Below, one piece after another: positions 1-64,000 of a stretch of 64,000 nucleotides of DNA. Position 1 is the stretch's first letter; the number at the start of each line of letters is the position of its first letter. This stretch comes from Actinomycetota bacterium (lineage in GTDB: Bacteria > Actinomycetota > Geothermincolia > Fen-727 > Anoxymicrobiaceae). The notes below the pieces were generated by a model. That model made no database searches. It saw nothing but the letters and a program-made list of their open reading frames with translations, and was not told the DNA's origin. Both the position numbers and the translations under genes were made by a program. Location of the stretch: NCBI GenBank assembly GCA_018831265.1, contig JAHJCO010000041.1, forward strand, positions 33,700-97,699. Direction: 5' to 3'.

Positions 1-2
1 GC

Positions 3-254
3 TCCCAGGCCGGACTGAACGGACTCTTCTTCGAGGATGCGCAGGACAGGTGCACCAAAGCATGGTACTACATCGACATCGACGGGCCTTACACTGTCGA
101 TAACTTGTTGTACGGGTTGTATGACCATTTGAATCATGTGCCGACGTGCGTCTGGTCTGAGACGGGATACGAAGGGGGATACAAGAAATGGCAGGAAGCT
201 ATCCCGGACACACAAGTAATGGACCCGGAAAAGGTACTTCCACGGTATCCATGA
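3..254 (+). CDS. 3' end of an upstream gene (5' truncated by the window edge), hypothetical protein
   Basis: Frame 3 is open from the window edge to TGA at 252-254 (...WYYIDIDGPYTVDNLLYGLYDHL...KVLPRYP*). The stop overlaps the next start as ATGA. No recognisable family. Confidence 0.35.
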   Translation, partial: SQAGLNGLFFEDAQDRCTKAWYYIDIDGPYTVDNLLYGLYDHLNHVPTCVWSETGYEGGYKKWQEAIPDTQVMDPEKVLPRYP

Positions 255-3019
255 GAAGACGCCAGTCGTCCTTTGCGGTGTTTGTCGTAGCACTAATACT
301 ACTGACCCCCGTTGCTGCAGTTGCCGGCGGAGGTCCGACTTTCCCGCTTGGGCAGGAGGGCGTGGAGGTGTCACTCCCTCGATTCCATGAGGGGGGCGTA
401 CGAGAACTCGAGAGCGACGGCGGTTTCTACGAGGCCTACGCCAGGGTAGGCGGAGAGTTCACCGAGTGGGAGAAGTACGACGTCTGCCTCCAGAAGGTCG
501 ACCCCGATGGCCGCATCCATGATGGCTGGCCCGCCGACTCCCTCCCGATCTGCACGCTGCCGGGATGGCAATCCCCGTACAAAGCCATATTGACGAACGA
601 CGGAGGCGTGATCGTGCTCTGGGGGGACGACCGCCCGGCATCACAAGGTGGGCCCGGCTGTTACTGCCAGCGGGTGGATTCAGACGGCGGAGTCCATCAA
701 GGTTGGCCGCAAAACGGATTCAAATACCATGGCGCCGAAACTTGGAGATCCGAGTGGCCAATCTATTTCACGGACGAGCAGAACGGCTTCTACGAATTCT
801 GTCTCGACTCGAGGGACTTTCCGCAGACGACCGATGCGGACGACCAGAAGTACGACATCTACGGGTATCGGTGCACCGGGGAACCAGCCACGGCCCCGGG
901 CTGGCAGTACGGCGGGAAGCGTATCCTTCCCAACCTCGCCTCCAGGCACGATCTCAAGGTTGTGCCCGACGGTAAGGGCAACGCGCTGCTCACCTGGATA
1001 GAGGATGACGATGTAGGCCAGGCATATTACGTCAAGGCTCTCAAGATAGGTCCTGACGGCAACGCCTGTCCCGGCTGGGACCCCGACGGGGTCATGCTGA
1101 TGAACGGGGATGAGATCTGGGATAGCGGAAACGACGTGTGGCTCGGTGGATGCGTTATGGTGAACGACGGCTTCGGTGGAGCGGTGGCGGTCTGGCTAGA
1201 CGTGCTCAGGGGTGGAACGTACCCCCACGGTGACTACTTCGCCCAGAGGGTGGACGCGAACGGAAACGTCCTCTGGCAGAAGAACGGCAGGCTGGTCTAC
1301 GACACGGAGTCGATTCTCGGCGACCCACACTCCGCCTCCTGCCCGGACATGCTCGGAGGAGCGTTCGTCCTGTTCGAGGCCCCGGAGGGAGACCCCTGGC
1401 AGGTGGTACACCTGTCTGCCGACGGCACGCCCAACGTGTTCAGCCTGGGGAGCTACCCCGCCGATACGAGTGAAAACGACATCTGGATCGAGGAGGACCG
1501 CTCGGGGGGCGTCTTCAGCCGGTTCACCGACGAAGACGGTGTCGTGTACGGCAAGAGCGACGTAACCGATATCAAGCGCTTCACCAGCCAGGGTACCCCG
1601 TATCCGGGATGGGAAACTCCCGTCATCGTAGAGCACGATGTCGACTACCTGGGCGCCTACATGCCCGGGGAGTGCGTGGTCACCTGGAAGATCGGCGCTT
1701 TCAATTGGGAGTCCATAGGCTACACACGCATTTGCGACCCCCCCAACTTCTCCACCTACATACTGCTGGCGAACCCCAACGACCAGGCGGCCGACGTCGA
1801 CCTCACCTTCATGCTGCCGGGAGGGATGACAAAGGACCACAGCGTAAGCGTCCCGGCAGAGGGAAGGGAGACCGTGTTCTTGAACGAGCTTCTCCCCGCC
1901 GTGGACGTCTCCACCACGGTGAGCGTGGAGGCGACCTTGCCCATAATAGCCGAGCGCTCCATGTACTTCGACTATCTCGGCTCCTATGAGGGTGGGCACG
2001 ACTGCGCGGGGATGACCTCTCCCTCGGACACCTGGTACTTCGCCGAGGGATACACGGCCGGGTCGTTCGACACCTACCTGCTGCTTCAGAACCCCCAAGG
2101 TACAGCAGCGAACGTAACTGTCACCTACATGCTCCCGGGTGCACAGACCATCACCGGCACGTACCAAGTGGCACCACATGCCCGCTACACGGTGAAGGTG
2201 GACGATATTCCTGGACTGGAATCAACCGAGCTATCCATGAAGGTGGACTCAGATCTTCTGATAACCGCGGAGAGGGCCATGTACTTCGACTACTACGGCA
2301 GGATAGGGGGACACGGACAGGCCGGGGTCCCGGCACCTTCAGCCACCTGGCACCTGGCTGAAGGCTACACCGCCCAGTCCTTCGATACCTACATACTGGT
2401 GCAGAACCCGGGAGATGCTCAAGCTACCGTCACCTACTCTTACCTGAAGGAGAACGGAGAGCCCGTAGAGAGGCAGGAGACGATAGCCCCCCACTCGCGC
2501 TTCACGGTGAAGGTGGACGAGGTTACCGGAATGGAGGCCGCCTCCTTCTCCACCACGCTCACCTCCAATGTCCCTGTGATAGCCGAGAGGGCCATGTACT
2601 TCGACTACTACGGTAAGCTCGGGGGACACGACTCGGTGGGGGCCACCTCACCTTCGGCCACCTGGTACCTTGCAGAGGGATACACCGCCGAGGGCTTCGA
2701 CACATTCGTACTGATGGAGAACCCGGGAACGGAGAGCGCCACCGTGAAGGCCACCTATATGAAGCCCTCCGGCGATCCCATCGAGAAGACCTACGTGCTC
2801 GAGCCCAAATCGCGCTTCACCCAGAAGGTGGACGACATACCTGGATTGGAGGCCACGGAGGTCTCCACCAGGCTGGAAACCACAGGCGGCAGCGAGATCG
2901 TGGCCGAGCGGGCGGTCTACTTCGCCTACAAGGGACTCTGGGCGGGGGGACACGACGCCATCGGGGTCACCGCCCCGTCTGCCTCCTGGTACTTCGCCGA
3001 AGGGTACACGGGGTACTGA
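251..3019 (+). CDS. secreted repeat protein: unknown ~480-aa N-domain (recurring D..G...GWP motifs) + 4 tandem ~110-aa 'WYxAEG...QNP...ERAMY' modules
   Basis: ORF 188..3019. Start moved to ATG 251 because MRRRQSSFAVFVVALILLTPVAAVA is a clean signal peptide and ATGA couples it to the upstream stop. The ~110-aa periodicity is visible in the translation; the protein ends on a terminal WYFAEGYTGY strand. Confidence 0.8.
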   Translation: MRRRQSSFAVFVVALILLTPVAAVAGGGPTFPLGQEGVEVSLPRFHEGGVRELESDGGFYEAYARVGGEFTEWEKYDVCLQKVDPDGRIHDGWPADSLPICTLPGWQSPYKAILTNDGGVIVLWGDDRPASQGGPGCYCQRVDSDGGVHQGWPQNGFKYHGAETWRSEWPIYFTDEQNGFYEFCLDSRDFPQTTDADDQKYDIYGYRCTGEPATAPGWQYGGKRILPNLASRHDLKVVPDGKGNALLTWIEDDDVGQAYYVKALKIGPDGNACPGWDPDGVMLMNGDEIWDSGNDVWLGGCVMVNDGFGGAVAVWLDVLRGGTYPHGDYFAQRVDANGNVLWQKNGRLVYDTESILGDPHSASCPDMLGGAFVLFEAPEGDPWQVVHLSADGTPNVFSLGSYPADTSENDIWIEEDRSGGVFSRFTDEDGVVYGKSDVTDIKRFTSQGTPYPGWETPVIVEHDVDYLGAYMPGECVVTWKIGAFNWESIGYTRICDPPNFSTYILLANPNDQAADVDLTFMLPGGMTKDHSVSVPAEGRETVFLNELLPAVDVSTTVSVEATLPIIAERSMYFDYLGSYEGGHDCAGMTSPSDTWYFAEGYTAGSFDTYLLLQNPQGTAANVTVTYMLPGAQTITGTYQVAPHARYTVKVDDIPGLESTELSMKVDSDLLITAERAMYFDYYGRIGGHGQAGVPAPSATWHLAEGYTAQSFDTYILVQNPGDAQATVTYSYLKENGEPVERQETIAPHSRFTVKVDEVTGMEAASFSTTLTSNVPVIAERAMYFDYYGKLGGHDSVGATSPSATWYLAEGYTAEGFDTFVLMENPGTESATVKATYMKPSGDPIEKTYVLEPKSRFTQKVDDIPGLEATEVSTRLETTGGSEIVAERAVYFAYKGLWAGGHDAIGVTAPSASWYFAEGYTGY

Positions 3020-3051
3020 GATCCCGCATTGAACAAGCCAGGTCAAACCAC

Positions 3052-3168
3052 CGGGGACTTCAGTCCCGGGTGAGATGGCGGACTGAAGTCCGCCCCCAAG
3101 CCTCACTGATTGGGCCGGGACTTCAGTCCCGGTAAGCGCGTTCGACGGCGGACTGAAGTCCGCCCCCA
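3052..3168. repeat. array of 4 short hairpin units (GGGACTTCAGTCCCGG / GCGGACTGAAGTCCGCC, alternating orientation) with shared spacer CCTCACTG..GATTGGG
   Basis: Read directly from the sequence. The same composite element recurs at 23706-23887, downstream of a paralogous gene. Confidence 0.75.
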
Positions 3169-3199
3169 AACATCAAAAGGCGTCAGCCCTGGATTTGTT

Positions 3200-3478
3200 T
3201 CACCCGCCCGCCAGCGGGAAGATCACCAGCAGCTCTTCACCGTCCCGGAGGGTGTCCGACCTTGCCAGCACCGGCCCGCCGCATCGGGCCAGCCTTATGC
3301 TCCTGTGAAAGCGGCCGTTTTCCGCGTCCCATAAGCCGGACGGCAGGCGCGAGCAGCGCTCCTCACCCAGGTGGTTGAGCAGGTCTCCCGCGGTGGAACC
3401 GTCGGCGACCTCGAAGACCGCCCCCCTCTCGCCCATGTATACGCCGAACACGCCCGTGAACAGGGTTGTGACCGTCAT
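3200..3478 (-). CDS. MoaD/ThiS-family small sulfur-carrier-like protein (ends in Gly-Gly)
   Basis: 92 aa with C-terminal ...FPLAGG and a beta-grasp-like pattern. Sits immediately downstream of AOR (TGA-gcc-ATG); MoaD-like genes commonly accompany AOR genes. Confidence 0.55.
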   Translation of the reverse strand: MTVTTLFTGVFGVYMGERGAVFEVADGSTAGDLLNHLGEERCSRLPSGLWDAENGRFHRSIRLARCGGPVLARSDTLRDGEELLVIFPLAGG

Positions 3479-3481
3479 GGC

Positions 3482-5359
3482 TCAGGACCCCCGCGCACCG
3501 TCGAGCATCAGCCCGGCGACCGACTTCAGGCCGAACCTCTCCAGCGTTTCGGCCGTCGGACGCCCATCGGGCCGCAGGCCTCGCAGCTCGTAGAACTCGC
3601 GGAGCATGGTCCCCATGTCGGGCACCGAGCCCGCTATCATACCGTCCCCGGTCGGGGTCATTATCCTCTCGCCGAGCCTGTCGTCCTCTCCGGTGGCGCC
3701 CCAGAGAAAGCCGAGGCAGCGCTGCAGGTGCCAGATGCGCGCTCCCGCCTCCATCATGGTCTCGATGTCGTAGCCGTATCCCGCCACCGTGTTGAACGCC
3801 TCCACCAGCTGGGGGATGGTCAGCGCCGTGGCCGGGAACTCGCACCAGCACGCCGAGTTGAATATCGCCCCCAGGTCGCTGGTGACCGCCGTCCCCAGCG
3901 CCTTGTGCTCGGTGGACTGCTCCTTCAGGATCATGTCCAGCCCCAGCTCCGGGTACTCCACCGCTCCCCACTCCAACAGGAACATCAGGTTGGAGACGTG
4001 GCAGGCACCGCGCACCGAGACGGCGTAGGCGAGCCCGTCCCCCCAGTTGCAGCGCGGGTCGTGCATCGGCGCCTCCAGGCCCTTGCTGTCGGTCAGGAAG
4101 CGCTCGCTGCCTCCTCCGACCTCGGCGGCGGCCGCCCTGGACCCCATCGCCAGGAGCCGGGCGAGTTTCCCTTCCCGGGCGGCGATCCTCGGCAGCAGCT
4201 CCAGCACCTCGTCTATCCCGCCCCACTCGAGCTTTACACCCTCGTAGTCCTCGGGCCTGAGGATACCGGCCTCGTAGCAGTCCATGGCCCAGGCGATGGT
4301 GGACCCGCAGGTCATGGTATCCATACCCAGCCGGTTGCACAGGTCGTTGGCGACCGCGACGGCCTCGAGGCTCGGGTTCATGAGCATGGTGCCGAACGCG
4401 GCGATGGTCTCGTACTCGGGCCCGGGCGTCTCAGGCATGCGATAGCGCCCCTCATCGACCCTGACCACCGGCTTGCACTTCACCGCGCACCCTCGACACC
4501 CCCGCGTTCCGGTCCGGATGGTGTCGGACATGGCGATGCCGCTCAGGGTCCGGGGGGCTTCCATCCAGGTCCCCCGCGACCAGTTCCTGGTGGGGACGTC
4601 CCCCTCCATCATCTTCATCTCCATGTTGGCGGCGGTGCCGAACGCCTGGACCGTCCGGCAGAAGATGCTCTCCTCGATCCGCGGGCGCAGGGTGCCGTCC
4701 CAGAGCTCCCGGAACCCCTCGGGATCGGCGAGCTCCGGCCTGCCGCCGCCGCTCGCGACTATCGCCTTGAGGTTCTTCGAGCCCATCACGGTGCCCATCC
4801 CCGCGCGTCCGAAGTGGTGCGCGCAGTCGTTTGTGATGCTGCCGAAGGGGACCCCGTTCTCCGAGGCCGGACCGATCGCCAGGACCTTGTAGCGGCGGCC
4901 GTGCCTCTTTTTCAGGAACCCGGTCGTCTCGAAGGTATCCATGCCCCACATTCGCCAGGCGGGCAGCAGCGCGGCGGTCCATTCCGTGATCATAAGGTAG
5001 ACAGGCTGCGCGGCCCGTCCCTGCAGCACCACCGCGTCGAACCCGCACCTCTTGAGCTCCGGGCCGAAGTTGCCGCCGCAGGATGACTGCCCCCAGATAC
5101 CCGTCAGTGGCGAGCGCGCGCCCGCGGAGAACCGGCTGGTGCCGTGCATCCCCGTCATGGCCATGGGGCCGGTGGCGAAGATAAGGACGGCCTCGGGGTC
5201 GAGCGGCCCCGCCTCGATGTCGCCGAGGTCCAGCAGCAGCTTCGCCGCGAGACCGCCGCCGCCGATATACCGCCGGTACGTCTCTTCCTCGAGCTCGATG
5301 GTCTCCGTCGTGCCGGCCGTGAGGTCTACCTTCAGGACTCTTCCGGTGTTGGCGTACAT
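3482..5359 (-). CDS. aor: tungsten-type aldehyde:ferredoxin oxidoreductase (AOR family)
   Basis: 625 aa. N-terminus MYANTGRVLKVDLT...YIGGGGLAAKLL and the RGCRGCAVKC Fe-S motif are typical of the AOR family. GGAGG sits 5 nt upstream of the ATG. Confidence 0.9.
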   Translation of the reverse strand: MYANTGRVLKVDLTAGTTETIELEEETYRRYIGGGGLAAKLLLDLGDIEAGPLDPEAVLIFATGPMAMTGMHGTSRFSAGARSPLTGIWGQSSCGGNFGPELKRCGFDAVVLQGRAAQPVYLMITEWTAALLPAWRMWGMDTFETTGFLKKRHGRRYKVLAIGPASENGVPFGSITNDCAHHFGRAGMGTVMGSKNLKAIVASGGGRPELADPEGFRELWDGTLRPRIEESIFCRTVQAFGTAANMEMKMMEGDVPTRNWSRGTWMEAPRTLSGIAMSDTIRTGTRGCRGCAVKCKPVVRVDEGRYRMPETPGPEYETIAAFGTMLMNPSLEAVAVANDLCNRLGMDTMTCGSTIAWAMDCYEAGILRPEDYEGVKLEWGGIDEVLELLPRIAAREGKLARLLAMGSRAAAAEVGGGSERFLTDSKGLEAPMHDPRCNWGDGLAYAVSVRGACHVSNLMFLLEWGAVEYPELGLDMILKEQSTEHKALGTAVTSDLGAIFNSACWCEFPATALTIPQLVEAFNTVAGYGYDIETMMEAGARIWHLQRCLGFLWGATGEDDRLGERIMTPTGDGMIAGSVPDMGTMLREFYELRGLRPDGRPTAETLERFGLKSVAGLMLDGARGS

Positions 5360-5370
5360 GAGTACCTCCG

Positions 5371-5823
5371 CTACTTGACCGATATCACCTTGGTCATGTG
5401 GGTGAGCGCCAGGTTATGGGCGAACATGCCCTTTATCTTGAGCTCGCCCTTGAGCAGCTTCTTGAGTACCATCCTTCCGACTTCGTCGAAGTAGTAGGGC
5501 AGCCCGAACCTGATCTGGATGTTGGCCAGGTCCAGGAGGGTCGAGGAGTCGGTCGATATCTGCAGCATGGGGTATCCCACCTTGCCCGGGTAGACCTTCA
5601 GACTTCCGCCGTCGAACAGCATGGTCATCTCGGTGTCCGCGTCGTCCGCCGTGATCCACACGTACCCGTCGAGCTTGTTGAAGTCCTTTACCCTGTCCGG
5701 CTTGTCCTTCAGGTTTGTCCGTATCATCTCCGCCATCATCACGGCCATTCCCGCGTCCCCGACGTCCGGTGCGAGGGTGATGTCCACCTCGCCGTTCCCA
5801 CCGGTGGTTGTCGCCTGTTCCAT
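5371..5823 (-). CDS. SCP2 (sterol/lipid carrier) domain protein
   Basis: The C-terminal ...LLKGELKIKGMFAHNLAL... pattern is SCP2-like. Start set to internal ATG 5823 (MEQATTT...) because GGAGG lies 5 nt upstream; the ORF-table start at 5862 directly abuts the ADH stop. Confidence 0.55.
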   Translation of the reverse strand: MEQATTTGGNGEVDITLAPDVGDAGMAVMMAEMIRTNLKDKPDRVKDFNKLDGYVWITADDADTEMTMLFDGGSLKVYPGKVGYPMLQISTDSSTLLDLANIQIRFGLPYYFDEVGRMVLKKLLKGELKIKGMFAHNLALTHMTKVISVK

Positions 5824-5863
5824 CTCTGCCTCCGTTTCCGGCTCCCCCATGGGAGCCCTCATA

Positions 5864-7027
5864 TCACCAGGCCTGCGCGAAAACCTCGAGCACCTGCTCC
5901 GGCTCGAGGATGGGGGTGGGGTTGTAGACGATGCTGCCGTCGTACATGCACAGCTCCGCGGCCTGCTCCAGGCCCTCGGATGGGACCCCCGCGTCTCGAA
6001 GTCTCTGCACTATCCCCAGGCTCTCGGTCAGGGCACAGATCGCCTGAATCGCCGCCTCGGCGGCCTCCCGGTCGCTCACCCCGGCCACGTCGATGCCCAT
6101 CGCCAGCGCGACCAGCCTGTACCTGTCGGGGCATGTCTCGATGTTGAATCTCATGGCGTGGGGCAGGACGATGCTGTTGGCCACCCCGTGCGGCACACCG
6201 AAGAGGCCGCCCACCGAGTGCGCCATGGCATGTGGCAGCCCGACCTGGGCGTTGTCGAAGGCGACCCCGGCCATGGTCGCGGCGCACTGCTGCTGACCGC
6301 GCGCCACCAGGTCGCCGCCGTCCGCGACGCACCTGGGCAGGTATTGCGTGATCAGCCTTATCGCGTGCAACGCCATGGCGTCGGCTACCGGTGAGGCCTG
6401 CAGTGTATGAATGGCCTCCACGGCGTGCGTGAAGGCGTCCATCCCGGTCGCCGCGGTAAGCAGCGGCGGAAGGCCCTCCACTATGGTGGGGTCCAGTATG
6501 CCGACGTCGGGGATTATGTGGTTGTCGGAAAAGAGCAGCTTCTGGTGCTTGTCCCAGTCCTTGACCACCGCGGTCATCGTGGCCTCACTGCCTGTCCCGG
6601 CGGTGGTGGGCACCACGACGTGCGGCGTCTGGGGGCGCTTGAGCAGCTGGAACCCGGAGTAGTCCTGGAGCCTCCCCCCCTCCTTGAGCAGGATCGCCAT
6701 GCCCTTGGCGGTGTCTATGGTGCTGCCGCCGCCCACGCTTACAAGGCAGTCGGCGCCCGCTTCCCTGGCGGCAGCCGTCGCCTCGTTTATGACGTGGATG
6801 CCCGAGTCCTGGATGCACGCGTCGAATGTGCCAGCGTGCTTTCCACCGAGCGCCTTCTCGATACGCTGCGAGATACCGGCCTCGACCACCCCCGGGTCGG
6901 TGACCACGAACGCCCGGTTGCATCCCAGCTCGCCGACCTCTATCCCCACGTCGGCAGCGGTCCCCTCGCCGAAAACGATCCTGGTGGGGTTCCTGTAGAC
7001 GAACGCAAGGTCCCTGTCGTACTCCAT
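5864..7027 (-). CDS. iron-containing (group III) alcohol dehydrogenase
   Basis: 387 aa. GGGSTIDTAKG and other Fe-ADH signatures are present. AAAGGAGG sits 6 nt upstream of the ATG. Confidence 0.9.
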   Translation of the reverse strand: MEYDRDLAFVYRNPTRIVFGEGTAADVGIEVGELGCNRAFVVTDPGVVEAGISQRIEKALGGKHAGTFDACIQDSGIHVINEATAAAREAGADCLVSVGGGSTIDTAKGMAILLKEGGRLQDYSGFQLLKRPQTPHVVVPTTAGTGSEATMTAVVKDWDKHQKLLFSDNHIIPDVGILDPTIVEGLPPLLTAATGMDAFTHAVEAIHTLQASPVADAMALHAIRLITQYLPRCVADGGDLVARGQQQCAATMAGVAFDNAQVGLPHAMAHSVGGLFGVPHGVANSIVLPHAMRFNIETCPDRYRLVALAMGIDVAGVSDREAAEAAIQAICALTESLGIVQRLRDAGVPSEGLEQAAELCMYDGSIVYNPTPILEPEQVLEVFAQAW

Positions 7028-7126
7028 CTAAGACCTCCTTTCAAAGACACCCGAGCGGCCCGGGCGCGGGGCGCCGCCCCGTGAACCCGTCCCACCGCCC
7101 CCGCCGGGGCAGCGGCCCCCGCCACC

Positions 7127-7711
7127 CTACACCGCCGGTGTCGCCGCTTTGATGCCCAGGAAGCGCTCGGCCAGCTCGTTGTTGATATGCCTGAACTCCG
7201 GGATCTCGTCGGAGGGGAGGTCGGGGGGAAACTTGCCGCCGACCTCCGCGCTGATGTCCGTGAGCCTCTGGGCGGCCCGGACCGCGCGCACGATGGTGGG
7301 AAGATCGCCCTTGAGCTTGAGCTTGCCCTGCATCATGCCCTTGACCGCGTCCAGCTCCCTCTTGCCGACCTGCGTCCAGCGATCGAGCGACCCGCTGATG
7401 ATGAAGTCGCCGGCCAGGCCCGCGCTCTCGGGGACGATCCTCACCGAGCGGCACTCGCCGTGCCAGAGGTCCATGAAGACGTAGAGGTCGAACTCGAGGC
7501 CGCGCTCCGGGTCGGGCTCGACGTGCAGGACCACGCTGCCCTCCCAGTCCTTCGCGGCCTCCTTGTAGATTTCGTCCATCCGGATCGCCTTCTCGAACAG
7601 CGCGACCCATTCCGGGGTGAAGTAGATGTAGGGCGGCGGGCTCTTGCTCTTCTCCGCGACCACCGCCTGGTACTCCTGCTCCCACTCGTCGGTTCCGTAC
7701 TGAAGTGTCAT
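7127..7711 (-). CDS. SCP2 domain protein
   Basis: ...KGMMQGKLKLKGDLPTIVRA... is an SCP2 signature. Start moved to ATG 7711 (MTLQYGTDEW...) with GAGGAGGG upstream. The ORF-table 5' extension runs into the intergenic region. Confidence 0.6.
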   Translation of the reverse strand: MTLQYGTDEWEQEYQAVVAEKSKSPPPYIYFTPEWVALFEKAIRMDEIYKEAAKDWEGSVVLHVEPDPERGLEFDLYVFMDLWHGECRSVRIVPESAGLAGDFIISGSLDRWTQVGKRELDAVKGMMQGKLKLKGDLPTIVRAVRAAQRLTDISAEVGGKFPPDLPSDEIPEFRHINNELAERFLGIKAATPAV

Positions 7712-7896
7712 GATTCCCTCCTCGATATCGTGGCTGCGCCCGTATGCCGTCAGCCTGACTGCTATTACGGTGAAGTGACGAAAACCATTTGCCGGAGCGC
7801 GGGCGCATGATTCGTCGAGCGCGTCCGTAATGACAGGCATACGGACAGGGGTCGAAGGTGCCGGGCGCTTTTGACCCCCGGTGAAAGGAGACCCCG

Positions 7897-9702
7897 ATGA
7901 GAGACGGCACGATAGGGGGCATGTTCTTCAACCGCGTGGAGAAGTACGGGGACCGGGTGATGATGAAGCACAAGGGCCCCGGAGTCTGGACCGACATCTC
8001 CTGGAACGAGTTCGGCGAAAAGGTCCGTCAGCTGGGCCTCGCGATGATAGTCTCGGGGGTTCAGCCGGGCGACCGCGTGGCGATCTTCTCGCCCAACTGC
8101 CCGGAGTGGCAGATGGCGGACATGGCCATCCAGTCGATCGGGGCGGTCAACGTCCCGCTGTATGCCACCATAACCGCGAAGCAGGCGGAGTACATACTCG
8201 AGGACTCCGGCTCGAAGATGGTTTTCGTGGGAAGCGAGGACCACATGAACAGGGTCCTGGAGGTCCGCGACAACCTGCCGGCGCTGGAGAAGATCGTGAC
8301 GATCTGCGAGACATCCTCCGATCACCCGGCGGTGATGAGCTTCGAGGAGCTTCGCATGTTCGGCGCGACCGGCGCAACGGACGACGAGTTCGGCGACCGC
8401 CTGGAGGCGGTGAAGCCCGACGATCTCTGCAGCATCGTCTATACATCGGGGACGACCGGGAACCCCAAGGGTGTAATGCTCACCCACCGCAACTTCATGT
8501 CCAACGTCCGGGCGGCATCGAGCCTGGTCGAGGTGGACGACTCGGACATCTGCCTGTCGTTCCTCCCACTGAGCCACGTGCTCGAGCGCATGAGCGGGTA
8601 CTATACGGCCGTCTACAACGGCGTCAGCATCGCGCACGCGCAGTGCATCGACACGCTCGCCGAGGACATCGCGGAAATAAAGCCCCACTGGATGGTCAGC
8701 GTCCCCCGGCTGTACGAGAAGGTCTACGCCGGCGTCCAGGCCAACGTCGCGGCCGAGCCGCCCGTCAAGCAGAAGATCTTCAACTGGGCGGTGGGCATAG
8801 GCCGTCAGGCGAGCCAGTTGAAGGTCGACCGGAGGCCTTTCCCCCTCGGGCTCAAGATAAAGTACGCGATCGCGAGCAAGCTGGTCTTCTCCAAGATAAG
8901 CGAGAAGCTTGGCGGCCGGCTCCGGTTCTTCTTCTCGGGCGGCGCCCCCCTCGCGCGCGAGATCGCCGAGTTCTTCAGCGCCCTGGGCGTTACCATCCTG
9001 GAGGGATTCGGGCTCACCGAGACATCGCCGGTGCTCACCGTGAACCGGCCCGACGCGATGAGGTTCGGCTCGGTGGGAACTCCCCTGCCCGGCGTCCAGG
9101 TGAGGATCGCTCCCGACGGCGAGATACTGGCCAGGGGACCGAACATCATGCGCGGCTACTGGAACAGGCCCGCCGATAGCTCCGAGGCCCTGGCCGACGG
9201 CTGGTTCCACACCGGCGACATCGGCCACATCGATCCCGAAGGGTTCCTGTTCATCACCGACCGCAAGAAGGACCTCATCGTCACGGCGGGCGGCAAGAAC
9301 GTCGCCCCCCAGAACGTGGAGAACGCGCTCAAGCTGGACAGCTACATCGAGCAGGCGGCGGTAATAGGCGACCGGCGCAGGTTCATCAGCGCGCTCATCG
9401 TGCCGGCGTTCGAGGTGCTGGAGGCATGGGCCGGGGAGAACGGCATCGATACCGCCGACAGGGCGAAGCTGGTCGCCGACCCCAGGGTCGTCCGGTTCAT
9501 GCAGCAGCGCGTGGACGAGGCGCAGGCCGACTTCGACCGCCACGAGCGGGTGATGAGGTTCGTGCTCCTGGGCGAGGAGATGACCGAGGAGTCCGGCCTC
9601 CTCACACCGACGCTGAAGGTCAAGCGCAAGGAGGTCGCTTCCCGGTTCGCCGAGCAGATCGAGTCGATGTACGCCGAGGAGCCCGAGCCGGCGCTGGTCT
9701 GA
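7897..9702 (+). CDS. long-chain-fatty-acid--CoA ligase (AMP-binding enzyme family)
   Basis: 601 aa. AMP-binding motif YTSGTTGNPKGVMLTHRN. AGGAGA sits 6 nt upstream. Divergent from the AOR/ADH operon. Confidence 0.9.
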   Translation: MRDGTIGGMFFNRVEKYGDRVMMKHKGPGVWTDISWNEFGEKVRQLGLAMIVSGVQPGDRVAIFSPNCPEWQMADMAIQSIGAVNVPLYATITAKQAEYILEDSGSKMVFVGSEDHMNRVLEVRDNLPALEKIVTICETSSDHPAVMSFEELRMFGATGATDDEFGDRLEAVKPDDLCSIVYTSGTTGNPKGVMLTHRNFMSNVRAASSLVEVDDSDICLSFLPLSHVLERMSGYYTAVYNGVSIAHAQCIDTLAEDIAEIKPHWMVSVPRLYEKVYAGVQANVAAEPPVKQKIFNWAVGIGRQASQLKVDRRPFPLGLKIKYAIASKLVFSKISEKLGGRLRFFFSGGAPLAREIAEFFSALGVTILEGFGLTETSPVLTVNRPDAMRFGSVGTPLPGVQVRIAPDGEILARGPNIMRGYWNRPADSSEALADGWFHTGDIGHIDPEGFLFITDRKKDLIVTAGGKNVAPQNVENALKLDSYIEQAAVIGDRRRFISALIVPAFEVLEAWAGENGIDTADRAKLVADPRVVRFMQQRVDEAQADFDRHERVMRFVLLGEEMTEESGLLTPTLKVKRKEVASRFAEQIESMYAEEPEPALV

Positions 9703-9745
9703 TCACTTTGGGGGCCTACCCGGCCCCCCTCCGCAAGGGAGACAA

Positions 9746-9790
9746 GAGCGGGCGGCATGCTTCATGCGCCGCCCGCTCGACCCGTTTTAT
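9746..9790 (+). terminator. intrinsic terminator: 11-bp GC stem (GAGCGGGCGGC...GCCGCCCGCTC) followed by a GTTTTAT tract
   Basis: Perfect inverted repeat plus T-run 45 nt after the fadD-like stop. Confidence 0.55.
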
Positions 9791-9855
9791 GGCGACCTCC
9801 CGCTTCGAGTGCTTTAATTGACTCGAGCCACTGTGCGTCTACCGGGAGGATGACC

Positions 9856-10014
9856 ATGTGTCCGAACTACGTCGAGAAATGCTGCACCCTGGAGCCGGAG
9901 AAGGGCGAGGTCGCCCAGCCGCTGCCGGTCTACTTCTGCAAGGGGCTCAAACCGGACTCCCACCTGGAATGCCCGGTGTTCAAGACCAGGGCGGCCGAGG
10001 AGAAGAAGGAATAG
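9856..10014 (+). CDS. small cysteine-rich hypothetical protein (52 aa, 6 Cys)
   Basis: MCPNYVEKCCTLEPEKG...YFCKG...LECPVF. GGAGG lies 7 nt upstream of ATG 9856. No family recognised; it could be a leader peptide for the downstream membrane-protein/MmpL genes. Confidence 0.35.
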   Translation: MCPNYVEKCCTLEPEKGEVAQPLPVYFCKGLKPDSHLECPVFKTRAAEEKKE

Positions 10015-10078
10015 CACCCCCACCCAGGCCCTCCCCCCTCGAGGGGGAGGGAGGAATCGGGCTCGTGAAAGCAGGGCT

Positions 10079-11287
10079 GTGGCAAGGGCCAGGAACGCGA
10101 TAGGGAACACGCTCGTACTTATCGGCGTCGCGATGCTCATCTTCGCGGTGCTCTGGTGGGGCGTGGCAGTAAAACGAATCGTCGTCTTCCCGAGGGGATA
10201 CGATCTCTCGTTCCGCGCCGAAGCCACCGTAACCCGCCTCGCCGAGAAGCACGGCCTGCTCGAGACAACTCCCGCTCAGACGGGTCGGGTCGCACTCGAC
10301 CGCAACCTCTCGTCGATGGACGGCGACTACCACGGCGACATAGCGGTGGTGGAGGAGGTCATCGAGGCCGACGGGCAGGCTCCCTTCGGGCTGAACCTCG
10401 ACGAGCGCAACATCTACGTGATGGACCGGCGCAGTTGCGAGAACATGAGCAGCACCCTTTCGACATCATCCGGCGAGGTGGTTGACCGGTCAGGCTCCTG
10501 GTACGTGAACTTCCCGTTCGGCGCGGGCAGGGACAGCCGCAACCTGTTCGACAACGACGTCGCCTCCGCGTTCGCGGTCAGCTTCGAGAAGAAGGACGTG
10601 ATCAACGGCGTCGGCGTGTATCTCTTCAAGGGTTCTCACGGCCATCGGCCCATGGTGGATCACGAGGTCAGGGCCATCGGTCTTCCCACGGAGACGACGT
10701 TCGGGGAGATCAAGGGAGAGCTCGCGGCCGCCGGCATACCTATCGACACTCTGGTGCGGTCCGCCTCCAGCAACCTGACCTCGGAGGAGCGGCAGACCTT
10801 CGCGCAGTTCCCCGACTCGCGGCCCATCGCGCTCGAGTACAGCATCAAGCTGGAGTGGGCAGGGGCCGTAGAGCCGGTGACGGGGACGATCGTGAAGATC
10901 GGGCGCTGCCGGAGATCCGTGTACGTGAACACGGAGGTAAGGGCGTTCCTGCCGCTCTTCGAGATACTGGCGAGGCACGCAGAGGACCCCCAGGTCCTGC
11001 AGTACCTGAGCCAGGTCGAACAGCAGAAGCTGCTGGAGCCCAAGGAGCTGTACCGCATCGATTACGGATGGACGGACGCTCAGGCCGCCCAGGCGACCGA
11101 GTACGCGGGTAGCCGTATCGGCCCGATGCGTTTCGTGCAGGACTACATGGTAACCATGTTCCTGCTGCTCGGTGCGGGGTTCTTCCTCGGCGGCTTCATT
11201 GTCCGCAGGAAGGAGCACATGAGGACCGCGCACGACGCGGCGGGCCCGGACGAAGGGAAAGGCGCTGAGGAAGAAAAAGGGCCCTGA
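10079..11287 (+). CDS. membrane-anchored hypothetical protein (N- and C-terminal TM helices), possibly DUF3068-like MmpL accessory protein
   Basis: 402 aa with TM helices near both ends and a large middle domain. Lies directly upstream of an MMPL transporter, as DUF3068 proteins do in Actinobacteria. Assignment is from topology and context only. Confidence 0.45.
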   Translation: MARARNAIGNTLVLIGVAMLIFAVLWWGVAVKRIVVFPRGYDLSFRAEATVTRLAEKHGLLETTPAQTGRVALDRNLSSMDGDYHGDIAVVEEVIEADGQAPFGLNLDERNIYVMDRRSCENMSSTLSTSSGEVVDRSGSWYVNFPFGAGRDSRNLFDNDVASAFAVSFEKKDVINGVGVYLFKGSHGHRPMVDHEVRAIGLPTETTFGEIKGELAAAGIPIDTLVRSASSNLTSEERQTFAQFPDSRPIALEYSIKLEWAGAVEPVTGTIVKIGRCRRSVYVNTEVRAFLPLFEILARHAEDPQVLQYLSQVEQQKLLEPKELYRIDYGWTDAQAAQATEYAGSRIGPMRFVQDYMVTMFLLLGAGFFLGGFIVRRKEHMRTAHDAAGPDEGKGAEEEKGP

Positions 11288-11345
11288 TCTGCGGACAAGG
11301 GCGCTGAGCTGGATAGGGAGCACCGCGACCAGGCGCTGGTACCTG

Positions 11346-13625
11346 GTGCTGCTGCTGGTCGCCGCCTCTCTGGTGCCATGCTTCTTCGCGATCCGGACGC
11401 TTCAGGTGAGCACGCGCTACGTCGACCTCCTCCCCCAGGAGCATGCGGCGGTCAAGAACTACTTCAAGGCGTTCGAGAAGTTCGGCGGCACCGACTACAT
11501 GATCGTGCTCATCGAGGCGAATGACGCCGGGCAGGCCCGCGGGCTGGCCGACGAGATGGCCTTCGAGATGGACGAGACCGGCCGGTTCAAGTACATCCAG
11601 TACAAGGCGGACGTGACCCGGTTCCAGCGATACGGGCTCCTGTTCCTGGACAAGGACACGCTGAACGAGCTGGACCGGCTGCTGGCCGAGAGGAACATCG
11701 ACGAGCTCGCGAAGATGGCGCAGTCGTTCCTGGCGCTGCGCGAGGAGCTCTCGCAGGCGTTCGGCGGCGGTATAACAATAGATGACCAGGGGTACTTCAC
11801 CAGCGACGACGGCAAATCGGTGCTGCTGGTGGCCCGGCCGTCCTTCAACGCGGACGACAGCGCGAAGGCCGGTCCCCTGGGCAGGGAGATGGGCGAGCTC
11901 GCCGGCGACATGGAGAAGCAGAACCCGGGCGTCAAGGTGTGGCAGGCGGGCAACTACGCGCTGCAGTACGAGCAGAGGAACGTGGTCAACCGCGACATCC
12001 TGGTGGTGGGGCTGATAGCCCTCCTGGCGATCGTGGTGGTGCTGGCCGTCGCCTTCAGGGGTCTGACCGAGCCGCTGCTGGCCATCGCTTCGCTGGGTGT
12101 GGGCGTGATGTGGACGCTGGCCTTCGCGCGGATGACGGTGAAGTCCCTGAACACGGTGTCGTCGGTCTTCGCCGCCGTGCTGATGGGCATCGGCATGGAG
12201 TACGGCATAGCGCTCCTGGCACGTTACCGGGAGGAGAGGGACCGGGGCAGCGACGGCCGGCAGGCGTTCGTGTCCGCGCTGTCAAACACCGGGAAGGGGA
12301 TAATCACCGGCGCGCTTACCACCGCCGGCGCCTTCTACGCCATAGTCTTCTCCGAGTTCAAGGCCATGCACGACATGGGACTGGTCCTGGGCACGGGCGT
12401 GCTGTGCACTCTGCTCGCCACCTTCTTCGTCCTGCCCGCCCTGATGACCATGAAGGAGAAGCTGATCCCCTACAAGCCCAGGGAAGGCGAGAGCTCCAGC
12501 AGGCTGATGCGCCGGGAGGGCTCGTTCGTCGCCGGGCGCCCGTGGTGGATCATCGTGGTGGGGCTGGTGATAACCATCGGCCTGGGGACCAGCGCGGGCT
12601 TCATCAAGTACGAGAGCAACATCCGCAAGGTGGAGCCGCGGGGGATGGAGGTGACAGAAGCCGAGGAGAAGCTGGCTTCCGAGTTCGGCATGGGCTCGGA
12701 CTTCGTGATCGTGCTGTCGAACAACGAACCGGCCATGCGAGAGGTGACCGATAAGCTGGCGGAGCTGCCCAGCGTGCGGGCGGTCGAGTCCCTGGCGACC
12801 ATCATCCCGTCGGAACAGCTCGGCAAGCTGGTGCTGATGTCGCGCATAAGGACCAAGATCCAGAGCATCAACCCGGACTGGCTGTCCTACGTGCCGCCGG
12901 AGATGCTCGTCGTGCTGGACGACATAGGCTCGGACACCCTCACCGTGGACAAGCTGCCCTCGGACGTGCTGCAGAAGTACGTCTCCACCGACGGGACGTA
13001 CGCGACCTACGTCTATCCCAGGAAGAGCATGTCCGAGGAGAAGAACGTCAACGAGTTCCTCGACCAGGTGCGGCAGGTGTCCACGGACGTGATCGGCTTC
13101 CCGGTGATAGTGCAGGACCTGCTGGAGTCGACCCGCAAGGGCCTGAGCGATACCACCCTGCTCTCGGCGGTGGTGGTCATGCTGATGGTGGTGATCGACT
13201 TCCAGGCGGTGCTACCCTCGCTGCTGGCGCTGCTCCCGCTGGCCTTCGCCATGGTCTGGATGATCGGGGCGTTCAACCTTCTTGGGATGAAGTTCAACAT
13301 AGTCAACATCGCCGTCACGCCCATGATACTGGGCATCGGGGTGGACTTCGGCGTCTACGTGCTGCACCGCTACGAGGAGGAGCACCTCCTGGAGGGCGAG
13401 ACCATCCCCTCCGTGCTCGCACATACCGGCAAGGCCATACTGGTCTCGGGCCTGACCGTGGTGGCGGCGTTCGCCGCTCTGTTGCTGGCGCGCTACCGGG
13501 GGCTGGCCTCCCTGGGTCTGGCGGCGGCGCTCGGCATCGGCTCGGCGGTGATAATCTCGGTGACGCTGCTGCCGGCCATCCTGCGGGTCCTTGAGAAGAA
13601 GCGCAAGAGCGGCCGCGCCTTCTGA
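11346..13625 (+). CDS. MMPL/RND-superfamily lipid exporter (MmpL-like)
   Basis: 759 aa with two 6-TM bundles and two soluble loops. Start is GTG/ATG-ambiguous, but the family is clear from the TM architecture and conserved GxxxD/E patches. Confidence 0.8.
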   Translation: MLLLVAASLVPCFFAIRTLQVSTRYVDLLPQEHAAVKNYFKAFEKFGGTDYMIVLIEANDAGQARGLADEMAFEMDETGRFKYIQYKADVTRFQRYGLLFLDKDTLNELDRLLAERNIDELAKMAQSFLALREELSQAFGGGITIDDQGYFTSDDGKSVLLVARPSFNADDSAKAGPLGREMGELAGDMEKQNPGVKVWQAGNYALQYEQRNVVNRDILVVGLIALLAIVVVLAVAFRGLTEPLLAIASLGVGVMWTLAFARMTVKSLNTVSSVFAAVLMGIGMEYGIALLARYREERDRGSDGRQAFVSALSNTGKGIITGALTTAGAFYAIVFSEFKAMHDMGLVLGTGVLCTLLATFFVLPALMTMKEKLIPYKPREGESSSRLMRREGSFVAGRPWWIIVVGLVITIGLGTSAGFIKYESNIRKVEPRGMEVTEAEEKLASEFGMGSDFVIVLSNNEPAMREVTDKLAELPSVRAVESLATIIPSEQLGKLVLMSRIRTKIQSINPDWLSYVPPEMLVVLDDIGSDTLTVDKLPSDVLQKYVSTDGTYATYVYPRKSMSEEKNVNEFLDQVRQVSTDVIGFPVIVQDLLESTRKGLSDTTLLSAVVVMLMVVIDFQAVLPSLLALLPLAFAMVWMIGAFNLLGMKFNIVNIAVTPMILGIGVDFGVYVLHRYEEEHLLEGETIPSVLAHTGKAILVSGLTVVAAFAALLLARYRGLASLGLAAALGIGSAVIISVTLLPAILRVLEKKRKSGRAF

Positions 13626-13770
13626 AAGAAAACCTCAGACCATTTCTTTCATCCATGAAAGAAAACCTCAGACCATTTCTTTCATCCATGGCCTGAGACT
13701 GATCTTCTGTGAAACTTCTGGTCTGAGGTAATCTTTCAGTGAAACTTTTGGTCTGAGGTAATCTTTCAGT
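13625..13770. repeat. 4 tandem units of an AT-rich ~30-bp element (2x GAAAGAAAACCTCAGACCATTTCTTTCATCCATG, then 2x inverted variant CTGAAAGATTACCTCAGACCARAAGTTTCAC)
   Basis: Read directly; begins at the MmpL stop. The same element recurs at 38776, 49844 and 51876. Not CRISPR-like: there are no unique spacers. Confidence 0.8.
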
Positions 13771-13771
13771 A

Positions 13772-14890
13772 TTAGGTCTTGCCCAGCTCCGGAGCGAGTT
13801 CGCCTGAGGGTTCCTCGGCGCGGCGTCGCAGCGGGAACATGGAAAGGCCGATGAGACCGGCCGCTATCGGCAGCCAGAAGGAGAAGAGGCGGTAGGCAAG
13901 GACCCCGGCTATGGCGACCTCCGGCCTGATGCCCATGGCCACGTACACCAGGACCAGGCTGCCCTCGACCAGGCCCAGCCCCCCGTGGGTCACCGGCACC
14001 ACCATCATCGCCATCCCGATCCCGTAGCCGAAGAGGAGGACCCAGAGGTTCACGCCGCGGGAGAACGCCAGGAAGCAGGCGGCCAGGCAGAGCATGTCGA
14101 ACGCCCAGTAACCGACCGATCCGGCCATGGCGCCGGAGAGGCGGCCCCGACCCCCCAGGAACGATCGCAGCTGCGCCCCCGACTCCACCACGGTCTCGTC
14201 CACCTTCTCGCTGAGCCTGATCCTGCCGCGGGATACCTTCAGCAGCCGTGGCCGCAACCACCGCAGGCTCGAAAGCAGGACGTCGGTCCTCACCAGCAGC
14301 CAGAAGCAGGCCGCGAACACACCGCTCAACAGGGCCGCCCCGGCGAGCGCCGCGGCAGCGTAGCCCGAAGACAGCAGGCCCGTGACCGTCGTCATCACCG
14401 CGCCTAAGCAGAAGAAGGCCGCCAGTACCGCGCCCGAGACCAGGTTGGCGACGACCACGTAGGCGACGCTGCGCTCGGGCGTGCAACCGTTGTTGGTCAA
14501 CCCCTTGTAGTAGAAGTAGAGCCCCCCGGCCCCGCCTCCCGGCGTCACGTTGCCTATGCCGTACGCCGTGACCTGCGTGTGCAGCGCTCGCGGGAAGGTG
14601 AAGCGCGGAGTGCCCGGCCTGCACAGCCGGTAGAAGAAGTACGAGTAGCCCAGGTAGCTCACCGCCTCCAGCCCGAAGGCGACGCCGATCAGCCGCAGGT
14701 CGGCCCCACGGATGACCCGCAGGGTCCTGGCAAGGCTGGACCGCTGGCTCAGCACCGTGTAGAGGGCGAACGCCACCAGTGCCACCACCAGAAGGTCCAG
14801 CAGCAGCTTGAAGTGCCGGCTCGCGCTTCCTTTCTGAGGGGAATCCACCGGTTGCCTCCAACCAGGAATCGAGGTAGGTCTATAGTACAC
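13772..14890 (-). CDS. integral membrane protein, lysylphosphatidylglycerol-synthase TM-region/UPF0104 (flippase-like) family
   Basis: 372 aa, ~8 TM helices, with the ...AYRLFSFWLPIAAG... motif typical of the LPG_synthase_TM domain. The overlapping ORF 13668..14861 in another frame was rejected. Confidence 0.5.
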   Translation of the reverse strand: MYYRPTSIPGWRQPVDSPQKGSASRHFKLLLDLLVVALVAFALYTVLSQRSSLARTLRVIRGADLRLIGVAFGLEAVSYLGYSYFFYRLCRPGTPRFTFPRALHTQVTAYGIGNVTPGGGAGGLYFYYKGLTNNGCTPERSVAYVVVANLVSGAVLAAFFCLGAVMTTVTGLLSSGYAAAALAGAALLSGVFAACFWLLVRTDVLLSSLRWLRPRLLKVSRGRIRLSEKVDETVVESGAQLRSFLGGRGRLSGAMAGSVGYWAFDMLCLAACFLAFSRGVNLWVLLFGYGIGMAMMVVPVTHGGLGLVEGSLVLVYVAMGIRPEVAIAGVLAYRLFSFWLPIAAGLIGLSMFPLRRRAEEPSGELAPELGKT

Positions 14891-14951
14891 TGAAGGTCAG
14901 TGGTATCCTACCGGCGGAGGCCCGCCGGACCGCCGAGAAACGGGAAAGGGA

Positions 14952-15485
14952 TTGCAGGAAACATCATCAGCCGAAGCCATACCGGCCAGGAAGCGCGTCG
15001 CGGACATGCTGACGGCCTCGCGGCTGGTGATCGCTCTCGCAGTGATCACGGTCGGGCTGCTGTTCGGTCGCGAGGCGGTCGGCATCGTTCTCATGCTGAT
15101 CCTCATCGGGTGGACCACCGACGTGGTGGACGGGCAGCTCGCCCGCAGCCTGGAGACCCCCGTGCAGAGCCGGATCGGCGACAACGACCTCGCCGTCGAC
15201 CTGGTCCTGGACCTGGCGGGTTACATCTACTTCATCGCATGCGGGTTCCTGGCGCCGGTCTGGTCGCTGGGATACCTGCTGGCGGCGTGCATAATCGTGA
15301 GCTTCGTGCGGACCCGACGTATCATCCTTATACTGGAGATGCCGCTGCTCATGATCACGCCGATAATCGCCTTCACCCAGCTCAACTGGGTAAGTATCAT
15401 CTACGTGGCCTGGCTCCTGGGGATCCTGGCCTACAACTGGAGCCGGATGATATCCATCATCGGCTTCATGTGGGGCAGGGACTAA
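14952..15485 (+). CDS. CDP-alcohol phosphatidyltransferase
   Basis: Signature D-G-x2-A-R-x8-G-x3-D-x3-D is present (DVVDGQLARSLETPVQSRIGDNDLAVDLVLD), with multiple TM helices. Confidence 0.8.
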   Translation: MQETSSAEAIPARKRVADMLTASRLVIALAVITVGLLFGREAVGIVLMLILIGWTTDVVDGQLARSLETPVQSRIGDNDLAVDLVLDLAGYIYFIACGFLAPVWSLGYLLAACIIVSFVRTRRIILILEMPLLMITPIIAFTQLNWVSIIYVAWLLGILAYNWSRMISIIGFMWGRD

Positions 15486-15508
15486 AAGCCGGCTCGTTAG
15501 AGACTATT

Positions 15509-15573
15509 CCCCCTCTCCCCTCGGGGGAGAGGGTCGGGGTGACTATTCCTCCCTCCCCCTTGAGGGGGGAGGG
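15509..15573. terminator. two tandem G/C-run hairpins (CCCCCTCTCCCC-TCG-GGGGAGAGGG and CCTCCCTCCCCC-TTGA-GGGGGGAGGG)
   Basis: Sits between convergent genes. The same hairpin type recurs at 10029, 35868 and 38870. Confidence 0.5.
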
Positions 15574-15642
15574 CTGGGGTGGGGGTGATTCGCTGAAGCG
15601 AGTGACTTGAATCCCGCCTGACCCCGATTCGAGTCAGACTCC

Positions 15643-16815
15643 CTATAGCCTGATCGTGATATCGCCCAGCGGGTAGGACATGCAGGGATGGATGTAGCCG
15701 AAAGCCACGTCGGCCTTGCGCAGCACCACCGAGGCGGGCATGAACACCTCGCCGGAAACCAGTTGAGAGCGGCAGACCCCGCATTCCCCCGAGCGGCAGA
15801 GGTTCTCGACCGCGACACCGTTGCGCTCGAGCGAGTTGAGCAGCGGCTCCCCGCAAAGGGCCTCGAAGCTCGACCGCGTGCCCTCTATCCTGACGGTGGC
15901 CTTCTTCGAGGGCTTGATCTTCTTCGGCCAGCCTTCGACCAGGGTAATGTCAGGCGGCGGGCCGCTCGCCTCCTTCTTGACGCTCGCCGGGGAGACCCCG
16001 AGCCCCTCCAGCGCCCCGGTGCACAGCCCGTACATCGCGTGGGGCCCGCAGATGAAGAACGTCTTGCCCTCCGCCCCGTCCAGCAGGGACGAGAGCATCG
16101 GAGCGTCGAGGAAGCCGCGGCAGCCGCTGAACTCGTCCGGCGGCTCGCTGATTACCAGGTCCAGCCGGAAGCTCTCATGGGTACGGGCCATCGCGGCCAG
16201 CTCATCCTCGAAGATGACATCGTCGAGGGTGCGCGAGCCGTACACCAGGTGGACGCGCGGCCCGGCGTCCAGGTCGGCGAAAGAGCGGACCATGCTCATG
16301 AAGGGGGTCACGCCGCTGCCCCCGGCCAGGAACACCAGCTCACGTGAGTCGGTCATCGGCTCGTGGTAGAAGGAGCCCCCGGGGCCCGAGAGCTCGAAGA
16401 CGTCGCCCACGGCGGCTTCTTCGCAGAGGTACACCGAGACGAACCCTGACGGCATCTTACGAACCGTGATGTCCAGGTAGCTCCTGGTGGGAGGAGACGA
16501 GACACTGTAGGCGCGGCTGGTGCGCACCCCGCCCACCTCGCAGAGTAGGGCGAAGAACTGCCCCGCGCGAAACGGCGGGAACGGCTCGCCGACCGGCACC
16601 AGGCGGAGCGTCCTGGTGCTGGCCGTCTCCTCTATGATCTCCGCGACCCTGCCGGGCACGCGCCGGGGGTGCAGGCGCTCCACCAGCTCGTCGGGGAGCC
16701 CCGGCTCCACGTCCCTGACGTCGGCCAGCGAATCGGCCACCATCTGCTTGCCCAGCACGAGCCCGATGGAGGCCACGTCGTGAAGCCCGTCGGCCAGGTC
16801 CCTCAGCGCCATCAC
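15643..16815 (-). CDS. ferredoxin-reductase-type oxidoreductase: FAD-binding + NAD(P)-binding + C-terminal plant-type 2Fe-2S ferredoxin domain
   Basis: RxYS FAD motif (RAYSVSSPP), GGSGVTP NAD-binding motif, and C-terminal CRSGECGVCRS...C cluster. Confidence 0.8.
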   Translation of the reverse strand: MMALRDLADGLHDVASIGLVLGKQMVADSLADVRDVEPGLPDELVERLHPRRVPGRVAEIIEETASTRTLRLVPVGEPFPPFRAGQFFALLCEVGGVRTSRAYSVSSPPTRSYLDITVRKMPSGFVSVYLCEEAAVGDVFELSGPGGSFYHEPMTDSRELVFLAGGSGVTPFMSMVRSFADLDAGPRVHLVYGSRTLDDVIFEDELAAMARTHESFRLDLVISEPPDEFSGCRGFLDAPMLSSLLDGAEGKTFFICGPHAMYGLCTGALEGLGVSPASVKKEASGPPPDITLVEGWPKKIKPSKKATVRIEGTRSSFEALCGEPLLNSLERNGVAVENLCRSGECGVCRSQLVSGEVFMPASVVLRKADVAFGYIHPCMSYPLGDITIRL

Positions 16816-16830
16816 ACTCTCCTTATGAGT

Positions 16831-18369
16831 CTACCCGGTGGCAGGGAGCAGCTTCGCGAGCCCCCTGGTGCCCCGCAGGTCCTTCATAACCTCGCCGTAG
16901 GCGAAGAGCCCCGAGGTGATGCAGGTCTCCATGCCGCCGCCCATCCTCACCCACGCGTTCGCGAAGAAGAGCCGCTCCAGCGGGCCGCGGTTCGACAGGC
17001 GGAACGGCGGGCTGCCCGCCAGGTCGTAGTCGAACCCGAGGATGGAGCCTCCCGGGTTCCCACTGTAGCGCATGTTGGTGATGGGGGTGGAGACCTCCAC
17101 CACCGCGAGGTGGTCCTTCAAGCCCGGAAAGCGGCGGTCGGTCGCCTCGATCATCTCGCGGGCAATCCGGTCCTTGGTCTCGCGATAGCGGTCGGCGGGC
17201 AGGTGCGCCCACGGGGTGTAGTCGACCAGCGCGGTCAGCACCACCACCGAGGTGCCGGGTGGGGAGAACTCCGGGTCGGCGTGGTTGTAGTTGGTCACCG
17301 CCCAGTACGACGGCCGGTCCGTGGTGAACATCCTCAGGTACTGATCGTCGTAGTCGTACCCCTCGTTGATGAAGAACTCGTGCCCGTCGAGCCCCAGATC
17401 GGCGGCCGGGTGGTCGAGGCCCATGTACACGTTGAAGGTGGACACCGCGATGTGGCGACCCGCGAGGGCCTTGAGGTAATCGGCCGGCACCTTGTCCGGC
17501 CCGATGAGCGAGAAGCAGGTCGTGATGGGATTGGCGCTGCACACCACGAAGTCGGCCTTGTGCCTGCCGCCCTGCCCGGTCACCACCCCGGTGGCGCGAC
17601 CGTCGGCGACCTCGATGCTGACGACCCCGTCGCGAAGGTGCACCCGCCCACCGTTGTCCTCGATGGACTCGACGAACGCGTTGGAGAGCGCCTGGGTGGT
17701 CCCCTTGACGTGGTAGGGGCCGTGCTCGATATAGGAGGCGTTGGCGACGGCGAAGAGCAGCCAGGAGAGGCGCGAGGGCGGCAGTCCGTAGTACCCCCAG
17801 ATGTTGGTGAACAGCGCCTTCAGCCCGGGGTCCTTCATCTCGCGGTCGAGCGCCTGCGCTACTGTGATACCCATGGAGCGCACCAGGTCGCCGGCCTTGA
17901 AGGGGAGGGTCAGCGCGTCGGACGCCTTTGTGATCTTCGAGGCCTCGGCGGACGCGTCGTTTATCCTGCGCATGGCCTGCATTACCCTGCTTATCCCCTT
18001 GCGCTCCCGGGGGAACTGATCGCAGTATGCCTCCTCGGCCGCCTCCCAGCCGTGGGGCACCCTCACCGTGAAGTCGGGGAAGATGGAGGTGTAGAAGTCA
18101 TCTATCGGGAGGAACTCCACCCGGCGCGCGACGTCGCAACCCTCCAGCACGCGGTAGCACGAGCCGCGGTTGCCGGGTGGGCCGATGCCCGAGAGCTCGT
18201 GCAGCGAGGCCTCGAACTCGTACGGGCCCCGGACGAAGCTGCAGGCGTAGCCGCCCGGGTAGCTGTTGCGCTCGAAGACGTCCACCTCGAGGCCGGCCCT
18301 GGCGAGATAGGCCGCCGCCGAGAGCCCGCCGAGCCCCGCGCCTACCACGATCGCGCGCTTGTCTTTCAT
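16831..18369 (-). CDS. phytoene-desaturase-family (CrtI-like) FAD/NAD(P)-dependent oxidoreductase
   Basis: MKDKRAIVVGAGLGGLSAAAYLARAG...GGYACSF is the CrtI-family N-terminus. Start set to ATG 18369 (GGGGAG 5 nt upstream); the ORF-table start at 18513 is an upstream extension. Apparently cotranscribed with the downstream reductase. Confidence 0.8.
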   Translation of the reverse strand: MKDKRAIVVGAGLGGLSAAAYLARAGLEVDVFERNSYPGGYACSFVRGPYEFEASLHELSGIGPPGNRGSCYRVLEGCDVARRVEFLPIDDFYTSIFPDFTVRVPHGWEAAEEAYCDQFPRERKGISRVMQAMRRINDASAEASKITKASDALTLPFKAGDLVRSMGITVAQALDREMKDPGLKALFTNIWGYYGLPPSRLSWLLFAVANASYIEHGPYHVKGTTQALSNAFVESIEDNGGRVHLRDGVVSIEVADGRATGVVTGQGGRHKADFVVCSANPITTCFSLIGPDKVPADYLKALAGRHIAVSTFNVYMGLDHPAADLGLDGHEFFINEGYDYDDQYLRMFTTDRPSYWAVTNYNHADPEFSPPGTSVVVLTALVDYTPWAHLPADRYRETKDRIAREMIEATDRRFPGLKDHLAVVEVSTPITNMRYSGNPGGSILGFDYDLAGSPPFRLSNRGPLERLFFANAWVRMGGGMETCITSGLFAYGEVMKDLRGTRGLAKLLPATG

Positions 18370-18557
18370 GTCACTCCCCGCCCGAGCCGATAACAGATGA
18401 GTCGTGTGGCTATTCTCTTCCCACCCGGGGGACAACGCAAGGCCGCCGGCCCTTGTGCTACACAGGCAGCCATTAGCGTTAGAATGGTGCAAAAGGGTCA
18501 GGCACTTTTGCACGAGTCGAGGAACAGCCCCTGGAAGAAGACGGGAGGGTCCCTGCG

Positions 18558-20831
18558 ATGAGGACGAGCAGATTCGTACTGATAGGCGTTACTGTCTGCG
18601 CACTGGCGATGCCCGCGAGCGCGGCGGCGGTCGCCCAGCCCGTGATCCAGGGGTGGGTCGAACAGGTCTCCGGGGTTACGCACAGGCTGCAGTCCGTCGG
18701 CGCGGTCAGCCAGGATGTGGCATGGGCGGTGGGCACCAACGATACCATCCTCAAGACGACGGACGGCTCGACCTGGCAGGCGCAGGCCTCCGGGACCACC
18801 GGTGAGGACTTCGCCTGCGTCGACGCCCTGGACGCCAGCAACGCCTGGATCGTGGGCGATGGGGGCACGGTGCTGCGCACCACCAACGGGACCGCCTGGA
18901 ACCCGCCGCCGGCGCCGGTGCCGACGGGCACCAAGAACCTGAGGGGCGTGAAGATGCTCAGCGCCACCACGGTCTGGATAGTGGGCTACGACGGGACCAT
19001 CCTGAAGACGACCGACGGCGGTACCGTCTGGGACAACCAGAGTGTAGCGGGAAAGAGCCTGTGGAGCATAGATGCCACCGACTCGAACCACGCCTTCGCG
19101 GTCGGAGACGAGGGCAGGGTCGTCAGGACCATCAACGGCGGGGGCACCTGGTACGAGCGCGACCCGGGGACGACGAGTAAGCTGCGGGGAGTGGTGATGA
19201 CCGACTCCAACACCGCCTGGGCGGTCGGGTACAACGGGACCATCGTGAAGACCACCAACAGCGGGACCAACTGGACGACGCAGCCCAGCCCGACCGACGA
19301 CATCCTCTTCGACATAAGCGCGGCGGGCTCGAACACGGCATGGACGGTCGGGTACAACGATTTCAGCAGCCTGGGCGGGTTCATACTCCAGACGGGGAAC
19401 GGGGGAAACGGCTGGTTCAAGCAGCCCGCCCCCCCGGTCGGCGACCTGTACGGCGTGTCCGCCGTGGACGCCAACACCGCCTGGGCGGTGGGGGCCGGCG
19501 GAACGATCCTAAAGACCGAGAACGGGGGCGAGTCACTGACCACCTGGTACCTGGCGGAGGGATCCTCCGACTGGGGCTTCGAGACCTTCATCGCCATCGA
19601 GAACCCCAACACGGTGCCGGTCACCGCGGAGGTGACCTACCAGACCAGGGACGGCGAGCAGACACGCCCGGACCTGCCGCTCGCCGCGCAGTCCCAGGTG
19701 GTCATCGATCCCAGGGGCGACGTGGGTGCGACCGACTTTTCGACCAGGGTCGAGTGTAAGGAAGGCTATACCATCGCGGTGGACAGGCGCATGATGTGGA
19801 CCGGCCCTGGCGCCGGCTGCCAGGAGTCCCACAGCTCGGTGGGGGTGACCGCCCCCGACACGACCTGGTTCCTCCCCGAGGGTTCCTCCAAGTGGGGTTT
19901 CGAGTGCTGGCTCCTCGTTCAGAACCCCAACGGCGCCCAGGCGAACTGCGAGGTCACCTACATGATAGAAGGCGAAGGGCCTCAGGTGATCGCGCATACT
20001 GTACCGGCGAACTCGAGGGCTTCTTTCGACATGTCACAGGACATCGGCGCGAAGGACGCCTCGATCCGCGTGGACTCGGACCTGCCGGTGATCCCCGAGA
20101 GGGCGATGTACCGGTACAACCGGCGCGAGGGCCACGAATCCATCGGGACCATCAACCCTTCGATGGACTACTACCTGGCCGAGGGGTGCACTTCCTACGG
20201 TTTCACGTCCTTCATCCTGGTGCAGAACCCCCAGGCGACGGCCACCGATGTCACTGTGACGTACATGACCGGCGCGGGGCCCGTGGACATGCCCGTCTTC
20301 AGGATGGAGCCCAACACCAGGCGGACCATAAACGTGAACGCCGAGGCGGTGCTCCCCGATCCCAACTTCTCGACCCGGGTCCACGGCACGCAGCCCATAA
20401 TCGCCGAGCGGGCCATGTACTGGGACCGCGGGTACGGCGAGGCCTGTCACGACTCAATAGGCATGCCCGCCCCGGACTACGTGTTCTACCTGCCGGACGG
20501 GGATTCCAGCCCACAGTTCGAGACCTGGACGCTCATCCAGAACCCGAACCCCGTGGATGCCCAGGTGATCGTCTCGTACTTCAGGCCCAACGGGCAGGGA
20601 AACGTGACGAAGATGGAGACGATCCCCGCCAACAGCCGGAGGACCTACGAGATGGGAGCGCACTCGGGTGCCGCCGGCCGCGCGGCGGTGATGGTCAGCA
20701 GCGACCCCGAAGCGGGCCGCCCGGTGATGGTCGAGCGCTCCATGTACTGGCCCAGGGAGAGCGTGAACCCCTCGCTGTGCAGGGGCGCCGGCACGGACAC
20801 GATCGGCGGTTCTTCGAGCTTCCAACCGTAG
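18558..20831 (+). CDS. secreted protein: 7-bladed BNR/Ycf48-like beta-propeller + 4 tandem 'WYLAEG...QNP...ERAMY' modules
   Basis: Signal peptide MRTSRFVLIGVTVCALAMPASAAAVA. Seven WAVG..GTILKTTDGG.TW blades. The same ~110-aa module as genes 251-3019, 21031-23712 and 33512-35851. Confidence 0.8.
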   Translation: MRTSRFVLIGVTVCALAMPASAAAVAQPVIQGWVEQVSGVTHRLQSVGAVSQDVAWAVGTNDTILKTTDGSTWQAQASGTTGEDFACVDALDASNAWIVGDGGTVLRTTNGTAWNPPPAPVPTGTKNLRGVKMLSATTVWIVGYDGTILKTTDGGTVWDNQSVAGKSLWSIDATDSNHAFAVGDEGRVVRTINGGGTWYERDPGTTSKLRGVVMTDSNTAWAVGYNGTIVKTTNSGTNWTTQPSPTDDILFDISAAGSNTAWTVGYNDFSSLGGFILQTGNGGNGWFKQPAPPVGDLYGVSAVDANTAWAVGAGGTILKTENGGESLTTWYLAEGSSDWGFETFIAIENPNTVPVTAEVTYQTRDGEQTRPDLPLAAQSQVVIDPRGDVGATDFSTRVECKEGYTIAVDRRMMWTGPGAGCQESHSSVGVTAPDTTWFLPEGSSKWGFECWLLVQNPNGAQANCEVTYMIEGEGPQVIAHTVPANSRASFDMSQDIGAKDASIRVDSDLPVIPERAMYRYNRREGHESIGTINPSMDYYLAEGCTSYGFTSFILVQNPQATATDVTVTYMTGAGPVDMPVFRMEPNTRRTINVNAEAVLPDPNFSTRVHGTQPIIAERAMYWDRGYGEACHDSIGMPAPDYVFYLPDGDSSPQFETWTLIQNPNPVDAQVIVSYFRPNGQGNVTKMETIPANSRRTYEMGAHSGAAGRAAVMVSSDPEAGRPVMVERSMYWPRESVNPSLCRGAGTDTIGGSSSFQP

Positions 20832-20854
20832 CGCCGGCATCCTGCCGACTAAGA

Positions 20855-20950
20855 TCGGGGTCAGGCACGATTCAAGTCACAAGCTGATTGAGCCCGGCCT
20901 CTCAGGCCGGGATCTGACTCAGTTTGGGGTCAGGCACCATTCAATTCACT
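20855..20950. repeat. composite intergenic repeat: GGGGTCAGGCACGATTCAAGTCA - GATTGAGCCCGGCCTCTCAGGCCGGGA (hairpin) - GGGGTCAGGCACCATTCAATTCA
   Basis: Units recur at 27567-27650, 28003-28045 (reverse complement), 42748-42800, 46640-46665 and 23706-23760 (variant), always intergenic. Confidence 0.75.
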
Positions 20951-21030
20951 CGTAAAGAATCGGGCACCGGGGTCGTCTACCGGTTAAAGGACGCACCAGC
21001 TCGAACCGAATAACTGGTAGAGGGCCGAAA

Positions 21031-23712
21031 ATGAAGGCTGGAACAGTGGCGGTGGCGCGGATAGCGCTCCTCTTCGTCGTCCTGGCGGTGATGGGGACGG
21101 TGCCCGCGCGCGCGGCAGGCAGTACGGGCGGGGATGCGCAGACCTACTACGTGTCCCCGTCCGGCCTCGACTCCAATCCGGGGACGCTCGACAAGCCCTT
21201 CAAGACACCTGGTTACGCCTCAAAGCAGATCCAGGCGGGCGATACCCTCATCATCCAGGGCGGCCGGTACGTGCTCTCCACCTTCTACGACGACATGATC
21301 ACCCCCCCGACCGGGACCGCTACCGCGCCGATAATCATCAAGGGGGAGGAAGGAAACCGCCCCGTGCTCGCCGGGCGCGACAACCTCTTCTCGGCGGTGG
21401 ATATCGGGGGGACCAGCTACATAACCATCGAGAACCTGGAGATAACCTCCGACAACGGGGCGCTGTTCCGGGGAGGTATCGCCGGGTCGAGCGGGCCGGT
21501 CGATCACCTGACGCTGAAAGATCTCTATATCCACCATATAGACGAGGGAGCGATGGACTTCGCGGACCTCTCGGCCGCGATCATCCAGGGCTGCGTGATG
21601 TCGTACTGCGGGTTCGGCTGCCTGGGCGGGCCCGTGGGCCAGCAGGGGGGATGGCGCGACGTCACCGTGCGCGGCTGCACTCTCTCCTACTCGGGGCACT
21701 ACTACCAGGGCGGCCCGGGGCCGAGCCCCTACGACCGGCCGGACGGGTTCGGGGTCGAGCCCTCCGAGGGGCCCATTGAGATCGTGGACACGGTCGCCGA
21801 GCACAACAGGGGCGACGGGCTGGACTCCAAGTGCAGGAACACCCATATCCACGAGTGCGTGGTCGCGAACAACTCCTGCGACGGGGTGAAGCTCTGGGGC
21901 GACGGCAGCCGGGTCGAGAACACGCTCGTCTACGGCACGGGCGACGGAGTGGGCGGCGCCTCTCCCTGGGCGGGGCTGGTCATCGGCACCGAGCAGGAGG
22001 GCGCGGACTTCGAGATAGTGAACTGCGCCATTGCCGACAACCCCGAGCGGGAGGCGTACCCGATGTACGTCGAGTACGGGGGGGCGGCCAACATCAGCGT
22101 CCTGTTCCGCAACAACATCGTCGCCGACGGCTACGGGGCGCCGTACTTCGCGCCCGAGGCCGACCTCACGCTCGACCACTGCATCCTCTACAGCCCGGAC
22201 CACCCCGACAACTCGCTGGAGGCGAACGGGAAGACCTACAGCGCCGACGAGCTGGAGGCCGGGGCGGTCGGGGAGGGAGTCCTGTGCGACGACCCGAAGT
22301 TCCTGCAGCCTGCCTGGGGCTCGGCCGGTGATTACCACCTGGAGGCGGGAAGCCCGGCAATCGACTCCGGGTCGTCGGACGGCGCTCCGGCCATCGACCT
22401 GGACGGTGCGGCCCGACCGTTCGGCGCGGGGTACGACATCGGCCCCTACGAGTACGGGGCTTTGAGGCCGGTCACGGGAGAGAGGACCTGGGGGACCGGC
22501 GCTCCGGGGGTCACGCAGCCCGGGGTCACCTGGTACCTGGCCGAGGGCTGCACCGCCGGAGGGTTCGAGACCTGGGTCCTGGTGCAGAATCCGAATAGCA
22601 CGCCCGCAACCGTGGACATCACCTACATGACCGGGGAGGGGGAGAAGCCCGGGCCCCGCGTCACCCTCCCGCCGGACTCGAGGGCGACGGTGAACGCGGC
22701 CGACACGGTGGGACAGGCCTGGGAGGTCTCGGCGAAGGCGTCCTCCAACGTACCGGTGGTTGTGGAGCGCGCCATGTACTGGGGCGGCCGGACCGGGGCC
22801 CACGGCTCGACGGGGGTGAGCGGGCCGGCAACGGACTGGTACCTGGCCGAGGGCTGTACCGCCGGCGGCTTCGAGACCTGGGTGCTCCTGCAGAACCCCG
22901 GAAGCGTCGAAGCCAACGCACAGCTCACTTTCATGACGGATACCGGACAGGTAACGGGCCCTTTAGTGGTATTGCCCCCGGGCACGCGCCGGACGGTGAA
23001 CGTCGCGGAGACGGTGGGCGAGGCCTGGAACGTTTCCACCGGGGTTGACTCCGATGAGCCGGTCGTCGCCGAGCGGGCGATGTACTGGAACGGGCGCGCG
23101 GGCGGCCACGACTCGGTGGGGGTGACGGCGGCCTCGAAGACCTGGTACCTCGCCGAGGGCTCCACCGGGGGCACGTTCGAGACCTGGCTTCTGCTGCAGA
23201 ACCCGGGAGACGTGCAGGCAAACGCGCAGGTGACCTTCATGACGGACGCCGGGCCGGTCACCGGCCCTTCGGTGGGGTTGCCCCCGGGCACGCGCCGGAC
23301 GGTCAACGTCGCGGAGACGGTGGGGGCGCAGTGGAGCGTATCCACCGAGGTGTCGTCAGACCAGCAGGTCGTCGCGGAGCGGGCGGTCTACTGGGACGGG
23401 CGGCGTGAGGGCCACGACTCGGCCGGGGTAACCTCGCGAGGCAAGACCTGGTATGTAGCCGAGGGCTGCACGGGCCAGGGTTTTCAGACCTGGATACTGG
23501 TACAGAACCCGGGCACGCAGAACGCCACGGTGAGCCTGGAGTACATGACGGGTAGCCGACAGGTGACCGGTCCCACGCTCATCCTCGGCCCCCGGACTCG
23601 CCGCACGGTGAACGTCGCCGACACCTGCCCTGGCGAATGGAGCGTCTCCACGAAGGTCACCTCCAGCCACGACATCACCGTCGAACGCGCCGTGTACGGC
23701 GTATCCCCTTGA
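21031..23712 (+). CDS. secreted protein: right-handed parallel beta-helix (pectate-lyase/DUF1565-like) head + 4 tandem 'WYLAEG...QNP...ERAMY' modules
   Basis: Signal peptide; YYVSPSGLDSNPGTLDKPFKT... and NNSCDGVKL... coils indicate a beta-helix fold, followed by four clear module repeats. Confidence 0.8.
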   Translation: MKAGTVAVARIALLFVVLAVMGTVPARAAGSTGGDAQTYYVSPSGLDSNPGTLDKPFKTPGYASKQIQAGDTLIIQGGRYVLSTFYDDMITPPTGTATAPIIIKGEEGNRPVLAGRDNLFSAVDIGGTSYITIENLEITSDNGALFRGGIAGSSGPVDHLTLKDLYIHHIDEGAMDFADLSAAIIQGCVMSYCGFGCLGGPVGQQGGWRDVTVRGCTLSYSGHYYQGGPGPSPYDRPDGFGVEPSEGPIEIVDTVAEHNRGDGLDSKCRNTHIHECVVANNSCDGVKLWGDGSRVENTLVYGTGDGVGGASPWAGLVIGTEQEGADFEIVNCAIADNPEREAYPMYVEYGGAANISVLFRNNIVADGYGAPYFAPEADLTLDHCILYSPDHPDNSLEANGKTYSADELEAGAVGEGVLCDDPKFLQPAWGSAGDYHLEAGSPAIDSGSSDGAPAIDLDGAARPFGAGYDIGPYEYGALRPVTGERTWGTGAPGVTQPGVTWYLAEGCTAGGFETWVLVQNPNSTPATVDITYMTGEGEKPGPRVTLPPDSRATVNAADTVGQAWEVSAKASSNVPVVVERAMYWGGRTGAHGSTGVSGPATDWYLAEGCTAGGFETWVLLQNPGSVEANAQLTFMTDTGQVTGPLVVLPPGTRRTVNVAETVGEAWNVSTGVDSDEPVVAERAMYWNGRAGGHDSVGVTAASKTWYLAEGSTGGTFETWLLLQNPGDVQANAQVTFMTDAGPVTGPSVGLPPGTRRTVNVAETVGAQWSVSTEVSSDQQVVAERAVYWDGRREGHDSAGVTSRGKTWYVAEGCTGQGFQTWILVQNPGTQNATVSLEYMTGSRQVTGPTLILGPRTRRTVNVADTCPGEWSVSTKVTSSHDITVERAVYGVSP

Positions 23713-23887
23713 GCCCATGCTTGAGCCCGGGCTCTAAGCCCGGGATTCATTCGGGGATTGGGCGCGGACTTCAGTCCGCTGACGGATCGCCTACCGGGAC
23801 TGAAGTCCCGGCCCAACCTCACTGCTGATTGGGAGCGGACTTCAGTCCGCTGACGGATCGGGCTTGGGCGCGGACTTCAGTCCGCGA
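23706..23887. repeat. GAGCCCGGGCTCTAAGCCCGGG hairpin + 4 GGACTTCAGTCC/GGACTGAAGTCC units (same element as 3052-3168)
   Basis: Read directly. Shared spacer CCTCACTGCTGATTGGG. Confidence 0.75.
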
Positions 23888-23928
23888 ATAATGGTCCGAT
23901 TCGAACAGGACTTAATCCCTGGCTCGGA

Positions 23929-24855
23929 TCAGTCCCACGCCTCGGGCATCACGGTCGGCCTGCCGTCTCTAACCTCGTGGTACGGCTGGCGCATGCCTTT
24001 CTCCAGCCTCTCCAGGCTCTCGACCCGCTCCTGCACGCCTGCCATCGAGGGCGGCACGAACATCATCACAGGTCGTACTCTGAACGGCGTCACCCTTTTC
24101 TTTTTCACCAACCACGAGACCTGGACAATCGCCTCTATGAGCGCACGTGGGTTCCCGGTGACCCTAGCGGCCAGGGTATCGGCGAGGACCCCCGGACGAT
24201 TCATGTACTCGTTGGCACCGAGCGCGAACCTGTGCCTGATCTCGTCGGAGAGCACCGGACCCCCCTCCACGGAGCCGCGCCTCTGCAGGGGGACGGCCGG
24301 TTTGGGCATGAGGATCAGCCTGGCGAGGATCGCCGCCATCACCGCCTCGACCTGCTGGTCGGATAGGTCCTGCTCCAGGAGCGTCGGGGTCACCGCCAGG
24401 CCGCGGCCCCCGGGTAGCACGTACGCGTTGGGCGACGGCAGGTCCATCACCTCCATGGGCGGGGCCTGTATCCCAAGCCCGATGCAGACCGCGTCGAGTG
24501 CCTCCCTGAATACGTGGCACCTTCTCGTGTTGTATGCCCTGGCGCGCCGACGCCCCCTTGCCGTGAAGCGTGATGCGTTGAGCTGTCGCCGGAGCATTAC
24601 TGCCAGCGCGAATCCACCTGCCACAGCCAGCGCTATCCCCAGGATGAGCCGGGCAACCCCTGCGGCGGCAGAGGGTTGCGGACCGACACGACTAACCGAC
24701 CCGAATGTGGAGATGAGCATCAGGATGCCCGCGACGGAAAGTATGAGGCTGAAGATCACGAGGATGTACCGGGCTCCATCCTTCGCCGGGTCGGCCGCGG
24801 CCCCCCGTGGCAATGGCTCGGCGGGCGGACGAGACCCGGTCGGATGCTCAGTCAC
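23929..24855 (-). CDS. membrane protein, catalytically degenerate M48/HtpX-like peptidase homolog (HEXXH replaced)
   Basis: N-terminal TM helices. ...SPNAYVLPGGRGLAVTPTLLEQDLSDQQVEAVMAAILARL aligns with the M48 zinc-binding region PNAFA..G..AVAVTtGLL..L..dELeAVLAHELGH, but His/Glu/His become Ala/Ile/Arg. The C-terminus PPSMAGVQERVESLERL resembles the M48 C-terminal helix. Confidence 0.5.
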   Translation of the reverse strand: MTEHPTGSRPPAEPLPRGAAADPAKDGARYILVIFSLILSVAGILMLISTFGSVSRVGPQPSAAAGVARLILGIALAVAGGFALAVMLRRQLNASRFTARGRRRARAYNTRRCHVFREALDAVCIGLGIQAPPMEVMDLPSPNAYVLPGGRGLAVTPTLLEQDLSDQQVEAVMAAILARLILMPKPAVPLQRRGSVEGGPVLSDEIRHRFALGANEYMNRPGVLADTLAARVTGNPRALIEAIVQVSWLVKKKRVTPFRVRPVMMFVPPSMAGVQERVESLERLEKGMRQPYHEVRDGRPTVMPEAWD

Positions 24856-24859
24856 GCAG

Positions 24860-25519
24860 TCACTCCCAGTACTCGGGTGTCAGGGAAGGCTTGCCCTCCC
24901 TGACCTCGTGGTGAGGCTCACGCACGCCTCTCTCCAGTCGCTCCAGGTTCTCGATCCTCTCCCGGATGCCGGCAAGCGAGAATGGAACGAACATCATCGG
25001 CGGCGATAGTCCAAAGGGGATCGTAACCCTGTACTCGCCCAGGATCACCGAGATTCTATTGATCGCCGAAATCAAGGCAAGCGGCTGACTGGTGATTCTT
25101 GCCGCCAGGGTGTCGGCGACGATGTCGGTCCGCTCCGAGTAGGGCCAATCGTGAAGGTCGTACTTCTTCCTGACCTCCGTGGGTGTCATTGAGTCGCTGT
25201 CAGGTGAACCTCGCGGCCTCAGCGGGTTCTTCCTGTCGGCTTCGAGGACGATCTTAGCCACCCCATCAGCCATGACCGCTTCCACCTCCAGATGCGAAAG
25301 GTCCTGCATGAGGAGCAGGGGTGTCACGGCAAGGCCTGCTCCGCGAGGCATCACGAAAGAGTTTGGAGCCGCGAGGTCTGCGACTACGAGAGGCGGGGTC
25401 TCTATACCGACCCCGATGCTCACACCGTCTAGGGCATCCCTGAAGACGTGATATCGACTTCGATCATAATCATCCGAGGACCTCAGGAACCGCCTTCCAC
25501 CCGTAAGGATTCGTTTCAC
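24860..25519 (-). CDS. tandem paralog of 23929-24855 (degenerate M48-like, no N-terminal TM region)
   Basis: Clearly alignable to its neighbour (RYHVFRDALDGVSIGVGIETPP...MMFVPFSLAGIRERIENLERLERG). The active-site stretch reads LEVEAVMADGVAKI, with no HEXXH. Confidence 0.5.
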   Translation of the reverse strand: MKRILTGGRRFLRSSDDYDRSRYHVFRDALDGVSIGVGIETPPLVVADLAAPNSFVMPRGAGLAVTPLLLMQDLSHLEVEAVMADGVAKIVLEADRKNPLRPRGSPDSDSMTPTEVRKKYDLHDWPYSERTDIVADTLAARITSQPLALISAINRISVILGEYRVTIPFGLSPPMMFVPFSLAGIRERIENLERLERGVREPHHEVREGKPSLTPEYWE

Positions 25520-26523
25520 AAGATATCCCGGGCGGCTTCCAGGATGCGGGCGACGCTGGGGAGGGCCTCGTCCTCCAGGCGGCGGGCGTAGGGGATGGTG
25601 CCCTCGGTGCAGATCCGGGCGAAGCGGGCGTCCGTGCCTGACTCGGCGATTACGGCGGCGACCTCGCCAGAGAGGCCGAAAGCGCGGTAGTCCTCGTCAA
25701 CGACGACTACGCGGCGGCAGCGGCGCGCCGCCTCTGAGATCACGTCGGTGTCGAGCGGCCGGACGGAGCGCAGGTCTAGGACCGTGGACCGCACCCCTTC
25801 GGAGCCCAGGGCCGCGGCGGCCTCCAGGCAGCGGTGGACGCTCAGGCCGAGCGATATGAAGGCGATGTCGGAGCCGTTCCTGAGTGTCGCGGCCACGCCG
25901 AGTGGGACGGGCTGGACAGGCAGCGGGACGTCTCCATTGGCGCCGGCCGCCGGGACGTCGAACTCCACTCCTTCACGGTTTCCTATGCCCATGTAGTCGA
26001 GCCAGTAGTCGGCCAGCATCTTGTGCTCCAGGTAGACCACCGGACCATCTTCCTGAACTGCGGCGAGCATCAATCCTGCTGCATCCGCCGGGTTGGACGG
26101 CACGACCACGGAAAGCCCCGGGACACCCGCGAGCATCCTTCAGAGGCTCTGCTCGTGCTGTCCTCCGTCGCCGTACCCCGCGCCGCACGAGGAGCGCACC
26201 ACCATGGGGACCTTGAACCCGCCACCCGAGAACGTCTCTATCTTGGCCGCCTGGTTCAGCAGCGCGTCGAAGCACACCCCGATGAAGTCCACCAGCATTA
26301 TCTCGACGACCGGCCGCAGGCCCATCATCGCCGCGCCGACAGCGGTGCCCAGGAAGGCGGACTCGCTGATGGGGGTGTTTCGCACCCGCTTGCCGCCGAA
26401 CCGGACCAGCAGGTCGTTTCGCAGCAGTTCGACGTCCTCGCCGAATACGATGACCGTCTCGTCGGCCTCCATCGCGGCCGCGAGCCCGGCTGAGATCGCC
26501 TCGGCGAATGTCATTTCAGGCAT
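25516..26523 (-). pseudogene. 2-oxoacid (pyruvate/acetoin) dehydrogenase E1 component beta subunit, interrupted by one in-frame TGA (at 26140-26142)
   Basis: ORFs 26140..26523 (transketolase pyrimidine-binding part, ...GGQHEQSL*) and 25516..26136 (RMLAGVPGL..., transketolase C-terminal domain) share a frame. Together they give a normal ~334-aa E1 beta; the TGA falls where Glu is usual (QSL-E-A..PGLKVV). Confidence 0.7.
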
Positions 26524-27538
26524 CGGGCCACGCTCCCAGCGCCTCCAGGGCGTTCGCGACCGCCTCGTTGACCTCCGAGCGCGCCTGCTCCTCGAGCTTC
26601 ACCCTGGCCTCGACCTCCAACTGCCTGCCGGCAAGGTCCACCGGGTCGCGCCTGGTGTAGGTATCGATTCCGAGCCCGGCCAGGGTCGCGCCGATACCGC
26701 CGAGGCTCGCGGCACGAGTGGTCCAGCCTGCGCCCGGCTGCTTGACGGCCGCGCCGAGCAGAGGCTCGCTCATCTGCTTCATCTGCCCCACCGGGTCCTC
26801 GTAGATGCGAAGGACGGGGTCGCCCAGGAAGTGGCCGTCCAGGTGCACGCAACGGGCGTGGATGAAGAAAGGTCCCTCCCCGGCACGCGCGCGGGCGACC
26901 GGCCCCTCCGAGGCGCCCCAGACCTTCTCTACCCTCAGACCGTTCACCTTGACACCTGGAACCCCCAGCGAACGGGCCCGGTCCGCCAGGTTGCCCGCCG
27001 TCACCGAGCCCGAGCGGGTGGTTATCGACCAGCGGTTGTCCTTGCAGACAACGATTAGCGGAAGCTTCCAGACCGCGGCCAGGTTGAGTGCCTCCATGGC
27101 CATACCCTGGTTCATCGCGCCCTCACCGAGGAACGCGACGGCCACCTTGCCGGGACGAAGGTGCTGGGCCGCCAGCGCGAACCCCGCGCCGAGCGGGACG
27201 GACGAGCCCACTATCCCGGATGATGCGGCCAGGCGCGCCGGGCAGAACAGGTGCATGTGGCCGCCCATGCCGCCGCAGAGGCCCTTCGAGTCGCCAAGTA
27301 GCTCGAGGACGATACGGGTCATGTCCACGTTGCGCCCCACGAACGCGGGCGTAGAGCGGTGGTCTAGGGAGACGGAGTCGCCGTCGGTGAGGTGGTCGAG
27401 GACCCCGGCGATGACCGCCTCCTCGCCGGTGCCCAGGTGCATCTCTCCGGATATCAGCCCGCGCCGCCACAGGCTGGCTATCGCCAGCTCGAAGGCGCGC
27501 ATGCGGGCCATCTGGAAGTAGAGCTGCTCGAGGTCCAT
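26516..27538 (-). CDS. 2-oxoacid dehydrogenase E1 component alpha subunit (ThDP-binding)
   Basis: MDLEQLYFQMARMRAFE...GTGEEAV...GxGAxNQG. The start is set at MDLEQ (about 27538, +/-1 nt by my counting) because the ORF-table extension to 27754 runs through an intergenic repeat. Overlaps the E1 beta start (ATGCCTGA). Confidence 0.8.
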   Translation of the reverse strand: MDLEQLYFQMARMRAFELAIASLWRRGLISGEMHLGTGEEAVIAGVLDHLTDGDSVSLDHRSTPAFVGRNVDMTRIVLELLGDSKGLCGGMGGHMHLFCPARLAASSGIVGSSVPLGAGFALAAQHLRPGKVAVAFLGEGAMNQGMAMEALNLAAVWKLPLIVVCKDNRWSITTRSGSVTAGNLADRARSLGVPGVKVNGLRVEKVWGASEGPVARARAGEGPFFIHARCVHLDGHFLGDPVLRIYEDPVGQMKQMSEPLLGAAVKQPGAGWTTRAASLGGIGATLAGLGIDTYTRRDPVDLAGRQLEVEARVKLEEQARSEVNEAVANALEALGAWPDA

Positions 27539-27566
27539 AACGGTACTATACGGCGCGAGAGGGTGA

Positions 27567-27650
27567 CTGGGATAGGGGTCAGGCGGGAGTCTATTCATAG
27601 ACTCCGTGATTCGACTCCCGCCTGACCCCGGTTTGAGTCGGACGAACGGA
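27567..27650. repeat. 17-bp inverted repeat GGGGTCAGGCGGGAGTC ... GACTCCCGCCTGACCCC flanking 21 bp (member of the GGGGTCAGGC repeat family)
   Basis: Read directly; intergenic between E1 alpha and the DUF2769 gene. Confidence 0.7.
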
Positions 27651-27678
27651 TCATGCCCGAACCGTCGGCGTCTACGGG

Positions 27679-27900
27679 CTACTGCGCCGCTCCCATCTCG
27701 CAGTAGAAGGAGTCTCCCAGGCTGAACTCGCTGTATATCGGACAGGTCGCGCATACACAGCTGACCTTCTCGAACTCACAGGTCGCCTTGCCCTTGGCAC
27801 AGAAGAACCCTTCCATCTTCTCCTTCATGCACTGGTTGTGGGTCGGACACGTCATGCAGATGCACTTCATCATGTTTTCCTGGGTGTCAGGTACGGGCAT
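27679..27900 (-). CDS. small cysteine-rich protein, DUF2769-like
   Basis: 73 aa with 12 Cys in the pattern MMKCICMTCP...C..E..FC..GK..C......C.CATCP...E....FYCE, which matches my recollection of DUF2769. Confidence 0.55.
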   Translation of the reverse strand: MPVPDTQENMMKCICMTCPTHNQCMKEKMEGFFCAKGKATCEFEKVSCVCATCPIYSEFSLGDSFYCEMGAAQ

Positions 27901-28041
27901 GTGTCACCTCCGTTAACGGGCTTCCAGGGTAAGGAAGCGGGTAACACTAGACTACGTCCGAAGCGTCATGATTCCTGCGCGCCGGCCTCAGGTTCGATCC
28001 ACCGAGATTGTGAATTGAATCGTGCCTGACCCCGGTTTTAG

Positions 28042-28836
28042 TCAGGCGACGTCCCTGCGCTGGAAGGCCCACAGGGCTCCCGCGAAGCAGGCCAGGCCGA
28101 ACAGGCAGGGCACGAGCACGTTCCTGGCGGGCAGGCTGGACTTCTGCAGCACCTCGAGCGGCTGGTAGTACTTGAAGATGCTGACCCACCCGATGAACTC
28201 TACGCTCTTCCAGTAGGACGCCGCGAAGTTCACGAGGTAGAAGAGCAGGGTCAGCCCCGCCGCTGCCATAGCCGCCGCGCCCGGGTCCTTGAGCAGGGCC
28301 GAGAACAGCATCGAGTAGCCGGCGATGGCGATCATCAGGGAGACTGCGGGCAGGATAAAGATAGCGAAGCGCCCGTAGTCGGAGCCAACCCCGAAGACGG
28401 CCGCCCAGCCGATGAGGCTACCTACCGTCACCAGCACGAACCCCACGATCGCGGCGAGCAGGAGGCCGGCCTGCACGCTCATCAGCCGCCATCGCTGGAC
28501 CGGCTGCGATAGTAGGAACTCCAGGGTCCCGTCCTTGAGCTCGCCTGCGACCATGCGCCTTGCCATGGCGATGACGAACGCCGCGACCAGTATCACCCAC
28601 ATGAGGCTCAGGAACTGTAGCGTTACGTAGTTGTTGAACGTGTCCAGGTTGAAGCTGCTGACCCCGAAGAGCTTGACGAAAGCCTTCGGCATCTGTTTCG
28701 CGTAGTCCGTCTTCATCTTGCCGACGGTCGGGTAGATGGCCGCTAGCAGCAGAGAGTACAGGACGATCACGCCGGCGAATATCGCGGCCATCCGCCAGCG
28801 TTCCTTGAGCGTCTTGAGGACGAGGCTCCAGGTCAA
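28042..28836 (-). CDS. ABC-2 type transporter permease
   Basis: 264 aa, 6 TM helices. Translationally coupled (4-nt overlap) to the upstream ATPase. Confidence 0.7.
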   Translation of the reverse strand: MTWSLVLKTLKERWRMAAIFAGVIVLYSLLLAAIYPTVGKMKTDYAKQMPKAFVKLFGVSSFNLDTFNNYVTLQFLSLMWVILVAAFVIAMARRMVAGELKDGTLEFLLSQPVQRWRLMSVQAGLLLAAIVGFVLVTVGSLIGWAAVFGVGSDYGRFAIFILPAVSLMIAIAGYSMLFSALLKDPGAAAMAAAGLTLLFYLVNFAASYWKSVEFIGWVSIFKYYQPLEVLQKSSLPARNVLVPCLFGLACFAGALWAFQRRDVA

Positions 28837-29732
28837 CGCGTCTCGCCCCCCTCCCGGCCGTAGAACTCCAGGAAGGCGTCCTCCAGGCTCGCGTGCCCTA
28901 TACTCAGGTCGAGCAGCTCCCTGCCGGTCAGGACCCCGAGCAGCGAGTTGAGGTCACCGCGGAACTTGAGCTGTATCCGGTTGCCGGCGCGCTCGAAGCC
29001 GCTGACCCCCTCGACGCGGTCGATGCCGTCCGGCGGGTCGGCGGCGTAGATGACCTCCACGTTGCGCAGGTGCTTGCCGCGGAGGTCCTCGATGCGCTCG
29101 GTACCCACCAGGGTACCCGCCCTGATGATGCCGACCCGGTCGGCCAGCCGCTCGACCTCGGGGAGGTTGTGTGACGAGAACAGGACCGTGGTGCCGCCCT
29201 CACGCCGCTCGTTGAGTATCTCGTAGAGGACGTGCTGGGTGATCGGGTCGAGCCCGTTGGTGGGCTCGTCCATTATAAGCAGCGGGGGGTCCTTCATGAG
29301 GGCGAGAACGATGGCCAGCTTCTGCTTCATGCCCCGTGAGTAGCCCTCCACTTTGCGGTCAAGGTCCAGCTCCAGGCGCGCGGCCAGCGCGCGGCCGGAA
29401 GCCTCCCGGCCGCCGTCGAAGCTGTCCACAAAGCGCACCAACTCTTCCCCGGTCATGCGCGGGTAGAGGGCAGGCTCGCCGGGCAGGTACCCCACCAGCC
29501 GCTTGACATCGACGCTCTTCTGCCAGGCGTCCAATCCCTTGACCGAGGCGCTGCCGCGGTTGGGCTTGAGCATCCCCATGATGAGGCGGATGGTGGTGGT
29601 CTTGCCCGCGCCGTTGGGGCCGAGGAAGCCGAACAGCTCGCCCTGGAAGACCTCCAGGTCGAGGTCCTGGACCCCGACGACCTTCCCGTAGTATTTGGTC
29701 AGGCCCTCGGTATGTATGACTGTCTCTGGCAT
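28833..29732 (-). CDS. ABC transporter ATP-binding protein
   Basis: Walker A GPNGAGKTT, signature YSRGMKQKLAIV and Walker B LLIMDEPTNGLD. Start set to ATG 29732 (MPETVIHTEGL...); the ORF table extends further upstream. Confidence 0.9.
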   Translation of the reverse strand: MPETVIHTEGLTKYYGKVVGVQDLDLEVFQGELFGFLGPNGAGKTTTIRLIMGMLKPNRGSASVKGLDAWQKSVDVKRLVGYLPGEPALYPRMTGEELVRFVDSFDGGREASGRALAARLELDLDRKVEGYSRGMKQKLAIVLALMKDPPLLIMDEPTNGLDPITQHVLYEILNERREGGTTVLFSSHNLPEVERLADRVGIIRAGTLVGTERIEDLRGKHLRNVEVIYAADPPDGIDRVEGVSGFERAGNRIQLKFRGDLNSLLGVLTGRELLDLSIGHASLEDAFLEFYGREGGETR

Positions 29733-29824
29733 GCCCCTGAGCCTATCAGATTTTCGCATCGGGGTCAGACGCCGATGCGGAAGGCGGTCTCGAAACGTCA
29801 TACTGTTGGTGGAGGTAGAGAAGA

Positions 29825-30730
29825 GTGATTGTATCGGCGAGCTACCGCACCGACATACCGGCCTACTACGGCGAGTGGTTCATTAACAGGCTGGCCGCCG
29901 GGTACTGCATGGTCGCCAACCCGTACGGCGGGCGGCCGTACCGGGTGCCCCTGCGAAGGGAGGAAGGTGTCGAGGCGTTCGTCTTCTGGACCAGGGACCC
30001 GGAGCCGTTCATCGACTGCCTGCGGGTCGTGGCCCGTGAGCACGGTTTCCCGTTCGTCGTCCAATACACAATCATCCCGTACCCCGAGGCGCTGGACCGT
30101 GAGGTCACCGACCCCGAGCGCGCCGCCGCCTGCGTGCACCTCCTGCGCGACGAGTACGGACCGAGGGCCATGGTCTGGCGCTACGATCCCATCGTCTTCT
30201 CGTCGCTCACCCCTCCGGAGTGGCACCTGGAGCGCTTCGAGACCCTGGCCTCTTCGCTGGAGGGCGCAACAGACGAGGTGGTCGTCTCGTTCGCGCAGGT
30301 GTACCGCAAGACCGAGCGCAACCTGGACGCGGCCGCCCGCGAGCACGGCTTCACCTGGGAGGACCCGCCCGACGATGCGAAGCGGCGATTTCTCCTCGAG
30401 CTTTCCAGCACCGCCTCCGGACACGGGATGCGCCTCAGTATCTGCGCCCAGCCCCGGCTACTGGCCCAGGGAGTCGAACCCGCCTCATGTATAAACCCTG
30501 GGCGGCTCGGGGACGTGGCCCGCCACCTTGGCATCGAGCCCGCGACCGTTCGCGCCAGGCGAAAGCCTCACCGCGAGGACTGCGGCTGCTGGGAGAGCCG
30601 CGACATAGGCGCCTACCACACCTGCCCCCACGGCTGCACCTACTGCTACGCGGTGAACGACCGGGAGCGGGCTGCCCACCGTTTCGCCGCCCACGACCCG
30701 GAAGGCGAGTTCCTCCTGCCTCCAGGCTGA
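29825..30730 (+). CDS. DUF1848-family protein (C-terminal Cys cluster)
   Basis: The N-terminus MIVSASYRTDIPAYYGEWFINRL matches my recollection of DUF1848 N-termini. C-terminal CGCW...CPHGCTYCYA. GTG start with GGAGG 9 nt upstream. Confidence 0.55.
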   Translation: MIVSASYRTDIPAYYGEWFINRLAAGYCMVANPYGGRPYRVPLRREEGVEAFVFWTRDPEPFIDCLRVVAREHGFPFVVQYTIIPYPEALDREVTDPERAAACVHLLRDEYGPRAMVWRYDPIVFSSLTPPEWHLERFETLASSLEGATDEVVVSFAQVYRKTERNLDAAAREHGFTWEDPPDDAKRRFLLELSSTASGHGMRLSICAQPRLLAQGVEPASCINPGRLGDVARHLGIEPATVRARRKPHREDCGCWESRDIGAYHTCPHGCTYCYAVNDRERAAHRFAAHDPEGEFLLPPG

Positions 30731-30838
30731 TTCAACATCAATAGCACCACCGATGTGGCCGCTGATTTGACCTTGACTAATAATAACGTTAATATGTCAT
30801 TATTATTGCATAATATTGACATGCTAAGGATAGTGATA

Positions 30839-32131
30839 ATGGACCTAATCACGTTCAATCCCTGGTGGAGGGACGGCAGGGTGTCTGCGGCTCTCGTTGG
30901 CAGGAAACGGCGGTTGCTGGCCGGGCTCTCGGAATATATGGGCCTGCGGCAGATGCTCATCCTCTACGGCCTGCGGCGGGTCGGTAAGACGACCACCATG
31001 TTCCAGTTGATCGATGGCCTCCTGGAGCGCGAAGAGGCAGATCCGTACCACATCCTCTACTTCTCTTTCGACGAAGAGAAGGCCGATATCAAGGAGATTC
31101 TGGCGGCTTACGAGAGGCAGATCATCAGAGAAGACCTGCCCCGCGACAGGAAGACCTACCTGTTCCTCGACGAGGTGCAGAAGCTCGACGACTGGCCGGA
31201 CAAGGTCAAAGTCATCTATGACATGTACCCCAGCGTGAAGCTCTGCCTCTCGGGTTCGGCCGCCATAGCCATCACCAAAGGGGTGAAGGAAAGCCTGGCG
31301 GGAAGGTTCTTCGAGACCATGATCGAACCCCTCGACTTCGACGAATACCTGGAGTTCTCAGGGGATGACATCGACCGCGAGCAGGAGAGGGTCTTTGAGC
31401 TGCGAATACGCCGCAGGTTCGAGGAGTTCATGGCGAACGGGGGCTTCATCGAGGCGCTGGAGCTTTCCGATTCCCACAGAAACAGGTACTTCAAGGAGGG
31501 CCTTCTAGAAAGAGTCATCTACCGCGACCTGCCGGACAGCTTCCATATCAACGCGCCCGACCTTCTGTACAGGTGCATGCGCGTCTGCGCCGAGAAGCCG
31601 GGTATGCTCCTCGACTACAGTAGCCTGGGGCGGGACCTCGGTCACGACCAGCGGACCATTGCAGCATACTTCTCTCACCTCGAATACGCTCTGCTGGCGA
31701 ACAAGCTCTACAATTACTCGCCCAATCTCCTCACGAGCGAGAAGAAGATGAAGAAGGTCTATCTATCGAGTACGGCGTTCAGCGTAGCGCTCTCCCCGCC
31801 GGTCGGCCGCCCGGAGCTTATCGAGCAGTTCTTCGCGAACGTCCTCAAGGCCCGGTTCTTCTCGAGGACCCCCCAGAGGGACGAGGTGGACCTGGTCCTG
31901 TCAGGCGATGGGGAGGTGGTCCCGATCGAGGTCAAGATCAGGTCCGAAGTGAAGAAGCGGGACGCCACGCCCCTGTTCAAGTTCCTGCACAGGTACAAAG
32001 CCGCCAGGGGGTACATGATCTCGGACGGTACCGAGACCGTGTTCTCGGATGGCGAGAAGGAGGTAGAGGTCATTCCCTACTGGATGTACTGGACGTTGAT
32101 GGACAGACTTGGTGGTATTCTCGACAGGTGA
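30839..32131 (+). CDS. AAA+ ATPase (AAA_14-like) fused to a DUF4143/PD-(D/E)xK-like C-terminal domain
   Basis: Walker A GLRRVGKTT and Walker B LFLDEVQ. C-terminal EVDLVL...VVPIEVK looks like a D...ExK nuclease motif. Start is ATG 30839 with AAGGA upstream. The gene and its upstream region are markedly AT-rich relative to the window. Confidence 0.8.
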   Translation: MDLITFNPWWRDGRVSAALVGRKRRLLAGLSEYMGLRQMLILYGLRRVGKTTTMFQLIDGLLEREEADPYHILYFSFDEEKADIKEILAAYERQIIREDLPRDRKTYLFLDEVQKLDDWPDKVKVIYDMYPSVKLCLSGSAAIAITKGVKESLAGRFFETMIEPLDFDEYLEFSGDDIDREQERVFELRIRRRFEEFMANGGFIEALELSDSHRNRYFKEGLLERVIYRDLPDSFHINAPDLLYRCMRVCAEKPGMLLDYSSLGRDLGHDQRTIAAYFSHLEYALLANKLYNYSPNLLTSEKKMKKVYLSSTAFSVALSPPVGRPELIEQFFANVLKARFFSRTPQRDEVDLVLSGDGEVVPIEVKIRSEVKKRDATPLFKFLHRYKAARGYMISDGTETVFSDGEKEVEVIPYWMYWTLMDRLGGILDR

Positions 32132-32275
32132 CAGGACATCGGTTATTCGATGACGGTTTTTTCAGGAGGGCAGAACCCTTGGACTCTGTTCAACCGGCTA
32201 GCTTGTTATCGGGTCTTTCGTAACTGAACCGAGCTCGGTGAATACCGTTGGTAGTCTGCCGCAGAATGTAGCCAG

Positions 32276-32842
32276 CTACTGTGCAGGTCTGCGTATCACT
32301 GCCCTCTCGGCATATTCCACTGTAGGCTCGGCCTCAAATTCCTCGATAGCCTGGTCCTCGTCCTTGCCTTCTGTCAGATGTACCGAGACGCCAAACCTAT
32401 CAGCACCAGTTCCAATGTTCCAGATACATGTCACAGAAGCCTGGTGCCTCGCCACGACCTCGCGAGCGGTCTCTTCAGATACGCCTTCTTTGAATTGGAC
32501 GATCACTTCCCCCTCCTGAAAATCACCTTCCGGCGTCGTGGTCGGAGGCGCAGGGGTCGTCTCAGGTGTCGTAGGAACCGTATCTACAGTTGGGGGAACG
32601 TCTTCTGAGGCCTGGGGCTCTTCCGCCTGGCCGCTAGTTGACTCGTCGCCCTGCGCGCTATTACTGGTGGAAGGGAGAGAAGTTGGGAGAGACGGCAACG
32701 AGAAAGATAGGCCGCCTCCGGATTCCTTCTTGTCGGAAGGCTTGACCTGGCTGCAGCCACCGATGATTAAGCTAATCGCCAAGAGCGCGAATGCAATGCA
32801 CACACATATGACCGAAGTAGACTTCTTTTGCCACATCCTCAT
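32276..32842 (-). CDS. lipoprotein with low-complexity Pro/Thr linker and a C-terminal peptidase-inhibitor-I9 (subtilisin propeptide)-like domain
   Basis: Lipobox LIIGGCS. C-terminus GEVIVQFKEGVSEETAREVVARHQASV...DEDQAIEEFEAEPTVEYAE resembles I9 prodomains. Lower GC than surrounding genes. Confidence 0.5.
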   Translation of the reverse strand: MRMWQKKSTSVICVCIAFALLAISLIIGGCSQVKPSDKKESGGGLSFSLPSLPTSLPSTSNSAQGDESTSGQAEEPQASEDVPPTVDTVPTTPETTPAPPTTTPEGDFQEGEVIVQFKEGVSEETAREVVARHQASVTCIWNIGTGADRFGVSVHLTEGKDEDQAIEEFEAEPTVEYAERAVIRRPAQ

Positions 32843-33061
32843 TGAGGCATTCTCCCCGTTTGCTCGAGGTTACTATAAAGCACGTTACAGGCCCGGTCCA
32901 ACTCGTACCACGCTTGTCGGCCCACGACCCTGAGTGAGTTCATCCTGCCTCCTCCTTGGCAGGCGTGACCTGGTCTCTTTGATTCATTTGCTTCCTTCCG
33001 TGTTACAGTTGCTTGATATGCTTGATCAGTTGCTTCAGCGAGGAAGGATTGGACGAGAGCG

Positions 33062-33256
33062 TTGAAGGTGCGTGATATCATCAGGATACTTGAAAAGGAC
33101 GGGTGGTTTCTGGTGACGACCAGGGGAAGTCATCGACAGTACAAGCATCAGATGAAGCCGGGCAGGGTTACGATAGCCGGTCACTTGAACGACGATCTGT
33201 CTCCGGGCACATTGGACAGCATATACAAGCAGGCGGGCTTGAAGGAGAGCCGATAG
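33062..33256 (+). CDS. hicA: HicA-family toxin (mRNA interferase)
   Basis: 64 aa; ...ILEKDGWFLVTTRGSHRQYKH...GRVTIAGH...LSPGTLDSIYKQAGL fits HicA/YcfA. Confidence 0.8.
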   Translation: MKVRDIIRILEKDGWFLVTTRGSHRQYKHQMKPGRVTIAGHLNDDLSPGTLDSIYKQAGLKESR

Positions 33257-33257
33257 G

Positions 33258-33485
33258 ATGTTCCGCTTTCTAGTCGTGATCGAGAAGGCAAACGGGAACT
33301 ACTCCGCATATTCTCCGGACCTGCCCGGATGCGTAGCATCCGGGGCGACCGTGAAAGAGGCGGAACGAAATATGCACGAGGCGATCGAGCTCCACGTGAA
33401 GGGGCTGATCGAAGACGGCCAGCCGGTTCCCGTCTCCGAATCCTTCGCGGAGTATTTCGCCATACCGGAGGATATCGCGCAGTAG
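33258..33485 (+). CDS. hicB: HicB-family antitoxin (UPF0150)
   Basis: 75 aa; ...VIEKANGNYSAYSPDLPGCVASGATVKEAERNMHEAIELHV is the HicB N-domain. Separated by 1 nt from hicA. Confidence 0.75.
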   Translation: MFRFLVVIEKANGNYSAYSPDLPGCVASGATVKEAERNMHEAIELHVKGLIEDGQPVPVSESFAEYFAIPEDIAQ

Positions 33486-33511
33486 TGTCCCATTGACCAC
33501 CCGGAGGTCTC

Positions 33512-35851
33512 ATGCTCCGCAAAACGATAATTGCGCTGGGGGTGGCCGTTCTCTCGGTCGCCTTCGCGCCCATGGCACTCGCCTCGAGCGGCTGGACCGG
33601 GGGGCACGACGTGGTCGGGTGCACTCAGGCCGCCACCACCTGGTACTTCGCGGAGGGGACGACCCGCACCGGGTTCAACGAGTGGGTCTGCCTGTACAAC
33701 CCCGCGGACAACGATACCAGCGCGACCTTCACCTATATGCTCGAGGACGGCAGCACCGAAGTGAAGACGTACGAGCTGCGCGCCGCGAGCCGCACCACCG
33801 TGGATGTGAACCTCGAGCTGGGGCCCGGGCACGACGTTTCGATAAAGGTCGATTCGGCAGCCCCGGTGGTCGCCGAGCGTCCCATGTATTTCCGCTATAA
33901 CGGCATGTGGACCGGTGGTCACGACGTGGTGGGGACCAACGGACCCCTGCCGGAGTGGTTCTTCGCCGAGGGCACTTGCCGTCCGGGCTTCGATCCCTAC
34001 ATCTGCATCCAGAACCCGGGCTCTGGAGACGCCGCCGTGCTCGTCACCTACATGCTGGGCGACGGCACCACGCGCGAGGAGAACCTGACCGTCGGTGCGC
34101 ACAGCCGTTCGACGGTCGTCCCCAGGCAACTGCTGGGCGAGGGCGACGACGCCGCGCACGACTTCTCCGCGCACGTGGAGACGACCAACGGCGCGCTTAT
34201 CGTGGCCGAGCGCCCGATGTACTTCAACTACAAGGGCGGCTGGAGCGGCGGGCACGACGTGGTGGGCGCGACCGCCCCATCGACCGCGTTCCACTTCGCC
34301 GAGGGGACGTGCCGCCCCGGCTTCGATCCTTACCTCTGCATCCAGAACCCGAGCGACAAGACCTCCCGCCTCCGGATCACCTACATGCTGGGTAGCGGCG
34401 CTACCCAGGCCCAGTCCCTGGCCATCAGCCCCCACTCGCGGTCAACGGTCGTCGTCAAGCAGGTGCTGGGAGAGTTCGACGACCCGGCCCACGACTTCTC
34501 TGCCAGCGTGGAGACGACCGACGGGAGCAAGGTCATCGCCGAGCGGCCGATGTACTTCAATTACAAGGGGGCCTGGACGGGCGGGCACGACGTGGTCGGG
34601 GCTACCTCTCCCGCCCAGTCGTTCTCCTTCGCCGAGGGCACCTGCCGTCCAGGCTTCGACGCCTACCTGTGCATCCAGAACCCCGGGCCCGAGACCTCCG
34701 CCATCAATATCACGTACGTGCTGGGGGACGGGACCAGCCGGCAGCAGGCGCTCGACGTCGGCCCCAACAGCCGGGCGACCGTCTTCGTCAAGGACGTGCT
34801 GGGGGAGGGCAACGACCCGGCGCACGACTTCTCCGCCACCGTCGCCACGACCAACGGCACGGAGATAATCGCCGAGCGGCCCATCTACTACGACTACTAC
34901 AGCACCGCGAAATGGTCGATGGCCGTGCTCGGGGACGTGAACCTCGGTGGCGACGTGTCGCCGACTCTGGCCGCCAACGGCTTCGGGTACGTGTGGACCG
35001 GGGTCGGCCCGTATATCTCGGAGGCGACCCTGGGATTCGCGAACCTGGAGTGCACCATGTCATACCAGGGCTCGCCGGTCCCCGGGAAGACGTTCACCTT
35101 CGAGGGCGACCCAAACGCTCTGCCCGCGATGCGTGACGCAGGGGTTGACGTCGTTTCGCAGGCCAACAACCACGCCCGGGACTACGGGGCGGTGGCACTG
35201 CTGGACTGCCTGGGTTACCTGGACGGGTTCGGCATCGCTCACTGCGGCGCGGGGGCCGACTACGAGAGTGCACACGTCCCCGCGTACCTCGACGCCGAAG
35301 GACTGCGCGTGGCATTCCTGGCGTACGACGACATCGGTACCGCGGGATGGTACGCCGACGCCGGCTACCCGGGGGTCTGCGACGCGACCGATACGGGCAG
35401 GCTCATCGCCGACGTCCAGGCGGCGAGCCTCAACGCCGACTTCGTGGTGGTCTCCTTCCACTGGGGCAACGAGAAGGAGTACACCCCGACGGCGCGCCAG
35501 GCGAACCTCGCGCGGCTGTCAATTGACTGCGGCGCGGACATCGTGCTTGGCCATCACCCGCACGTGGTGCAGGGGATGGAGATATACAACGGCGGACTGA
35601 TCTGCTATTCGCTGGGCAACTTTGTGTTCAACCCTGGCAGCGACGCCGGGCACTACACGATACTGACCCGGATATCACTCGACTCGCGTGGGTTCCTGCA
35701 GGCCGAGTCGCACCCGGTCCACATAGACAGCTGCCGACCGACCATCATGGGGGGCGAGGCCGGGGCCGCCTGGATTAACCAGGTGGCGGCCATAGTGCAG
35801 GGGCTGGGGACACCCGCCCGGGTGCAGGACAACGTGATGTACGTACCGTGA
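33512..35851 (+). CDS. secreted protein: 4 tandem 'WYFAEG...QNP...ERPMY' modules + C-terminal CapA/PGA_cap-like metallophosphoesterase domain
   Basis: Signal peptide, then four ~110-aa modules, then LGNFVFNPGSD...HWGNEKEYTPT...VLGHHPHVVQG, typical of CapA-family domains. Confidence 0.85.
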   Translation: MLRKTIIALGVAVLSVAFAPMALASSGWTGGHDVVGCTQAATTWYFAEGTTRTGFNEWVCLYNPADNDTSATFTYMLEDGSTEVKTYELRAASRTTVDVNLELGPGHDVSIKVDSAAPVVAERPMYFRYNGMWTGGHDVVGTNGPLPEWFFAEGTCRPGFDPYICIQNPGSGDAAVLVTYMLGDGTTREENLTVGAHSRSTVVPRQLLGEGDDAAHDFSAHVETTNGALIVAERPMYFNYKGGWSGGHDVVGATAPSTAFHFAEGTCRPGFDPYLCIQNPSDKTSRLRITYMLGSGATQAQSLAISPHSRSTVVVKQVLGEFDDPAHDFSASVETTDGSKVIAERPMYFNYKGAWTGGHDVVGATSPAQSFSFAEGTCRPGFDAYLCIQNPGPETSAINITYVLGDGTSRQQALDVGPNSRATVFVKDVLGEGNDPAHDFSATVATTNGTEIIAERPIYYDYYSTAKWSMAVLGDVNLGGDVSPTLAANGFGYVWTGVGPYISEATLGFANLECTMSYQGSPVPGKTFTFEGDPNALPAMRDAGVDVVSQANNHARDYGAVALLDCLGYLDGFGIAHCGAGADYESAHVPAYLDAEGLRVAFLAYDDIGTAGWYADAGYPGVCDATDTGRLIADVQAASLNADFVVVSFHWGNEKEYTPTARQANLARLSIDCGADIVLGHHPHVVQGMEIYNGGLICYSLGNFVFNPGSDAGHYTILTRISLDSRGFLQAESHPVHIDSCRPTIMGGEAGAAWINQVAAIVQGLGTPARVQDNVMYVP

Positions 35852-35867
35852 GACCCCCTCACCCCTA

Positions 35868-35893
35868 CCCTCTTCCCCCAGGGGAGAGGGGGA
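35868..35893. terminator. G/C-run hairpin CCCTCTTCCCCC-AGG-GGAGAGGGGG
   Basis: 17 nt after the CapA-fusion stop; same hairpin family as 10029 and 15509. Confidence 0.45.
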
Positions 35894-35915
35894 AAGGAAG
35901 CCGGGACTTCTACGG

Positions 35916-37037
35916 ATGAGCGGAATGATGCCCAACCCGGAGACGGTCGAGATCCAGACCGCGGACGGGGTCACGCTGCGGTGCCGGCGATACAGGAAGC
36001 CCGGCGCCAGGGCGGTCGTCTGCGGCCACGGGCTGGCCTCCAGTGCCTACGCCTTCGACCTCCCGCTGTACGGGTTCAACATCGCGAGGGTGCTCTACGG
36101 CCTGGGGTACGAGGTCTGGCTGGTGAACTTCCGCGGCGCGGGGCACCCGCCCTGGCGAAGCGACGACGGAGGTTGGGGCGGGGCCGGCGACGAGCTGGGA
36201 GTCTTCGACCTGCCCGCGGTCATCGAGCATGTGTACCGGGAGACCGGCCGGCCGGTCTTCTACACGGGACACTCGTTCGGAGGTATGTCCATCTACGTCT
36301 ACCTGCAGGGAGCGGCGATGGAGCCCGGTGACCCCGAGCGCAAGGTCCACCGCGATCCCGCCGAGGCGAGAAGGCGCAACCGGATGGTCGCGGGCGCGCT
36401 GACCGTCGGGAGCATGTCGGTCCTGGTGGACGACCCCCGGCCCCCGCTGCTGGAGCGTATAAGCAGGTTTCCGCGCGTCAGGAGAGTGTTGAAGCGTTTC
36501 GAGGACTGGCTGATCAGGCGCGCGTTTCGAAAGCCCGGCCTGGCGATCGGCAGGATGTCCCGCCGGCTCGGGTTCCGGCATCCACTGCTGGCCGGTCTCG
36601 TAATGTCCAGCCCGTTCCTGGACCTGTACATGGTCTCGCGCAACATGGGGTTCGAGGCGTGCAGGCTGTTCGGGATATGGGCGGGCGGTGACGTCGCTGT
36701 CCGCGAGGTGGCACAGACGGTCCGGGACATCAGGACCGGTGAGTTCTCCTCCTACGCGCCCGAGGGCCACGAGCCCTTCGACTACGGCGCCGGCATGGGA
36801 GAGATAACCACCCCGCTGGTCGCAGCCGCGGGTACCGAGGACTTCATCCGACCGTTACACGTGAAGGGCGGGGTCATCGACCGGATCTCCTCGGAGCGCA
36901 AACGGTTCATAGAGATGAAGGGGTACGGGCACGTGGACATGCTCTATCACCTGCCGTATGCCGAGATTATGGCATTCCTGGAGGAGGGTGCCGGGCAACA
37001 GGACGCCCCCACCCCCACCGACGGCGAAGAAGGTTAG
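35916..37037 (+). CDS. alpha/beta-fold hydrolase
   Basis: Nucleophile elbow YTGHSFGG and an HGxxSS-type oxyanion region; 373 aa. Confidence 0.8.
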   Translation: MSGMMPNPETVEIQTADGVTLRCRRYRKPGARAVVCGHGLASSAYAFDLPLYGFNIARVLYGLGYEVWLVNFRGAGHPPWRSDDGGWGGAGDELGVFDLPAVIEHVYRETGRPVFYTGHSFGGMSIYVYLQGAAMEPGDPERKVHRDPAEARRRNRMVAGALTVGSMSVLVDDPRPPLLERISRFPRVRRVLKRFEDWLIRRAFRKPGLAIGRMSRRLGFRHPLLAGLVMSSPFLDLYMVSRNMGFEACRLFGIWAGGDVAVREVAQTVRDIRTGEFSSYAPEGHEPFDYGAGMGEITTPLVAAAGTEDFIRPLHVKGGVIDRISSERKRFIEMKGYGHVDMLYHLPYAEIMAFLEEGAGQQDAPTPTDGEEG

Positions 37038-37044
37038 GGGAAGG

Positions 37045-38028
37045 ATGGATATCCTCGTCTGCCCGGCCTGTCGCGGAGAGCTGGCCGATACCTGTGATGC
37101 CGGGTCGTACGCCTGCATCTCCTGCGGCCGTTCGTACCCCGTGTTCGAGGGACACGCCAGCTTCGTCGCCGCGGACGAGATGGGGGAGTTCGCCCGCTGG
37201 CAGATGGACATCTACGACGGGAACCGTCCCGACCTCGCACCGCCCGACTACTCGGACCTCGAGCGGGTTCGCTCTCACAACGAGGGCTCGGTGGAGGTCA
37301 CGCGGGCCTGCGGGGCGCTCTCCCCGAACTGGAAGGGGATGAAGTCCCGCGAGGTCGTGGACCGTCTCGGGCCGCAACCGGGCGAGCTGGTACTGGACGT
37401 CGGGTGCGGGCTCGGTACCCTCCTGGACACCATGGCCGCCGCCTACGGCACCATGGGGGTCGGCATCGACCTGGGACACGCGGGCCTCAAGGCCGCTATC
37501 GCCTGCAACACCTCCGGGCACGGCTTCCACGAGGCTGACGCCCTGAACCTGCCGTTCCGCGACGGCGCCTTCGACCTCGTGGTGTCCTACGACGTGATTG
37601 AGCACGTGGACGATCCGGCCAGGTTCGTCTCCGAGATGGCCCGCGCCCTCCGCCCGGGCGGCAGGCTACTCGTCTACACCCCGTCCGCGCGTGACCGCTG
37701 GACCTGGCACTGGTGGGAGCGCCTCCTGCTCCGCGGGCGTTACAACCTCGGGATGGACAACCTGGCGGGCCACGACCCGGACAGGTTCCTCGAGCCTGGA
37801 AGGCTGGCCGCGCTACTCGAGGAAGCGGGCCTGGAGCGCGTCGGCACCGAGTCGTTCCACTCGCTGTTCACGCTCATATTTGACGAGGTCTATCCCGGGT
37901 TCTTCTACCGGGTGTTGAGGCGCGCGAGGTTCGTCCGGCCCGTATTCAGGATGCTCGAGAACGCGGATTCTCCGCTGAGCTCGTGGGGCTACGGAAACGG
38001 GTTCTTCGCCTGGGGGTGGAAGTCGTGA
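37045..38028 (+). CDS. class I SAM-dependent methyltransferase with N-terminal Trm112-like zinc ribbon
   Basis: MDILVCPACRG...CISCGRSYPVFEGH zinc ribbon and VLDVGCGLGTLL SAM motif. Start ATG 37045 with GGGGAAGG upstream; the ORF-table start at 36958 overlaps the previous gene. Confidence 0.85.
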   Translation: MDILVCPACRGELADTCDAGSYACISCGRSYPVFEGHASFVAADEMGEFARWQMDIYDGNRPDLAPPDYSDLERVRSHNEGSVEVTRACGALSPNWKGMKSREVVDRLGPQPGELVLDVGCGLGTLLDTMAAAYGTMGVGIDLGHAGLKAAIACNTSGHGFHEADALNLPFRDGAFDLVVSYDVIEHVDDPARFVSEMARALRPGGRLLVYTPSARDRWTWHWWERLLLRGRYNLGMDNLAGHDPDRFLEPGRLAALLEEAGLERVGTESFHSLFTLIFDEVYPGFFYRVLRRARFVRPVFRMLENADSPLSSWGYGNGFFAWGWKS

Positions 38029-38035
38029 TGCCGCT

Positions 38036-38242
38036 ATGAGCCTGCTCGGTCGACTCGTGAATCTGTCGCGAGACCTGGTACGCTGGCGCGACCTGGACTA
38101 TACGTCCAAACAGGTGTTGCTACGGAAGCTCTTCAGCATCCCATTCCTGGCGATGCTGCCGGTGATGCTTATCGCCGGGTTACTCCTGCGGCTCGTCAGA
38201 GGCCGGCTCGACGAAGCACTCGGCCAGCGGTATCTCGCATAG
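38036..38242 (+). CDS. possible small membrane protein (68 aa)
   Basis: ATG lies 4 nt after the methyltransferase stop and there is one predicted TM helix, but it overlaps the 3' end of the convergent gamma-CA gene by ~60 nt. Weak call. Confidence 0.25.
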   Translation: MSLLGRLVNLSRDLVRWRDLDYTSKQVLLRKLFSIPFLAMLPVMLIAGLLLRLVRGRLDEALGQRYLA

Positions 38243-38749
38243 ACCCTCGTAGCAGCGGCCGGGGAGCGTCTGGTACAGGCGGGTGCCGTACCAGGTGGCT
38301 TGAGCCATCGGCTCACCGACCTCCCTGACCACGCGCGCGGGGACGCCCACGACCAGCGACCCGGGTGGTATCTCGGTGCCGGGCAGGACGACCGCCCCGG
38401 CCCCTATCACCGACCCTTCGCCGACTACCGACCTGTCCTGCACTATCGCTCCCATGCCCACCATGACGTGCTCCTCCAGGGTGCAGTTGTGCAGGATCGC
38501 CCCGTGCCCCACGTGCGAGTTCTCGGCGAGCCTCATTACCGCCCCGAACCCCGCGTGGATGACCACGTTCTCCTGTATGTTGGAGCCGTCGCCCACGATC
38601 AGCTCGCCCCAGTCGGCGCGCAGGCAGGCCCCGGCCGAGACCAGGCAGTTCTCGCCTATGGTCACGCTCCCGATCAACACGGCGGTATCGTGGATGAAGG
38701 AAGTCCTGCCCACACGGGGCCTGCGGCCCTCGAACTCGTACAGCGCCAT
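38180..38749 (-). CDS. gamma-class carbonic anhydrase family / hexapeptide-repeat (LbH) protein
   Basis: Hexapeptide repeats and conserved His ligands (...VIHAGFG...SHVGHGAILHNCTL...), CaiE/PaaY/YrdA-like. Confidence 0.85.
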   Translation of the reverse strand: MALYEFEGRRPRVGRTSFIHDTAVLIGSVTIGENCLVSAGACLRADWGELIVGDGSNIQENVVIHAGFGAVMRLAENSHVGHGAILHNCTLEEHVMVGMGAIVQDRSVVGEGSVIGAGAVVLPGTEIPPGSLVVGVPARVVREVGEPMAQATWYGTRLYQTLPGRCYEGLCEIPLAECFVEPASDEPQE

Positions 38750-38775
38750 CTGAACTCCTCCGGTCTGAACGGTCT

Positions 38776-38804
38776 ATGAAAGAATACCTCAAACCATTTC
38801 TTGC
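38776..38804. repeat. degenerate copy of the GAAAGAAWACCTCAGACCATTTCTTTC element
   Basis: ATGAAAGAATACCTCAAACCATTTCTTGC, located in the promoter region shared by the gamma-CA and MerR genes. Confidence 0.5.
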
Positions 38805-38920
38805 ACGGACGCAACCGGGGCCGATCCGTATTAGAATCGCATGCGAAAAAACTCGGGCGAACACCTTGACTCTCCCCCCGGGGGAGGGCCGAAGATGGCG
38901 GCGGGAAGGGAGGTGAGACG

Positions 38921-39739
38921 GTGGACGGGCTGTTCAGCATAGGGGAGTTCTCCAGGATGTCCTGGCTGACCGTGAAGGCGCTGCGCCTGTACGACGAGGA
39001 AGGGATACTCAGGCCTGGCTTCGTGGACCCGGCGACGGGGTACCGGTACTACAGCAGCACGCAGCTGCCCGAGGCCAGGACCATTCGGATGTTGCGCTCG
39101 CTGGACATGCCGCTGGAGGAGGTCCGCGAGTTCCTCAAGGAGACGTCCCCGGGCGCCAGGACGAAGCTCCTGGAGGGACACCGGGAACAGCTCGAGAACA
39201 GGCTGGAGTCGTACCGCGCCATCATCTCATCGATAGACGACCTAACCGAGAGGAAAGGAGACGCCATGGAAAGGGAAGTGGAGGTAAAGGACCTCGCGAA
39301 CCTGCCGGTACTGTCCATCAGGTTCAAGACCTCGATGGCCGGGATAGGCGATGCAGTGGGGGTCGCCTTCGGCAAGATATTCGGGTTCCTGGGGCAGACG
39401 GGCACGCCGCCAGCGGGGCCGCCGTTCGCCCTGTACTACGACATGGAGATGAAAGAAGAGGACATCGACATGGAGATCTGCGTGCCGGTTTCCGGAGAGA
39501 TGGAAGGCGCGGGCGAGGTCGTGGGTCGCGTGGTCCCGGGCGGTGCCGCGGTCTCCACCATGCACGCGGGACCCTACGACCAGGTGGGCGGCGCCTACGA
39601 GGCGCTTATGACCTGGATGAAGGATAACGGCTACGAGCCCGCCGGACCCGCCCGCGAGGTATACCTGGTGGGCCCGGACAAGGTGCAGGACCCGGCGGAG
39701 TACCGCACGGAGGTGCTCATCCCGGCAAAGAAGGCATAG
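38921..39739 (+). CDS. MerR-family transcriptional regulator with C-terminal GyrI-like effector-binding domain (BmrR/TipA type)
   Basis: N-terminal MerR HTH (FSIGEFSRMSWLTVKALRLYDEEGIL) and coiled-coil linker, then a GyrI-like domain. Confidence 0.85.
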   Translation: MDGLFSIGEFSRMSWLTVKALRLYDEEGILRPGFVDPATGYRYYSSTQLPEARTIRMLRSLDMPLEEVREFLKETSPGARTKLLEGHREQLENRLESYRAIISSIDDLTERKGDAMEREVEVKDLANLPVLSIRFKTSMAGIGDAVGVAFGKIFGFLGQTGTPPAGPPFALYYDMEMKEEDIDMEICVPVSGEMEGAGEVVGRVVPGGAAVSTMHAGPYDQVGGAYEALMTWMKDNGYEPAGPAREVYLVGPDKVQDPAEYRTEVLIPAKKA

Positions 39740-39815
39740 ACAGCGGACTCAGTGAGCATTCACCTCAACCATTATCTCTCAACTGAGAAACAATGGTTGA
39801 GGTGAATTCTCGTCG

Positions 39816-40925
39816 TCAGTCGTTGGGGACAAGGACGTAGCCGGTTCCGCCGCAGTCCTGGCAGGTCACCCAGCCGGTCCAGCCCATCTCGTCGGTCATC
39901 CACCAGCCGCCCGTGCCGCCGCAGGTGCCGCAGACGACCCAGATATCGCTGGGGTACGGAGAGGGCGCGGGCTGTGCGTTGCGCCTGGCCTCCTCGGCCG
40001 CGGCGGCCGCCGCGGCGGCCGCCTTGCGGTTGTTGCACTCGCCTATGACGAAGTTGGCGTAGAAGGCGACCGAGTCCTGTTCCCCCACGAGCTGCTCTAT
40101 CTTCGTCGCGTTCTCGAGAAGGAACGAGCACTTGTCCAGGTAGTCGGGTAGCCCCGAGGCGTCGATGGCGCTGTTGTTCAGGTCCCCGACCGCGGCAACC
40201 GCCTCGTTGGTCCGGTCGTAGGCGCGCTGCCAGGCGTCGTCCCACTCGGCCTGTCGCTGCTTCTCAGCCTCCGCCTCAGCTTCTTCCTCGGCCGCCTTGC
40301 CGCCGCCGGCCTCGGCCGTGTACTGCATCTCGTCGGAGTCACCCCGCTTGTCCGCCCCGGACTCGAGCTCCAGCCTGGCCTCGACGTCCAGCGGCTTGCC
40401 GGTGCCGGAGGTCATCGTATACTCGATGGAGTACTCCTGTTCCGAGGAGCTCGATTTGCACTTGATGCTCTTGTTGATGAGGTTGGAGCCCTCAGAATCC
40501 ACAACCTTGACGAAAAGCCTGGCCTTGCCGTCCTCGGGGAACCTGGCCGTGTAGGCCACGGTCAGCTTGAGCTCGACATCCAGCGGGACTTCGTCCAGGT
40601 CGAGCTCGTCGTCATTCGCCTTCGTCAGATCGATGGACTCCAGCTTTGCCTCGAGGGTCGGTCCACCCCCGACAACGAGCACGAGACCGACGACGGCTCC
40701 GCCCGCCACCAGGACCGAGAGGGCGGTCACGAGGACTATCATCCACGTGGGGATCCTCCTGCCGCCGGAGGAGACCCCGACCGCTGAAGGAGCAACGGCC
40801 GGCGGGACGGCGCCGCGGGCGCGCCGGACCGCGGCACCGGCGTCCACCGCGTCGAGAGGGGTCCCGCAGCTCTCGCAGAACCTGTTCCCCTCGGGGACCG
40901 TCGAGCCGCACTGTTCGCAGTACAT
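39816..40925 (-). CDS. membrane protein: N-terminal zinc ribbon, one TM helix, extracytoplasmic domain ending in CGTCGGTG...CQDCGGTGYV (DnaJ-like CxxCxGxG pair)
   Basis: MYCEQCGSTVPEGNRFCESCG, then TM IVLVTALSVLVAGGAVVGLVLVV. Start taken as the second ATG (40925) for Shine-Dalgarno spacing; the ATG at 40931 is also possible. Confidence 0.5.
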   Translation of the reverse strand: MYCEQCGSTVPEGNRFCESCGTPLDAVDAGAAVRRARGAVPPAVAPSAVGVSSGGRRIPTWMIVLVTALSVLVAGGAVVGLVLVVGGGPTLEAKLESIDLTKANDDELDLDEVPLDVELKLTVAYTARFPEDGKARLFVKVVDSEGSNLINKSIKCKSSSSEQEYSIEYTMTSGTGKPLDVEARLELESGADKRGDSDEMQYTAEAGGGKAAEEEAEAEAEKQRQAEWDDAWQRAYDRTNEAVAAVGDLNNSAIDASGLPDYLDKCSFLLENATKIEQLVGEQDSVAFYANFVIGECNNRKAAAAAAAAAEEARRNAQPAPSPYPSDIWVVCGTCGGTGGWWMTDEMGWTGWVTCQDCGGTGYVLVPND

Positions 40926-41029
40926 CCTCATCACCTCAAGCTCTTGAATCCTCCCCGTACACACAGATTATCGGTCAAACGTGCGCGGTTCCATACCTCT
41001 GAGCAAAAAGGGGTCAAACCTGAGATTTT

Positions 41030-41120
41030 GCGTTTTTTGCATCAGGACGAACCTCGACCAAGACCTCGCGCAAAAAACGCAAAATCTCAGGTTTGACCCC
41101 AATTGGGTAGAATTGGTGTC
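41030..41120. repeat. perfect 31-bp inverted repeat GGGGTCAAACCTGAGATTTTGCGTTTTTTGC ... (29-bp spacer) ... GCAAAAAACGCAAAATCTCAGGTTTGACCCC
   Basis: Read directly; lies in the divergent intergenic region 40926-41120 and ends 1 nt before the methyltransferase ATG. Confidence 0.85.
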
Positions 41121-41870
41121 ATGAGCAAGCAGGGTGAGATCGAGTACCTCGGGAATCTCGGGGACGGGGGCGCGCGGCACGCCGCCGCCAAGCCGTTCTC
41201 GGACGACTCCTGCGCGGACAACCTAATGGAGATCGGCGCCGTTATGCTCCTGCTGCCCCCACCGCCCGCGAGGCTGCTCGACCTGGGCTGCGGGTCCGGC
41301 TGGACCTCGGTCTTCTTCGCCAGGCGCGGGTACGAAGTCACCGGGGTGGATATCGCGCCGGACATGATCGAGCTGGGCAGGCGGGCCGGGGAGCGCGAGG
41401 GGCTCGACAACGTGCGCTTCGCGGTCGGGGACTACGAGAGCCTCGACGTCGGCGCGGAGTTCGACTGCGCGGTCTTCTACGATTCCCTCCACCACTCCTC
41501 CGACGAGCGAGCGGCCCTGGCCTGCGCGTACCGGTCTCTGAGGACCGGGGGCGTCTGCGTGACCAGCGAGCCGGGCAGGGGACACTCCGAGACCCTCCCG
41601 GCCAGGAACGCCGTCAGCATGTACGGCGTCACCGAGCGCGACATGGAGCCGGAGCGCATCGTCGCCGCCGGGCGGGCCGCGGGTTTCAGGTCGTACGAGA
41701 CATACCCGCACGCCAACGTGCTGGTCGCCAGCATGTTCAGGGCCCCCACCCGAAGGCTCCTGAGCAGGGTAGACACCGCTGCGGTCATGAGGACACCGCT
41801 GCGCCTGTCGCTGCTGGCCTATCGCGTGGCGCGCAAGAGGGACAGCGCGATAGTCGCGCTCGTCAAATGA
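41121..41870 (+). CDS. class I SAM-dependent methyltransferase
   Basis: LLDLGCGSGWTSVFFARRGYEVTGVDIAPDMI motif I. Start taken as ATG 41121 (MSKQGEIEY); the ORF-table TTG at 41103 lies inside the inverted repeat. Confidence 0.8.
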   Translation: MSKQGEIEYLGNLGDGGARHAAAKPFSDDSCADNLMEIGAVMLLLPPPPARLLDLGCGSGWTSVFFARRGYEVTGVDIAPDMIELGRRAGEREGLDNVRFAVGDYESLDVGAEFDCAVFYDSLHHSSDERAALACAYRSLRTGGVCVTSEPGRGHSETLPARNAVSMYGVTERDMEPERIVAAGRAAGFRSYETYPHANVLVASMFRAPTRRLLSRVDTAAVMRTPLRLSLLAYRVARKRDSAIVALVK

Positions 41871-42030
41871 CGGCCTGCGCCGTCCGTGGCGCAGAGCCCG
41901 GCCTCGTGGTGTTTATTCCGAGGTACGCATGGAGGAGTCCTCAAGTCGGCCGGGAATTTTCCGATAGCAGGTAATAACGGAACGACAGGGAGCCGTTGCC
42001 GGCCGGTCGTCTGAAAGGGGATCCGACTCG

Positions 42031-42369
42031 ATGGAAGGACAGCGGGAAGAAAAGGCGCCGCAGAAGCGCGTCGTCGTCATCACGGACCGTGAGACCGCGG
42101 ACGGCTTCCTGTTGTCCGGCACCGAGCTCAGGGCCTTTGATAATGCTGAGGAGGGCGCCAGGGAGATCGAGCGGCTCCTTCATGACACGGCCATAAAGGC
42201 GATTCTGGCCAACGAGGAATTCCTGGAAGCGCTCGACGAGAGGACGCGGCGCCTGGCCGAGGAGTCGCCCATCGTGGTGATCGAACTCCCGGCGCAGAGG
42301 GGCGGCCTGGCGATGCCGGCGCACGAGGACCTGCTGAAGATGATCAACCGCCTGAAGCCGCAGTTCTAG
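42031..42369 (+). CDS. V-type ATPase subunit F (Vma7)-like stand-alone protein
   Basis: KRVVVITDRETADGFLLSG...ILANEEFLEAL...PIVVIELP follows the ATP-synt_F pattern (...iaViGd.dtv.GFrLaG...ilit...). No other V/A-ATPase genes are nearby, so the function is unclear. Confidence 0.4.
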   Translation: MEGQREEKAPQKRVVVITDRETADGFLLSGTELRAFDNAEEGAREIERLLHDTAIKAILANEEFLEALDERTRRLAEESPIVVIELPAQRGGLAMPAHEDLLKMINRLKPQF

Positions 42370-42404
42370 AATGCCCGGGCGCGCGAAGCCCGCGGGAGGA
42401 CCGC

Positions 42405-42746
42405 TTGGAGAACCCGCAGCAAGAAGAGAACCGCTATACATGTCACGTCTGCGGCCACCAGATGGAGAGGTTCACCCGGATCTGCGAGAAGTGCGGCTCC
42501 ATCCGGCGGCCGAGCGCCGCGAGGGGAGTCGGGGAAGCCGTTGACGTTACCGGTGCCAGGGGTGCCTGCAAGAGATGCGGTGTCGCGGTCAAGAAAGGTA
42601 AGCCCTACTGCCCCGAGTGCCAGCAGTACATGGACGAGAAGGAGAGGGCCGCCAGGCAGGCCGGGAAGAAAGGCTTCTTCCGTACCATCATCGAGTTCCT
42701 CCGCTCGATCCTGAACGCGATCACGGGAAAACCCGGCGAATCCTGA
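42405..42746 (+). CDS. zinc-ribbon hypothetical protein
   Basis: Three CxxC pairs (CHVCGH...CEKCG...CKRCG...CPEC); 113 aa. Confidence 0.45.
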   Translation: MENPQQEENRYTCHVCGHQMERFTRICEKCGSIRRPSAARGVGEAVDVTGARGACKRCGVAVKKGKPYCPECQQYMDEKERAARQAGKKGFFRTIIEFLRSILNAITGKPGES

Positions 42747-42803
42747 TCAAGCGATTGAGCCCGGCCTCTCAAGCCGGGAACGTCCGACACGATTGAGCAC
42801 GGC

Positions 42804-44750
42804 CTAGAGCCCCAGCCTGGCCCTGTTCGCCTCAATGTGCGCGAGCATACCCTCCGCCGCCTCCGCCGCGTCGTTCTCGAGGTGGAGAACGCCACCTGTG
42901 ATCCCGGGCAGCTCCTCGGTCAGCATCCGGACCAGGTTGGGTGCGCCGGTGACGGTTGGCACGGGGTGCACGTATGTGTACAGCCCGAAAGCCAGCGCGA
43001 ACACGGCGTCGATCGTCGCCTTCTGCTCCATGTACTGCGGAGCGCAGGCCACCACGGGCAGGTCGGGTATCGGCACGCCGCCGAGAGCGTCCGAGACGGC
43101 GGCGATGAGGTCGGCCACCCTCCCGGTGTCCGTGCATGTGCCGTAGCTGAGCACCGGTGGGATCCCCAGCCCGGCGCAGAGCGCCTCGAGCCCCGGCCCC
43201 GCCTGCTCCGCGGCCTCGGGGAGGCACAGCCCCGCAACCTGGACCGCCCCGTTGCCGCACCCCATGGATAACACGAGGACGTCCCGCTTGATAAGCTCGC
43301 GGGCGACCGCCACCGTGTGCGAATCGTGCGCGTCGTCGCGGAGGGTCGTGCAGGACACCATCCCGGCCACGCCCCGGATGCCGCCACTCTTTATCGCGTC
43401 GAGCAACGGCTCGAGCGTGCCGCCGAGCGCCTCCAGGATGCTCTCCGTGGAGAATCCGACCACGACTTCGCCCATCGGTTGACCGGTGAAAGGCCGGATG
43501 GCGGCCTTACGCCCTCCGAAGTTCTCGACCGCCATCTCCAGCAGCCGGTCGGCCTGCGCCCCGGCCTCCTCGGGCACGTAGTCCAGCCGGTCGGATATAC
43601 CCTCGAACGCGACCAGGTCGCTCACCGGGATCAGCTTGAACCCGTACTTCTCCGCGTAGATCGGGTCTATGGGCATGGAGCAGTTCATGTCCGCCGCGAA
43701 CAGGTCCACGCATCCCGAGGCCATGACCGCCTCCTGCATTATCCAGTTGCCGGTGAACCCGTAGAAGACGTCGTCCATCTCCCAGCGCTGTATCATCTCC
43801 TGTCCGGTCTCGATGTTGGCGATCACCCGCAGGCCTTTCGCCCCGGCGGTCCTCGCCCGCTCCTGCCAGTGGGGAGACCTGGCCCTCTCGACCATGGCGA
43901 AGCCGAGGAAGGGCTCGTGCCCGTTGACCAGCACATTCACGTAGTCGGCGTCCAGCACGCCCAGGTCCACCCTCATCCGGTGAGGGCGTGGCACGCCGTA
44001 CAGGATGTCCATGCCGTACTCGTTGACTATCTGGCTCTGGTAGGCCATGGCTATGCCCATGCGCATGGCCTTGAGTGCCAGGCTCCGGTAGTAGCCGTCG
44101 ACGTTGGTCAGGCAGGAGCTGGTGGACTTCATCATCTCGCCGTAGATGCCGCCCGGGAAGATGTCCAGCTCCCTCCACAGTGCCTTGCGCTCGGGAGGGG
44201 CCAGTGCCTCGACCACGAGGCTCGGCCGGTCGGCCGGGCGGTTGAAGTCCTCGGTCACCAGGTCGCAGAAGCGCACCGCGACGTCGGGACCCGAGCCGCG
44301 GGTGTCAACGCCCAGTCGCGCCGCGAACGATTTGAGCTTGTCGGGCTCGCTTATCCTGTATGGCGCTTCCCCCAGGGCCGTGGCGCGCAGGGTCTTCACG
44401 GTCTGCTCCGTGTGGTAATGGTAGGTGGAGGCTCCCAGGACGTTTCGCAGGAGCATCATGCGCATCGCCATGCCGTCGGCGGTGATGCCGCACACGCCCC
44501 GCTTGTCCTTCTCAGCGTCGGAGCGGCAGGGCCCGTTGGAGCACAGGTCGCAGCGGGTCCCGGCCATGCAGAACGGGCAACGCTTGTCGGGTGCGCCGAT
44601 CCCCTGGGCCTCGTAGCGGTCCCATATGTTGGTGACGCCGTCCGGCTTTATGCGCTCGGCGTATATCCGGCGCACCGACTCGTGGTATGAGATCCTGTCT
44701 GAATCCATTTCTCCTCCCCGGAGACACTGTCGGTATTCATCGAGTTCCAT
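42804..44750 (-). CDS. cooS: anaerobic Ni-Fe carbon-monoxide dehydrogenase catalytic subunit (CooS/AcsA, prismane family)
   Basis: 648 aa. N-terminal cluster motif CPFCMAGTRCDLCSNGPCR...GVCGITADGMAMR is CooS-like. No cooF or cooC is adjacent. Confidence 0.85.
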   Translation of the reverse strand: MELDEYRQCLRGGEMDSDRISYHESVRRIYAERIKPDGVTNIWDRYEAQGIGAPDKRCPFCMAGTRCDLCSNGPCRSDAEKDKRGVCGITADGMAMRMMLLRNVLGASTYHYHTEQTVKTLRATALGEAPYRISEPDKLKSFAARLGVDTRGSGPDVAVRFCDLVTEDFNRPADRPSLVVEALAPPERKALWRELDIFPGGIYGEMMKSTSSCLTNVDGYYRSLALKAMRMGIAMAYQSQIVNEYGMDILYGVPRPHRMRVDLGVLDADYVNVLVNGHEPFLGFAMVERARSPHWQERARTAGAKGLRVIANIETGQEMIQRWEMDDVFYGFTGNWIMQEAVMASGCVDLFAADMNCSMPIDPIYAEKYGFKLIPVSDLVAFEGISDRLDYVPEEAGAQADRLLEMAVENFGGRKAAIRPFTGQPMGEVVVGFSTESILEALGGTLEPLLDAIKSGGIRGVAGMVSCTTLRDDAHDSHTVAVARELIKRDVLVLSMGCGNGAVQVAGLCLPEAAEQAGPGLEALCAGLGIPPVLSYGTCTDTGRVADLIAAVSDALGGVPIPDLPVVACAPQYMEQKATIDAVFALAFGLYTYVHPVPTVTGAPNLVRMLTEELPGITGGVLHLENDAAEAAEGMLAHIEANRARLGL

Positions 44751-44856
44751 GACAGGGAGGTCAGCCTGGCCGAGCCCTGTTTCCCCGACGAGGAATGATC
44801 CCCGGGTTTCCCCGGTCTATGAGCCGCCTCCTGCGGGCATCCGACCCGCGGCCGCG

Positions 44857-46551
44857 CTACTCCTTCCTGAGAACCTTCTTGTCGACCTTACCCACGGCGG
44901 TCAGCGGCAGCTCCTGCCTTATCTCGATCGTCTTGGGGACCTCGTAAGGTGTCAGCTTGTCCTTCGCCATCTTCATGATGTCCGCTTTCAGGCCCTCGTC
45001 GTCGCCCTGGAACTTGTTCCCGGGAACGGGTGTGACGAGGGCCTTCACGAGCTCCGACCCCGGACGCTCGGGATTGGGAACGCCGATGAGTGCGACCATG
45101 TCGACCGCGGGGTGCTCGGCGAGGACCTCCTCGACCTTCTTGGAGAACACCTTGAACCCGCTCACGATGATCATGTCCTTGGTCCGGTCCACGATCCTGA
45201 GGTAGCCCTCGGGGTCCTGCACCGCCACGTCACCGGTGTGCAGGTATCCCTCGGAGTCGAAGACGAGGGCCGTCTCCTCGGGCTTGTTGTAGTAACCGGG
45301 CATGACCATCGGCCCCTTGACGCAGATCTCGCCGGGCTCGCCGAGCGCGGCCTCCCTGCCGGTGTCGGGATCGATCAGCCTGATGTCGGTGTTGGGCAGC
45401 GGCAGGCCGATGCTGCCGAGCTTCTTCACTCCCCGGTACGGGTTCATCGCCGTCAGAGGGGAGGTCTCGGTCATCCCGTAGACCTCCATCAGCTTGCCTT
45501 TCCCCACGACGCTTTCGAGCTGCTTCTGGGACTCCTCGGGGAAGGGCGCGGCGGCGGTGACGCACACCTCGATGTTGGAGTGATCGAGCTCCATGAACTT
45601 CGGGTTTGCGATGAGCATCTGGAATAGTGAAGGAACGTTGACCAGCGCGGTCGGCCTGTACTTGGCCAGCTCCTTGCAGATGTGGTCGGTGTCCCTCGGG
45701 TTGGGGATGAGCACCTGGGTCCACCCCAGGTAGATGCAGTTCTCGTTGAAGAACAGTCCGGCCACGTGGAAGAACGGGAAGCCGGACAAGGCCACTCCCT
45801 TGCCCTTCTCCCAGCCCAGCCAATCCTGCACCAGCAGCAGGTCGGAGACCGCGTTCCTGTGCGTGAGCATGGCGCCCTTGGGGCTGCCGGTCGTTCCGCC
45901 GGTGTACTGGATGTAGGCTATGTCATCGGGAGTGATCTCCACGGTCGGATGCTCCGCCGAGTACTTCGGGTCACCGATGACCTCTTTCATGTCGACGACC
46001 GTCTTGCCGGGCAGGGGCGTGACCTGACCCGTGGGGATCTTCTTGAGCAGCTTGCCCAGGAACCTCTTTATCCAGGGCAGAAACCCCCCGACGCTGGCGG
46101 TCGCCACCAGCTTCAGGTCGGGGAGGTTGGAGCTTATGCCCACCAGCCTTCCGGCGAAGATGGCGTCGAGCGTTACCAGGGCCTTAGCGTTCACGTCGCT
46201 CAGCTGGTACTCCATCTCCTCGGCCGAGAGCAGCGGTGAGACGCCCGACACGACACAGCCTGCGCGCAGGGTGCCCAGCCAGGCAATGACGTACTCGGGG
46301 ATGTTGGGCAGGTTTATCCCGACGACGTCCCCCTTCTTCAGTCCGTTCTTGATGAGCATGTCGGCGAACCGGTTGGCGTAGCGGTCCAGGTCGCCGTAGG
46401 TGACCTCGACGCCCATGTATGCCAGGGCCGCCTTGTTGGGGAACTCCTTGAAGATCTGCTTCACCGCCTCGACGTAGGTCGTCTCCCAGCTCTCCGGGTC
46501 CAGGTCGGTGATGCCGGCATCGTAGGACTTGGTCCAAAACCGCTCTGCCAT
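44857..46551 (-). CDS. long/medium-chain acyl-CoA synthetase (AMP-binding family)
   Basis: 564 aa with QYTGGTTGSPKGAMLTHRN. Confidence 0.9.
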   Translation of the reverse strand: MAERFWTKSYDAGITDLDPESWETTYVEAVKQIFKEFPNKAALAYMGVEVTYGDLDRYANRFADMLIKNGLKKGDVVGINLPNIPEYVIAWLGTLRAGCVVSGVSPLLSAEEMEYQLSDVNAKALVTLDAIFAGRLVGISSNLPDLKLVATASVGGFLPWIKRFLGKLLKKIPTGQVTPLPGKTVVDMKEVIGDPKYSAEHPTVEITPDDIAYIQYTGGTTGSPKGAMLTHRNAVSDLLLVQDWLGWEKGKGVALSGFPFFHVAGLFFNENCIYLGWTQVLIPNPRDTDHICKELAKYRPTALVNVPSLFQMLIANPKFMELDHSNIEVCVTAAAPFPEESQKQLESVVGKGKLMEVYGMTETSPLTAMNPYRGVKKLGSIGLPLPNTDIRLIDPDTGREAALGEPGEICVKGPMVMPGYYNKPEETALVFDSEGYLHTGDVAVQDPEGYLRIVDRTKDMIIVSGFKVFSKKVEEVLAEHPAVDMVALIGVPNPERPGSELVKALVTPVPGNKFQGDDEGLKADIMKMAKDKLTPYEVPKTIEIRQELPLTAVGKVDKKVLRKE

Positions 46552-46698
46552 CTCGTTCCCCCCTTAATCGGTGACCCTGCCGCTACAGGGCAAGATTGTA
46601 CAACGCCCGGCCAGTCCAGTGAATAGCCTGGGGGTCAGGCACCATTCAATTCATTCGCGGGAGGGGGAGCAGGACGGAGCCAAACCTGATCCCGGTAA

Positions 46699-46753
46699 GT
46701 AGACTGACGTGTCAATCTCCTATATTGACATGTCAGTCTACCACCGCTATAAT
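46699..46753 (+). promoter_or_regulatory. sigma70-type promoter (TTGACA-17 nt-TATAAT) overlapped by an 18-bp inverted-repeat operator GTAGACTGACGTGTCAAT-N7-ATTGACATGTCAGTCTAC
   Basis: -35 TTGACA at 46725-46730 and -10 TATAAT at 46748-46753, about 35 nt upstream of the lipase start. The palindrome has one mismatch and sits in the divergent region with the acyl-CoA synthetase gene. Confidence 0.6.
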
Positions 46754-46788
46754 CATCGCAACCAGGAGGCAACAAGGGGCAGGGGGCG

Positions 46789-48129
46789 GTGCCAGTGAAT
46801 CGGTCCTTCAAGTCGGCGATAACCATCCTGATCGTCCTTGCGATGCTTGTGTGGCTGGTGCCCGCGGCGGTCGCGGCCCCCAGGCCGGACCCCTCCGCTC
46901 CGTACACCGCCAGGACGCAGGACGGCGTGACGCTCGCCCTCAAGCGTTACCTCCCCGCCTCCGGTGTGGCATTCCACACCGGGGCGCAACCTGTCATCCT
47001 AATGCCCGGCCTGGGATGCAACCTCAACTACTTCGATATAAGGACCCCTGCCGGAGAGTGTTACCGGTTGAAGCTCCCGGGCGAGTTGGCCTCGTGGGCC
47101 AGGAACGACCCGTACGTCGCGAAAGATCCCATGAAGTACTACAGCATGGCCCACTACCTGTGGAGCCAGGGGTACGACGTCTGGTGCGCCAACTACAGGG
47201 GCGAGGGCAGGCTGCCGTACCGTAGCGGCGGCGCTTATGGATACAGCATCGACGAGCTTGGCATCTACGACATGCGTGCGATAGTCGGTACGGTGTTCGA
47301 CAATACGGGCAGGCACCCGGTCTGGATCGGTCACAGCATGGGCTCGAGTATGGCCTACGAGTACCTGGAGGGTTGCCGGTTCGGCGGGGGCTGGAATCCC
47401 CACGTGGTATCGGACGCGGGCCTGACGGCCGAGCGGAACGGCGGCTCGGGACGCGAGGCGCTCAAAGGGTTCGTGGACCTGGACGGGCCCATGGTCCCGG
47501 TCATGAACTCGGTGCCCCAGGTGAAGCTCCTCTGGGTACCGCTGAGCCTTCCCGTGTATATCAACGTGCGTCCCATCGTAAAACTGTTCGGAGAGGTCGC
47601 GGCGCCGGTCTTCGAGGGGTTCGAGTACGTCGCCTGGTTCATCTGGAGCACCCTGGGCTCCCCGGACCTGGGCCTGATAAACAGCCTCTTCAGCATGAAC
47701 CCGGCCAACATGGACGTGGACGTGGCCCGGTACATGATCGAGTACTGCGTGGACGGCATGAGCACCAGGACGATCTCCCAGTACGCCGACGCCGGCGCGT
47801 TCGGCAAGTTCCGCGAGGACTACAAGAACGGCACCTGGAACGCCCTCAGGGTCGCCCCCGGCAGGCCGAGGTCGGGGGACGGTTACTACTACTACACGGA
47901 CAACCTGGCCAGGATAAGCCTGCCGGCCCTGGTCATCGCGGACGCGACCGAGGACGTCACGAGTCCCGGGGACATAGAGAACTTCTACAAGGGCAAGACC
48001 CGGAACGCGCTGGACGAGTTCTACGTCGCTCCCGACACCGCGCACGTGGACGTCGTCCTGGGGCTGAACGCTCCGACAACGACCTTCCCGAAGATCGGTG
48101 GCTGGCTCAAGAGGCTGGGCACGAACTAG
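46789..48129 (+). CDS. secreted alpha/beta-hydrolase (lipase/esterase)
   Basis: Signal peptide (GTG start) and nucleophile elbow GHSMGSS; 446 aa. Confidence 0.8.
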   Translation: MPVNRSFKSAITILIVLAMLVWLVPAAVAAPRPDPSAPYTARTQDGVTLALKRYLPASGVAFHTGAQPVILMPGLGCNLNYFDIRTPAGECYRLKLPGELASWARNDPYVAKDPMKYYSMAHYLWSQGYDVWCANYRGEGRLPYRSGGAYGYSIDELGIYDMRAIVGTVFDNTGRHPVWIGHSMGSSMAYEYLEGCRFGGGWNPHVVSDAGLTAERNGGSGREALKGFVDLDGPMVPVMNSVPQVKLLWVPLSLPVYINVRPIVKLFGEVAAPVFEGFEYVAWFIWSTLGSPDLGLINSLFSMNPANMDVDVARYMIEYCVDGMSTRTISQYADAGAFGKFREDYKNGTWNALRVAPGRPRSGDGYYYYTDNLARISLPALVIADATEDVTSPGDIENFYKGKTRNALDEFYVAPDTAHVDVVLGLNAPTTTFPKIGGWLKRLGTN

Positions 48130-48176
48130 ACACCACCCGGGGTGGCAAGAGGGGACCCGGCCCGACAGCAGGAGCG

Positions 48177-48210
48177 CGGACGGTGAGGATTCTCACCGTC
48201 CGTTTTCTTA
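48177..48210 (+). terminator. intrinsic terminator CGGACGGTGAG-GATTC-CTCACCGTCCG + TTTTCTTA
   Basis: Perfect 11-bp stem plus T-tract 48 nt after the lipase stop. Confidence 0.65.
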
Positions 48211-48283
48211 GGCGTTGACCCCGTGGCGGGCCCTCTCGATAATTGTGTGGGCCGGGACGGGTCTGAAAGAAGAAGGGTGGCAG

Positions 48284-49087
48284 TTGGCAAGTAGGGTGAC
48301 ACTGGATCGCGAGCAGCGGGAGCGACAGCTGCTCGACGTCGCGTGCGCGGTGTTCGCGGAGAAAGGGTACAGGTGCTCGAACGTTGCGGATATCGTCGAG
48401 CGGGCGGGAGTCTCCCGTGGCACGTTCTACCATTACTTCGAGTCCAGGGAGGCGATCTTCGCTCGGCTCCTGGAGGATTACTTCCAGCGCTTCGAGGCGA
48501 TCGTCGAAGCGAACCACGACAGGTTGATGGCGGCGATCCTGGGCGACGGCGACGTGATAGGAGCGTGGCGTGAGAACACCCTGGAGGTGCTACGCTTCCA
48601 CGCCGACAGGCCGGAGCTGACGACGTTGATATACCGCGAGGCGATAGGCCTGGGCCGGCCCTTCGCCAGACGGATGGACCGATTGACCGGGCTCTCCAAG
48701 CGCCGGCTGGCCGAGGAGTTCGGCGCCCTGTCGTCCCGGGGGATGATCGTCCCCTTCGATCTCGAACTGCTGCTGCTGATAGTGAACGGCAGCGTGCTGG
48801 GGCTGATCATGGAATGGGTGCTTGAGAAGAAGACGGAGGACCTGGAGACGCTCGCGGACAACTTCGTCCGGTACCACACCAGGGCGTTGTCGCCGATCCC
48901 GGCCGAGCCGCCGGCCGCGAGGGTGACTCCCACCACGGAACGTCGGTTGGGCGCGCCCGACAGGAGAGCCTCCGGGTCCGGGGACCGCAGGGAGTCCGGC
49001 AGGGGCCACCGGCGTGCCCCGGGCATGAGCGACCGCACAAAGGCCGAGCGCGAGATGAGGCGGGACGGCCGGGGGGGCTCGGAATGA
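48284..49087 (+). CDS. TetR-family transcriptional regulator with long disordered Arg/Gly-rich C-terminal tail
   Basis: HTH ...NVADIVERAGVSRGTFYHYFESREAIF. The start is uncertain: the ORF-table TTG at 48215 lies inside the upstream terminator, so TTG 48284 (AAGGGTGG upstream) or GTG 48296 are candidates. The stop overlaps the next TetR (ATGA). Confidence 0.7.
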   Translation: MASRVTLDREQRERQLLDVACAVFAEKGYRCSNVADIVERAGVSRGTFYHYFESREAIFARLLEDYFQRFEAIVEANHDRLMAAILGDGDVIGAWRENTLEVLRFHADRPELTTLIYREAIGLGRPFARRMDRLTGLSKRRLAEEFGALSSRGMIVPFDLELLLLIVNGSVLGLIMEWVLEKKTEDLETLADNFVRYHTRALSPIPAEPPAARVTPTTERRLGAPDRRASGSGDRRESGRGHRRAPGMSDRTKAEREMRRDGRGGSE

Positions 49088-49755
49088 ACGAAGTACACGA
49101 GCCTGACTCCAGACCCGGCCGGGAGGAGCGCCGGGAGCGGATAATGAAGTCGGCCGCGACGGTGTTCGCGTCGAAGGGTTTCGAGTCATCGACCATCACC
49201 GACATCATCCAGGCGGCCGGCGTCGCCAGGCGGACCTTCTACAACTACTTCGAATCGAAGAAGGAAGTCTTCCTGAAGCTGGTCGAGGCATACTTCGATG
49301 GCTACACCACCGTCCTCGGCCGGGGGTATGACAACCTCGTACTGGTGCTGGAGCGGGACCCGTCCGGGACCATAGACGCCTGGCGCGAGCTGGTGCTCTC
49401 CATCCTGGAGTTCCACAACGAGAACCGGGAGCTCACCGTGCTGGTGTGGCGGGAGGCGCAGGCGGAGGACGAGCACTTCACGGCCAGGGTGCAGGAGCTC
49501 ATCCGGATGGCGCGAGAGCGGGTGGTGGAGGAGTTCAGGCTGATGGCCGACAAGGGCCTGCTGGTGGACCTGGACGTCGAGCTGGCCACCACCATCATCA
49601 ACAGCGCCGTCATGACCATCGTGCTCGACCACGTGCTGCGGAAGGACGACCTCGACCTGAGAGCGATCGCGGACCAGCTGGTGCGCTACCAGGCGCGCGC
49701 CCTGGCGCCCGACCGCTCAGTGGTCGACCAGGCCTTCGGAAGCCAGGTCTATTAA
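49084..49755 (+). CDS. TetR-family transcriptional regulator
   Basis: ...ITDIIQAAGVARRTFYNYFESKKEVF HTH; 223 aa. Confidence 0.85.
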   Translation: MNEVHEPDSRPGREERRERIMKSAATVFASKGFESSTITDIIQAAGVARRTFYNYFESKKEVFLKLVEAYFDGYTTVLGRGYDNLVLVLERDPSGTIDAWRELVLSILEFHNENRELTVLVWREAQAEDEHFTARVQELIRMARERVVEEFRLMADKGLLVDLDVELATTIINSAVMTIVLDHVLRKDDLDLRAIADQLVRYQARALAPDRSVVDQAFGSQVY

Positions 49756-49843
49756 ACGACAGGTTGGCTCGCACCACGTCACGGCTGCAATTGGTCGACC
49801 TACATTCACAGCGAAAAGGATTCTGACGGAACCCGATATGCCG

Positions 49844-49915
49844 TGAAAGAAAACCTCAGACCATTTCTTTCATCCGATGGTCCTCTGAGAGAAAACCTCT
49901 GAGGTATTTTTTCAC
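49844..49915. repeat. GTGAAAGAAAACCTCAGACCATTTCTTTCATCC element + adjacent variant GAGAGAAAACCTCTGAGGTATTTTTTCAC
   Basis: Between the TetR stop and the glycoside-hydrolase lipoprotein start. Confidence 0.75.
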
Positions 49916-49982
49916 CTGCCTTTAACGCGGCATAAACACGCGCGCGGGACAATGACTTCGATGGTCGGATGAAGGGACGACG

Positions 49983-51053
49983 ATGGGGCGAGGATGGTCA
50001 TTCGCGGCGGTGGTCCTGGTGGCGATGCTGTCGCTGGTCTGCCTCGCCGGTTGCGGTAACCCGACGGCCGGGACCGACGCCGGCATGGACCCGGGCCTGT
50101 TCGGTATCCACCTGAGCAACAGGCTCGGCACCGGGTACGACGAGACTTTCGCGGCCTTCAGCGAGCTGGGCGCGACCTGGGTGAGGACGAGCATACCCTG
50201 GGAGAAGGTAGAGCCCGAGAACGGGGCGTTCGACTGGGAGAACACGGACAGGATGGTCGAAGCGGCTTCTGAGCACGATATCCACCTGCTGATAACGATC
50301 CGCGCGCTCAGTACCTGGGGCTGCTCCCGCGTGCCGGCGAACTGGTCGAAGCCGGGATATCACGCCGCGGTCCCCCCGGCGGACATGGCCGAGTACGAGG
50401 AGTTCGTCCGGGCGTTCGTGGGAAGGTACTCGGGACGCGGCGTCGCCTGGCAGATCGACAACGAGCCGAACGCGAAGGCGTTCTGGGACGGAACGATGCA
50501 GGAGTACTTGGCACTGCTCGAAGCGGGGTACACCGCGGCTCACGAGGCTGACCCGGGTGCGGTGGTCCTTCCGGCCGGGCTGGCATGCGGGTTCTCGCTG
50601 ACCGGTTACCCAGAGGAGAAGCGCGACCGGATCGGGGACTGGTTCACCGCGATCCTGGACACGGAGGCACACGACGCGCTGGACATGCATGACTACTACC
50701 CGGCCGAAGGGGCAAACCCCTGGGGCATAGCCTTCGGCGAATACATAGACTGGCACCGTGTGTGGATGGATGAACGGTCGGTGGACGCGCCGCTCTGGAT
50801 GAGCGAGGCGGGGGTGCCCAGTGAGCCAATCACCATCGGCGGACGGGAGATCGGCCACACGGAGTCGCGGCAGGCATCAGGCCTGGAAGCTATTTACGAG
50901 ACCTCCGCCTCGAAAGGGATCGCGCACGTATTCTGGTTGAAGCTGGTCGACACCGACGAGTACTCGTTCTCCTCGATGGGGCTGATGACCGACGATCTCG
51001 TGAAGAAGCCGGCGTGGGAGTCGTACCGGGACCTGGCGAAGAGCGACCTTTAG
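49983..51053 (+). CDS. lipoprotein glycoside hydrolase ((beta/alpha)8 barrel, GH5/GH39-like, NEP catalytic motif)
   Basis: Lipobox VCLAGCG; ...WQIDNEPN... acid/base motif; 356 aa. Confidence 0.65.
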   Translation: MGRGWSFAAVVLVAMLSLVCLAGCGNPTAGTDAGMDPGLFGIHLSNRLGTGYDETFAAFSELGATWVRTSIPWEKVEPENGAFDWENTDRMVEAASEHDIHLLITIRALSTWGCSRVPANWSKPGYHAAVPPADMAEYEEFVRAFVGRYSGRGVAWQIDNEPNAKAFWDGTMQEYLALLEAGYTAAHEADPGAVVLPAGLACGFSLTGYPEEKRDRIGDWFTAILDTEAHDALDMHDYYPAEGANPWGIAFGEYIDWHRVWMDERSVDAPLWMSEAGVPSEPITIGGREIGHTESRQASGLEAIYETSASKGIAHVFWLKLVDTDEYSFSSMGLMTDDLVKKPAWESYRDLAKSDL

Positions 51054-51056
51054 CCC

Positions 51057-51737
51057 TCAGCGGGCGCCCTTGCGCGTGGCCTTGCCCTTCCTGTCCCGGG
51101 GCTCCACGCCCGTCCACAGGACGTCCAGGAAGACCTTGATCATGTCGACCATGCCGCGCATCGGCACGTCCGGGCCGGGCGGGAAGACGGTCATCGGGGA
51201 TATGACCATCGAGTTGATCATCATGGCCAGGAGCATTACCGGGATGTCATCCCGCACCTCGCCCTTCTCCAGACCCCGCGCAAGCACGCCCGCCACAAGA
51301 TCGAGGAAGGTGGGGATCCCCTCGCCCAGCATCGCCTCGAAGCGCCTGCGGTCCCGGGCGACCTCCCGCAGCACGGCCGCGTAGAGGTGCGGCGGAGCGT
51401 TGGTGTCGGCCATCGCGGTGTAACCGGCGAAAAGGATCTCCTTGGTGCCCATGTCCGGGTCCCGCTCGGACTCCTCGATCGCACGGCGCACCCGCCCGAA
51501 CTCGCCGGCGGCTATGGACAGGAGCACATCCTCCTTGCGCGGGAAGTAGTGGAAGAAGGTCCCCCTGCTGACTCCCGCCTTCTCGATGATGTCCTCTATC
51601 CTCGCTCCCTCGACGGTGTCGCGGGAGAACACGCTCACCGCGGCGTCGATGAGCTTCTGCCGCGTATCCACGCCTCTCTGCTGGCGGGGACGCGCGCCGA
51701 ACGGCGGGGCCGGCTTACCGGGCTTTCTCTCAGGCAA
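51057..51737 (-). CDS. TetR-family transcriptional regulator
   Basis: ...IEDIIEKAGVSRGTFFHYFPRKEDVL HTH. Confidence 0.85.
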   Translation of the reverse strand: MPERKPGKPAPPFGARPRQQRGVDTRQKLIDAAVSVFSRDTVEGARIEDIIEKAGVSRGTFFHYFPRKEDVLLSIAAGEFGRVRRAIEESERDPDMGTKEILFAGYTAMADTNAPPHLYAAVLREVARDRRRFEAMLGEGIPTFLDLVAGVLARGLEKGEVRDDIPVMLLAMMINSMVISPMTVFPPGPDVPMRGMVDMIKVFLDVLWTGVEPRDRKGKATRKGAR

Positions 51738-51875
51738 TATTCATCGCGTCCTTTGAGGGCGGTCGGATAAGTACCAATACATAGAGCATGGTATGGGTTT
51801 TGATGAAATTATTCAAACGCCAGGAGGAGCTCAGACTCATTCCGTCATCGTCGATCGACCGCTTTGAGGCTTCCG

Positions 51876-51908
51876 ATGAAAGAAATGGTCTGAGGTATTC
51901 TTTCAGTC
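51876..51908. repeat. reverse-orientation copy of GAAAGAATACCTCAGACCATTTCTTTCATCGG
   Basis: In the promoter region of TetR 51057-51737. Confidence 0.75.
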
Positions 51909-51910
51909 AG

Positions 51911-53191
51911 TCAGGGCCAGTCCGTTATGGTGGTCCGGCCTGCCGGCACCGTGCGCACGCGTTCGTCGTTCACGGGCAGGCGCCTGTAGTGGAGGACCGC
52001 GAGCAGGGTCATGGAAAGGAGCATGGCCAGTATCAGCGCGTAGCCGGGCAGGTGGCGCCAGTTCTGATTGAGCACCGCGTAGATGATGAAGGCGACCAGC
52101 AGGACGCACGGCCATGAGAGCTTGACCACGGCCGCCCTCCTGGCCTTCCTCGTGTCGAAACCATCCCCGCCGACGAAGGTACCCGGGGAGCGTGCGGCAA
52201 GCGCGATCATGACCAGGCAGGCTGCCGCCAGCAGCGGCACGAAGACCATGCTCCTGGTTCTGTGGTAACCCCAGACGGCGACGAAAGGAGCCGCGAAGAG
52301 GAGGAACCCGATTGCCGCCCGCCTCACACGCTCGGCCACAGGGACCTGTACGAGACCCGACTGCCGCAGCTCAGCGACGCGACGCGAGTAGTGGTAGACA
52401 CACTCGAAGCACCCGGCACCCGCCACCATCACCGAGCACGAGAACGCCAGAGCGATGACGACCGCAGGCGCCTGCAGAGAGCCGCCGGGCGCGAGGAGCT
52501 CCGCGATGGACAGCGGCCAGAAGACTCCGTTCGCCGCGAGTACGAGCACTCCCGCCAGGATGAGGGAGGGGTACCACCGGACCTCGCGGAACAGCCGGAA
52601 GCCCGACGCGACGCCGGAGAAGGGATTCCCGGTCCCCTCGTAGACGGCGCAGTGATAGCCGAGGAGGAACGGCGATATCAGGGGCGCCGCCGGCACCACC
52701 GTCGCTCCCAGAAGCACCGAGCCGACGAGGAACCCGACAACGCCGCCGAGATCCGCACGCGCCGCGTCGGGCACCATGACCTCCATGAAACGGGACATAA
52801 GGTAGATGCTCGCGAACGACACCGAGAGGACGATGACACCGAGGGCGAGCGCGGTCGGTATCATCGGGGCGAAGCGGCGGACGGAGCCCTTCAACCGGGG
52901 CCACCCCGCCAGGCCGAACGAGCCCTCCGCGAGGTAAGCGACGGCGAAACCGTAGAGGATCAGTAGCACACCGACGGCAACAACAGCGCACAGCACGAGT
53001 GCGGGCGTGGCGTCGCCGACTCCCGGCATGCGTACCCCGGTGCGGGCCAACCATGGGAGGAGGATCGCCGTGGCGGGCAGCAGCAGTGCCCCCACCGCCA
53101 GAGGGCTGCGGCCGAGCGAGACCAGGCCGTGCGACAAGGTCCGCGCTATCAGCAGGAAGCCTCCACGCAGCCCGAGACCCTCTTCGCCCAT
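51911..53191 (-). CDS. polytopic integral membrane protein, unknown function
   Basis: 426 aa, about 10 TM helices, no recognisable motifs. Confidence 0.5.
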   Translation of the reverse strand: MGEEGLGLRGGFLLIARTLSHGLVSLGRSPLAVGALLLPATAILLPWLARTGVRMPGVGDATPALVLCAVVAVGVLLILYGFAVAYLAEGSFGLAGWPRLKGSVRRFAPMIPTALALGVIVLSVSFASIYLMSRFMEVMVPDAARADLGGVVGFLVGSVLLGATVVPAAPLISPFLLGYHCAVYEGTGNPFSGVASGFRLFREVRWYPSLILAGVLVLAANGVFWPLSIAELLAPGGSLQAPAVVIALAFSCSVMVAGAGCFECVYHYSRRVAELRQSGLVQVPVAERVRRAAIGFLLFAAPFVAVWGYHRTRSMVFVPLLAAACLVMIALAARSPGTFVGGDGFDTRKARRAAVVKLSWPCVLLVAFIIYAVLNQNWRHLPGYALILAMLLSMTLLAVLHYRRLPVNDERVRTVPAGRTTITDWP

Positions 53192-53200
53192 GCTGTATCC

Positions 53201-54637
53201 TCAGTTCAAGACGCGTTCATCTGTACAGACTCCGGGGGAGGGAGCCGGCATCGCGGCCTGGCCCCGCCCTTCCCGGAGGTATTCGTCGATCGAGCGCGCG
53301 GCCCGCCTGCCGTGCGCGAGGGCCTTGCACACCAGCCCCGCCTCACCCGTGCAGTCGCCGCCCGCGAACACGCCCGGCAGGGACGTCATCATCCCCCGGT
53401 CCACCCGCACCCCATCGCGCCCGCCCCGGTCGATGCCGGCCGGCGCGCAGAACTCCGGGGCCCGGGGCCTGAAGCCGAATGAGACCACGACGAGGTCGGC
53501 ATCCAGACTCTTCCCTTCGCCGGGAACGCGCCAGAACTCGGGGGCGCCGTCCGAAGGGACGCATTCGACCCCGGTCAGCGCGACCGCGCGGACGGCTGCG
53601 GCCCCGTCGCCGCGGAAGCGCGTGGGCCCGAAGCCGGGCAGCATCCTGACTCCCTCGGCCCGGGCGACGCGGTACTCCGATGGAGAGCCGGGGCGAAGCT
53701 CCTCGCTCTCCCGGAACGCGCAGGTAACGGGCGAGTAGCCGAGCCTCACGGCGGCACGGGCACAGTCCATCGCGGAGTCCCCGCCTCCAAGGACCACCGC
53801 CTTGCCGGGGCCGCGCCGCCCTTCACCGCGGTTGAACGCTCTCAGGAACTCTTCCGCGCCGAGCACGTTTTCCAGTTCCCTTCCCGGCGCATCGGGAATG
53901 TCGATGGCGTGGTGGGCGCCGGTCGCTATGAACACGGCGTCGTACCCGTCTCTGAGCTCCTGCATGCTCATGGACGTGCCGACCTCCGCGCCGAGCCTGA
54001 ACTCGACACCGCGCCGCTCGAGCGCCTCCAACCGCCGGTTCAACAGGCCCTTCTCCAGCTTGAAGCCTGGGATGGTCGTGGCCGGTAGGCCCCCCGCCAC
54101 GGGCTCCTTCTCCATCACGGTCACCCTGTGCCCCGCCCGGCTCAGGAACTCCGCGCAGGAGAGCCCGGCCGGACCCGAGCCTACGACCGCAACCGATGTG
54201 TCCAGGGGCCGTATCGAGGCCTCTATCTCCGGCATGACACACTCGAGGGCTATCCCGGCCAGGAACCGCTCGGCGTACTGGATCGTGACCGCGCCTGTCC
54301 TGTCGCCGACGGCGCAGGCGCCCTCGCACAGACGGTCGGCCGGGCAGATCCTGCCGGTGACCTCCGGGAGGGGGTTGGTGAGGGCAAGAACCCGCGCGGC
54401 CTCCGTCACGAGCCCCTCCCGCAGCAGGTCCATCCAGGTCGGAATGTCGTTCCCCAGCGGGCAGGAATCGGCGCAGCGCGGAATGCAGCACGTTATACAG
54501 CGCCGGGTCTGCCCGGCCACGGCCACCGGGCCCAGCCCCTGGTGGATCTCGCCGGCGTCCCCGATGCGCCGCGAGACCCTCCTCTCCACGGGCCGCACCC
54601 GCACCGTCTTCTCGAAGGCCGGTCTCCGCCTGCTCAA
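53201..54637 (-). CDS. glutamate-synthase small-subunit (GltD)-like NAD(P)H oxidoreductase (N-terminal 2x[4Fe-4S] + FAD/NAD(P)-binding)
   Basis: ...RCITCCIPRCADSCP...; GxGxxG VAVVGSGPAGLSCAEFL and a second dinucleotide fold. TTG start at 54637 (GGAGAAGGTGGAG upstream) preferred; the ATG at 54715 would overlap the ferredoxin gene by 82 nt. Confidence 0.75.
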   Translation of the reverse strand: MSRRRPAFEKTVRVRPVERRVSRRIGDAGEIHQGLGPVAVAGQTRRCITCCIPRCADSCPLGNDIPTWMDLLREGLVTEAARVLALTNPLPEVTGRICPADRLCEGACAVGDRTGAVTIQYAERFLAGIALECVMPEIEASIRPLDTSVAVVGSGPAGLSCAEFLSRAGHRVTVMEKEPVAGGLPATTIPGFKLEKGLLNRRLEALERRGVEFRLGAEVGTSMSMQELRDGYDAVFIATGAHHAIDIPDAPGRELENVLGAEEFLRAFNRGEGRRGPGKAVVLGGGDSAMDCARAAVRLGYSPVTCAFRESEELRPGSPSEYRVARAEGVRMLPGFGPTRFRGDGAAAVRAVALTGVECVPSDGAPEFWRVPGEGKSLDADLVVVSFGFRPRAPEFCAPAGIDRGGRDGVRVDRGMMTSLPGVFAGGDCTGEAGLVCKALAHGRRAARSIDEYLREGRGQAAMPAPSPGVCTDERVLN

Positions 54638-54933
54638 CTGACTCCACCTTCTCCGCCTGAATTCGCATCGGCGTCCGACCCCGATGCGATCAACGCTCCC
54701 GTGCCGAGAGCACAATCCGCTTCCCAGGCCTGGGTCCTCTCCCTGCGCGCGGGATCCACGCGGACGGCTCCGACCGGGCAGGTGAGCTCGCAGTTGTAGC
54801 AGGTCATACAGTCGTCCCTGTACCTGATCTTCGCCTTGCGGCTTGGCGGATCGAGGTGGATGACGTCCATCGGACAGCAGACGTCACAGTTCCCGCATCC
54901 CAGGCAGAGCTCCTCGTCGATACGGTCTATCAT
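54634..54933 (-). CDS. 2x[4Fe-4S] ferredoxin
   Basis: CLGCGNCDVCCP and CMTCYNCELTCP motifs; 99 aa; 4-nt overlap with the upstream flavoprotein gene. Confidence 0.8.
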   Translation of the reverse strand: MIDRIDEELCLGCGNCDVCCPMDVIHLDPPSRKAKIRYRDDCMTCYNCELTCPVGAVRVDPARRERTQAWEADCALGTGALIASGSDADANSGGEGGVS

Positions 54934-56678
54934 CTTGCCGCTCCCACCTCCCGGATCCGGTCGCTCTTCAGGTCCGGGCCGAACGGGTATCGGTCCAGCG
55001 GCACGTCCTCCCTTTCAAAGGAGGCGCTGCCGTCCGGCTCCCTGCGCACGTTGATCCAGGCGAGCCAGCTCTCGTCGTCGGTTGAAGGGAAGTCCACCCT
55101 GAAATGGTCAGCCCGCGACTCCTGGCGGATCAGGGAGACCCGCAGGTACAGCTCGGCCACCGCGACCATGTTCGCCGTCTCGTGAGCCTTGACGAGCTGG
55201 TGAGGGTCCTCGGCGCTGAGCGCGGGCACGAGCTCGTCCCGGAGCCTCTCGACCTCCCGGAGCGCGCCGGAGAGAGAACCGGCGTCCTTGCACACGGAGA
55301 CACCGTACGGGAAGACCGCTCGCTGGAGCGCCGCGCAGACCCCGTCGGGGTCGGATCCGCCCCGGCACCTCAACGGGGCGAGGGCGCGTCGAGCGAGCTC
55401 TTTCTCTTCCCCCGGGTCCCGGCCGGCGTCGTCGCATGACAGGACGAACCCGGCGGCGGCCTCCCCGGAGCGTTCTCCGGACCACATCGCCCTCATGCTG
55501 GACCACCCGTTGAAGAGCCCCGGGTCCACGGACTGGGACAGCCCCGCCGCGAAGAGCCCGGGGAGGTCGGACATGCAGTCGGTCGATGTCCTGATCCCGC
55601 CGCGCAGGCTGTGGACGGCCGGGACCCACTCCTGGGGCCCGCGGAAGACGTCCACCCCCGTCTCCCTGAGCCGCTCGAGGTTGAGCGGTACCATGTTGCC
55701 GATGCGGTCCAGCAGCATGTGGATGATGTAGCTCGAAGGCTTGGAGGACATGTCGAAAAAGAACGGTGGTCCGTTTCCCTGCAGCAACTGGTCTGCCATG
55801 GCCTGAACGATGTAGCGGATCTCGGCGGAGTCGGCCCGCGGGTGGTACCGCTTCATGAACGGTTGCAGGTCCCGGTCGAGGAATCTCGCGAAGCGCGCGG
55901 CCATCCCCGTACCCTCGAACCCGTAGCGGGGCGAGCCCGTGTTGGACACCAGGAACTCCATGTTGTTCAGGCGGACGCCGGCGTCGTAGGCGAGCTTGAA
56001 CGCGTCACCGGTCACCTGGTCCACGCACAGGTAGTTGCCCCGGAAGCTGCAGTCCGCTCCGGCGAGTATGACCGCCCTGCTCCTGAAAGCGATCGGTTCA
56101 GCGGTGCGGCGGTCGACCCCGACCGCCCCGACCGCGCGACCGCCGCGGACCATGATGCCGGTGATCATCTTGCGCGGGTAGAGATCCACCCGGTGCTCGA
56201 AGTCGGGCGGTGCCTTGACCTGGCGAAGCATCGCTCGGACGACCGCCGATCCGCCCCTGGAGCCCGACCCCTTCGGGACCACCAGCATCCTCGCGCGCTC
56301 GAAGCCGCGGGAGGGGAGGGTGAAGTAACCGCCCCCGGGCAGGCGCATGTACTCGATGCCCCAGGACTCGAGCTTGCGCAGCCGCGAGTAGGAGGTCTCG
56401 AGGATCAGCGAGAGTATGTCCTGCCGCGAGAGGTACGAGTTGGCCCGGGCCATGTCGTCGAGCCACTCGTCGGGCCGGTGCTGCGGAAGGCAGAATATCG
56501 TGGCCCCGGCCGCCATCTTCGACTGGCTGGTGAGACTGATCGCCCCCTTGTCCGCGATCGCTATCCTCTTCACGCCCTTCGAGCGCGCGCTTATCGCCGC
56601 CCAGAGGCCGGCGAAGCCGCTGCCTACTATGAGCAGGTCGCAGTCGACTACATCGATGCCGTCATGGTCCACAGGCAC
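54930..56678 (-). CDS. FAD-binding flavoprotein of the fumarate-reductase/succinate-dehydrogenase/AprA superfamily
   Basis: N-terminus DCDLLIVGSGFAGLWAAISA...; 582 aa; paired with a small 2x[4Fe-4S] ferredoxin, as AprA is with AprB. Confidence 0.75.
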   Translation of the reverse strand: MPVDHDGIDVVDCDLLIVGSGFAGLWAAISARSKGVKRIAIADKGAISLTSQSKMAAGATIFCLPQHRPDEWLDDMARANSYLSRQDILSLILETSYSRLRKLESWGIEYMRLPGGGYFTLPSRGFERARMLVVPKGSGSRGGSAVVRAMLRQVKAPPDFEHRVDLYPRKMITGIMVRGGRAVGAVGVDRRTAEPIAFRSRAVILAGADCSFRGNYLCVDQVTGDAFKLAYDAGVRLNNMEFLVSNTGSPRYGFEGTGMAARFARFLDRDLQPFMKRYHPRADSAEIRYIVQAMADQLLQGNGPPFFFDMSSKPSSYIIHMLLDRIGNMVPLNLERLRETGVDVFRGPQEWVPAVHSLRGGIRTSTDCMSDLPGLFAAGLSQSVDPGLFNGWSSMRAMWSGERSGEAAAGFVLSCDDAGRDPGEEKELARRALAPLRCRGGSDPDGVCAALQRAVFPYGVSVCKDAGSLSGALREVERLRDELVPALSAEDPHQLVKAHETANMVAVAELYLRVSLIRQESRADHFRVDFPSTDDESWLAWINVRREPDGSASFEREDVPLDRYPFGPDLKSDRIREVGAAR

Positions 56679-56679
56679 C

Positions 56680-58197
56680 TCACTCGTTCACCCTGGCGAT
56701 CGCCGCCAGCGCTCGTTCCATCGAAGGGAACACCGGCACCCCTCTCTCGTGCAGGCGCGTCCTCATGCTGCGCAGGACGCCCTCGTAGTGGAGGTCGTCC
56801 TCGCCGCACGCCCGGGAATACAGGACCGCGGCCACAGGCTTGCCGCTGCGCGCGCGCGCTCCGAGCAGGGAATCCACCGACCGCTCGATGCTGTCCGCTC
56901 CGTAGAGCAGGTGCGCGAAGTTGACCGCCAGGTCGAAGACGAGCACGTCGGTGGTGGCGTTTCGCGACGCCTCGTCGATCGTCCGCTCGAAGAGCGCCGG
57001 GGGTATCAGGGGCGAGCCGATGTCGAGCGGGTTGGCGACCACGGTCCCGGCGCGGTCGAGCACCTCGCGCAGACGCGCCCCGGTACCCGCCTCCAGTGCC
57101 GGTACCTCGAGACCCGACTCCTCGGCGATATCGGCGCCCGAGGTCCCGAGCGCGCCGCCACCTCCACAGATGAGGACGCGGCGGCCGGGCCGCCTGCCCA
57201 TGTGCTTCAGGGCGAGCAACACGTCGCACAACCCGTCGATCCCCGAGGTCGTGATCACCCCGCACTGCCTCAACAGCGAGTCCCAGATGACGGGAGAGCC
57301 GGCCAGGCTTCCGGTGTGCGTCTGCACCGCGCGGCCGGCGGACGCGCCGCGGCCCGACTTCCACACGACGACCGGCTTTACCACAGCCGCCTCGCGGACC
57401 GCCTCGAAGAACCGATGTCCGCTCGAGGTACCTTCTATGTAGCAGGAGATGACGGCCGTGGCCGGGTCACGCGTGAAGTACCGGATGAGGTCTATCTCGT
57501 CGAGGTCCGCGGCGTTGCCGTAGCTGACCACGGCGCTGAAACCGACGCCGAGTCCCTTGCCCATCCGGGCGACATGGGCGCTGAACCCTCCGCTCTGCGA
57601 GATGAAGGCCACGTCACCCGGTTCGTGTGAGAAGTCGGGCCCGGGAAGCATGGTGAGCCGCGTGCGGGGGTTGTAGATGCCGAAGCAGTTCGGCCCGAGT
57701 ATCCGGAAGCCTCCTCGCCTGGCGATGCGGAGCGCCTCCCGCTCGAGCCGCAGACCGTCCTCCCCGATCTCTCGGAAACCGGAGGCTATCATCATCACGC
57801 ACCGGACGCCCACCGCGGCGCAATCGCGAAGTACGTCGATGGAGAGGTGCGCGGGAATGGCGAGGTAGACCAGGTCGGGCCTGCTCGGGAGGCTGAGCAG
57901 GTCGGGGTACGCCCGGACGCCGAAGACCTCGTCCTCGTTGGGATTTACAAGGAACACATCGCCGTCGAAATCCATCTCGAGCTGGGACCTGGTGTAGTAG
58001 TAACCGAACTTGGCGGGGGAGTTCGAGGCGCCCACCACCGCCAGGGAACGGGCGTTGATGATCGAGTCCATCTGGCGGAAGTCGAACGGGCGGAGCAGTT
58101 CACCGTCGTCTTCCCGTCCCCGCTCCCCCCGTGCCGACAGGTCCGCCCCTGACCCGGCGCTGCCTGCCTCTGCTGTGTAAATGGAATGACTAGTCAT
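56680..58197 (-). CDS. acyl-/acetyl-CoA synthetase (NDP-forming) alpha-type subunit (CoA-binding + CoA-ligase domains)
   Basis: ...INARSLAVVGASNSPAKFGYY..., succinyl-CoA-synthetase-like flavodoxin domain. ATG 58197 has GGAGG 7 nt upstream, and the start codon sits inside the palindrome GGAATGACTAGTCATTCC. Confidence 0.75.
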   Translation of the reverse strand: MTSHSIYTAEAGSAGSGADLSARGERGREDDGELLRPFDFRQMDSIINARSLAVVGASNSPAKFGYYYTRSQLEMDFDGDVFLVNPNEDEVFGVRAYPDLLSLPSRPDLVYLAIPAHLSIDVLRDCAAVGVRCVMMIASGFREIGEDGLRLEREALRIARRGGFRILGPNCFGIYNPRTRLTMLPGPDFSHEPGDVAFISQSGGFSAHVARMGKGLGVGFSAVVSYGNAADLDEIDLIRYFTRDPATAVISCYIEGTSSGHRFFEAVREAAVVKPVVVWKSGRGASAGRAVQTHTGSLAGSPVIWDSLLRQCGVITTSGIDGLCDVLLALKHMGRRPGRRVLICGGGGALGTSGADIAEESGLEVPALEAGTGARLREVLDRAGTVVANPLDIGSPLIPPALFERTIDEASRNATTDVLVFDLAVNFAHLLYGADSIERSVDSLLGARARSGKPVAAVLYSRACGEDDLHYEGVLRSMRTRLHERGVPVFPSMERALAAIARVNE

Positions 58198-58200
58198 TCC
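58183..58200. promoter_or_regulatory. perfect 18-bp palindrome GGAATGACTAGTCATTCC overlapping the acyl-CoA synthetase start codon (copy 1 of 3)
   Basis: Other copies are GAATGACATGTCATTC at 59397-59412 and GGAATGACAAGTCATTCC at 59665-59682. Confidence 0.7.
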
Positions 58201-58369
58201 ATGACCTCCAACAAAAACCCCGTCATAATTGTACGGCAGTGTTATGTGGCTTATTCTAGCACTTTAAGGGGATATTCCGCAAGAAGAAAATTATAGTGAA
58301 TAATGTCTGGATTGGTGAAGTGCCTATATAGTTACTACATAATACCTCTACGTAGCAGCGTGGGCGGGG

Positions 58370-59215
58370 TTAATCCATGACCTTCTTCCAGTTCGACTTG
58401 GTGGTGAGCTCGAACATCACATCGAGCAGATGCTGCGGGTCCCACTCGCTGTCCAGGTTGACCAGCAGCAGGGCGGTCTCGATGACGCCGACCAGGAAGT
58501 ATCCCCAGACCTGCGCGGTGATGGGCGGCAACTGGCGGTTCTTCACGGCCTCCTCCAGGTCCTGCTGGATGGTCGCCGCCACGATGCCGTATACCTCTCT
58601 TCTCTTGGCCTCGAGGCGCACGTCGCTCTCCACGGTGTGATACATCGCCTGCAGCAGGTCGATGAACTGGGGGTAGTTGATCAGGACCACTTCACCCCTC
58701 GCTCTCAGGCGCTCGAGGGGGTCCTCGATCTGCTCCACCTTCTCCCAGACCCCGGTGAACATCGCCTGGATGACCCTGTCGACGCACTCCATGAAGAGCG
58801 TCTTCTTGCTGGGGAAGTAGAGGTAGAAGGTGCTGTGGCCCACACCGACCTCTTTGGCGATGTCGCTGATGGTGGTATTGTGGTAGCCCTTGCGCGAAAA
58901 TACCTCAACCGCCCTGTCCATTATCTGCGCCCGGCGGCCCATGGACTCGATGGGGAGCCTTTCCCCCGACTCACCCTTTCTCTCCCTCTCCAGGATGTTC
59001 CTGATATAAGAGAGGGGGAACCCCTCCTCCCTCATCTCCTTGATCTCGACCAGCTCCCTGAGGTGGTCCTCGTTGTAGTAGGCCATCGTCTTGCCGGTCT
59101 TGTGGGGTGCGGTAAGGATCCCCTCCCGGAGGTAGTAGTGTATGGTGTTCCTGCTGATCCCCGTCGCCTTCTCGAGGTCGGAGATCCTCAGCGGCGCGCC
59201 TGCCGATTCTTCCAT
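58370..59215 (-). CDS. transcriptional regulator: N-terminal MerR-like HTH fused to a TetR-family HTH + ligand-binding domain
   Basis: LRISDLEKATGISRNTIHYYLREGIL is MerR-type; ...TISDIAKEVGVGHSTFYLYFPSKKTLF... is a TetR HTH. Divergent from the etf operon and flanked by GGAATGAC palindromes. Confidence 0.7.
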   Translation of the reverse strand: MEESAGAPLRISDLEKATGISRNTIHYYLREGILTAPHKTGKTMAYYNEDHLRELVEIKEMREEGFPLSYIRNILERERKGESGERLPIESMGRRAQIMDRAVEVFSRKGYHNTTISDIAKEVGVGHSTFYLYFPSKKTLFMECVDRVIQAMFTGVWEKVEQIEDPLERLRARGEVVLINYPQFIDLLQAMYHTVESDVRLEAKRREVYGIVAATIQQDLEEAVKNRQLPPITAQVWGYFLVGVIETALLLVNLDSEWDPQHLLDVMFELTTKSNWKKVMD

Positions 59216-59396
59216 CTGACCTCCCGGTTTTCAAGCTGTATTATGTATTATCTAATTACTTATACTATACAGTACGCACTGCCTGTCAATAGCTGCGCTC
59301 TCGACAGAACCATTGCTATTTGGCTTATTAATAGCCTTATACCCTCTTTCGTAACCAGTTCCACCATTAGAGATCATCCCGCCGACCATATCTTTA

Positions 59397-59412
59397 GAAT
59401 GACATGTCATTC
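59397..59412. promoter_or_regulatory. palindrome GAATGACATGTCATTC (copy 2)
   Basis: In the ~500-bp AT-rich intergenic region, about 185 bp upstream of the regulator start. Confidence 0.6.
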
Positions 59413-59664
59413 CATCTCCGCAGCCAAGCCGCGAGAAGTGTTGCCCGATCCCGCTTTGATACATAGACAGGGATACGCAGCATCGGCTGGACCTGACGGC
59501 TGCGTGCTATGTAGTGGTTAGGTACTGTAACTACATAATATTGTGTGGGCTTCGGGTTGCAGGACAAGACACAACCTGGCGAAATAATGCAGTCAAACCC
59601 GAGAAAAGCGAAGAATACTATTGACTTTAGTATATTAGAGTCAGTACTATACTGTAGTGTAAAA

Positions 59665-59682
59665 GGAATGACAAGTCATTCC
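59665..59682. promoter_or_regulatory. palindrome GGAATGACAAGTCATTCC (copy 3), ~30 bp upstream of the etfA start
   Basis: Read directly. Confidence 0.65.
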
Positions 59683-59713
59683 ACATCCATAAAGTAAGCG
59701 GAAGAGGGCGAGC

Positions 59714-60745
59714 ATGAAAGGCGAGTTGAACGGTAGCAGTGGCGTGATGGTCTTCGCCCAGTGCTCCGGGGAAAAGGGTATGAACCGGCTTGCCGGAGAG
59801 CTGGCCGGACTCGGGATGAGGCTTGCGAAAGACCTGGGCGAAGATGCGACCGTCGTGGTCTGTGGACCTGGGGCTGAACGGGCGGCGGACGAGCTGGCGG
59901 GGCTCGGGATGAGGACCTGCCTCGTGGAAGGCGCGGAAGCCGTCGCGGGGAGCGGTTGCGTACCGGCGACCGTCGCGGGGCCCCTCTGCCTGAGAGAGCG
60001 CCCGAGGCTTGTGATGTACGGGCATGTTCCCCCCGGCGACGAGGAGGCGGTGAGGCTCGCCTACCTGCTGGGCGCGGGGGTCACCAGCGACTGCACGGCC
60101 ATGGAGGTGTGTGACGAACGCGAGATAGTCCTGAGCAAGCCCGTGTACGGAGGCAACGTCATGGCCAGGTTCAACCCCGAGTCCTATCCGTATGTGGTGA
60201 CGGTGAGGCCGCACGTCGGCGTCGCCCCGGAGCCGGGAACGTCCGTGGTCGGAGAGATCGTACGACTGGAGGCCTCGGATCTTCTGCCCGACGGCGACGA
60301 CGCCGCGCGTCGGGGAGCCACCCTCGTCAGCAGGGAGCAGGTCCCCTCGAACGGGGTGTGCCTCGAGGAGGCGGGCGTGGTGGTGGCCGGCGGCCGGGGC
60401 ATGGGCGGACGGGAGGGGTTCGAGAGCCTGGAGAAGCTCGCGGGACTGCTGGGCGGGGCCGTGGGAGCCTCCCGGCCCCCGTGCGATTCGGGCTGGGCCA
60501 ACTCCGCTTCGCAAGTCGGCATCACCGGGAAGATTGTGGCGCCCGACATCTACATCGCGGTCGCGATCTCGGGCTCGACCCAGCACCTGTCCGGCATGTC
60601 CGACGCCGGGACGATAGTCGCGGTCAACCGCGACCCTGACGCCTACATATTCAAGGTCTCCGACTACGGTGTCACCGGTGACTGGAAGGAAGTGCTCCCG
60701 GCCTTCACGGCGAGGCTCGCGGAGATGAAGCGCCAGGAGGGATGA
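59714..60745 (+). CDS. etfA: electron transfer flavoprotein alpha subunit (EtfA/FixB-type)
   Basis: C-terminal FAD-binding region ...IVAPDIYIAVAISGSTQHLSGM...VAVNRDPDA...; GAAGAGGG upstream. Confidence 0.9.
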   Translation: MKGELNGSSGVMVFAQCSGEKGMNRLAGELAGLGMRLAKDLGEDATVVVCGPGAERAADELAGLGMRTCLVEGAEAVAGSGCVPATVAGPLCLRERPRLVMYGHVPPGDEEAVRLAYLLGAGVTSDCTAMEVCDEREIVLSKPVYGGNVMARFNPESYPYVVTVRPHVGVAPEPGTSVVGEIVRLEASDLLPDGDDAARRGATLVSREQVPSNGVCLEEAGVVVAGGRGMGGREGFESLEKLAGLLGGAVGASRPPCDSGWANSASQVGITGKIVAPDIYIAVAISGSTQHLSGMSDAGTIVAVNRDPDAYIFKVSDYGVTGDWKEVLPAFTARLAEMKRQEG

Positions 60746-60749
60746 GAGG

Positions 60750-61550
60750 ATGGAAGAGCTCGATATCATCGTCTGCGCCAAGCAGGTCCCCGACCCGGAA
60801 GCGCCTCCGTCCTCCTTCAGCATAGACCGGGAGTCGATGTCGGTCGTGCCCCACGGCGTGCCGCCGGTGACGAACCCGTTCGACGAGAACGCGCTCGAGC
60901 TGGCCATACGCATCAGGGAGCTGACCGGTGGGACCATAACCATGCTCAGCATGGGGAAGTCCATCTCGCGGGCGGTCCTGCTGAAGGCGATGGCCACGGG
61001 AGCGGACAGGGCGGTCCTGATCGAGGATCCGGCGGCCGAGGTCGGCCCGGCCGCCGGCTCAGCCACCGCGAGAGTGCTGGCAGAGGCGGTGCTGAGGATC
61101 GGGAGGTTCGACCTCCTGCTCGCCGGCCGGCAGGCGGCAGACACGAACTCTGGCCAGGTCGCCATCGGCCTGTCGGTGCTCCTCGGCATCCCCTGCGTAA
61201 CGCGGGCATCCTCGGTCGAGGTCCGGGACGGACGCCTGCTGGTAGAGCGTACGCTGCCCGACTCGCTGGAGGTCGTGGAGGTCTCGCCGCCGGCGGCCCT
61301 CATAACCGGCCCGGAGGCGGGAGACCTCCGGTACCCGAAGATCGCCGATATCAAGGCCGCAAAGGGTAGGCCGTGTGAGGTGCTCCACCTGGCCGACCTC
61401 GGCGTGGAGCAGTCCGGTGCACCGCGCGTGCGGCTGCTGGACCTCACCCAGCCCGTACGAGAGCGTCGGTGCCGGATGGTTGACGGCGAGAGCGGGGCGG
61501 AGGCGGGCGAGAGGCTGGCCGCCCTGCTGCAGGGAAAGGGAGTTATCTGA
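60750..61550 (+). CDS. etfB: electron transfer flavoprotein beta subunit (EtfB/FixA-type)
   Basis: MEELDIIVCAKQVPDPEAP... is the EtfB N-terminus; 266 aa. Confidence 0.9.
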   Translation: MEELDIIVCAKQVPDPEAPPSSFSIDRESMSVVPHGVPPVTNPFDENALELAIRIRELTGGTITMLSMGKSISRAVLLKAMATGADRAVLIEDPAAEVGPAAGSATARVLAEAVLRIGRFDLLLAGRQAADTNSGQVAIGLSVLLGIPCVTRASSVEVRDGRLLVERTLPDSLEVVEVSPPAALITGPEAGDLRYPKIADIKAAKGRPCEVLHLADLGVEQSGAPRVRLLDLTQPVRERRCRMVDGESGAEAGERLAALLQGKGVI

Positions 61551-61574
61551 GCCGCTCGACGGCGGCTGATAGGA

Positions 61575-62057
61575 ATGGGAATGGAGACCCGCAGGGTCAC
61601 GACCAAGGAGGTGAAGCGGATGGCCATGGAAGCGTCCGACGTCTCGGCGTTCATGTTGTCCGCGTATCGTAACGGCGTGCTGGACCGATTCGTCCCGATC
61701 CTGGGAAAGGCAATGGACGGCGCCCTGGCCGAAGCCGGCGTCGGCCTCGAGCAGATCGTCTACCAGATAGACGAGGCCGGAGAGGATACCCTGCGAAGGC
61801 TGGGCCTCTACTTCTCGCGGTCCGCCGTGTTGATGCGGCTGGCGGCGAGCGACGCCGTCATGAAGGTGCTCTCGGTGATGCTGGGTACCCGCCTTGTCTC
61901 GCGCTCGGTCGAGGCCGTCCTGCGCTTCTCGCTGGGGCTGGTGCTGTCATCCGGAGCGGACGCGGGCACGCTCGGTGAACGGTTGAAAGCCCGTGCCGGG
62001 GCGCGGCGGGGAGGACCTCGCCGCGAGGCGCAAGGTGGTGGTGAAAATGGCCGTTAA
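61575..62057 (+). CDS. hypothetical protein (160 aa), uncertain
   Basis: Open frame between etfB and the FAD oxidase with no recognisable motif; the Gly/Arg-rich C-terminus overlaps the next gene's leader. Could be non-coding. Confidence 0.3.
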   Translation: MGMETRRVTTKEVKRMAMEASDVSAFMLSAYRNGVLDRFVPILGKAMDGALAEAGVGLEQIVYQIDEAGEDTLRRLGLYFSRSAVLMRLAASDAVMKVLSVMLGTRLVSRSVEAVLRFSLGLVLSSGADAGTLGERLKARAGARRGGPRREAQGGGENGR

Positions 62058-63525
62058 GGCTGTGGAAGACCTCAAGGAACGGCTGGCCGGGATAGTGGGA
62101 GAGACCTCCGTCAACGACGACAGGAACGACCTCCTGCAGTACGCGCGGCCCGACGGAGACGGTCACCTGCCGACCTGCGTGGTCAGGCCCGTGAACCCGG
62201 AGCAGGTCACGGCGCTGGTCGTCCTGGCCAACGAGACCGGGCTGAACCTGGTGCCGGTCTCGTCCGGCCCCCCCCACGCCCGTGGAGGGACCGCCCCGGA
62301 GAGCGGTGCGGTGATGGTGGACCTCTCGGCCATGGACCGGATAGTCAGGATGGACAGGAGGAACAAGGTCGCCATCGTCGAGCCCGGGGTCACGTTCGGG
62401 CGGCTGGCGTCAGAGGCCTCGAAGGTGGGCCTGAAGGCTCTCATGCCACTGCTACCCAGGCAGCGTAAGTCCGTGCTCGCTAGCTACCTGGAGCGCGAGC
62501 CGATAATCATCCCCAAGTACCACTGGGACGCGACGGACCCCCTGCTCTGCATGGAGGTGGTCTTCGGTACCGGGGACATGTTCCGCACCGGCTCGGCGGC
62601 GGGCCCCGGCAGCCTGGAACAGCAGTGGGAGCACGGGGAGGCGCAGAAGAACCCCATGGGGCCGGGCCAGACCGACTTCGGCAGGCTCGTGCAGGGTGCC
62701 CAGGGGACCATGGGGATAGTCACCTGGGGCTCGGTCAAGCTCGAGGTCATGCCCTCCGAGCACAGGATCTACTTCGTCAACGACTCGCTGGAACGGCTGA
62801 TCGAGTTCGCCTACCCGGTGCTGAGGAGAAAGATGGCCGACGAGTTCCTGATCCTGGACGGGACCGCGTTTGCGACCACGATGCGAGGGGGCGCCGCGGA
62901 GATAGGCGATCTCGCGGGCCGGATCCCGGGCTACGTGCTGGTGCTGGGGATCTCCGGGTACGAGTACTTCCCCGGGGAGCGGGTGACCTACCTGGTGAAC
63001 GACATGGCGGACCTGGCCAAGGAGGCAGGCGTCGCGCTTACCAGGAGCGCCGCTGGTGTCGATCACCTGGAGGCGGAGCGCGCGCTTTCGGGTCCGTCGG
63101 GCGAGCCGTACTACAAGCACAGGATGAAGGGCGGCTCGAGGGACCTGTTCTTCCTCACCACCCTGGACCGGGTGCCGGCATTTACCGCGGCAATGGAGTC
63201 GCTTGCACAGGAGCACGGTCATCCCGTCGGGGAGATCGGGACGTATATCCAGCCGATCCAGCACGGCCGCACCGTGCATCTAGAGTTCGACATCTACTTC
63301 GATCCGGGTTCGGCGAAGGACGCCGCCCGGGCGGGCGGGTTGTTCTCCGCCGCGGCGAAGGCCTGCCAGGAGATGGGAGGCTTCTTCTCCCGCCCGTACG
63401 GTCCCTGGGCGGATATGGCCTTCGAGGCGTGCCCGGACACGGTGGACGCCCTGCTCAAGGTCAAGAGGGTCCTCGATCCACGCGGCGTGATGAACCGGAA
63501 CAAGCTCTGCTTCAAGGAGGCGTAG
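62047..63525 (+). CDS. FAD-linked oxidase (GlcD / D-lactate dehydrogenase-like, PCMH-type FAD-binding + C-terminal oxidase domain)
   Basis: ...VVRPVNPEQVTALVVLANETGLNLVPVSSG... FAD_binding_4. Start ATG 62047 with AAGGTGGTGGTGA upstream. Confidence 0.85.
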   Translation: MAVKAVEDLKERLAGIVGETSVNDDRNDLLQYARPDGDGHLPTCVVRPVNPEQVTALVVLANETGLNLVPVSSGPPHARGGTAPESGAVMVDLSAMDRIVRMDRRNKVAIVEPGVTFGRLASEASKVGLKALMPLLPRQRKSVLASYLEREPIIIPKYHWDATDPLLCMEVVFGTGDMFRTGSAAGPGSLEQQWEHGEAQKNPMGPGQTDFGRLVQGAQGTMGIVTWGSVKLEVMPSEHRIYFVNDSLERLIEFAYPVLRRKMADEFLILDGTAFATTMRGGAAEIGDLAGRIPGYVLVLGISGYEYFPGERVTYLVNDMADLAKEAGVALTRSAAGVDHLEAERALSGPSGEPYYKHRMKGGSRDLFFLTTLDRVPAFTAAMESLAQEHGHPVGEIGTYIQPIQHGRTVHLEFDIYFDPGSAKDAARAGGLFSAAAKACQEMGGFFSRPYGPWADMAFEACPDTVDALLKVKRVLDPRGVMNRNKLCFKEA

Positions 63526-63527
63526 GC

Positions 63528-64000
63528 TATGGCGCTCACAGATTACGTCAGGGACATGAGGGGCTGCTCCCGCTGCTCGTCGTGCAAATGGGTCCCGTTC
63601 AACCAGGTCAAGAGCTGGCGGAACGCCATGAACTGCCCGGCGATCACCAGGTTCAACTTCCACGCCTACTCGGGCAGCGGCAAGATGAACATGGGCCTGT
63701 CGCACCTGCAGGGCAGGAGCGAGCTGACAGAGGGCGCGGCCGACATCATCTACCACTGTCAGCTCTGCGGGGCGTGCGAGGTCTCGTGCAAGGTCTACCG
63801 CGACGACATAGACCTGACCGACGTGCTGCTGGAGCTGCGCGCCACATGCGTGGAGGAAGGCCAGCTCATGGTCGAGCACATGGCCATGCTGGACTTTCTG
63901 AAACGTGACGACAACCCGCTCGGAGAGCCCAAGAGCACGCGCGGCGACTGGACCGAAGGGCTGGGGCTCAAGGATATAAACCGGGAGCCCGCCGACGTCA
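63528..64000 (+). CDS. Fe-S oxidoreductase (GlcF/LutA-like, Cys-rich CCG-type), 3' truncated by the window edge
   Basis: MALTDYVRDMRGCSRCSSCKWVP...CPA...YHCQLCGACEVSCKV: two Cys clusters typical of GlcF/HdrD-like proteins. ATGG overlap with the upstream gene stop. Confidence 0.7.

Follow-up and report, generated by a model that had tools for sequence, protein, structure and literature searches.

The perfect inverted repeat between a methyltransferase gene and a divergent zinc-ribbon gene in the window (the whole 64,000-nucleotide stretch that was analysed) is almost certainly one copy of a dispersed repeat family whose members are gained and lost. We consider it probable that the palindrome is, more specifically, a non-autonomous miniature repeat of the REPIN/TIR type, the Y1-transposase mechanism set out below included; on anatomical grounds a REPIN or a "TIR family" is favoured over a classical MITE. 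The repeats would thus be an undescribed family in uncultivated Actinomycetota of a known kind of genomic parasite. For annotation, the hairpin should not be read as a dedicated leader or operator of the methyltransferase, which removes a tempting wrong reading. The more interesting aspects are a 13-nt core found across phyla and natural insertion polymorphisms.

The inverted repeat and its promoter context

The palindromic element spans 91 nt, with arms complementary at 31 of 31 positions and a spacer of 29 nt. An earlier note on this DNA had described a perfect 31-bp inverted repeat with a 29-bp spacer and judged the match to be far beyond chance. We verified the complementarity of the arms, and the second statement was borne out by 100 shuffles of the window, in which the 31-mer had 0 matches (0 expected by chance). 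The placement had to be corrected: the note gave positions 41030-41120 and a right arm ending 1 nt before the ATG at 41121, but the element lies at 41010-41100. Because those coordinates were shifted by 20 nt, the true gap between right arm and ATG is 20 nt. The element and its surroundings comprise the following features.

41010..41040, + strand: left unit (arm) of the doublet, GGGGTCAAACCTGAGATTTTGCGTTTTTTGC; matched by a profile built from sister-species units only at E = 3.8e-11
41010-41023: invariant family core of the left arm, GGGGTCAAACCTGA, at the outer end of the arm
41041..41069, no strand: spacer of 29 nt, non-palindromic, ATCAGGACGAACCTCGACCAAGACCTCGC; forms the hairpin loop
41070..41100, - strand: right unit (arm), exact reverse complement of the left; same profile, E = 7.6e-11
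41087-41100: core of the right arm, part of the 41070..41100 unit
41003..41008, + strand: flanking GCAAAA, with pairing possible over the left core to TTTTGC (41026-41031)
41012..41106, no strand: segment missing at the orthologous site of the sister species, from BLAST breakpoints and alignment against JAZDFZ010000019.1
41108..41113, + strand: TAGAAT, a hexamer resembling a -10 box, 7 nt ahead of the ATG and outside the element
41121..41870, + strand: class I SAM-dependent methyltransferase gene, neighbour outside the element
39816..40925, - strand: zinc-ribbon membrane protein gene, divergent neighbour outside the element

The predicted folding energy of the 91-nt segment was -62.1 kcal/mol for RNA (z = -9.3) and -38.8 kcal/mol for DNA (z = -12.1). 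A contig of the independent Logan assembly SRR2544004 (L061) was 100% identical to the window from 41072 onward and broke inside the right arm; because of this identity the repeat is not an artefact of one assembly. Searches of the window with the arm and with the family profile returned no family copies beyond the two arms. A candidate third partial copy, GGTCAAACGTG at 40973-40983, was rejected: it scored at chance level (E = 16-21), and a more distant orthologous locus (L015) has GGTCAGGCCGG there. Flanks of the GCAAAA type recur at some family copies; they are optional and of uncertain meaning.

The element sits within a 195-bp divergent region bounded by the starts of the zinc-ribbon gene (40925, - strand) and the methyltransferase gene (41121, + strand), and these gene starts confirm the divergent placement given in the earlier note. 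TAGAAT begins 7 nt after the element, inside the 20-nt gap that separates the right arm from the ATG. In an alignment of three orthologues (the window, the sister species and L015) the sequence GTAGAATTGG(T/G)GTCATG was invariant, element present or not. On account of this invariance TAGAAT is likely to be the -10 box of the methyltransferase promoter, serving a near-leaderless mRNA that starts downstream of the hairpin. Judged from the position of this likely -10 box, the hairpin is probably transcribed into neither mRNA. A simple sigma-70 scan found no full sigma-70 promoter at the locus, and a terminator scan made no T-run or terminator-like call at the element. Readings of the core itself as a sigma-70 -35 box (TTGACC), an ECF -10 box (GTCAAA) or a sigma-54 site were discarded after a by-eye comparison, as the spacings do not fit.

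A repeat family in two sister species

A scan for the outer 20-mer of the arm, which covered one genome per species, returned 15 exact matches on 12 contigs, all in one MAG, and a single chance match in the rest of the 596 Gb. The MAG is Actinomycetota bacterium MEGAHIT-group-0.229 (JAZDFZ01, GCA_043807425.1; JAZDFZ below). Synteny links its contig 19 (JAZDFZ010000019.1, L060) to the window, the nucleotide identity being 89-93%, and by this comparison JAZDFZ is a sister species of the window's organism. When mismatches were allowed, JAZDFZ held 33 units at 12 loci, with a unit consensus of about 33 nt, GGGGTCAAACCTGAgATyTTGCrTTTyTTGCat. Beyond the outer GGGG conservation ended abruptly; in the unit itself the first 14 nt hardly varied and the inner, TTGC-rich part was looser.

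The units formed inverted pairs with GGGG outward. At the JAZDFZ loci the spacers measured 23-63 nt and once 178 nt, and their sequence was unconserved between family members. An unbiased search with single arms found an inverted partner within 200 nt at 11 of the 12 loci, and one locus was without a partner. Besides pairs there were triplets and quadruplets, extra tandem units being frequent on one side at a spacing of 35 or 44 nt; within the clusters "+" units were always left and "-" units always right. All JAZDFZ copies were intergenic and lay amid ordinary genes (gap/pgk/tpi, ndk/mreB, thiolases and acyl-CoA dehydrogenases), and AMP-ligase genes were also among the neighbours of family units. 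No transposase genes were seen near the JAZDFZ copies.

The species of the window has family units at no fewer than three loci, that is, at least the window itself and the two following clusters.

L071, 7509-7631: unit cluster in the window's own assembly, orthologous to JAZDFZ cluster L003
L072, 9877-9990: unit cluster in a sibling MAG, orthologous to JAZDFZ cluster L011

Since these two clusters are common to both species and other sites differ, the species of the window carries the family in multiple copies, of which some are ancestral and others polymorphic.

One of the sites that differ is the methyltransferase locus. The orthologous site in JAZDFZ has 11 unrelated nt in place of 95 nt in the window, with flanks that align almost perfectly, and the indel is thus not clean. 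In L015, which is more distant (its methyltransferase is 85% identical), the element is missing as well and 51 nt of unrelated GC-rich sequence stand instead. No duplicated target was visible when the filled and empty sites of this locus were compared. Because the element is missing in both JAZDFZ and L015, a gain in the lineage of the window is favoured, by a parsimony argument with only one outgroup. At 31 nt, the perfect arms of the window copy exceed those of all others in a set of 50 distinct doublets, where the median is about 18 nt, and these long perfect arms together with the absence from both orthologous loci suggest that the gain was recent.

At ndk the situation is reversed. JAZDFZ carries an 80-nt GGGGTCAAACC element immediately after this gene, and the element supplies the ndk stop codon (...FFGGQT* vs ...FFGDD*). 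The window's assembly has at this site an inverted doublet of about 143 nt (L070, 10416-10558) that belongs to another family, GGGGTCAGGC(A/G)C; a doublet of the GGGGTCAGGCAC family thus occupies in the window's genome exactly the ndk site that holds the GGGGTCAAACC element in the sister species. As JAZDFZ is without the methyltransferase-site element and has the one at ndk, and the reverse is true of the window's genome, these comparisons indicate that family copies are gained and lost. The sister genomes thereby offer filled and empty sites for comparison, in the manner of natural insertion polymorphisms.

Distribution of the core beyond the sister species

A metagenome scan with a 22-mer gave 0 matches. 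Two inverted 13-nt cores 36-66 nt apart were found at 43 metagenome loci with a GC content of 0.51-0.68. The inner arms differed wholly by lineage (TGCACTTTG..CAAAGTGCA, AAAGGTGAATT..AATTCACCTTT and CTTATCGTCAGTTT..AAACTGACGATAAG) and were still complementary: positions 14-24 showed two to four Watson-Crick pair types and 68-92% pairing. The largest subfamily is that of Candidatus Aminicenantes, from which many of the 43 loci come. In one Aminicenantes genome of 4.3 Mb the element was present in 5 of the 12 intergenic regions of a single 22-kb stretch. Aminicenantes copies often begin 1-6 nt past a stop codon, and many copies in the family are placed either so or right against a Shine-Dalgarno sequence (CCCC|GGAGG). 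Some versions are as short as 42-51 nt and form single tight hairpins, and in some lineages the palindrome runs beyond the GGGG end. Of 123 units, 15 had stems of at least 6 bp around the core, where about 3 were expected; the enrichment was restricted to two subfamilies, and the idea that the core forms a small hairpin's loop was therefore dropped as a general feature.

BLAST against plasmids gave chance matches only, and nothing comparable was found in viral contigs. Against Rfam 15 no match exceeded the gathering score, the generic long-hairpin (miRNA precursor) matches lying far below it. A literature search with the sequence string retrieved unrelated primer matches only.

Resemblance to known repeats and rival explanations

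REPINs are made up of a pair of inverted REP units plus a spacer, fold into hairpins and are believed to be moved in trans; their mobilisers are single-copy RAYT transposases, typically flanked by REPINs (PMC3337134). With the REPINs of P. fluorescens SBW25 (Bertels & Rainey 2011; PMC3337134, PMC3116915) the present family shares the inverted units with a short unconserved spacer and the near-perfect hairpin of about 80-110 nt. It likewise shares the extragenic location, with tens to hundreds of copies that also occur as singlets and tandem clusters, the lack of target-site duplications, and positions of which some are conserved and others polymorphic when related genomes are compared. A REP unit, however, is a short and imperfect palindrome whose GTAG (or CGTC) tag is unpaired. 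Because single units here are neither self-complementary nor tagged in this way, the family departs from REPs in one classical character. REPs are also usually species-specific, whereas the terminal 13-nt core described here is conserved across phyla.

A more specific parallel is provided by "TIRtrons", in which RAYT-like genes (TIRYTs) have long terminal inverted repeats at their flanks rather than REPs (Di Nocera et al. 2013; PMC3733652). GGGGWSAS is common to many TIRtron repeats; the families are of moderate abundance, comprise single copies as well as dimers and clusters, and include a well-defined acidobacterial group (PMC3733652). TIRYTs were later identified with TnpA_REP subclass 2.1, with a C-terminal helix-turn-helix domain and the repeat consensus GGGG[AT][CG]A[CG] (Quentin et al. 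2018; PMC6006769). By the account of PMC3733652, no experiment has demonstrated that TIRYTs act on repeats of this kind. The start of the core, GGGGTCAA, agrees with GGGGWSAS at 7 of 8 positions, the eighth base being A and not S, and it does so exactly at the outer end that conservation had independently defined; by chance alone, GGGGWSA would be matched at one given position about once in 4,000. Two TIRYT loci that we examined are flanked by GGGGACACCATAC... repeats with GGGG outward and show GGGGACAC. The window genome's second family, GGGGTCAGGCAC, matches GGGGWSAS at 8 of 8 positions and likewise forms inverted doublets with GGGG outward. The GGGGTCA start that the earlier note saw as shared with this second family thus proved meaningful, the more so as the two swap at the ndk site.

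Like the published TIR families (PMC3733652, PMC6006769), the repeats described here have long (about 22-35 nt), non-palindromic terminal units that open with an outer GGGG followed by W-S-A; they are moderately abundant as singles, dimers and clusters; and they occur outside the Proteobacteria, where TIR families are known from Acidobacteria and other phyla. The published families come from cultured species, and the lineages treated here are not among them. TIR families are moreover defined by their association with a TIRYT gene and REPIN systems have a RAYT gene flanked by the repeats, whereas neither the window nor some 0.5 Mb of related loci yielded a RAYT or TIRYT open reading frame to jackhmmer or to an HMM from the published alignment. 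The best 120 matches of a TIRYT profile search were only Geobacter-like and alphaproteobacterial proteins. An insertion sequence (IS) with the family ends was likewise absent from the related loci examined, from plasmids and from viral contigs.

The sole Y1 transposase gene adjoining cores was found in Aminicenantes (L059, 9217-9897), where a 147-aa PF01797 gene lies between inverted cores. It was rejected as the cognate RAYT, as it scored 146 bits against NF033573 and 41.8 against the RAYT model NF047646 (cutoff 80). Instead it is an ordinary multi-copy IS200/IS605 TnpA gene with direct-orientation subterminal hairpins of its own, and its other copies stand in unrelated flanks. In close relatives the position is taken by an intact palindromic element of 75 nt, which represents the empty site, and in L044 a 45-nt mini-derivative of this IS sits at the corresponding point of another palindromic element. 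Given its own ends, the unrelated flanks elsewhere and the empty site in relatives, the IS appears as a visitor and not a partner: on the sequence evidence, this IS200/IS605 element uses the palindromic element as its target.

In the mechanism that we propose for the REPIN/TIR-type reading, an element consists of two inverted units of about 33 nt, with invariant GGGGTCAAACCTG ends outward and a short unconserved spacer. New copies would arise through the trans action of a RAYT/TIRYT-type Y1 (HUH) transposase, whose single-copy gene would lie at another place in the genome. The substrate of this enzyme would be the hairpin in single-stranded DNA and its cleavage point the conserved GGGG... foot, a chemistry that would leave no target duplication. 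At the methyltransferase locus the element is most likely a recently acquired passenger wedged between two divergent promoters. The DNA that it replaces is where the methyltransferase promoter would have its -35 region, and an effect on expression through displaced promoter DNA is therefore possible. Should the cognate Y1 transposase be identified, these genomes would provide a natural system in which to ask whether "domesticated" transposases of the TIRYT type move their repeats.

A classical MITE, that is, a deletion derivative of a DDE-type IS moved by cut-and-paste through its terminal inverted repeats, would account for the sharp outer boundary and for units that behave as terminal inverted repeats of about 31-33 bp. 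It would also fit a multi-copy family that is polymorphic between relatives, and the extra tandem end copies resemble multiple transposase-binding sites. The Correia elements of Neisseria and the RUP elements of Streptococcus are similarly intergenic, about 50-150 bp long and bounded by terminal inverted repeats, with a potential to alter the expression of neighbouring genes; they have TA or other target-site duplications and identifiable DDE IS parents, however, and neither was seen here. Across 52 non-redundant elements the observed frequency of target-site duplications (k = 2-9, offsets 0-3) was close to expectation, and the comparison of filled and empty sites showed no duplicated target. 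With no IS bearing these ends in the loci, plasmids and viral contigs searched, and with a palindrome that extends past the GGGG end in some lineages, we regard a classical MITE as unlikely. The earlier note had put forward a miniature IS or MITE and had proposed a search for other copies and for flanking direct repeats. Its idea of a mobile element agrees with the multi-copy family in relatives and in the window's own species and with the absence from two relatives; the classical MITE is disfavoured, because no duplication rose above chance in the 52 elements and the material searched contained no IS with these ends, and the search for direct repeats was negative in the same set. An element kept by selection in the host (a terminator, a stabiliser of mRNA ends, a modulator of translation or a site for a host protein, with the core as putative binding site) is in our estimate about equally unlikely. 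It would draw on the many copies placed 1-6 nt past stop codons or against Shine-Dalgarno sequences, on a 13-nt core that stays the same from phylum to phylum while the inner arms covary, and on the two clusters conserved between sister species. The window copy, however, lies between divergent genes and upstream of a conserved -10 box, so that it is probably untranscribed, and it has no T-tract; the orthologues function without the hairpin; convergent, tandem and divergent contexts are used alike; and generic hairpin matches below threshold were all that Rfam offered. Usefulness to the host would in any case leave the origin of new copies unexplained.

Still less probable, and by a wide step, is a device specific to this locus, serving the methyltransferase or the zinc-ribbon gene as a leader or attenuator or as a long operator, for instance of a MerR-family regulator. 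The element's place between divergent promoters, with the -10-like box 7 nt downstream, and a MerR-family gene about 1.3 kb away would suit it. But the element is missing in the sister species, about 90% identical, and in the 85%-identity orthologue, and both retain the -10 box and start codon; identical units stand beside unrelated ndk, gap, thiolase and AMP-ligase genes. Two further suggestions of the earlier note fall with these results. An attenuator or leader is contradicted by orthologues that keep TAGAAT and the start codon without the hairpin and by a hairpin upstream of the -10-like box, and hence of the likely transcription start; a long operator is contradicted by 31-bp arms at variable spacing, which are unlike any operator, and by the units beside unrelated genes. 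We give hardly any credence to an assembly artefact or an invertible (phase-variable) switch. Assemblers can create perfect palindromes and inverted repeats do flank invertons, but the element is interior to a 98-kb contig, the Logan assembly has the right arm and its flank at full identity, and numerous assemblies made independently contain the family; as for inversion, the 29 bp between the arms are too few for it, and the neighbourhood has no recombinase gene.

Two other known systems were compared with the REPIN/TIR-type repeats and set aside. The outer motifs of integron attC sites are RYYYAAC...GTTRRRY. These sites are imperfect palindromes of 57-141 bp that are recognised as folded single strands, and GTCAAAC...GTTTGAC in the present element matches at 6 of 7 positions. 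The copies described here are single among housekeeping genes and not in cassette arrays, and they have no extrahelical bases and no integrase nearby. The ends of Tn3-family elements have only GGGGTC in common with the core, and there are no 5-bp duplications.

A wider proposal would treat the GGGGTCAAACCTG-cored doublets of Actinomycetota, Candidatus Aminicenantes and other sediment lineages as one cross-phylum family, moved by Y1 transposases of the TIRYT type, currently mobile and competing for insertion sites. We advance it as speculation that is more probably wrong than right. If it were true, the reciprocal presence and absence in sister species of about 90% identity and the swap at the ndk site would be the first natural evidence that TIRYT-associated repeats are mobile at present and are rivals for shared insertion sites. 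On the practical side, palindromes of this kind break metagenome assemblies, as in the L061 contig, which ends inside the window's copy.

A second repeat family beginning with GGGG

The genome of the window holds a second repeat family, whose units start with GGGGTCAGGCAC and continue as (C/G)ATTCAA(T/G)TCA. The family fits GGGGWSAS, the published motif of the terminal repeats flanking TIRYT genes, at 8/8 positions, and it too is arranged as inverted doublets with GGGG facing outward.

Members of the GGGGTCAGGCAC family
Window 20857-20868, unit
Window 20926-20937, unit
Window 27575-27586 (+) and 27618-27629 (-), doublet-like pair
Window 28022-28033 (-), unit
Window 46631-46642, unit
L070 (same assembly as the window) 10416-10558
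L072 (sibling MAG) 12598-12645

In the genome of the window, the GGGGTCAGGCAC family takes up the position after ndk at which a GGGGTCAAACC element is found in the sister species. This GGGGTCAAACC copy extends into the 3' end of ndk and provides its stop codon (L012 5245-5262), and the sister-species protein ends in ...FFGGQT*, as compared to ...FFGDD* in the genome of the window (L070 10395-10411).

One genome per species was scanned for exact matches to the outer 20-mer of the 31-bp inverted repeat. The sister species was among the matches, and none of the matching contigs came from the species of the window; either the collection holds no representative of that species, or the representative has no exact copy of the 20-mer.

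Element ends and neighbouring genes

At several loci the CCCC at the outer end of the palindromic element ran straight into the Shine-Dalgarno sequence of the gene that follows, in the form CCCC|GGAGGT-N5-6-ATG, which would place the hairpin directly 5' of the ribosome-binding site if a transcript reads through.

Junctions of CCCC with a Shine-Dalgarno sequence
L071 (same assembly as the window) 7618-7645
L072 (sibling MAG) 9977-10003
L003 (sister species) 5790-5815
L008 (sister species) 2745-2778
L011 (sister species) 2193-2220

Ahead of the methyltransferase ATG, TAGAAT was kept 7 nt upstream in three orthologues (window 41108-41123, sister species L060 2988-3003, and the more distant L015 485-500), and no clear Shine-Dalgarno sequence accompanies it. 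Together, these two features suggest an mRNA that would be leaderless or near-leaderless.

Directly after the element in the same upstream region (window 41101-41116), the hexamer AATTGG occurs twice with 4 nt in between (AATTGG-GTAG-AATTGG); the corresponding sister-species sequence is GGTTCT-GTAG-AATTGG. The repeat may be the footprint of an insertion event, or it may be a coincidence. Two near-identical Aminicenantes contigs show a small-scale polymorphism at an element end: they are distinguished by a 19-nt tandem duplication (L032 603-640 vs. L046 580-600) comprising the core and 6 nt of flank, such that TTAAGCGGGGTCAAACCTG is present twice.

Insertion of an IS200/IS605 element into palindromic elements

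An Aminicenantes genome contained an IS200/IS605 element (L059 9265-9868) with a 147-aa TnpA and subterminal hairpins CCCCGYGGCTTGCCRCGGGG in direct orientation, inserted after TTGCAC within a palindromic core element. Relatives at this site retain the 75-nt element intact. At the equivalent point of another element (L044 262-307) sits a 45-nt derivative of this IS that lacks the gene, and the hairpin repeats therefore serve this single-strand transposon as targets.

Other small repeats and hairpins

A small hairpin, GTGCAAAAGGGTCAGGCACTTTTGCAC (window 18481-18513; stem GCAAAAG/CTTTTGC, loop GGTCAGGCA), was near-identical at three sister-species MAG loci (L008 1455-1488, L009 7783-7809, and L011 7919-7943), and has the string GGGTCAGGCAC and the motif GCAAAA/TTTTGC in common with the GGGGTCAGGCAC and GGGGTCAAACC families. 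The GC-rich, terminator-like hairpin GAGCCCGGCCTCTCAGGCCGGG was present in at least three copies (window 20890-20911, 23723-23744, and 42757-42778), one of them situated between two tandem GGGGTCAGGCAC units. Another motif that starts with GGGG, GGGGTCGGAC(G/A)(T/C)TTG, was observed in two sister-species elements, inside their long spacers: as an inverted pair in L010 (2405-2425 and 2570-2590) and at L013 7135-7155. It may represent a third related repeat family.

Follow-up and report, generated by a model that had tools for sequence, protein, structure and literature searches.

The final part of the window (the whole stretch of 64,000 nucleotides that was analysed) carries a series of genes on the + strand, where all those listed in an earlier note on this DNA have been found, with Pfam support for the Etf, FAD and Fe-S proteins. 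The gene etfA (59714-60745, 343 aa; Pfam ETF and ETF_alpha, E 1.5e-30), for which one public gene call gives the alternative TTG start 59726, precedes etfB (60750-61550, 266 aa; Pfam ETF, E 3e-28), as the note had stated. A 160-aa ORF matching no Pfam or NCBIfam family (61575-62057) is followed by the gene of an FAD_binding_4 protein with a weak FAD-oxidase_C match, here called FADa (62047-63525, 492 aa), whose true start is the ATG at 62047, in agreement with public calls, and not the GTG at 61993. The last gene, encoding an Fe-S/CCG protein, is cut by the window end after its N-terminal 157 aa (63529-64000; Fer4_8, E 1e-8). It is indeed a separate ORF that runs off the window, with an ATG one base later than the start at 63528 given previously. 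The intergenic gaps from etfA to the Fe-S gene measure 4, 24, -11, and 3 bp, which indicates that these genes constitute one operon. The remainder of the Fe-S gene, which the earlier note had proposed to obtain, has been recovered from the public contig past the window end, where a complete 421-aa CCG protein is directly followed by FADb, a second PCMH-type flavoprotein of the FAD_binding_4 family (561 aa). FADb was out of sight of the earlier reader, and its presence would make the enzyme a GlcDEF-like trimer.

A divergent gene on the - strand (58370-59215) encodes a 281-aa regulator in which an N-terminal MerR helix-turn-helix is fused to a TetR_N domain (Pfam MerR_1 2e-18, TetR_N 1e-19). 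The best NCBIfam models for its TetR part are FasR and FadR, of the acyl-CoA-responsive type, both scoring far below cut-off. A 16-bp palindrome serves as putative operator, with three close copies (at most one mismatch) and a weaker fourth site: the perfect copy GAATGACATGTCATTC (59397-59412) in the AT-rich divergent intergenic region, GAATGACAAGTCATTC (59666-59681) between a -10-like hexamer and the etfA start codon, and GAATGACTAGTCATTC (58184-58199) over the ATG (ORF start 58197) of the first gene of a divergent operon on the - strand. Seven strand-matches with up to two mismatches occur in the window, where 0.01 would be expected. A candidate sigma-70-like promoter for the etf operon, proposed from its match to the consensus (59621-59650, + strand; TTGACT, 18 nt spacer, TACTAT), is one of eight promoter-like sites in 59100-64000, seven of them intergenic, against 0.6 expected. 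The divergent operon (51911-58197, - strand) is probably co-regulated, given the shared putative operator. In it lie the genes of an acyl-CoA synthetase alpha-like protein of the ADP-forming type (56680-58197), of a TfrA/SdhA-like flavoprotein (54930-56678), of a 2x[4Fe-4S] ferredoxin (54634-54933), of an NAD(P)H oxidoreductase resembling GltD/NfnB (53201-54637) and of a 9-TM protein matching no known family (51911-53191). In a related locus (L056), a TfrA-like and ferredoxin pair lies directly after etfAB, behind the FADa-CCG-FADb triad.

This triad is a conserved core. Relatives of FADa have been confirmed by tblastn in at least 582 stretches of the species-genome collection, with the triad present in at least 582 species genomes of Actinomycetota, Dehalococcoidia, Desulfobacterota and archaea. 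Among 81 non-redundant loci examined, the CCG gene was found in 77 and FADb in 70, while of the 37 loci flanked on each side by 5 kb or more CCG occurred in all 37, FADb in 35, EtfB (counted within 10 kb of the triad) in 27, EtfA in 23 and a FixC-like protein in 18. The proposal that EtfAB, the FAD protein and the CCG protein belong together has thus been borne out, both by the single operon and by a linkage recurring across phyla. Many related loci have a TetR regulator beside the triad, and TetR-controlled clusters of relatives contain thiolase, enoyl-CoA hydratase, acyl-CoA dehydrogenase and AOR genes; amidohydrolase_2, corrinoid protein and beta-oxidation genes are also carried. The 160-aa ORF, noted earlier as being of unknown nature, is a real gene with 122 homologues, which share 26-42% identity and occupy the same place in other loci. 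It is an accessory nearly confined to Actinomycetota and always directly upstream of FADa, encoding an all-helical, cysteine-free protein with a conserved SAYRNGVLD motif (AF2 model of nine helices, pLDDT 72.6), for which searches of Pfam, NCBIfam and PDB folds gave no match.

FADa, the presumed catalytic subunit, is a flavoprotein of the VAO/PCMH fold with FAD-binding and cap domains, as assigned with Pfam, PDB phmmer, AF2 and Foldseek. Its AF2 model (pLDDT 86.8) superposes on vanillyl-alcohol dehydrogenase, PCMH and EUGO with TM 0.78-0.81, and on mouse D-LDH with TM 0.74. In PDB phmmer searches, VAO/PCMH-type enzymes were matched at 4e-18 and LctD at E 0.0019, the similarity to LctD being limited to the FAD domain. 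The label "GlcD-like" given in the earlier note holds weakly: the FADa family aligns with E. coli GlcD over 408 columns (96.5% probability, hhalign), with the glcD model, whose cut-off is 568, reaching 44 bits. In the alignment, the His/His/Glu positions of GlcD and D-LDH correspond to (His/Gln)406, Glu413 and Pro450 of FADa, so that the 2-hydroxyacid site of these enzymes is absent, and the metal-site Glu-His is replaced by Pro-Tyr. The phenolate-binding Tyr of VAO (Tyr108) and EUGO (Tyr91) is likewise absent from the alignment, its place in the active-site loop being taken by a near-invariant Arg79. Lactate, glycolate and 4-alkylphenols are rejected as substrates in the reading preferred here.

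The 421-aa CCG protein is HdrD/EtfD/TfrB-like (Pfam, PDB), with two [4Fe-4S] motifs and two complete CCG domains, all four Cys motifs being intact, and it is soluble, a search for TM segments having found none. Among PDB entries it best matches M. smegmatis EtfD (9ojn, 4.9e-25), in the soluble region, which acts as a wire carrying electrons from ETF.

The Etf pair is more unusual. EtfA is a large Etf subunit with a shuttle-domain FAD, and its best PDB matches are CarE (2e-55, from CarE residue 66), 5ol2_A and 7koe_B; the N-terminal [4Fe-4S] ferredoxin domain of LctC and CarE is absent in this comparison. A Lys occupies the position contacting N5 of the bifurcating FAD (b-FAD), where positive charge is kept. 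EtfB, the small subunit, falls in a separate clade marked by GRQAADTN(A/S)GQV(G/A). A second, bifurcating FAD signature in EtfB had been named beforehand as the decisive test, and the motif definitions applied were the experimental ones for Ldh-EtfAB, in which the roles of the b-FAD, NAD and SPT motifs have been established by mutagenesis and mutation abolishes bifurcation (PMC9232219). In the window's EtfB, DTNSGQVAI stands instead of DGDTAQVGP, identical at three of nine positions, EDPAAEVGP lies at the place of RxFxG, and APR replaces SPT. A GRQAADTNAGQVG-like sequence is common to all 53 cluster-linked EtfBs, and DRxFxGAD and SPT are absent from every one of these 53. The C-terminal 192 aa score 57 bits to human/Paracoccus ETF, against 37-53 bits to four of five bifurcating references, while the initial 190 aa of the EtfBs resemble bifurcating Etfs more closely (median 120 bits, CarD) than human ETF (72 bits). 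Whole-protein best PDB matches of both subunits are also bifurcating Etfs (CarDE, 4kpu, 5ol2, 7qh2, 7koe). Judged by these motifs and scores, the Etf is a separate clade related to bifurcating Etfs, from which the b-FAD, NADH and SPT signatures are missing, and most likely it works as a plain, probably non-bifurcating carrier that would hold a single flavin. Bifurcating FixAB/EtfAB classically has a FixCX-like pair as its partner. Considering this and the affinity of the first 190 aa, the Etf may instead be a non-canonical bifurcating one.

Taken together, the data tip the balance slightly towards a flavin/iron-sulfur dehydrogenase of three subunits, widespread and as yet uncharacterised, that has an unusual Etf of its own. 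For the operon in this genome, a reading that we find somewhat better than even is that of a substrate-inducible unit encoding a soluble multi-subunit flavin/iron-sulfur dehydrogenase and its electron carrier, with the MerR-TetR regulator and the three palindromic putative operators. The core enzyme would be formed by FADa, the cytoplasmic HdrD/EtfD-like CCG protein and FADb on a GlcDEF-like plan, with the small helical subunit probably added in the Actinomycetota version. An organic substrate would be dehydrogenated at the FADa flavin, and electrons would pass through the two [4Fe-4S] clusters and then the CCG clusters to the shuttle FAD of EtfAB, through the same Fe-S module that mycobacterial EtfD uses with ETF. 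The Etf would then reduce a further oxidoreductase, which in about half of the relatives could be the FixC/geranylgeranyl-reductase-family flavoprotein with a FixX-like ferredoxin. In this genome the recipient is probably the TfrA-like flavoprotein, ferredoxin and GltD-like NAD(P)H module of the co-regulated operon. The near-invariant Arg79, two acyl-CoA synthetases behind the same putative operator and the FadR/FasR-like regulator point, as a matter of context, to a carboxylate or CoA-thioester substrate.

Electrons could also flow in the reductive direction, with an Etf reduced by NADH or another dehydrogenase feeding the flavoproteins by way of the CCG protein, so that the compound reduced would be a disulfide at the CCG clusters (as in Hdr/TfrB) or, at the flavin, an unsaturated or aryl one (by caffeyl-CoA reductase logic). 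The best NCBIfam match of the CCG protein is thiol:fumarate reductase TfrB (133 bits), HdrB is also matched and the CCG clusters of Hdr are catalytic; the EtfD module receives electrons from ETF, and a TfrA-like flavoprotein is encoded in the co-regulated operon. This direction is nonetheless considered unlikely, as the TfrB and HdrB scores all fall far below family cut-offs, GlcDEF, the closest characterised architecture, is oxidative, and the TetR-controlled clusters of relatives look catabolic. Moreover, nearly all known enzymes of the VAO/PCMH family are dehydrogenases or oxidases.

The closest described look-alike, by architecture, order, sizes and annotations, is the putative "benzene dehydrogenase" of anaerobic benzene degraders, represented by the trimer BzS1_12970/80/90 (Musat et al., 2026, PMC13416013) and by the ORM2a "Magic" proteins #24-26 (Toth et al., 2026, PMC13101534). 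Both trimers are very abundant, and an abundant Etf has been independently suspected as their electron partner (PMC13416013, PMC13101534). They share with the window the identical order of a PCMH-type FAD protein that carries a FAD-oxidase C-domain, an Fe-S protein resembling HdrB/GlcF and another PCMH-type FAD protein lacking that domain, similar sizes (492/421/561 aa in the window, 488/431/about 580 in the trimers), the annotations "FAD-binding oxidoreductase" and "(Fe-S)-binding protein", and a TetR regulator and CoA-ester genes close by. A hydrocarbon- or aromatic-activating flavoenzyme as proposed for these organisms, with flavin radical or hydride chemistry on an unactivated ring or C-H, addition to a co-substrate and removal of electrons by Etf, would also suit the AOR, amidohydrolase_2, corrinoid and beta-oxidation genes of the relatives, which are typical of anaerobic aromatic catabolism. 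We regard it as improbable here, however, considering that the benzene function is itself only proposed, that, as the authors remark, NaphS2 and D. variabilis carry homologues without being benzene degraders, so that these must have another function (PMC13416013), and that benzoyl-CoA pathway genes were not seen in the window stretches examined. None of 24 window-family accessions sampled was among the best 100 BLAST matches listed for the BzS1 subunits, which indicates that the window proteins are not close orthologues and at best a sister clade. In addition, etfAB lies within the trimer operon in the window family, whereas EtfA3B3 of BzS1 is merely named as an abundant candidate partner; the small helical subunit is an addition; the Fe-S Cys motifs of ORM2a #25 are degenerate (PMC13101534) and those of the window complete; and the window's host is an uncultured Actinomycetota bacterium rather than a Desulfobacterota or Pelotomaculum benzene degrader.

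Very doubtful, finally, is the LctBCD-type lactate or 2-hydroxyacid complex of the earlier note, in which substrate and reduced ferredoxin would together reduce two NAD+ at the EtfB bifurcating FAD as in A. woodii: the overall Etf matches, an FAD_binding_4 dehydrogenase adjoining etfAB as in lct operons, and a host for which that note proposed ferredoxin-based energy metabolism, with CooS and AOR (a gene of the CooS/prismane family is confirmed at 42807-44816), stand against the missing EtfB motifs and EtfA ferredoxin domain, a FADa nearer to VAO/PCMH enzymes, its altered metal site, glcD and lactate-type models scoring far under cut-off, and two subunits that LctBCD does not have. A fused CCG domain, named in the same note as an LctBCD trait, is no such feature, as the LctD chain in the A. 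woodii structure (7qh2_C) has 467 aa and presumably no CCG domain.

The dehydrogenase reading preferred here can be set beside several known systems. Like A. woodii Ldh-EtfAB (LctBCD), CarCDE, Bcd-EtfAB and EtfABCX, the window family encodes an EtfAB pair, most similar overall to theirs, beside a dehydrogenase, with FixCX-like genes in about half of the relatives; it differs in its Etf signatures, in the absence of a ferredoxin domain and in a different, probably trimeric dehydrogenase. The 4-phenol-oxidising VAO/PCMH enzymes are the top sequence (4e-18) and fold (TM ~0.8) matches of FADa and the best matches for the FAD domain of FADb, although the sequence alignment covers the FAD domain only, at 18-24% identity, the phenolate-binding Tyr is Arg in FADa and the cytochrome c partner is absent here. 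E. coli glycolate dehydrogenase GlcDEF likewise combines two FAD_binding_4 subunits with a Fer4/CCG-CCG Fe-S subunit, but local identity is only 21-29%, NCBIfam scores are low (44/568 for glcD, 25/333 for GlcF), the order is D-F-E in the window instead of D-E-F, FADb has 561 aa against 350 aa in GlcE, the catalytic His/His/Glu positions are unconserved in FADa, and GlcDEF electrons go to quinone with no Etf. Mycobacterial EtfD (9OJN), syntroph EMO and HdrD resemble the CCG subunit, which matches the EtfD soluble region with its 2x[4Fe-4S] and 2xCCG arrangement accepting ETF electrons. Having no membrane or haem domain, however, the window protein would itself be unable to reduce menaquinone, and its gene is, unlike theirs, always flanked in this family by those of two flavoproteins.

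The gene content described in the earlier note for 59714-64000 has been borne out, with only minor details of coordinates and frame found to be off. Five tightly packed genes lie on the plus strand, with intergenic gaps of 4, 24, -11 and 3 bp: etfA (59714-60745; ETF and ETF_alpha domains, 343 aa), etfB (60750-61550), an ORF of 160 aa (61575-62057), a FAD_binding_4 flavoprotein of 492 aa whose true start is the ATG at 62047 (62047-63525; hereafter FADa) and a Fer4_8 iron-sulfur gene which starts at the ATG at 63529 and is truncated by the window end (hereafter CCG). An antisense ORF of 675 aa across etfA and etfB (59627-61654, minus strand) is a high-GC artefact, which a naive ORF picker favours over the real genes. 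The genes past the window end have been read from an exact-protein match, contig JAHJFB010000063.1 of GCA_018824995.1, an 'Actinobacteria bacterium' MAG (L001). The remainder of the Fe-S gene, which the earlier note had advised obtaining, was recovered there; the complete protein measures 421 aa and contains a Fer4_8 and two CCG domains. Its gene is separated by 16 bp from the next, which encodes a second FAD_binding_4 protein, 561 aa long (FADb). Given these two genes, the dehydrogenase is a three-subunit enzyme composed of FADa, CCG and FADb, of which the window covers FADa and part of CCG. After FADb, the contig carries two tandem cysteine-rich, ferredoxin-like paralogues of 267 aa each (15823-16626 and 16658-17461 of L001, about 1.8-3.5 kb past the window end), then a YeiH-type membrane protein and a Y1 transposase. 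The tandem proteins display a CHCCPCCC motif, further cysteine-rich N-terminal motifs and a C-terminal 2x[4Fe-4S] domain, with no family match for their N-terminal 190 aa; similar genes occur near the triad in four other loci.

The locus is read here, with a little more confidence than doubt, as encoding a substrate-inducible, soluble GlcDEF-like or 'BeDH-like' dehydrogenase, in which electrons would pass from the enzyme's flavin to an EtfD-like CCG subunit, from there to a dedicated and probably non-bifurcating Etf, and on to a further oxidoreductase. All four cysteine motif sets of the Fe-S subunit are complete (C13/16/19/36, C77/80/83/87, C163/198/199/235/238 and C289/349/350/387/390), and no hydrophobic or transmembrane segment has been detected in its 421 aa; the protein is soluble. 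Among solved structures, its nearest match is the cytoplasmic part of mycobacterial EtfD (9OJN chain A; E 4.9e-25, residues 48-419 against 383-746), and a soluble EtfD-type module of 2x[4Fe-4S] and two CCG domains is present. That region of EtfD acts as an electron wire from ETF to the membrane (9OJN). EtfD/EMO proteins carry a transmembrane haem-binding domain, whereas CCG does not, and a role as membrane Etf:quinone oxidoreductase has been ruled out on this ground. Among curated models, TfrB scores highest, with HdrB, GlpC and LdhH weaker; an Hdr/TfrB-like enzyme working in the reductive direction would be in keeping with that ranking, and is given a low probability. The CCG gene always lies between the two flavoprotein genes, usually beside etfAB, and a membrane-less EtfD/HdrD-like module in that setting is the strongest pointer to communication between the trimer and Etf, although this is a hint. 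The 160-aa protein is conserved; it carries an SAYRNGVLD motif and is always encoded directly upstream of FADa. Its 122 homologues belong to Actinomycetota wherever the source names the organism. It contains no cysteine, is predicted to be all-helical (pLDDT 72.6) and gave neither a family nor a fold match; it would be a lineage-specific structural or adaptor subunit.

For the flavoproteins, the closest solved relatives of FADa are 4-phenol-oxidising enzymes of the VAO/PCMH family (E 4e-18, FAD domain only), followed by mouse D-LDH (5.5e-10) and, far more distantly, LctD (7qh2_C; E 0.0019, FAD domain only); FADb gives the same ranking. An AlphaFold model of FADa built with 60 sequences (pLDDT 86.8) matched vanillyl-alcohol dehydrogenase, PCMH and eugenol oxidase in Foldseek with TM 0.78-0.81 (E 4e-30), compared with 0.74 for D-LDH, and shows the two-domain VAO/PCMH fold. 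The cap domain gave no sequence alignment to VAO/PCMH enzymes. The phenolate-binding tyrosine, Tyr108 in VAO and Tyr91 in EUGO, is missing: within the SxGxNxGYGG loop, Tyr91 of 8s7t aligns with Arg79 of FADa (SSGPPHARGG), a residue conserved at more than 90%. A 4-alkylphenol or vanillyl-alcohol oxidase, while fitting the fold, has consequently not been adopted. A lactate or glycolate dehydrogenase has been ruled out by model scores, by the PDB ranking and by active-site alignment. The curated glcD model, whose cut-off is 568, gave 44 and 54.5 bits, the GlcE model E 0.007, and the GlcF model 25 bits against a cut-off of 333; local identity of E. coli GlcD, GlcE and GlcF to FADa, FADb and CCG is just 21-29%. 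When the FADa family was aligned by profile with E. coli GlcD (408 columns, 96.5% probability), the residues opposite the His/His/Glu site of 2-hydroxyacid enzymes were His/Gln406, Glu413 and Pro450, and 'SRPYGPW' stood opposite the 'SGEHGIG' of GlcD/LDHD. Lactate-type and 4-alkylphenol-type compounds are both excluded as the substrate, which may be a carboxylate or a CoA ester.

Over their whole length, EtfA and EtfB find their best matches in the bifurcating CarE (2e-55) and CarD (2.6e-32), respectively, and for the first 190 residues of the cluster-linked EtfBs the median score is 120 bits with CarD and 72 with human ETF. The C-terminal 192 residues of EtfB, which hold the second-cofactor site, score 57 bits to human and Paracoccus ETF and 37-53 bits to the A. 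fermentans, C. difficile, A. woodii and T. maritima proteins. Mutagenesis of Ldh-EtfAB, the LctBCD complex of A. woodii, has established that three EtfB motifs are needed for bifurcation: DGDTAQVGP at the bifurcating FAD (b-FAD), RxFxG at the NAD site, and SPT (PMC9232219). The signature for the second FAD, suggested as a check in the earlier note, was examined, and DTNSGQVAI was found in place of DGDTAQVGP (3/9 identical), with a D(T/W)(N/D)xGxxG-type sequence in 53/53 cluster-linked EtfBs. At the RxFxG region the window EtfB reads EDPAAEVGPAAG, with a 2-aa insertion, resembling human VEVPPAEAERLGP, and the NAD(H)-site arginine of RxFxG (DRxFxGAD) is absent from every cluster-linked EtfB. At the third motif, GAPRV aligns with GSPTQ of A. 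fermentans, APR replacing SPT, and SPT is missing across the whole triad-linked EtfB clade; the pattern of all three altered motifs is common to the 53/53 triad-linked EtfBs. EtfA, at 343 aa, has no LctC/CarE ferredoxin domain, its alignment beginning at residue 66 of CarE and residue 85 of LctC, and no cysteine cluster at its N-terminus. At the position facing N5 of the b-FAD (Arg205 of LctC) it carries lysine (SKPVYGGN against TRPAFGGN), which is undiagnostic since arginine is also found in the reportedly non-bifurcating G. metallireducens ETF (5ow0). A canonical bifurcating Etf has been ruled out by the three EtfB motifs together with the missing ferredoxin domain, and the triad-linked Etf is, judged by sequence, a separate clade which branches with anaerobe Etfs yet is devoid of their signatures. 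The earlier note had proposed an LctBCD-type lactate dehydrogenase with a bifurcating or confurcating Etf, and had made the latter dependent on the b-FAD residues of EtfB. Neither part is supported: EtfB differs at the b-FAD, NAD and SPT motifs, and the LctD match is confined to the FAD domain at E 0.0019, the His-His-Glu site and the LctC ferredoxin domain both being absent. A 2-hydroxyacid system which bifurcates or confurcates in a non-canonical manner would accommodate the CarD and CarE matches, and is regarded as quite improbable.

Genome comparisons place the trimer in a large and conserved family. Relatives of FADa number in the thousands at 45-60% identity, all from uncultured sources and under generic names, and a homologue search centred on the Desulfobacterota members found no cultured or named organism. 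At least 582 were confirmed in a scan of one genome per species, with hosts among the matches listed comprising Actinomycetota (including Geothermincolia), Dehalococcoidia, Desulfobacterota, Syntrophomonadaceae, Hadarchaeota and Asgard archaea. Across 81 non-redundant loci whose genes were mapped, FADa-CCG-FADb is the invariant core. Where the flanks extend for at least 5 kb in both directions (37 loci), CCG accompanies FADa in 37, FADb in 35, EtfB in 27, EtfA in 23, and a FixC-like flavoprotein and a FixX-like ferredoxin in 18 each; the label 'FixC-like' is loose, because the top score belongs to the geranylgeranyl-reductase family and FixC comes second. Other recurrent neighbours are aldehyde:ferredoxin oxidoreductase, TetR regulators, thiolase, enoyl-CoA hydratase, acyl-CoA dehydrogenase and corrinoid proteins. 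Many Actinomycetota triads (L006/L008/L018/L021/L023/L073) are flanked by a conserved divergent set of ferritin, B12-binding radical-SAM protein, a 109-aa unknown, an HMG-CoA-synthase-like/DUF35 fusion and thiolase, with FixCX-like genes, amidohydrolase_2 and a tungsten-type aldehyde:ferredoxin oxidoreductase downstream; none of these flanking genes was detected beside the window's copy. Several genomes hold two or three triad copies (L012/L017/L033 in one MAG, L013/L030, L079, L081, L084, L089), sometimes in tandem or head-to-head, which suggests that substrate specificity has diversified inside one organism.

The upstream region of the operon points to regulated expression. An AT-rich stretch of 500 bp separates etfA from a divergent regulator (58370-59215, minus strand), which has an unusual architecture, combining a MerR-type HTH and a TetR_N HTH within a single protein of 281 aa. 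Eight promoter-like sites occur in 59100-64000 (0.6 expected), seven of them inside this intergenic region. The 16-bp palindrome GAATGACANGTCATTC, for which 0.01 matches are expected by chance, occurs within the same region (59397-59412), directly before etfA (59666-59681) and over the start codon of the gene that opens the divergent operon (58184-58199). A weaker fourth copy with two mismatches, at 46702-46717, has an AMP-forming acyl-CoA synthetase/CooS-like pair on one side and an alpha/beta hydrolase on the other. The palindrome is probably the operator of the MerR-TetR fusion, marking a small regulon, and the shared copies make it probable that the etf-trimer and divergent operons form one regulon. 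The divergent operon (51911-58197, minus strand) encodes an ADP-forming acyl-CoA synthetase alpha-like protein with no beta/ATP-grasp part adjacent, a TfrA/SdhA-like flavoprotein (580 aa), a 2x[4Fe-4S] ferredoxin (99 aa), a GltD/NfnB-like NAD(P)H oxidoreductase and a 9-TM protein of 426 aa with no family. It may serve as the electron outlet, as the FixCX-like genes may in relatives; in one Desulfobacterales locus (L056), a TfrA-like and ferredoxin pair directly follows etfAB. Further away, a CooS/prismane-family protein (670 aa) is encoded directly downstream of the AMP-forming acyl-CoA synthetase on the same strand (42807-46563, minus), and a CO dehydrogenase-like gene paired with an acyl-CoA synthetase is unusual.

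These results have a bearing on genome annotation. Genes of this kind are automatically labelled 'glycolate oxidase', 'D-lactate dehydrogenase' or 'FAD-binding oxidoreductase'. On that basis, metabolic reconstructions assign lactate or glycolate use to thousands of uncultured anaerobes; for the FADa family the lactate/glycolate label is wrong. The locus is of value in two ways: it allows a widespread mis-annotation to be put right, and it supplies, for the putative benzene dehydrogenase family, an electron-pathway hypothesis drawn from genomes and made concrete by the tie between the trimer and a special Etf clade in 27/37 well-flanked loci, often with FixCX-like genes. Ligand screening with the regulator and its palindromic operators would be a practical way to find the substrate.

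Literature searches on the cluster with Etf, CCG and VAO terms found nothing; the route through glcD, glcF and etfAB led to two 2026 papers on benzene. When the sulfate reducer BzS1 and 'Ca. Anaerobenzenivorax' ORM2a grow anaerobically on benzene, the proteins present in greatest abundance are those of a presumptive heterotrimer. Its 54/48/66 kDa subunits belong to the VAO/PCMH family, with at most 23% identity to GlcDEF. The role proposed for it is that of a flavin-dependent 'benzene dehydrogenase', with an abundant Etf as suspected partner; according to the authors, NaphS2 and Desulfosarcina variabilis, which do not degrade benzene, have homologues that must function otherwise (PMC13416013, PMC13101534). 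The same enzyme plan has been newly advanced, without a known electron acceptor, as the long-sought anaerobic activator of benzene, and the loci compared here supply a set of non-benzene paralogues for comparative biochemistry. Hydrocarbon or aromatic activation by the window's trimer, as proposed for benzene, would agree with this shared plan, and is considered very doubtful; none of 24 NCBI accessions sampled from the window's family appears in the published top-100 BLAST lists of the BzS1 subunits, which makes close orthology to the BzS1 trimer unlikely. A broader idea, regarded as speculative and rather improbable, is that the trimer and its non-canonical Etf represent a large, cross-phylum anaerobic flavin/iron-sulfur class attacking inert or unusual C-H bonds or rings, with the proposed benzene dehydrogenase as one specialised branch and Etf, together with FixCX-like genes or here the TfrA/GltD-like module, as the missing electron outlet, maybe in a new form of bifurcation. 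Were this true, uncultured subsurface Actinomycetota, Dehalococcoidia and Asgard archaea would hold many paralogous 'inert-substrate dehydrogenases'. Returning to the soluble dehydrogenase that would feed a dedicated Etf, its plan is that of GlcDEF, with two FAD_binding_4 proteins and a Fer4/CCG-CCG protein conserved in 35/37 well-flanked loci, whereas orthology to GlcDEF is not indicated, the curated models for all three subunits scoring far under cut-off. When likened by published descriptions, BzS1_12970/80/90 and ORM2a #24-26 follow the gene order of the window, with a FAD and oxidase_C protein, an Fe-S protein with cysteine-rich domains and a FAD-only protein, and the subunits of 492, 421 and 561 aa stand against 54, 48 and 66 kDa in the benzene trimer. 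The Fe-S subunit of ORM2a (#25) has two degenerate cysteine motifs, whereas all motifs of CCG are intact. The locus is a fresh version of a recently recognised, uncharacterised enzyme type.
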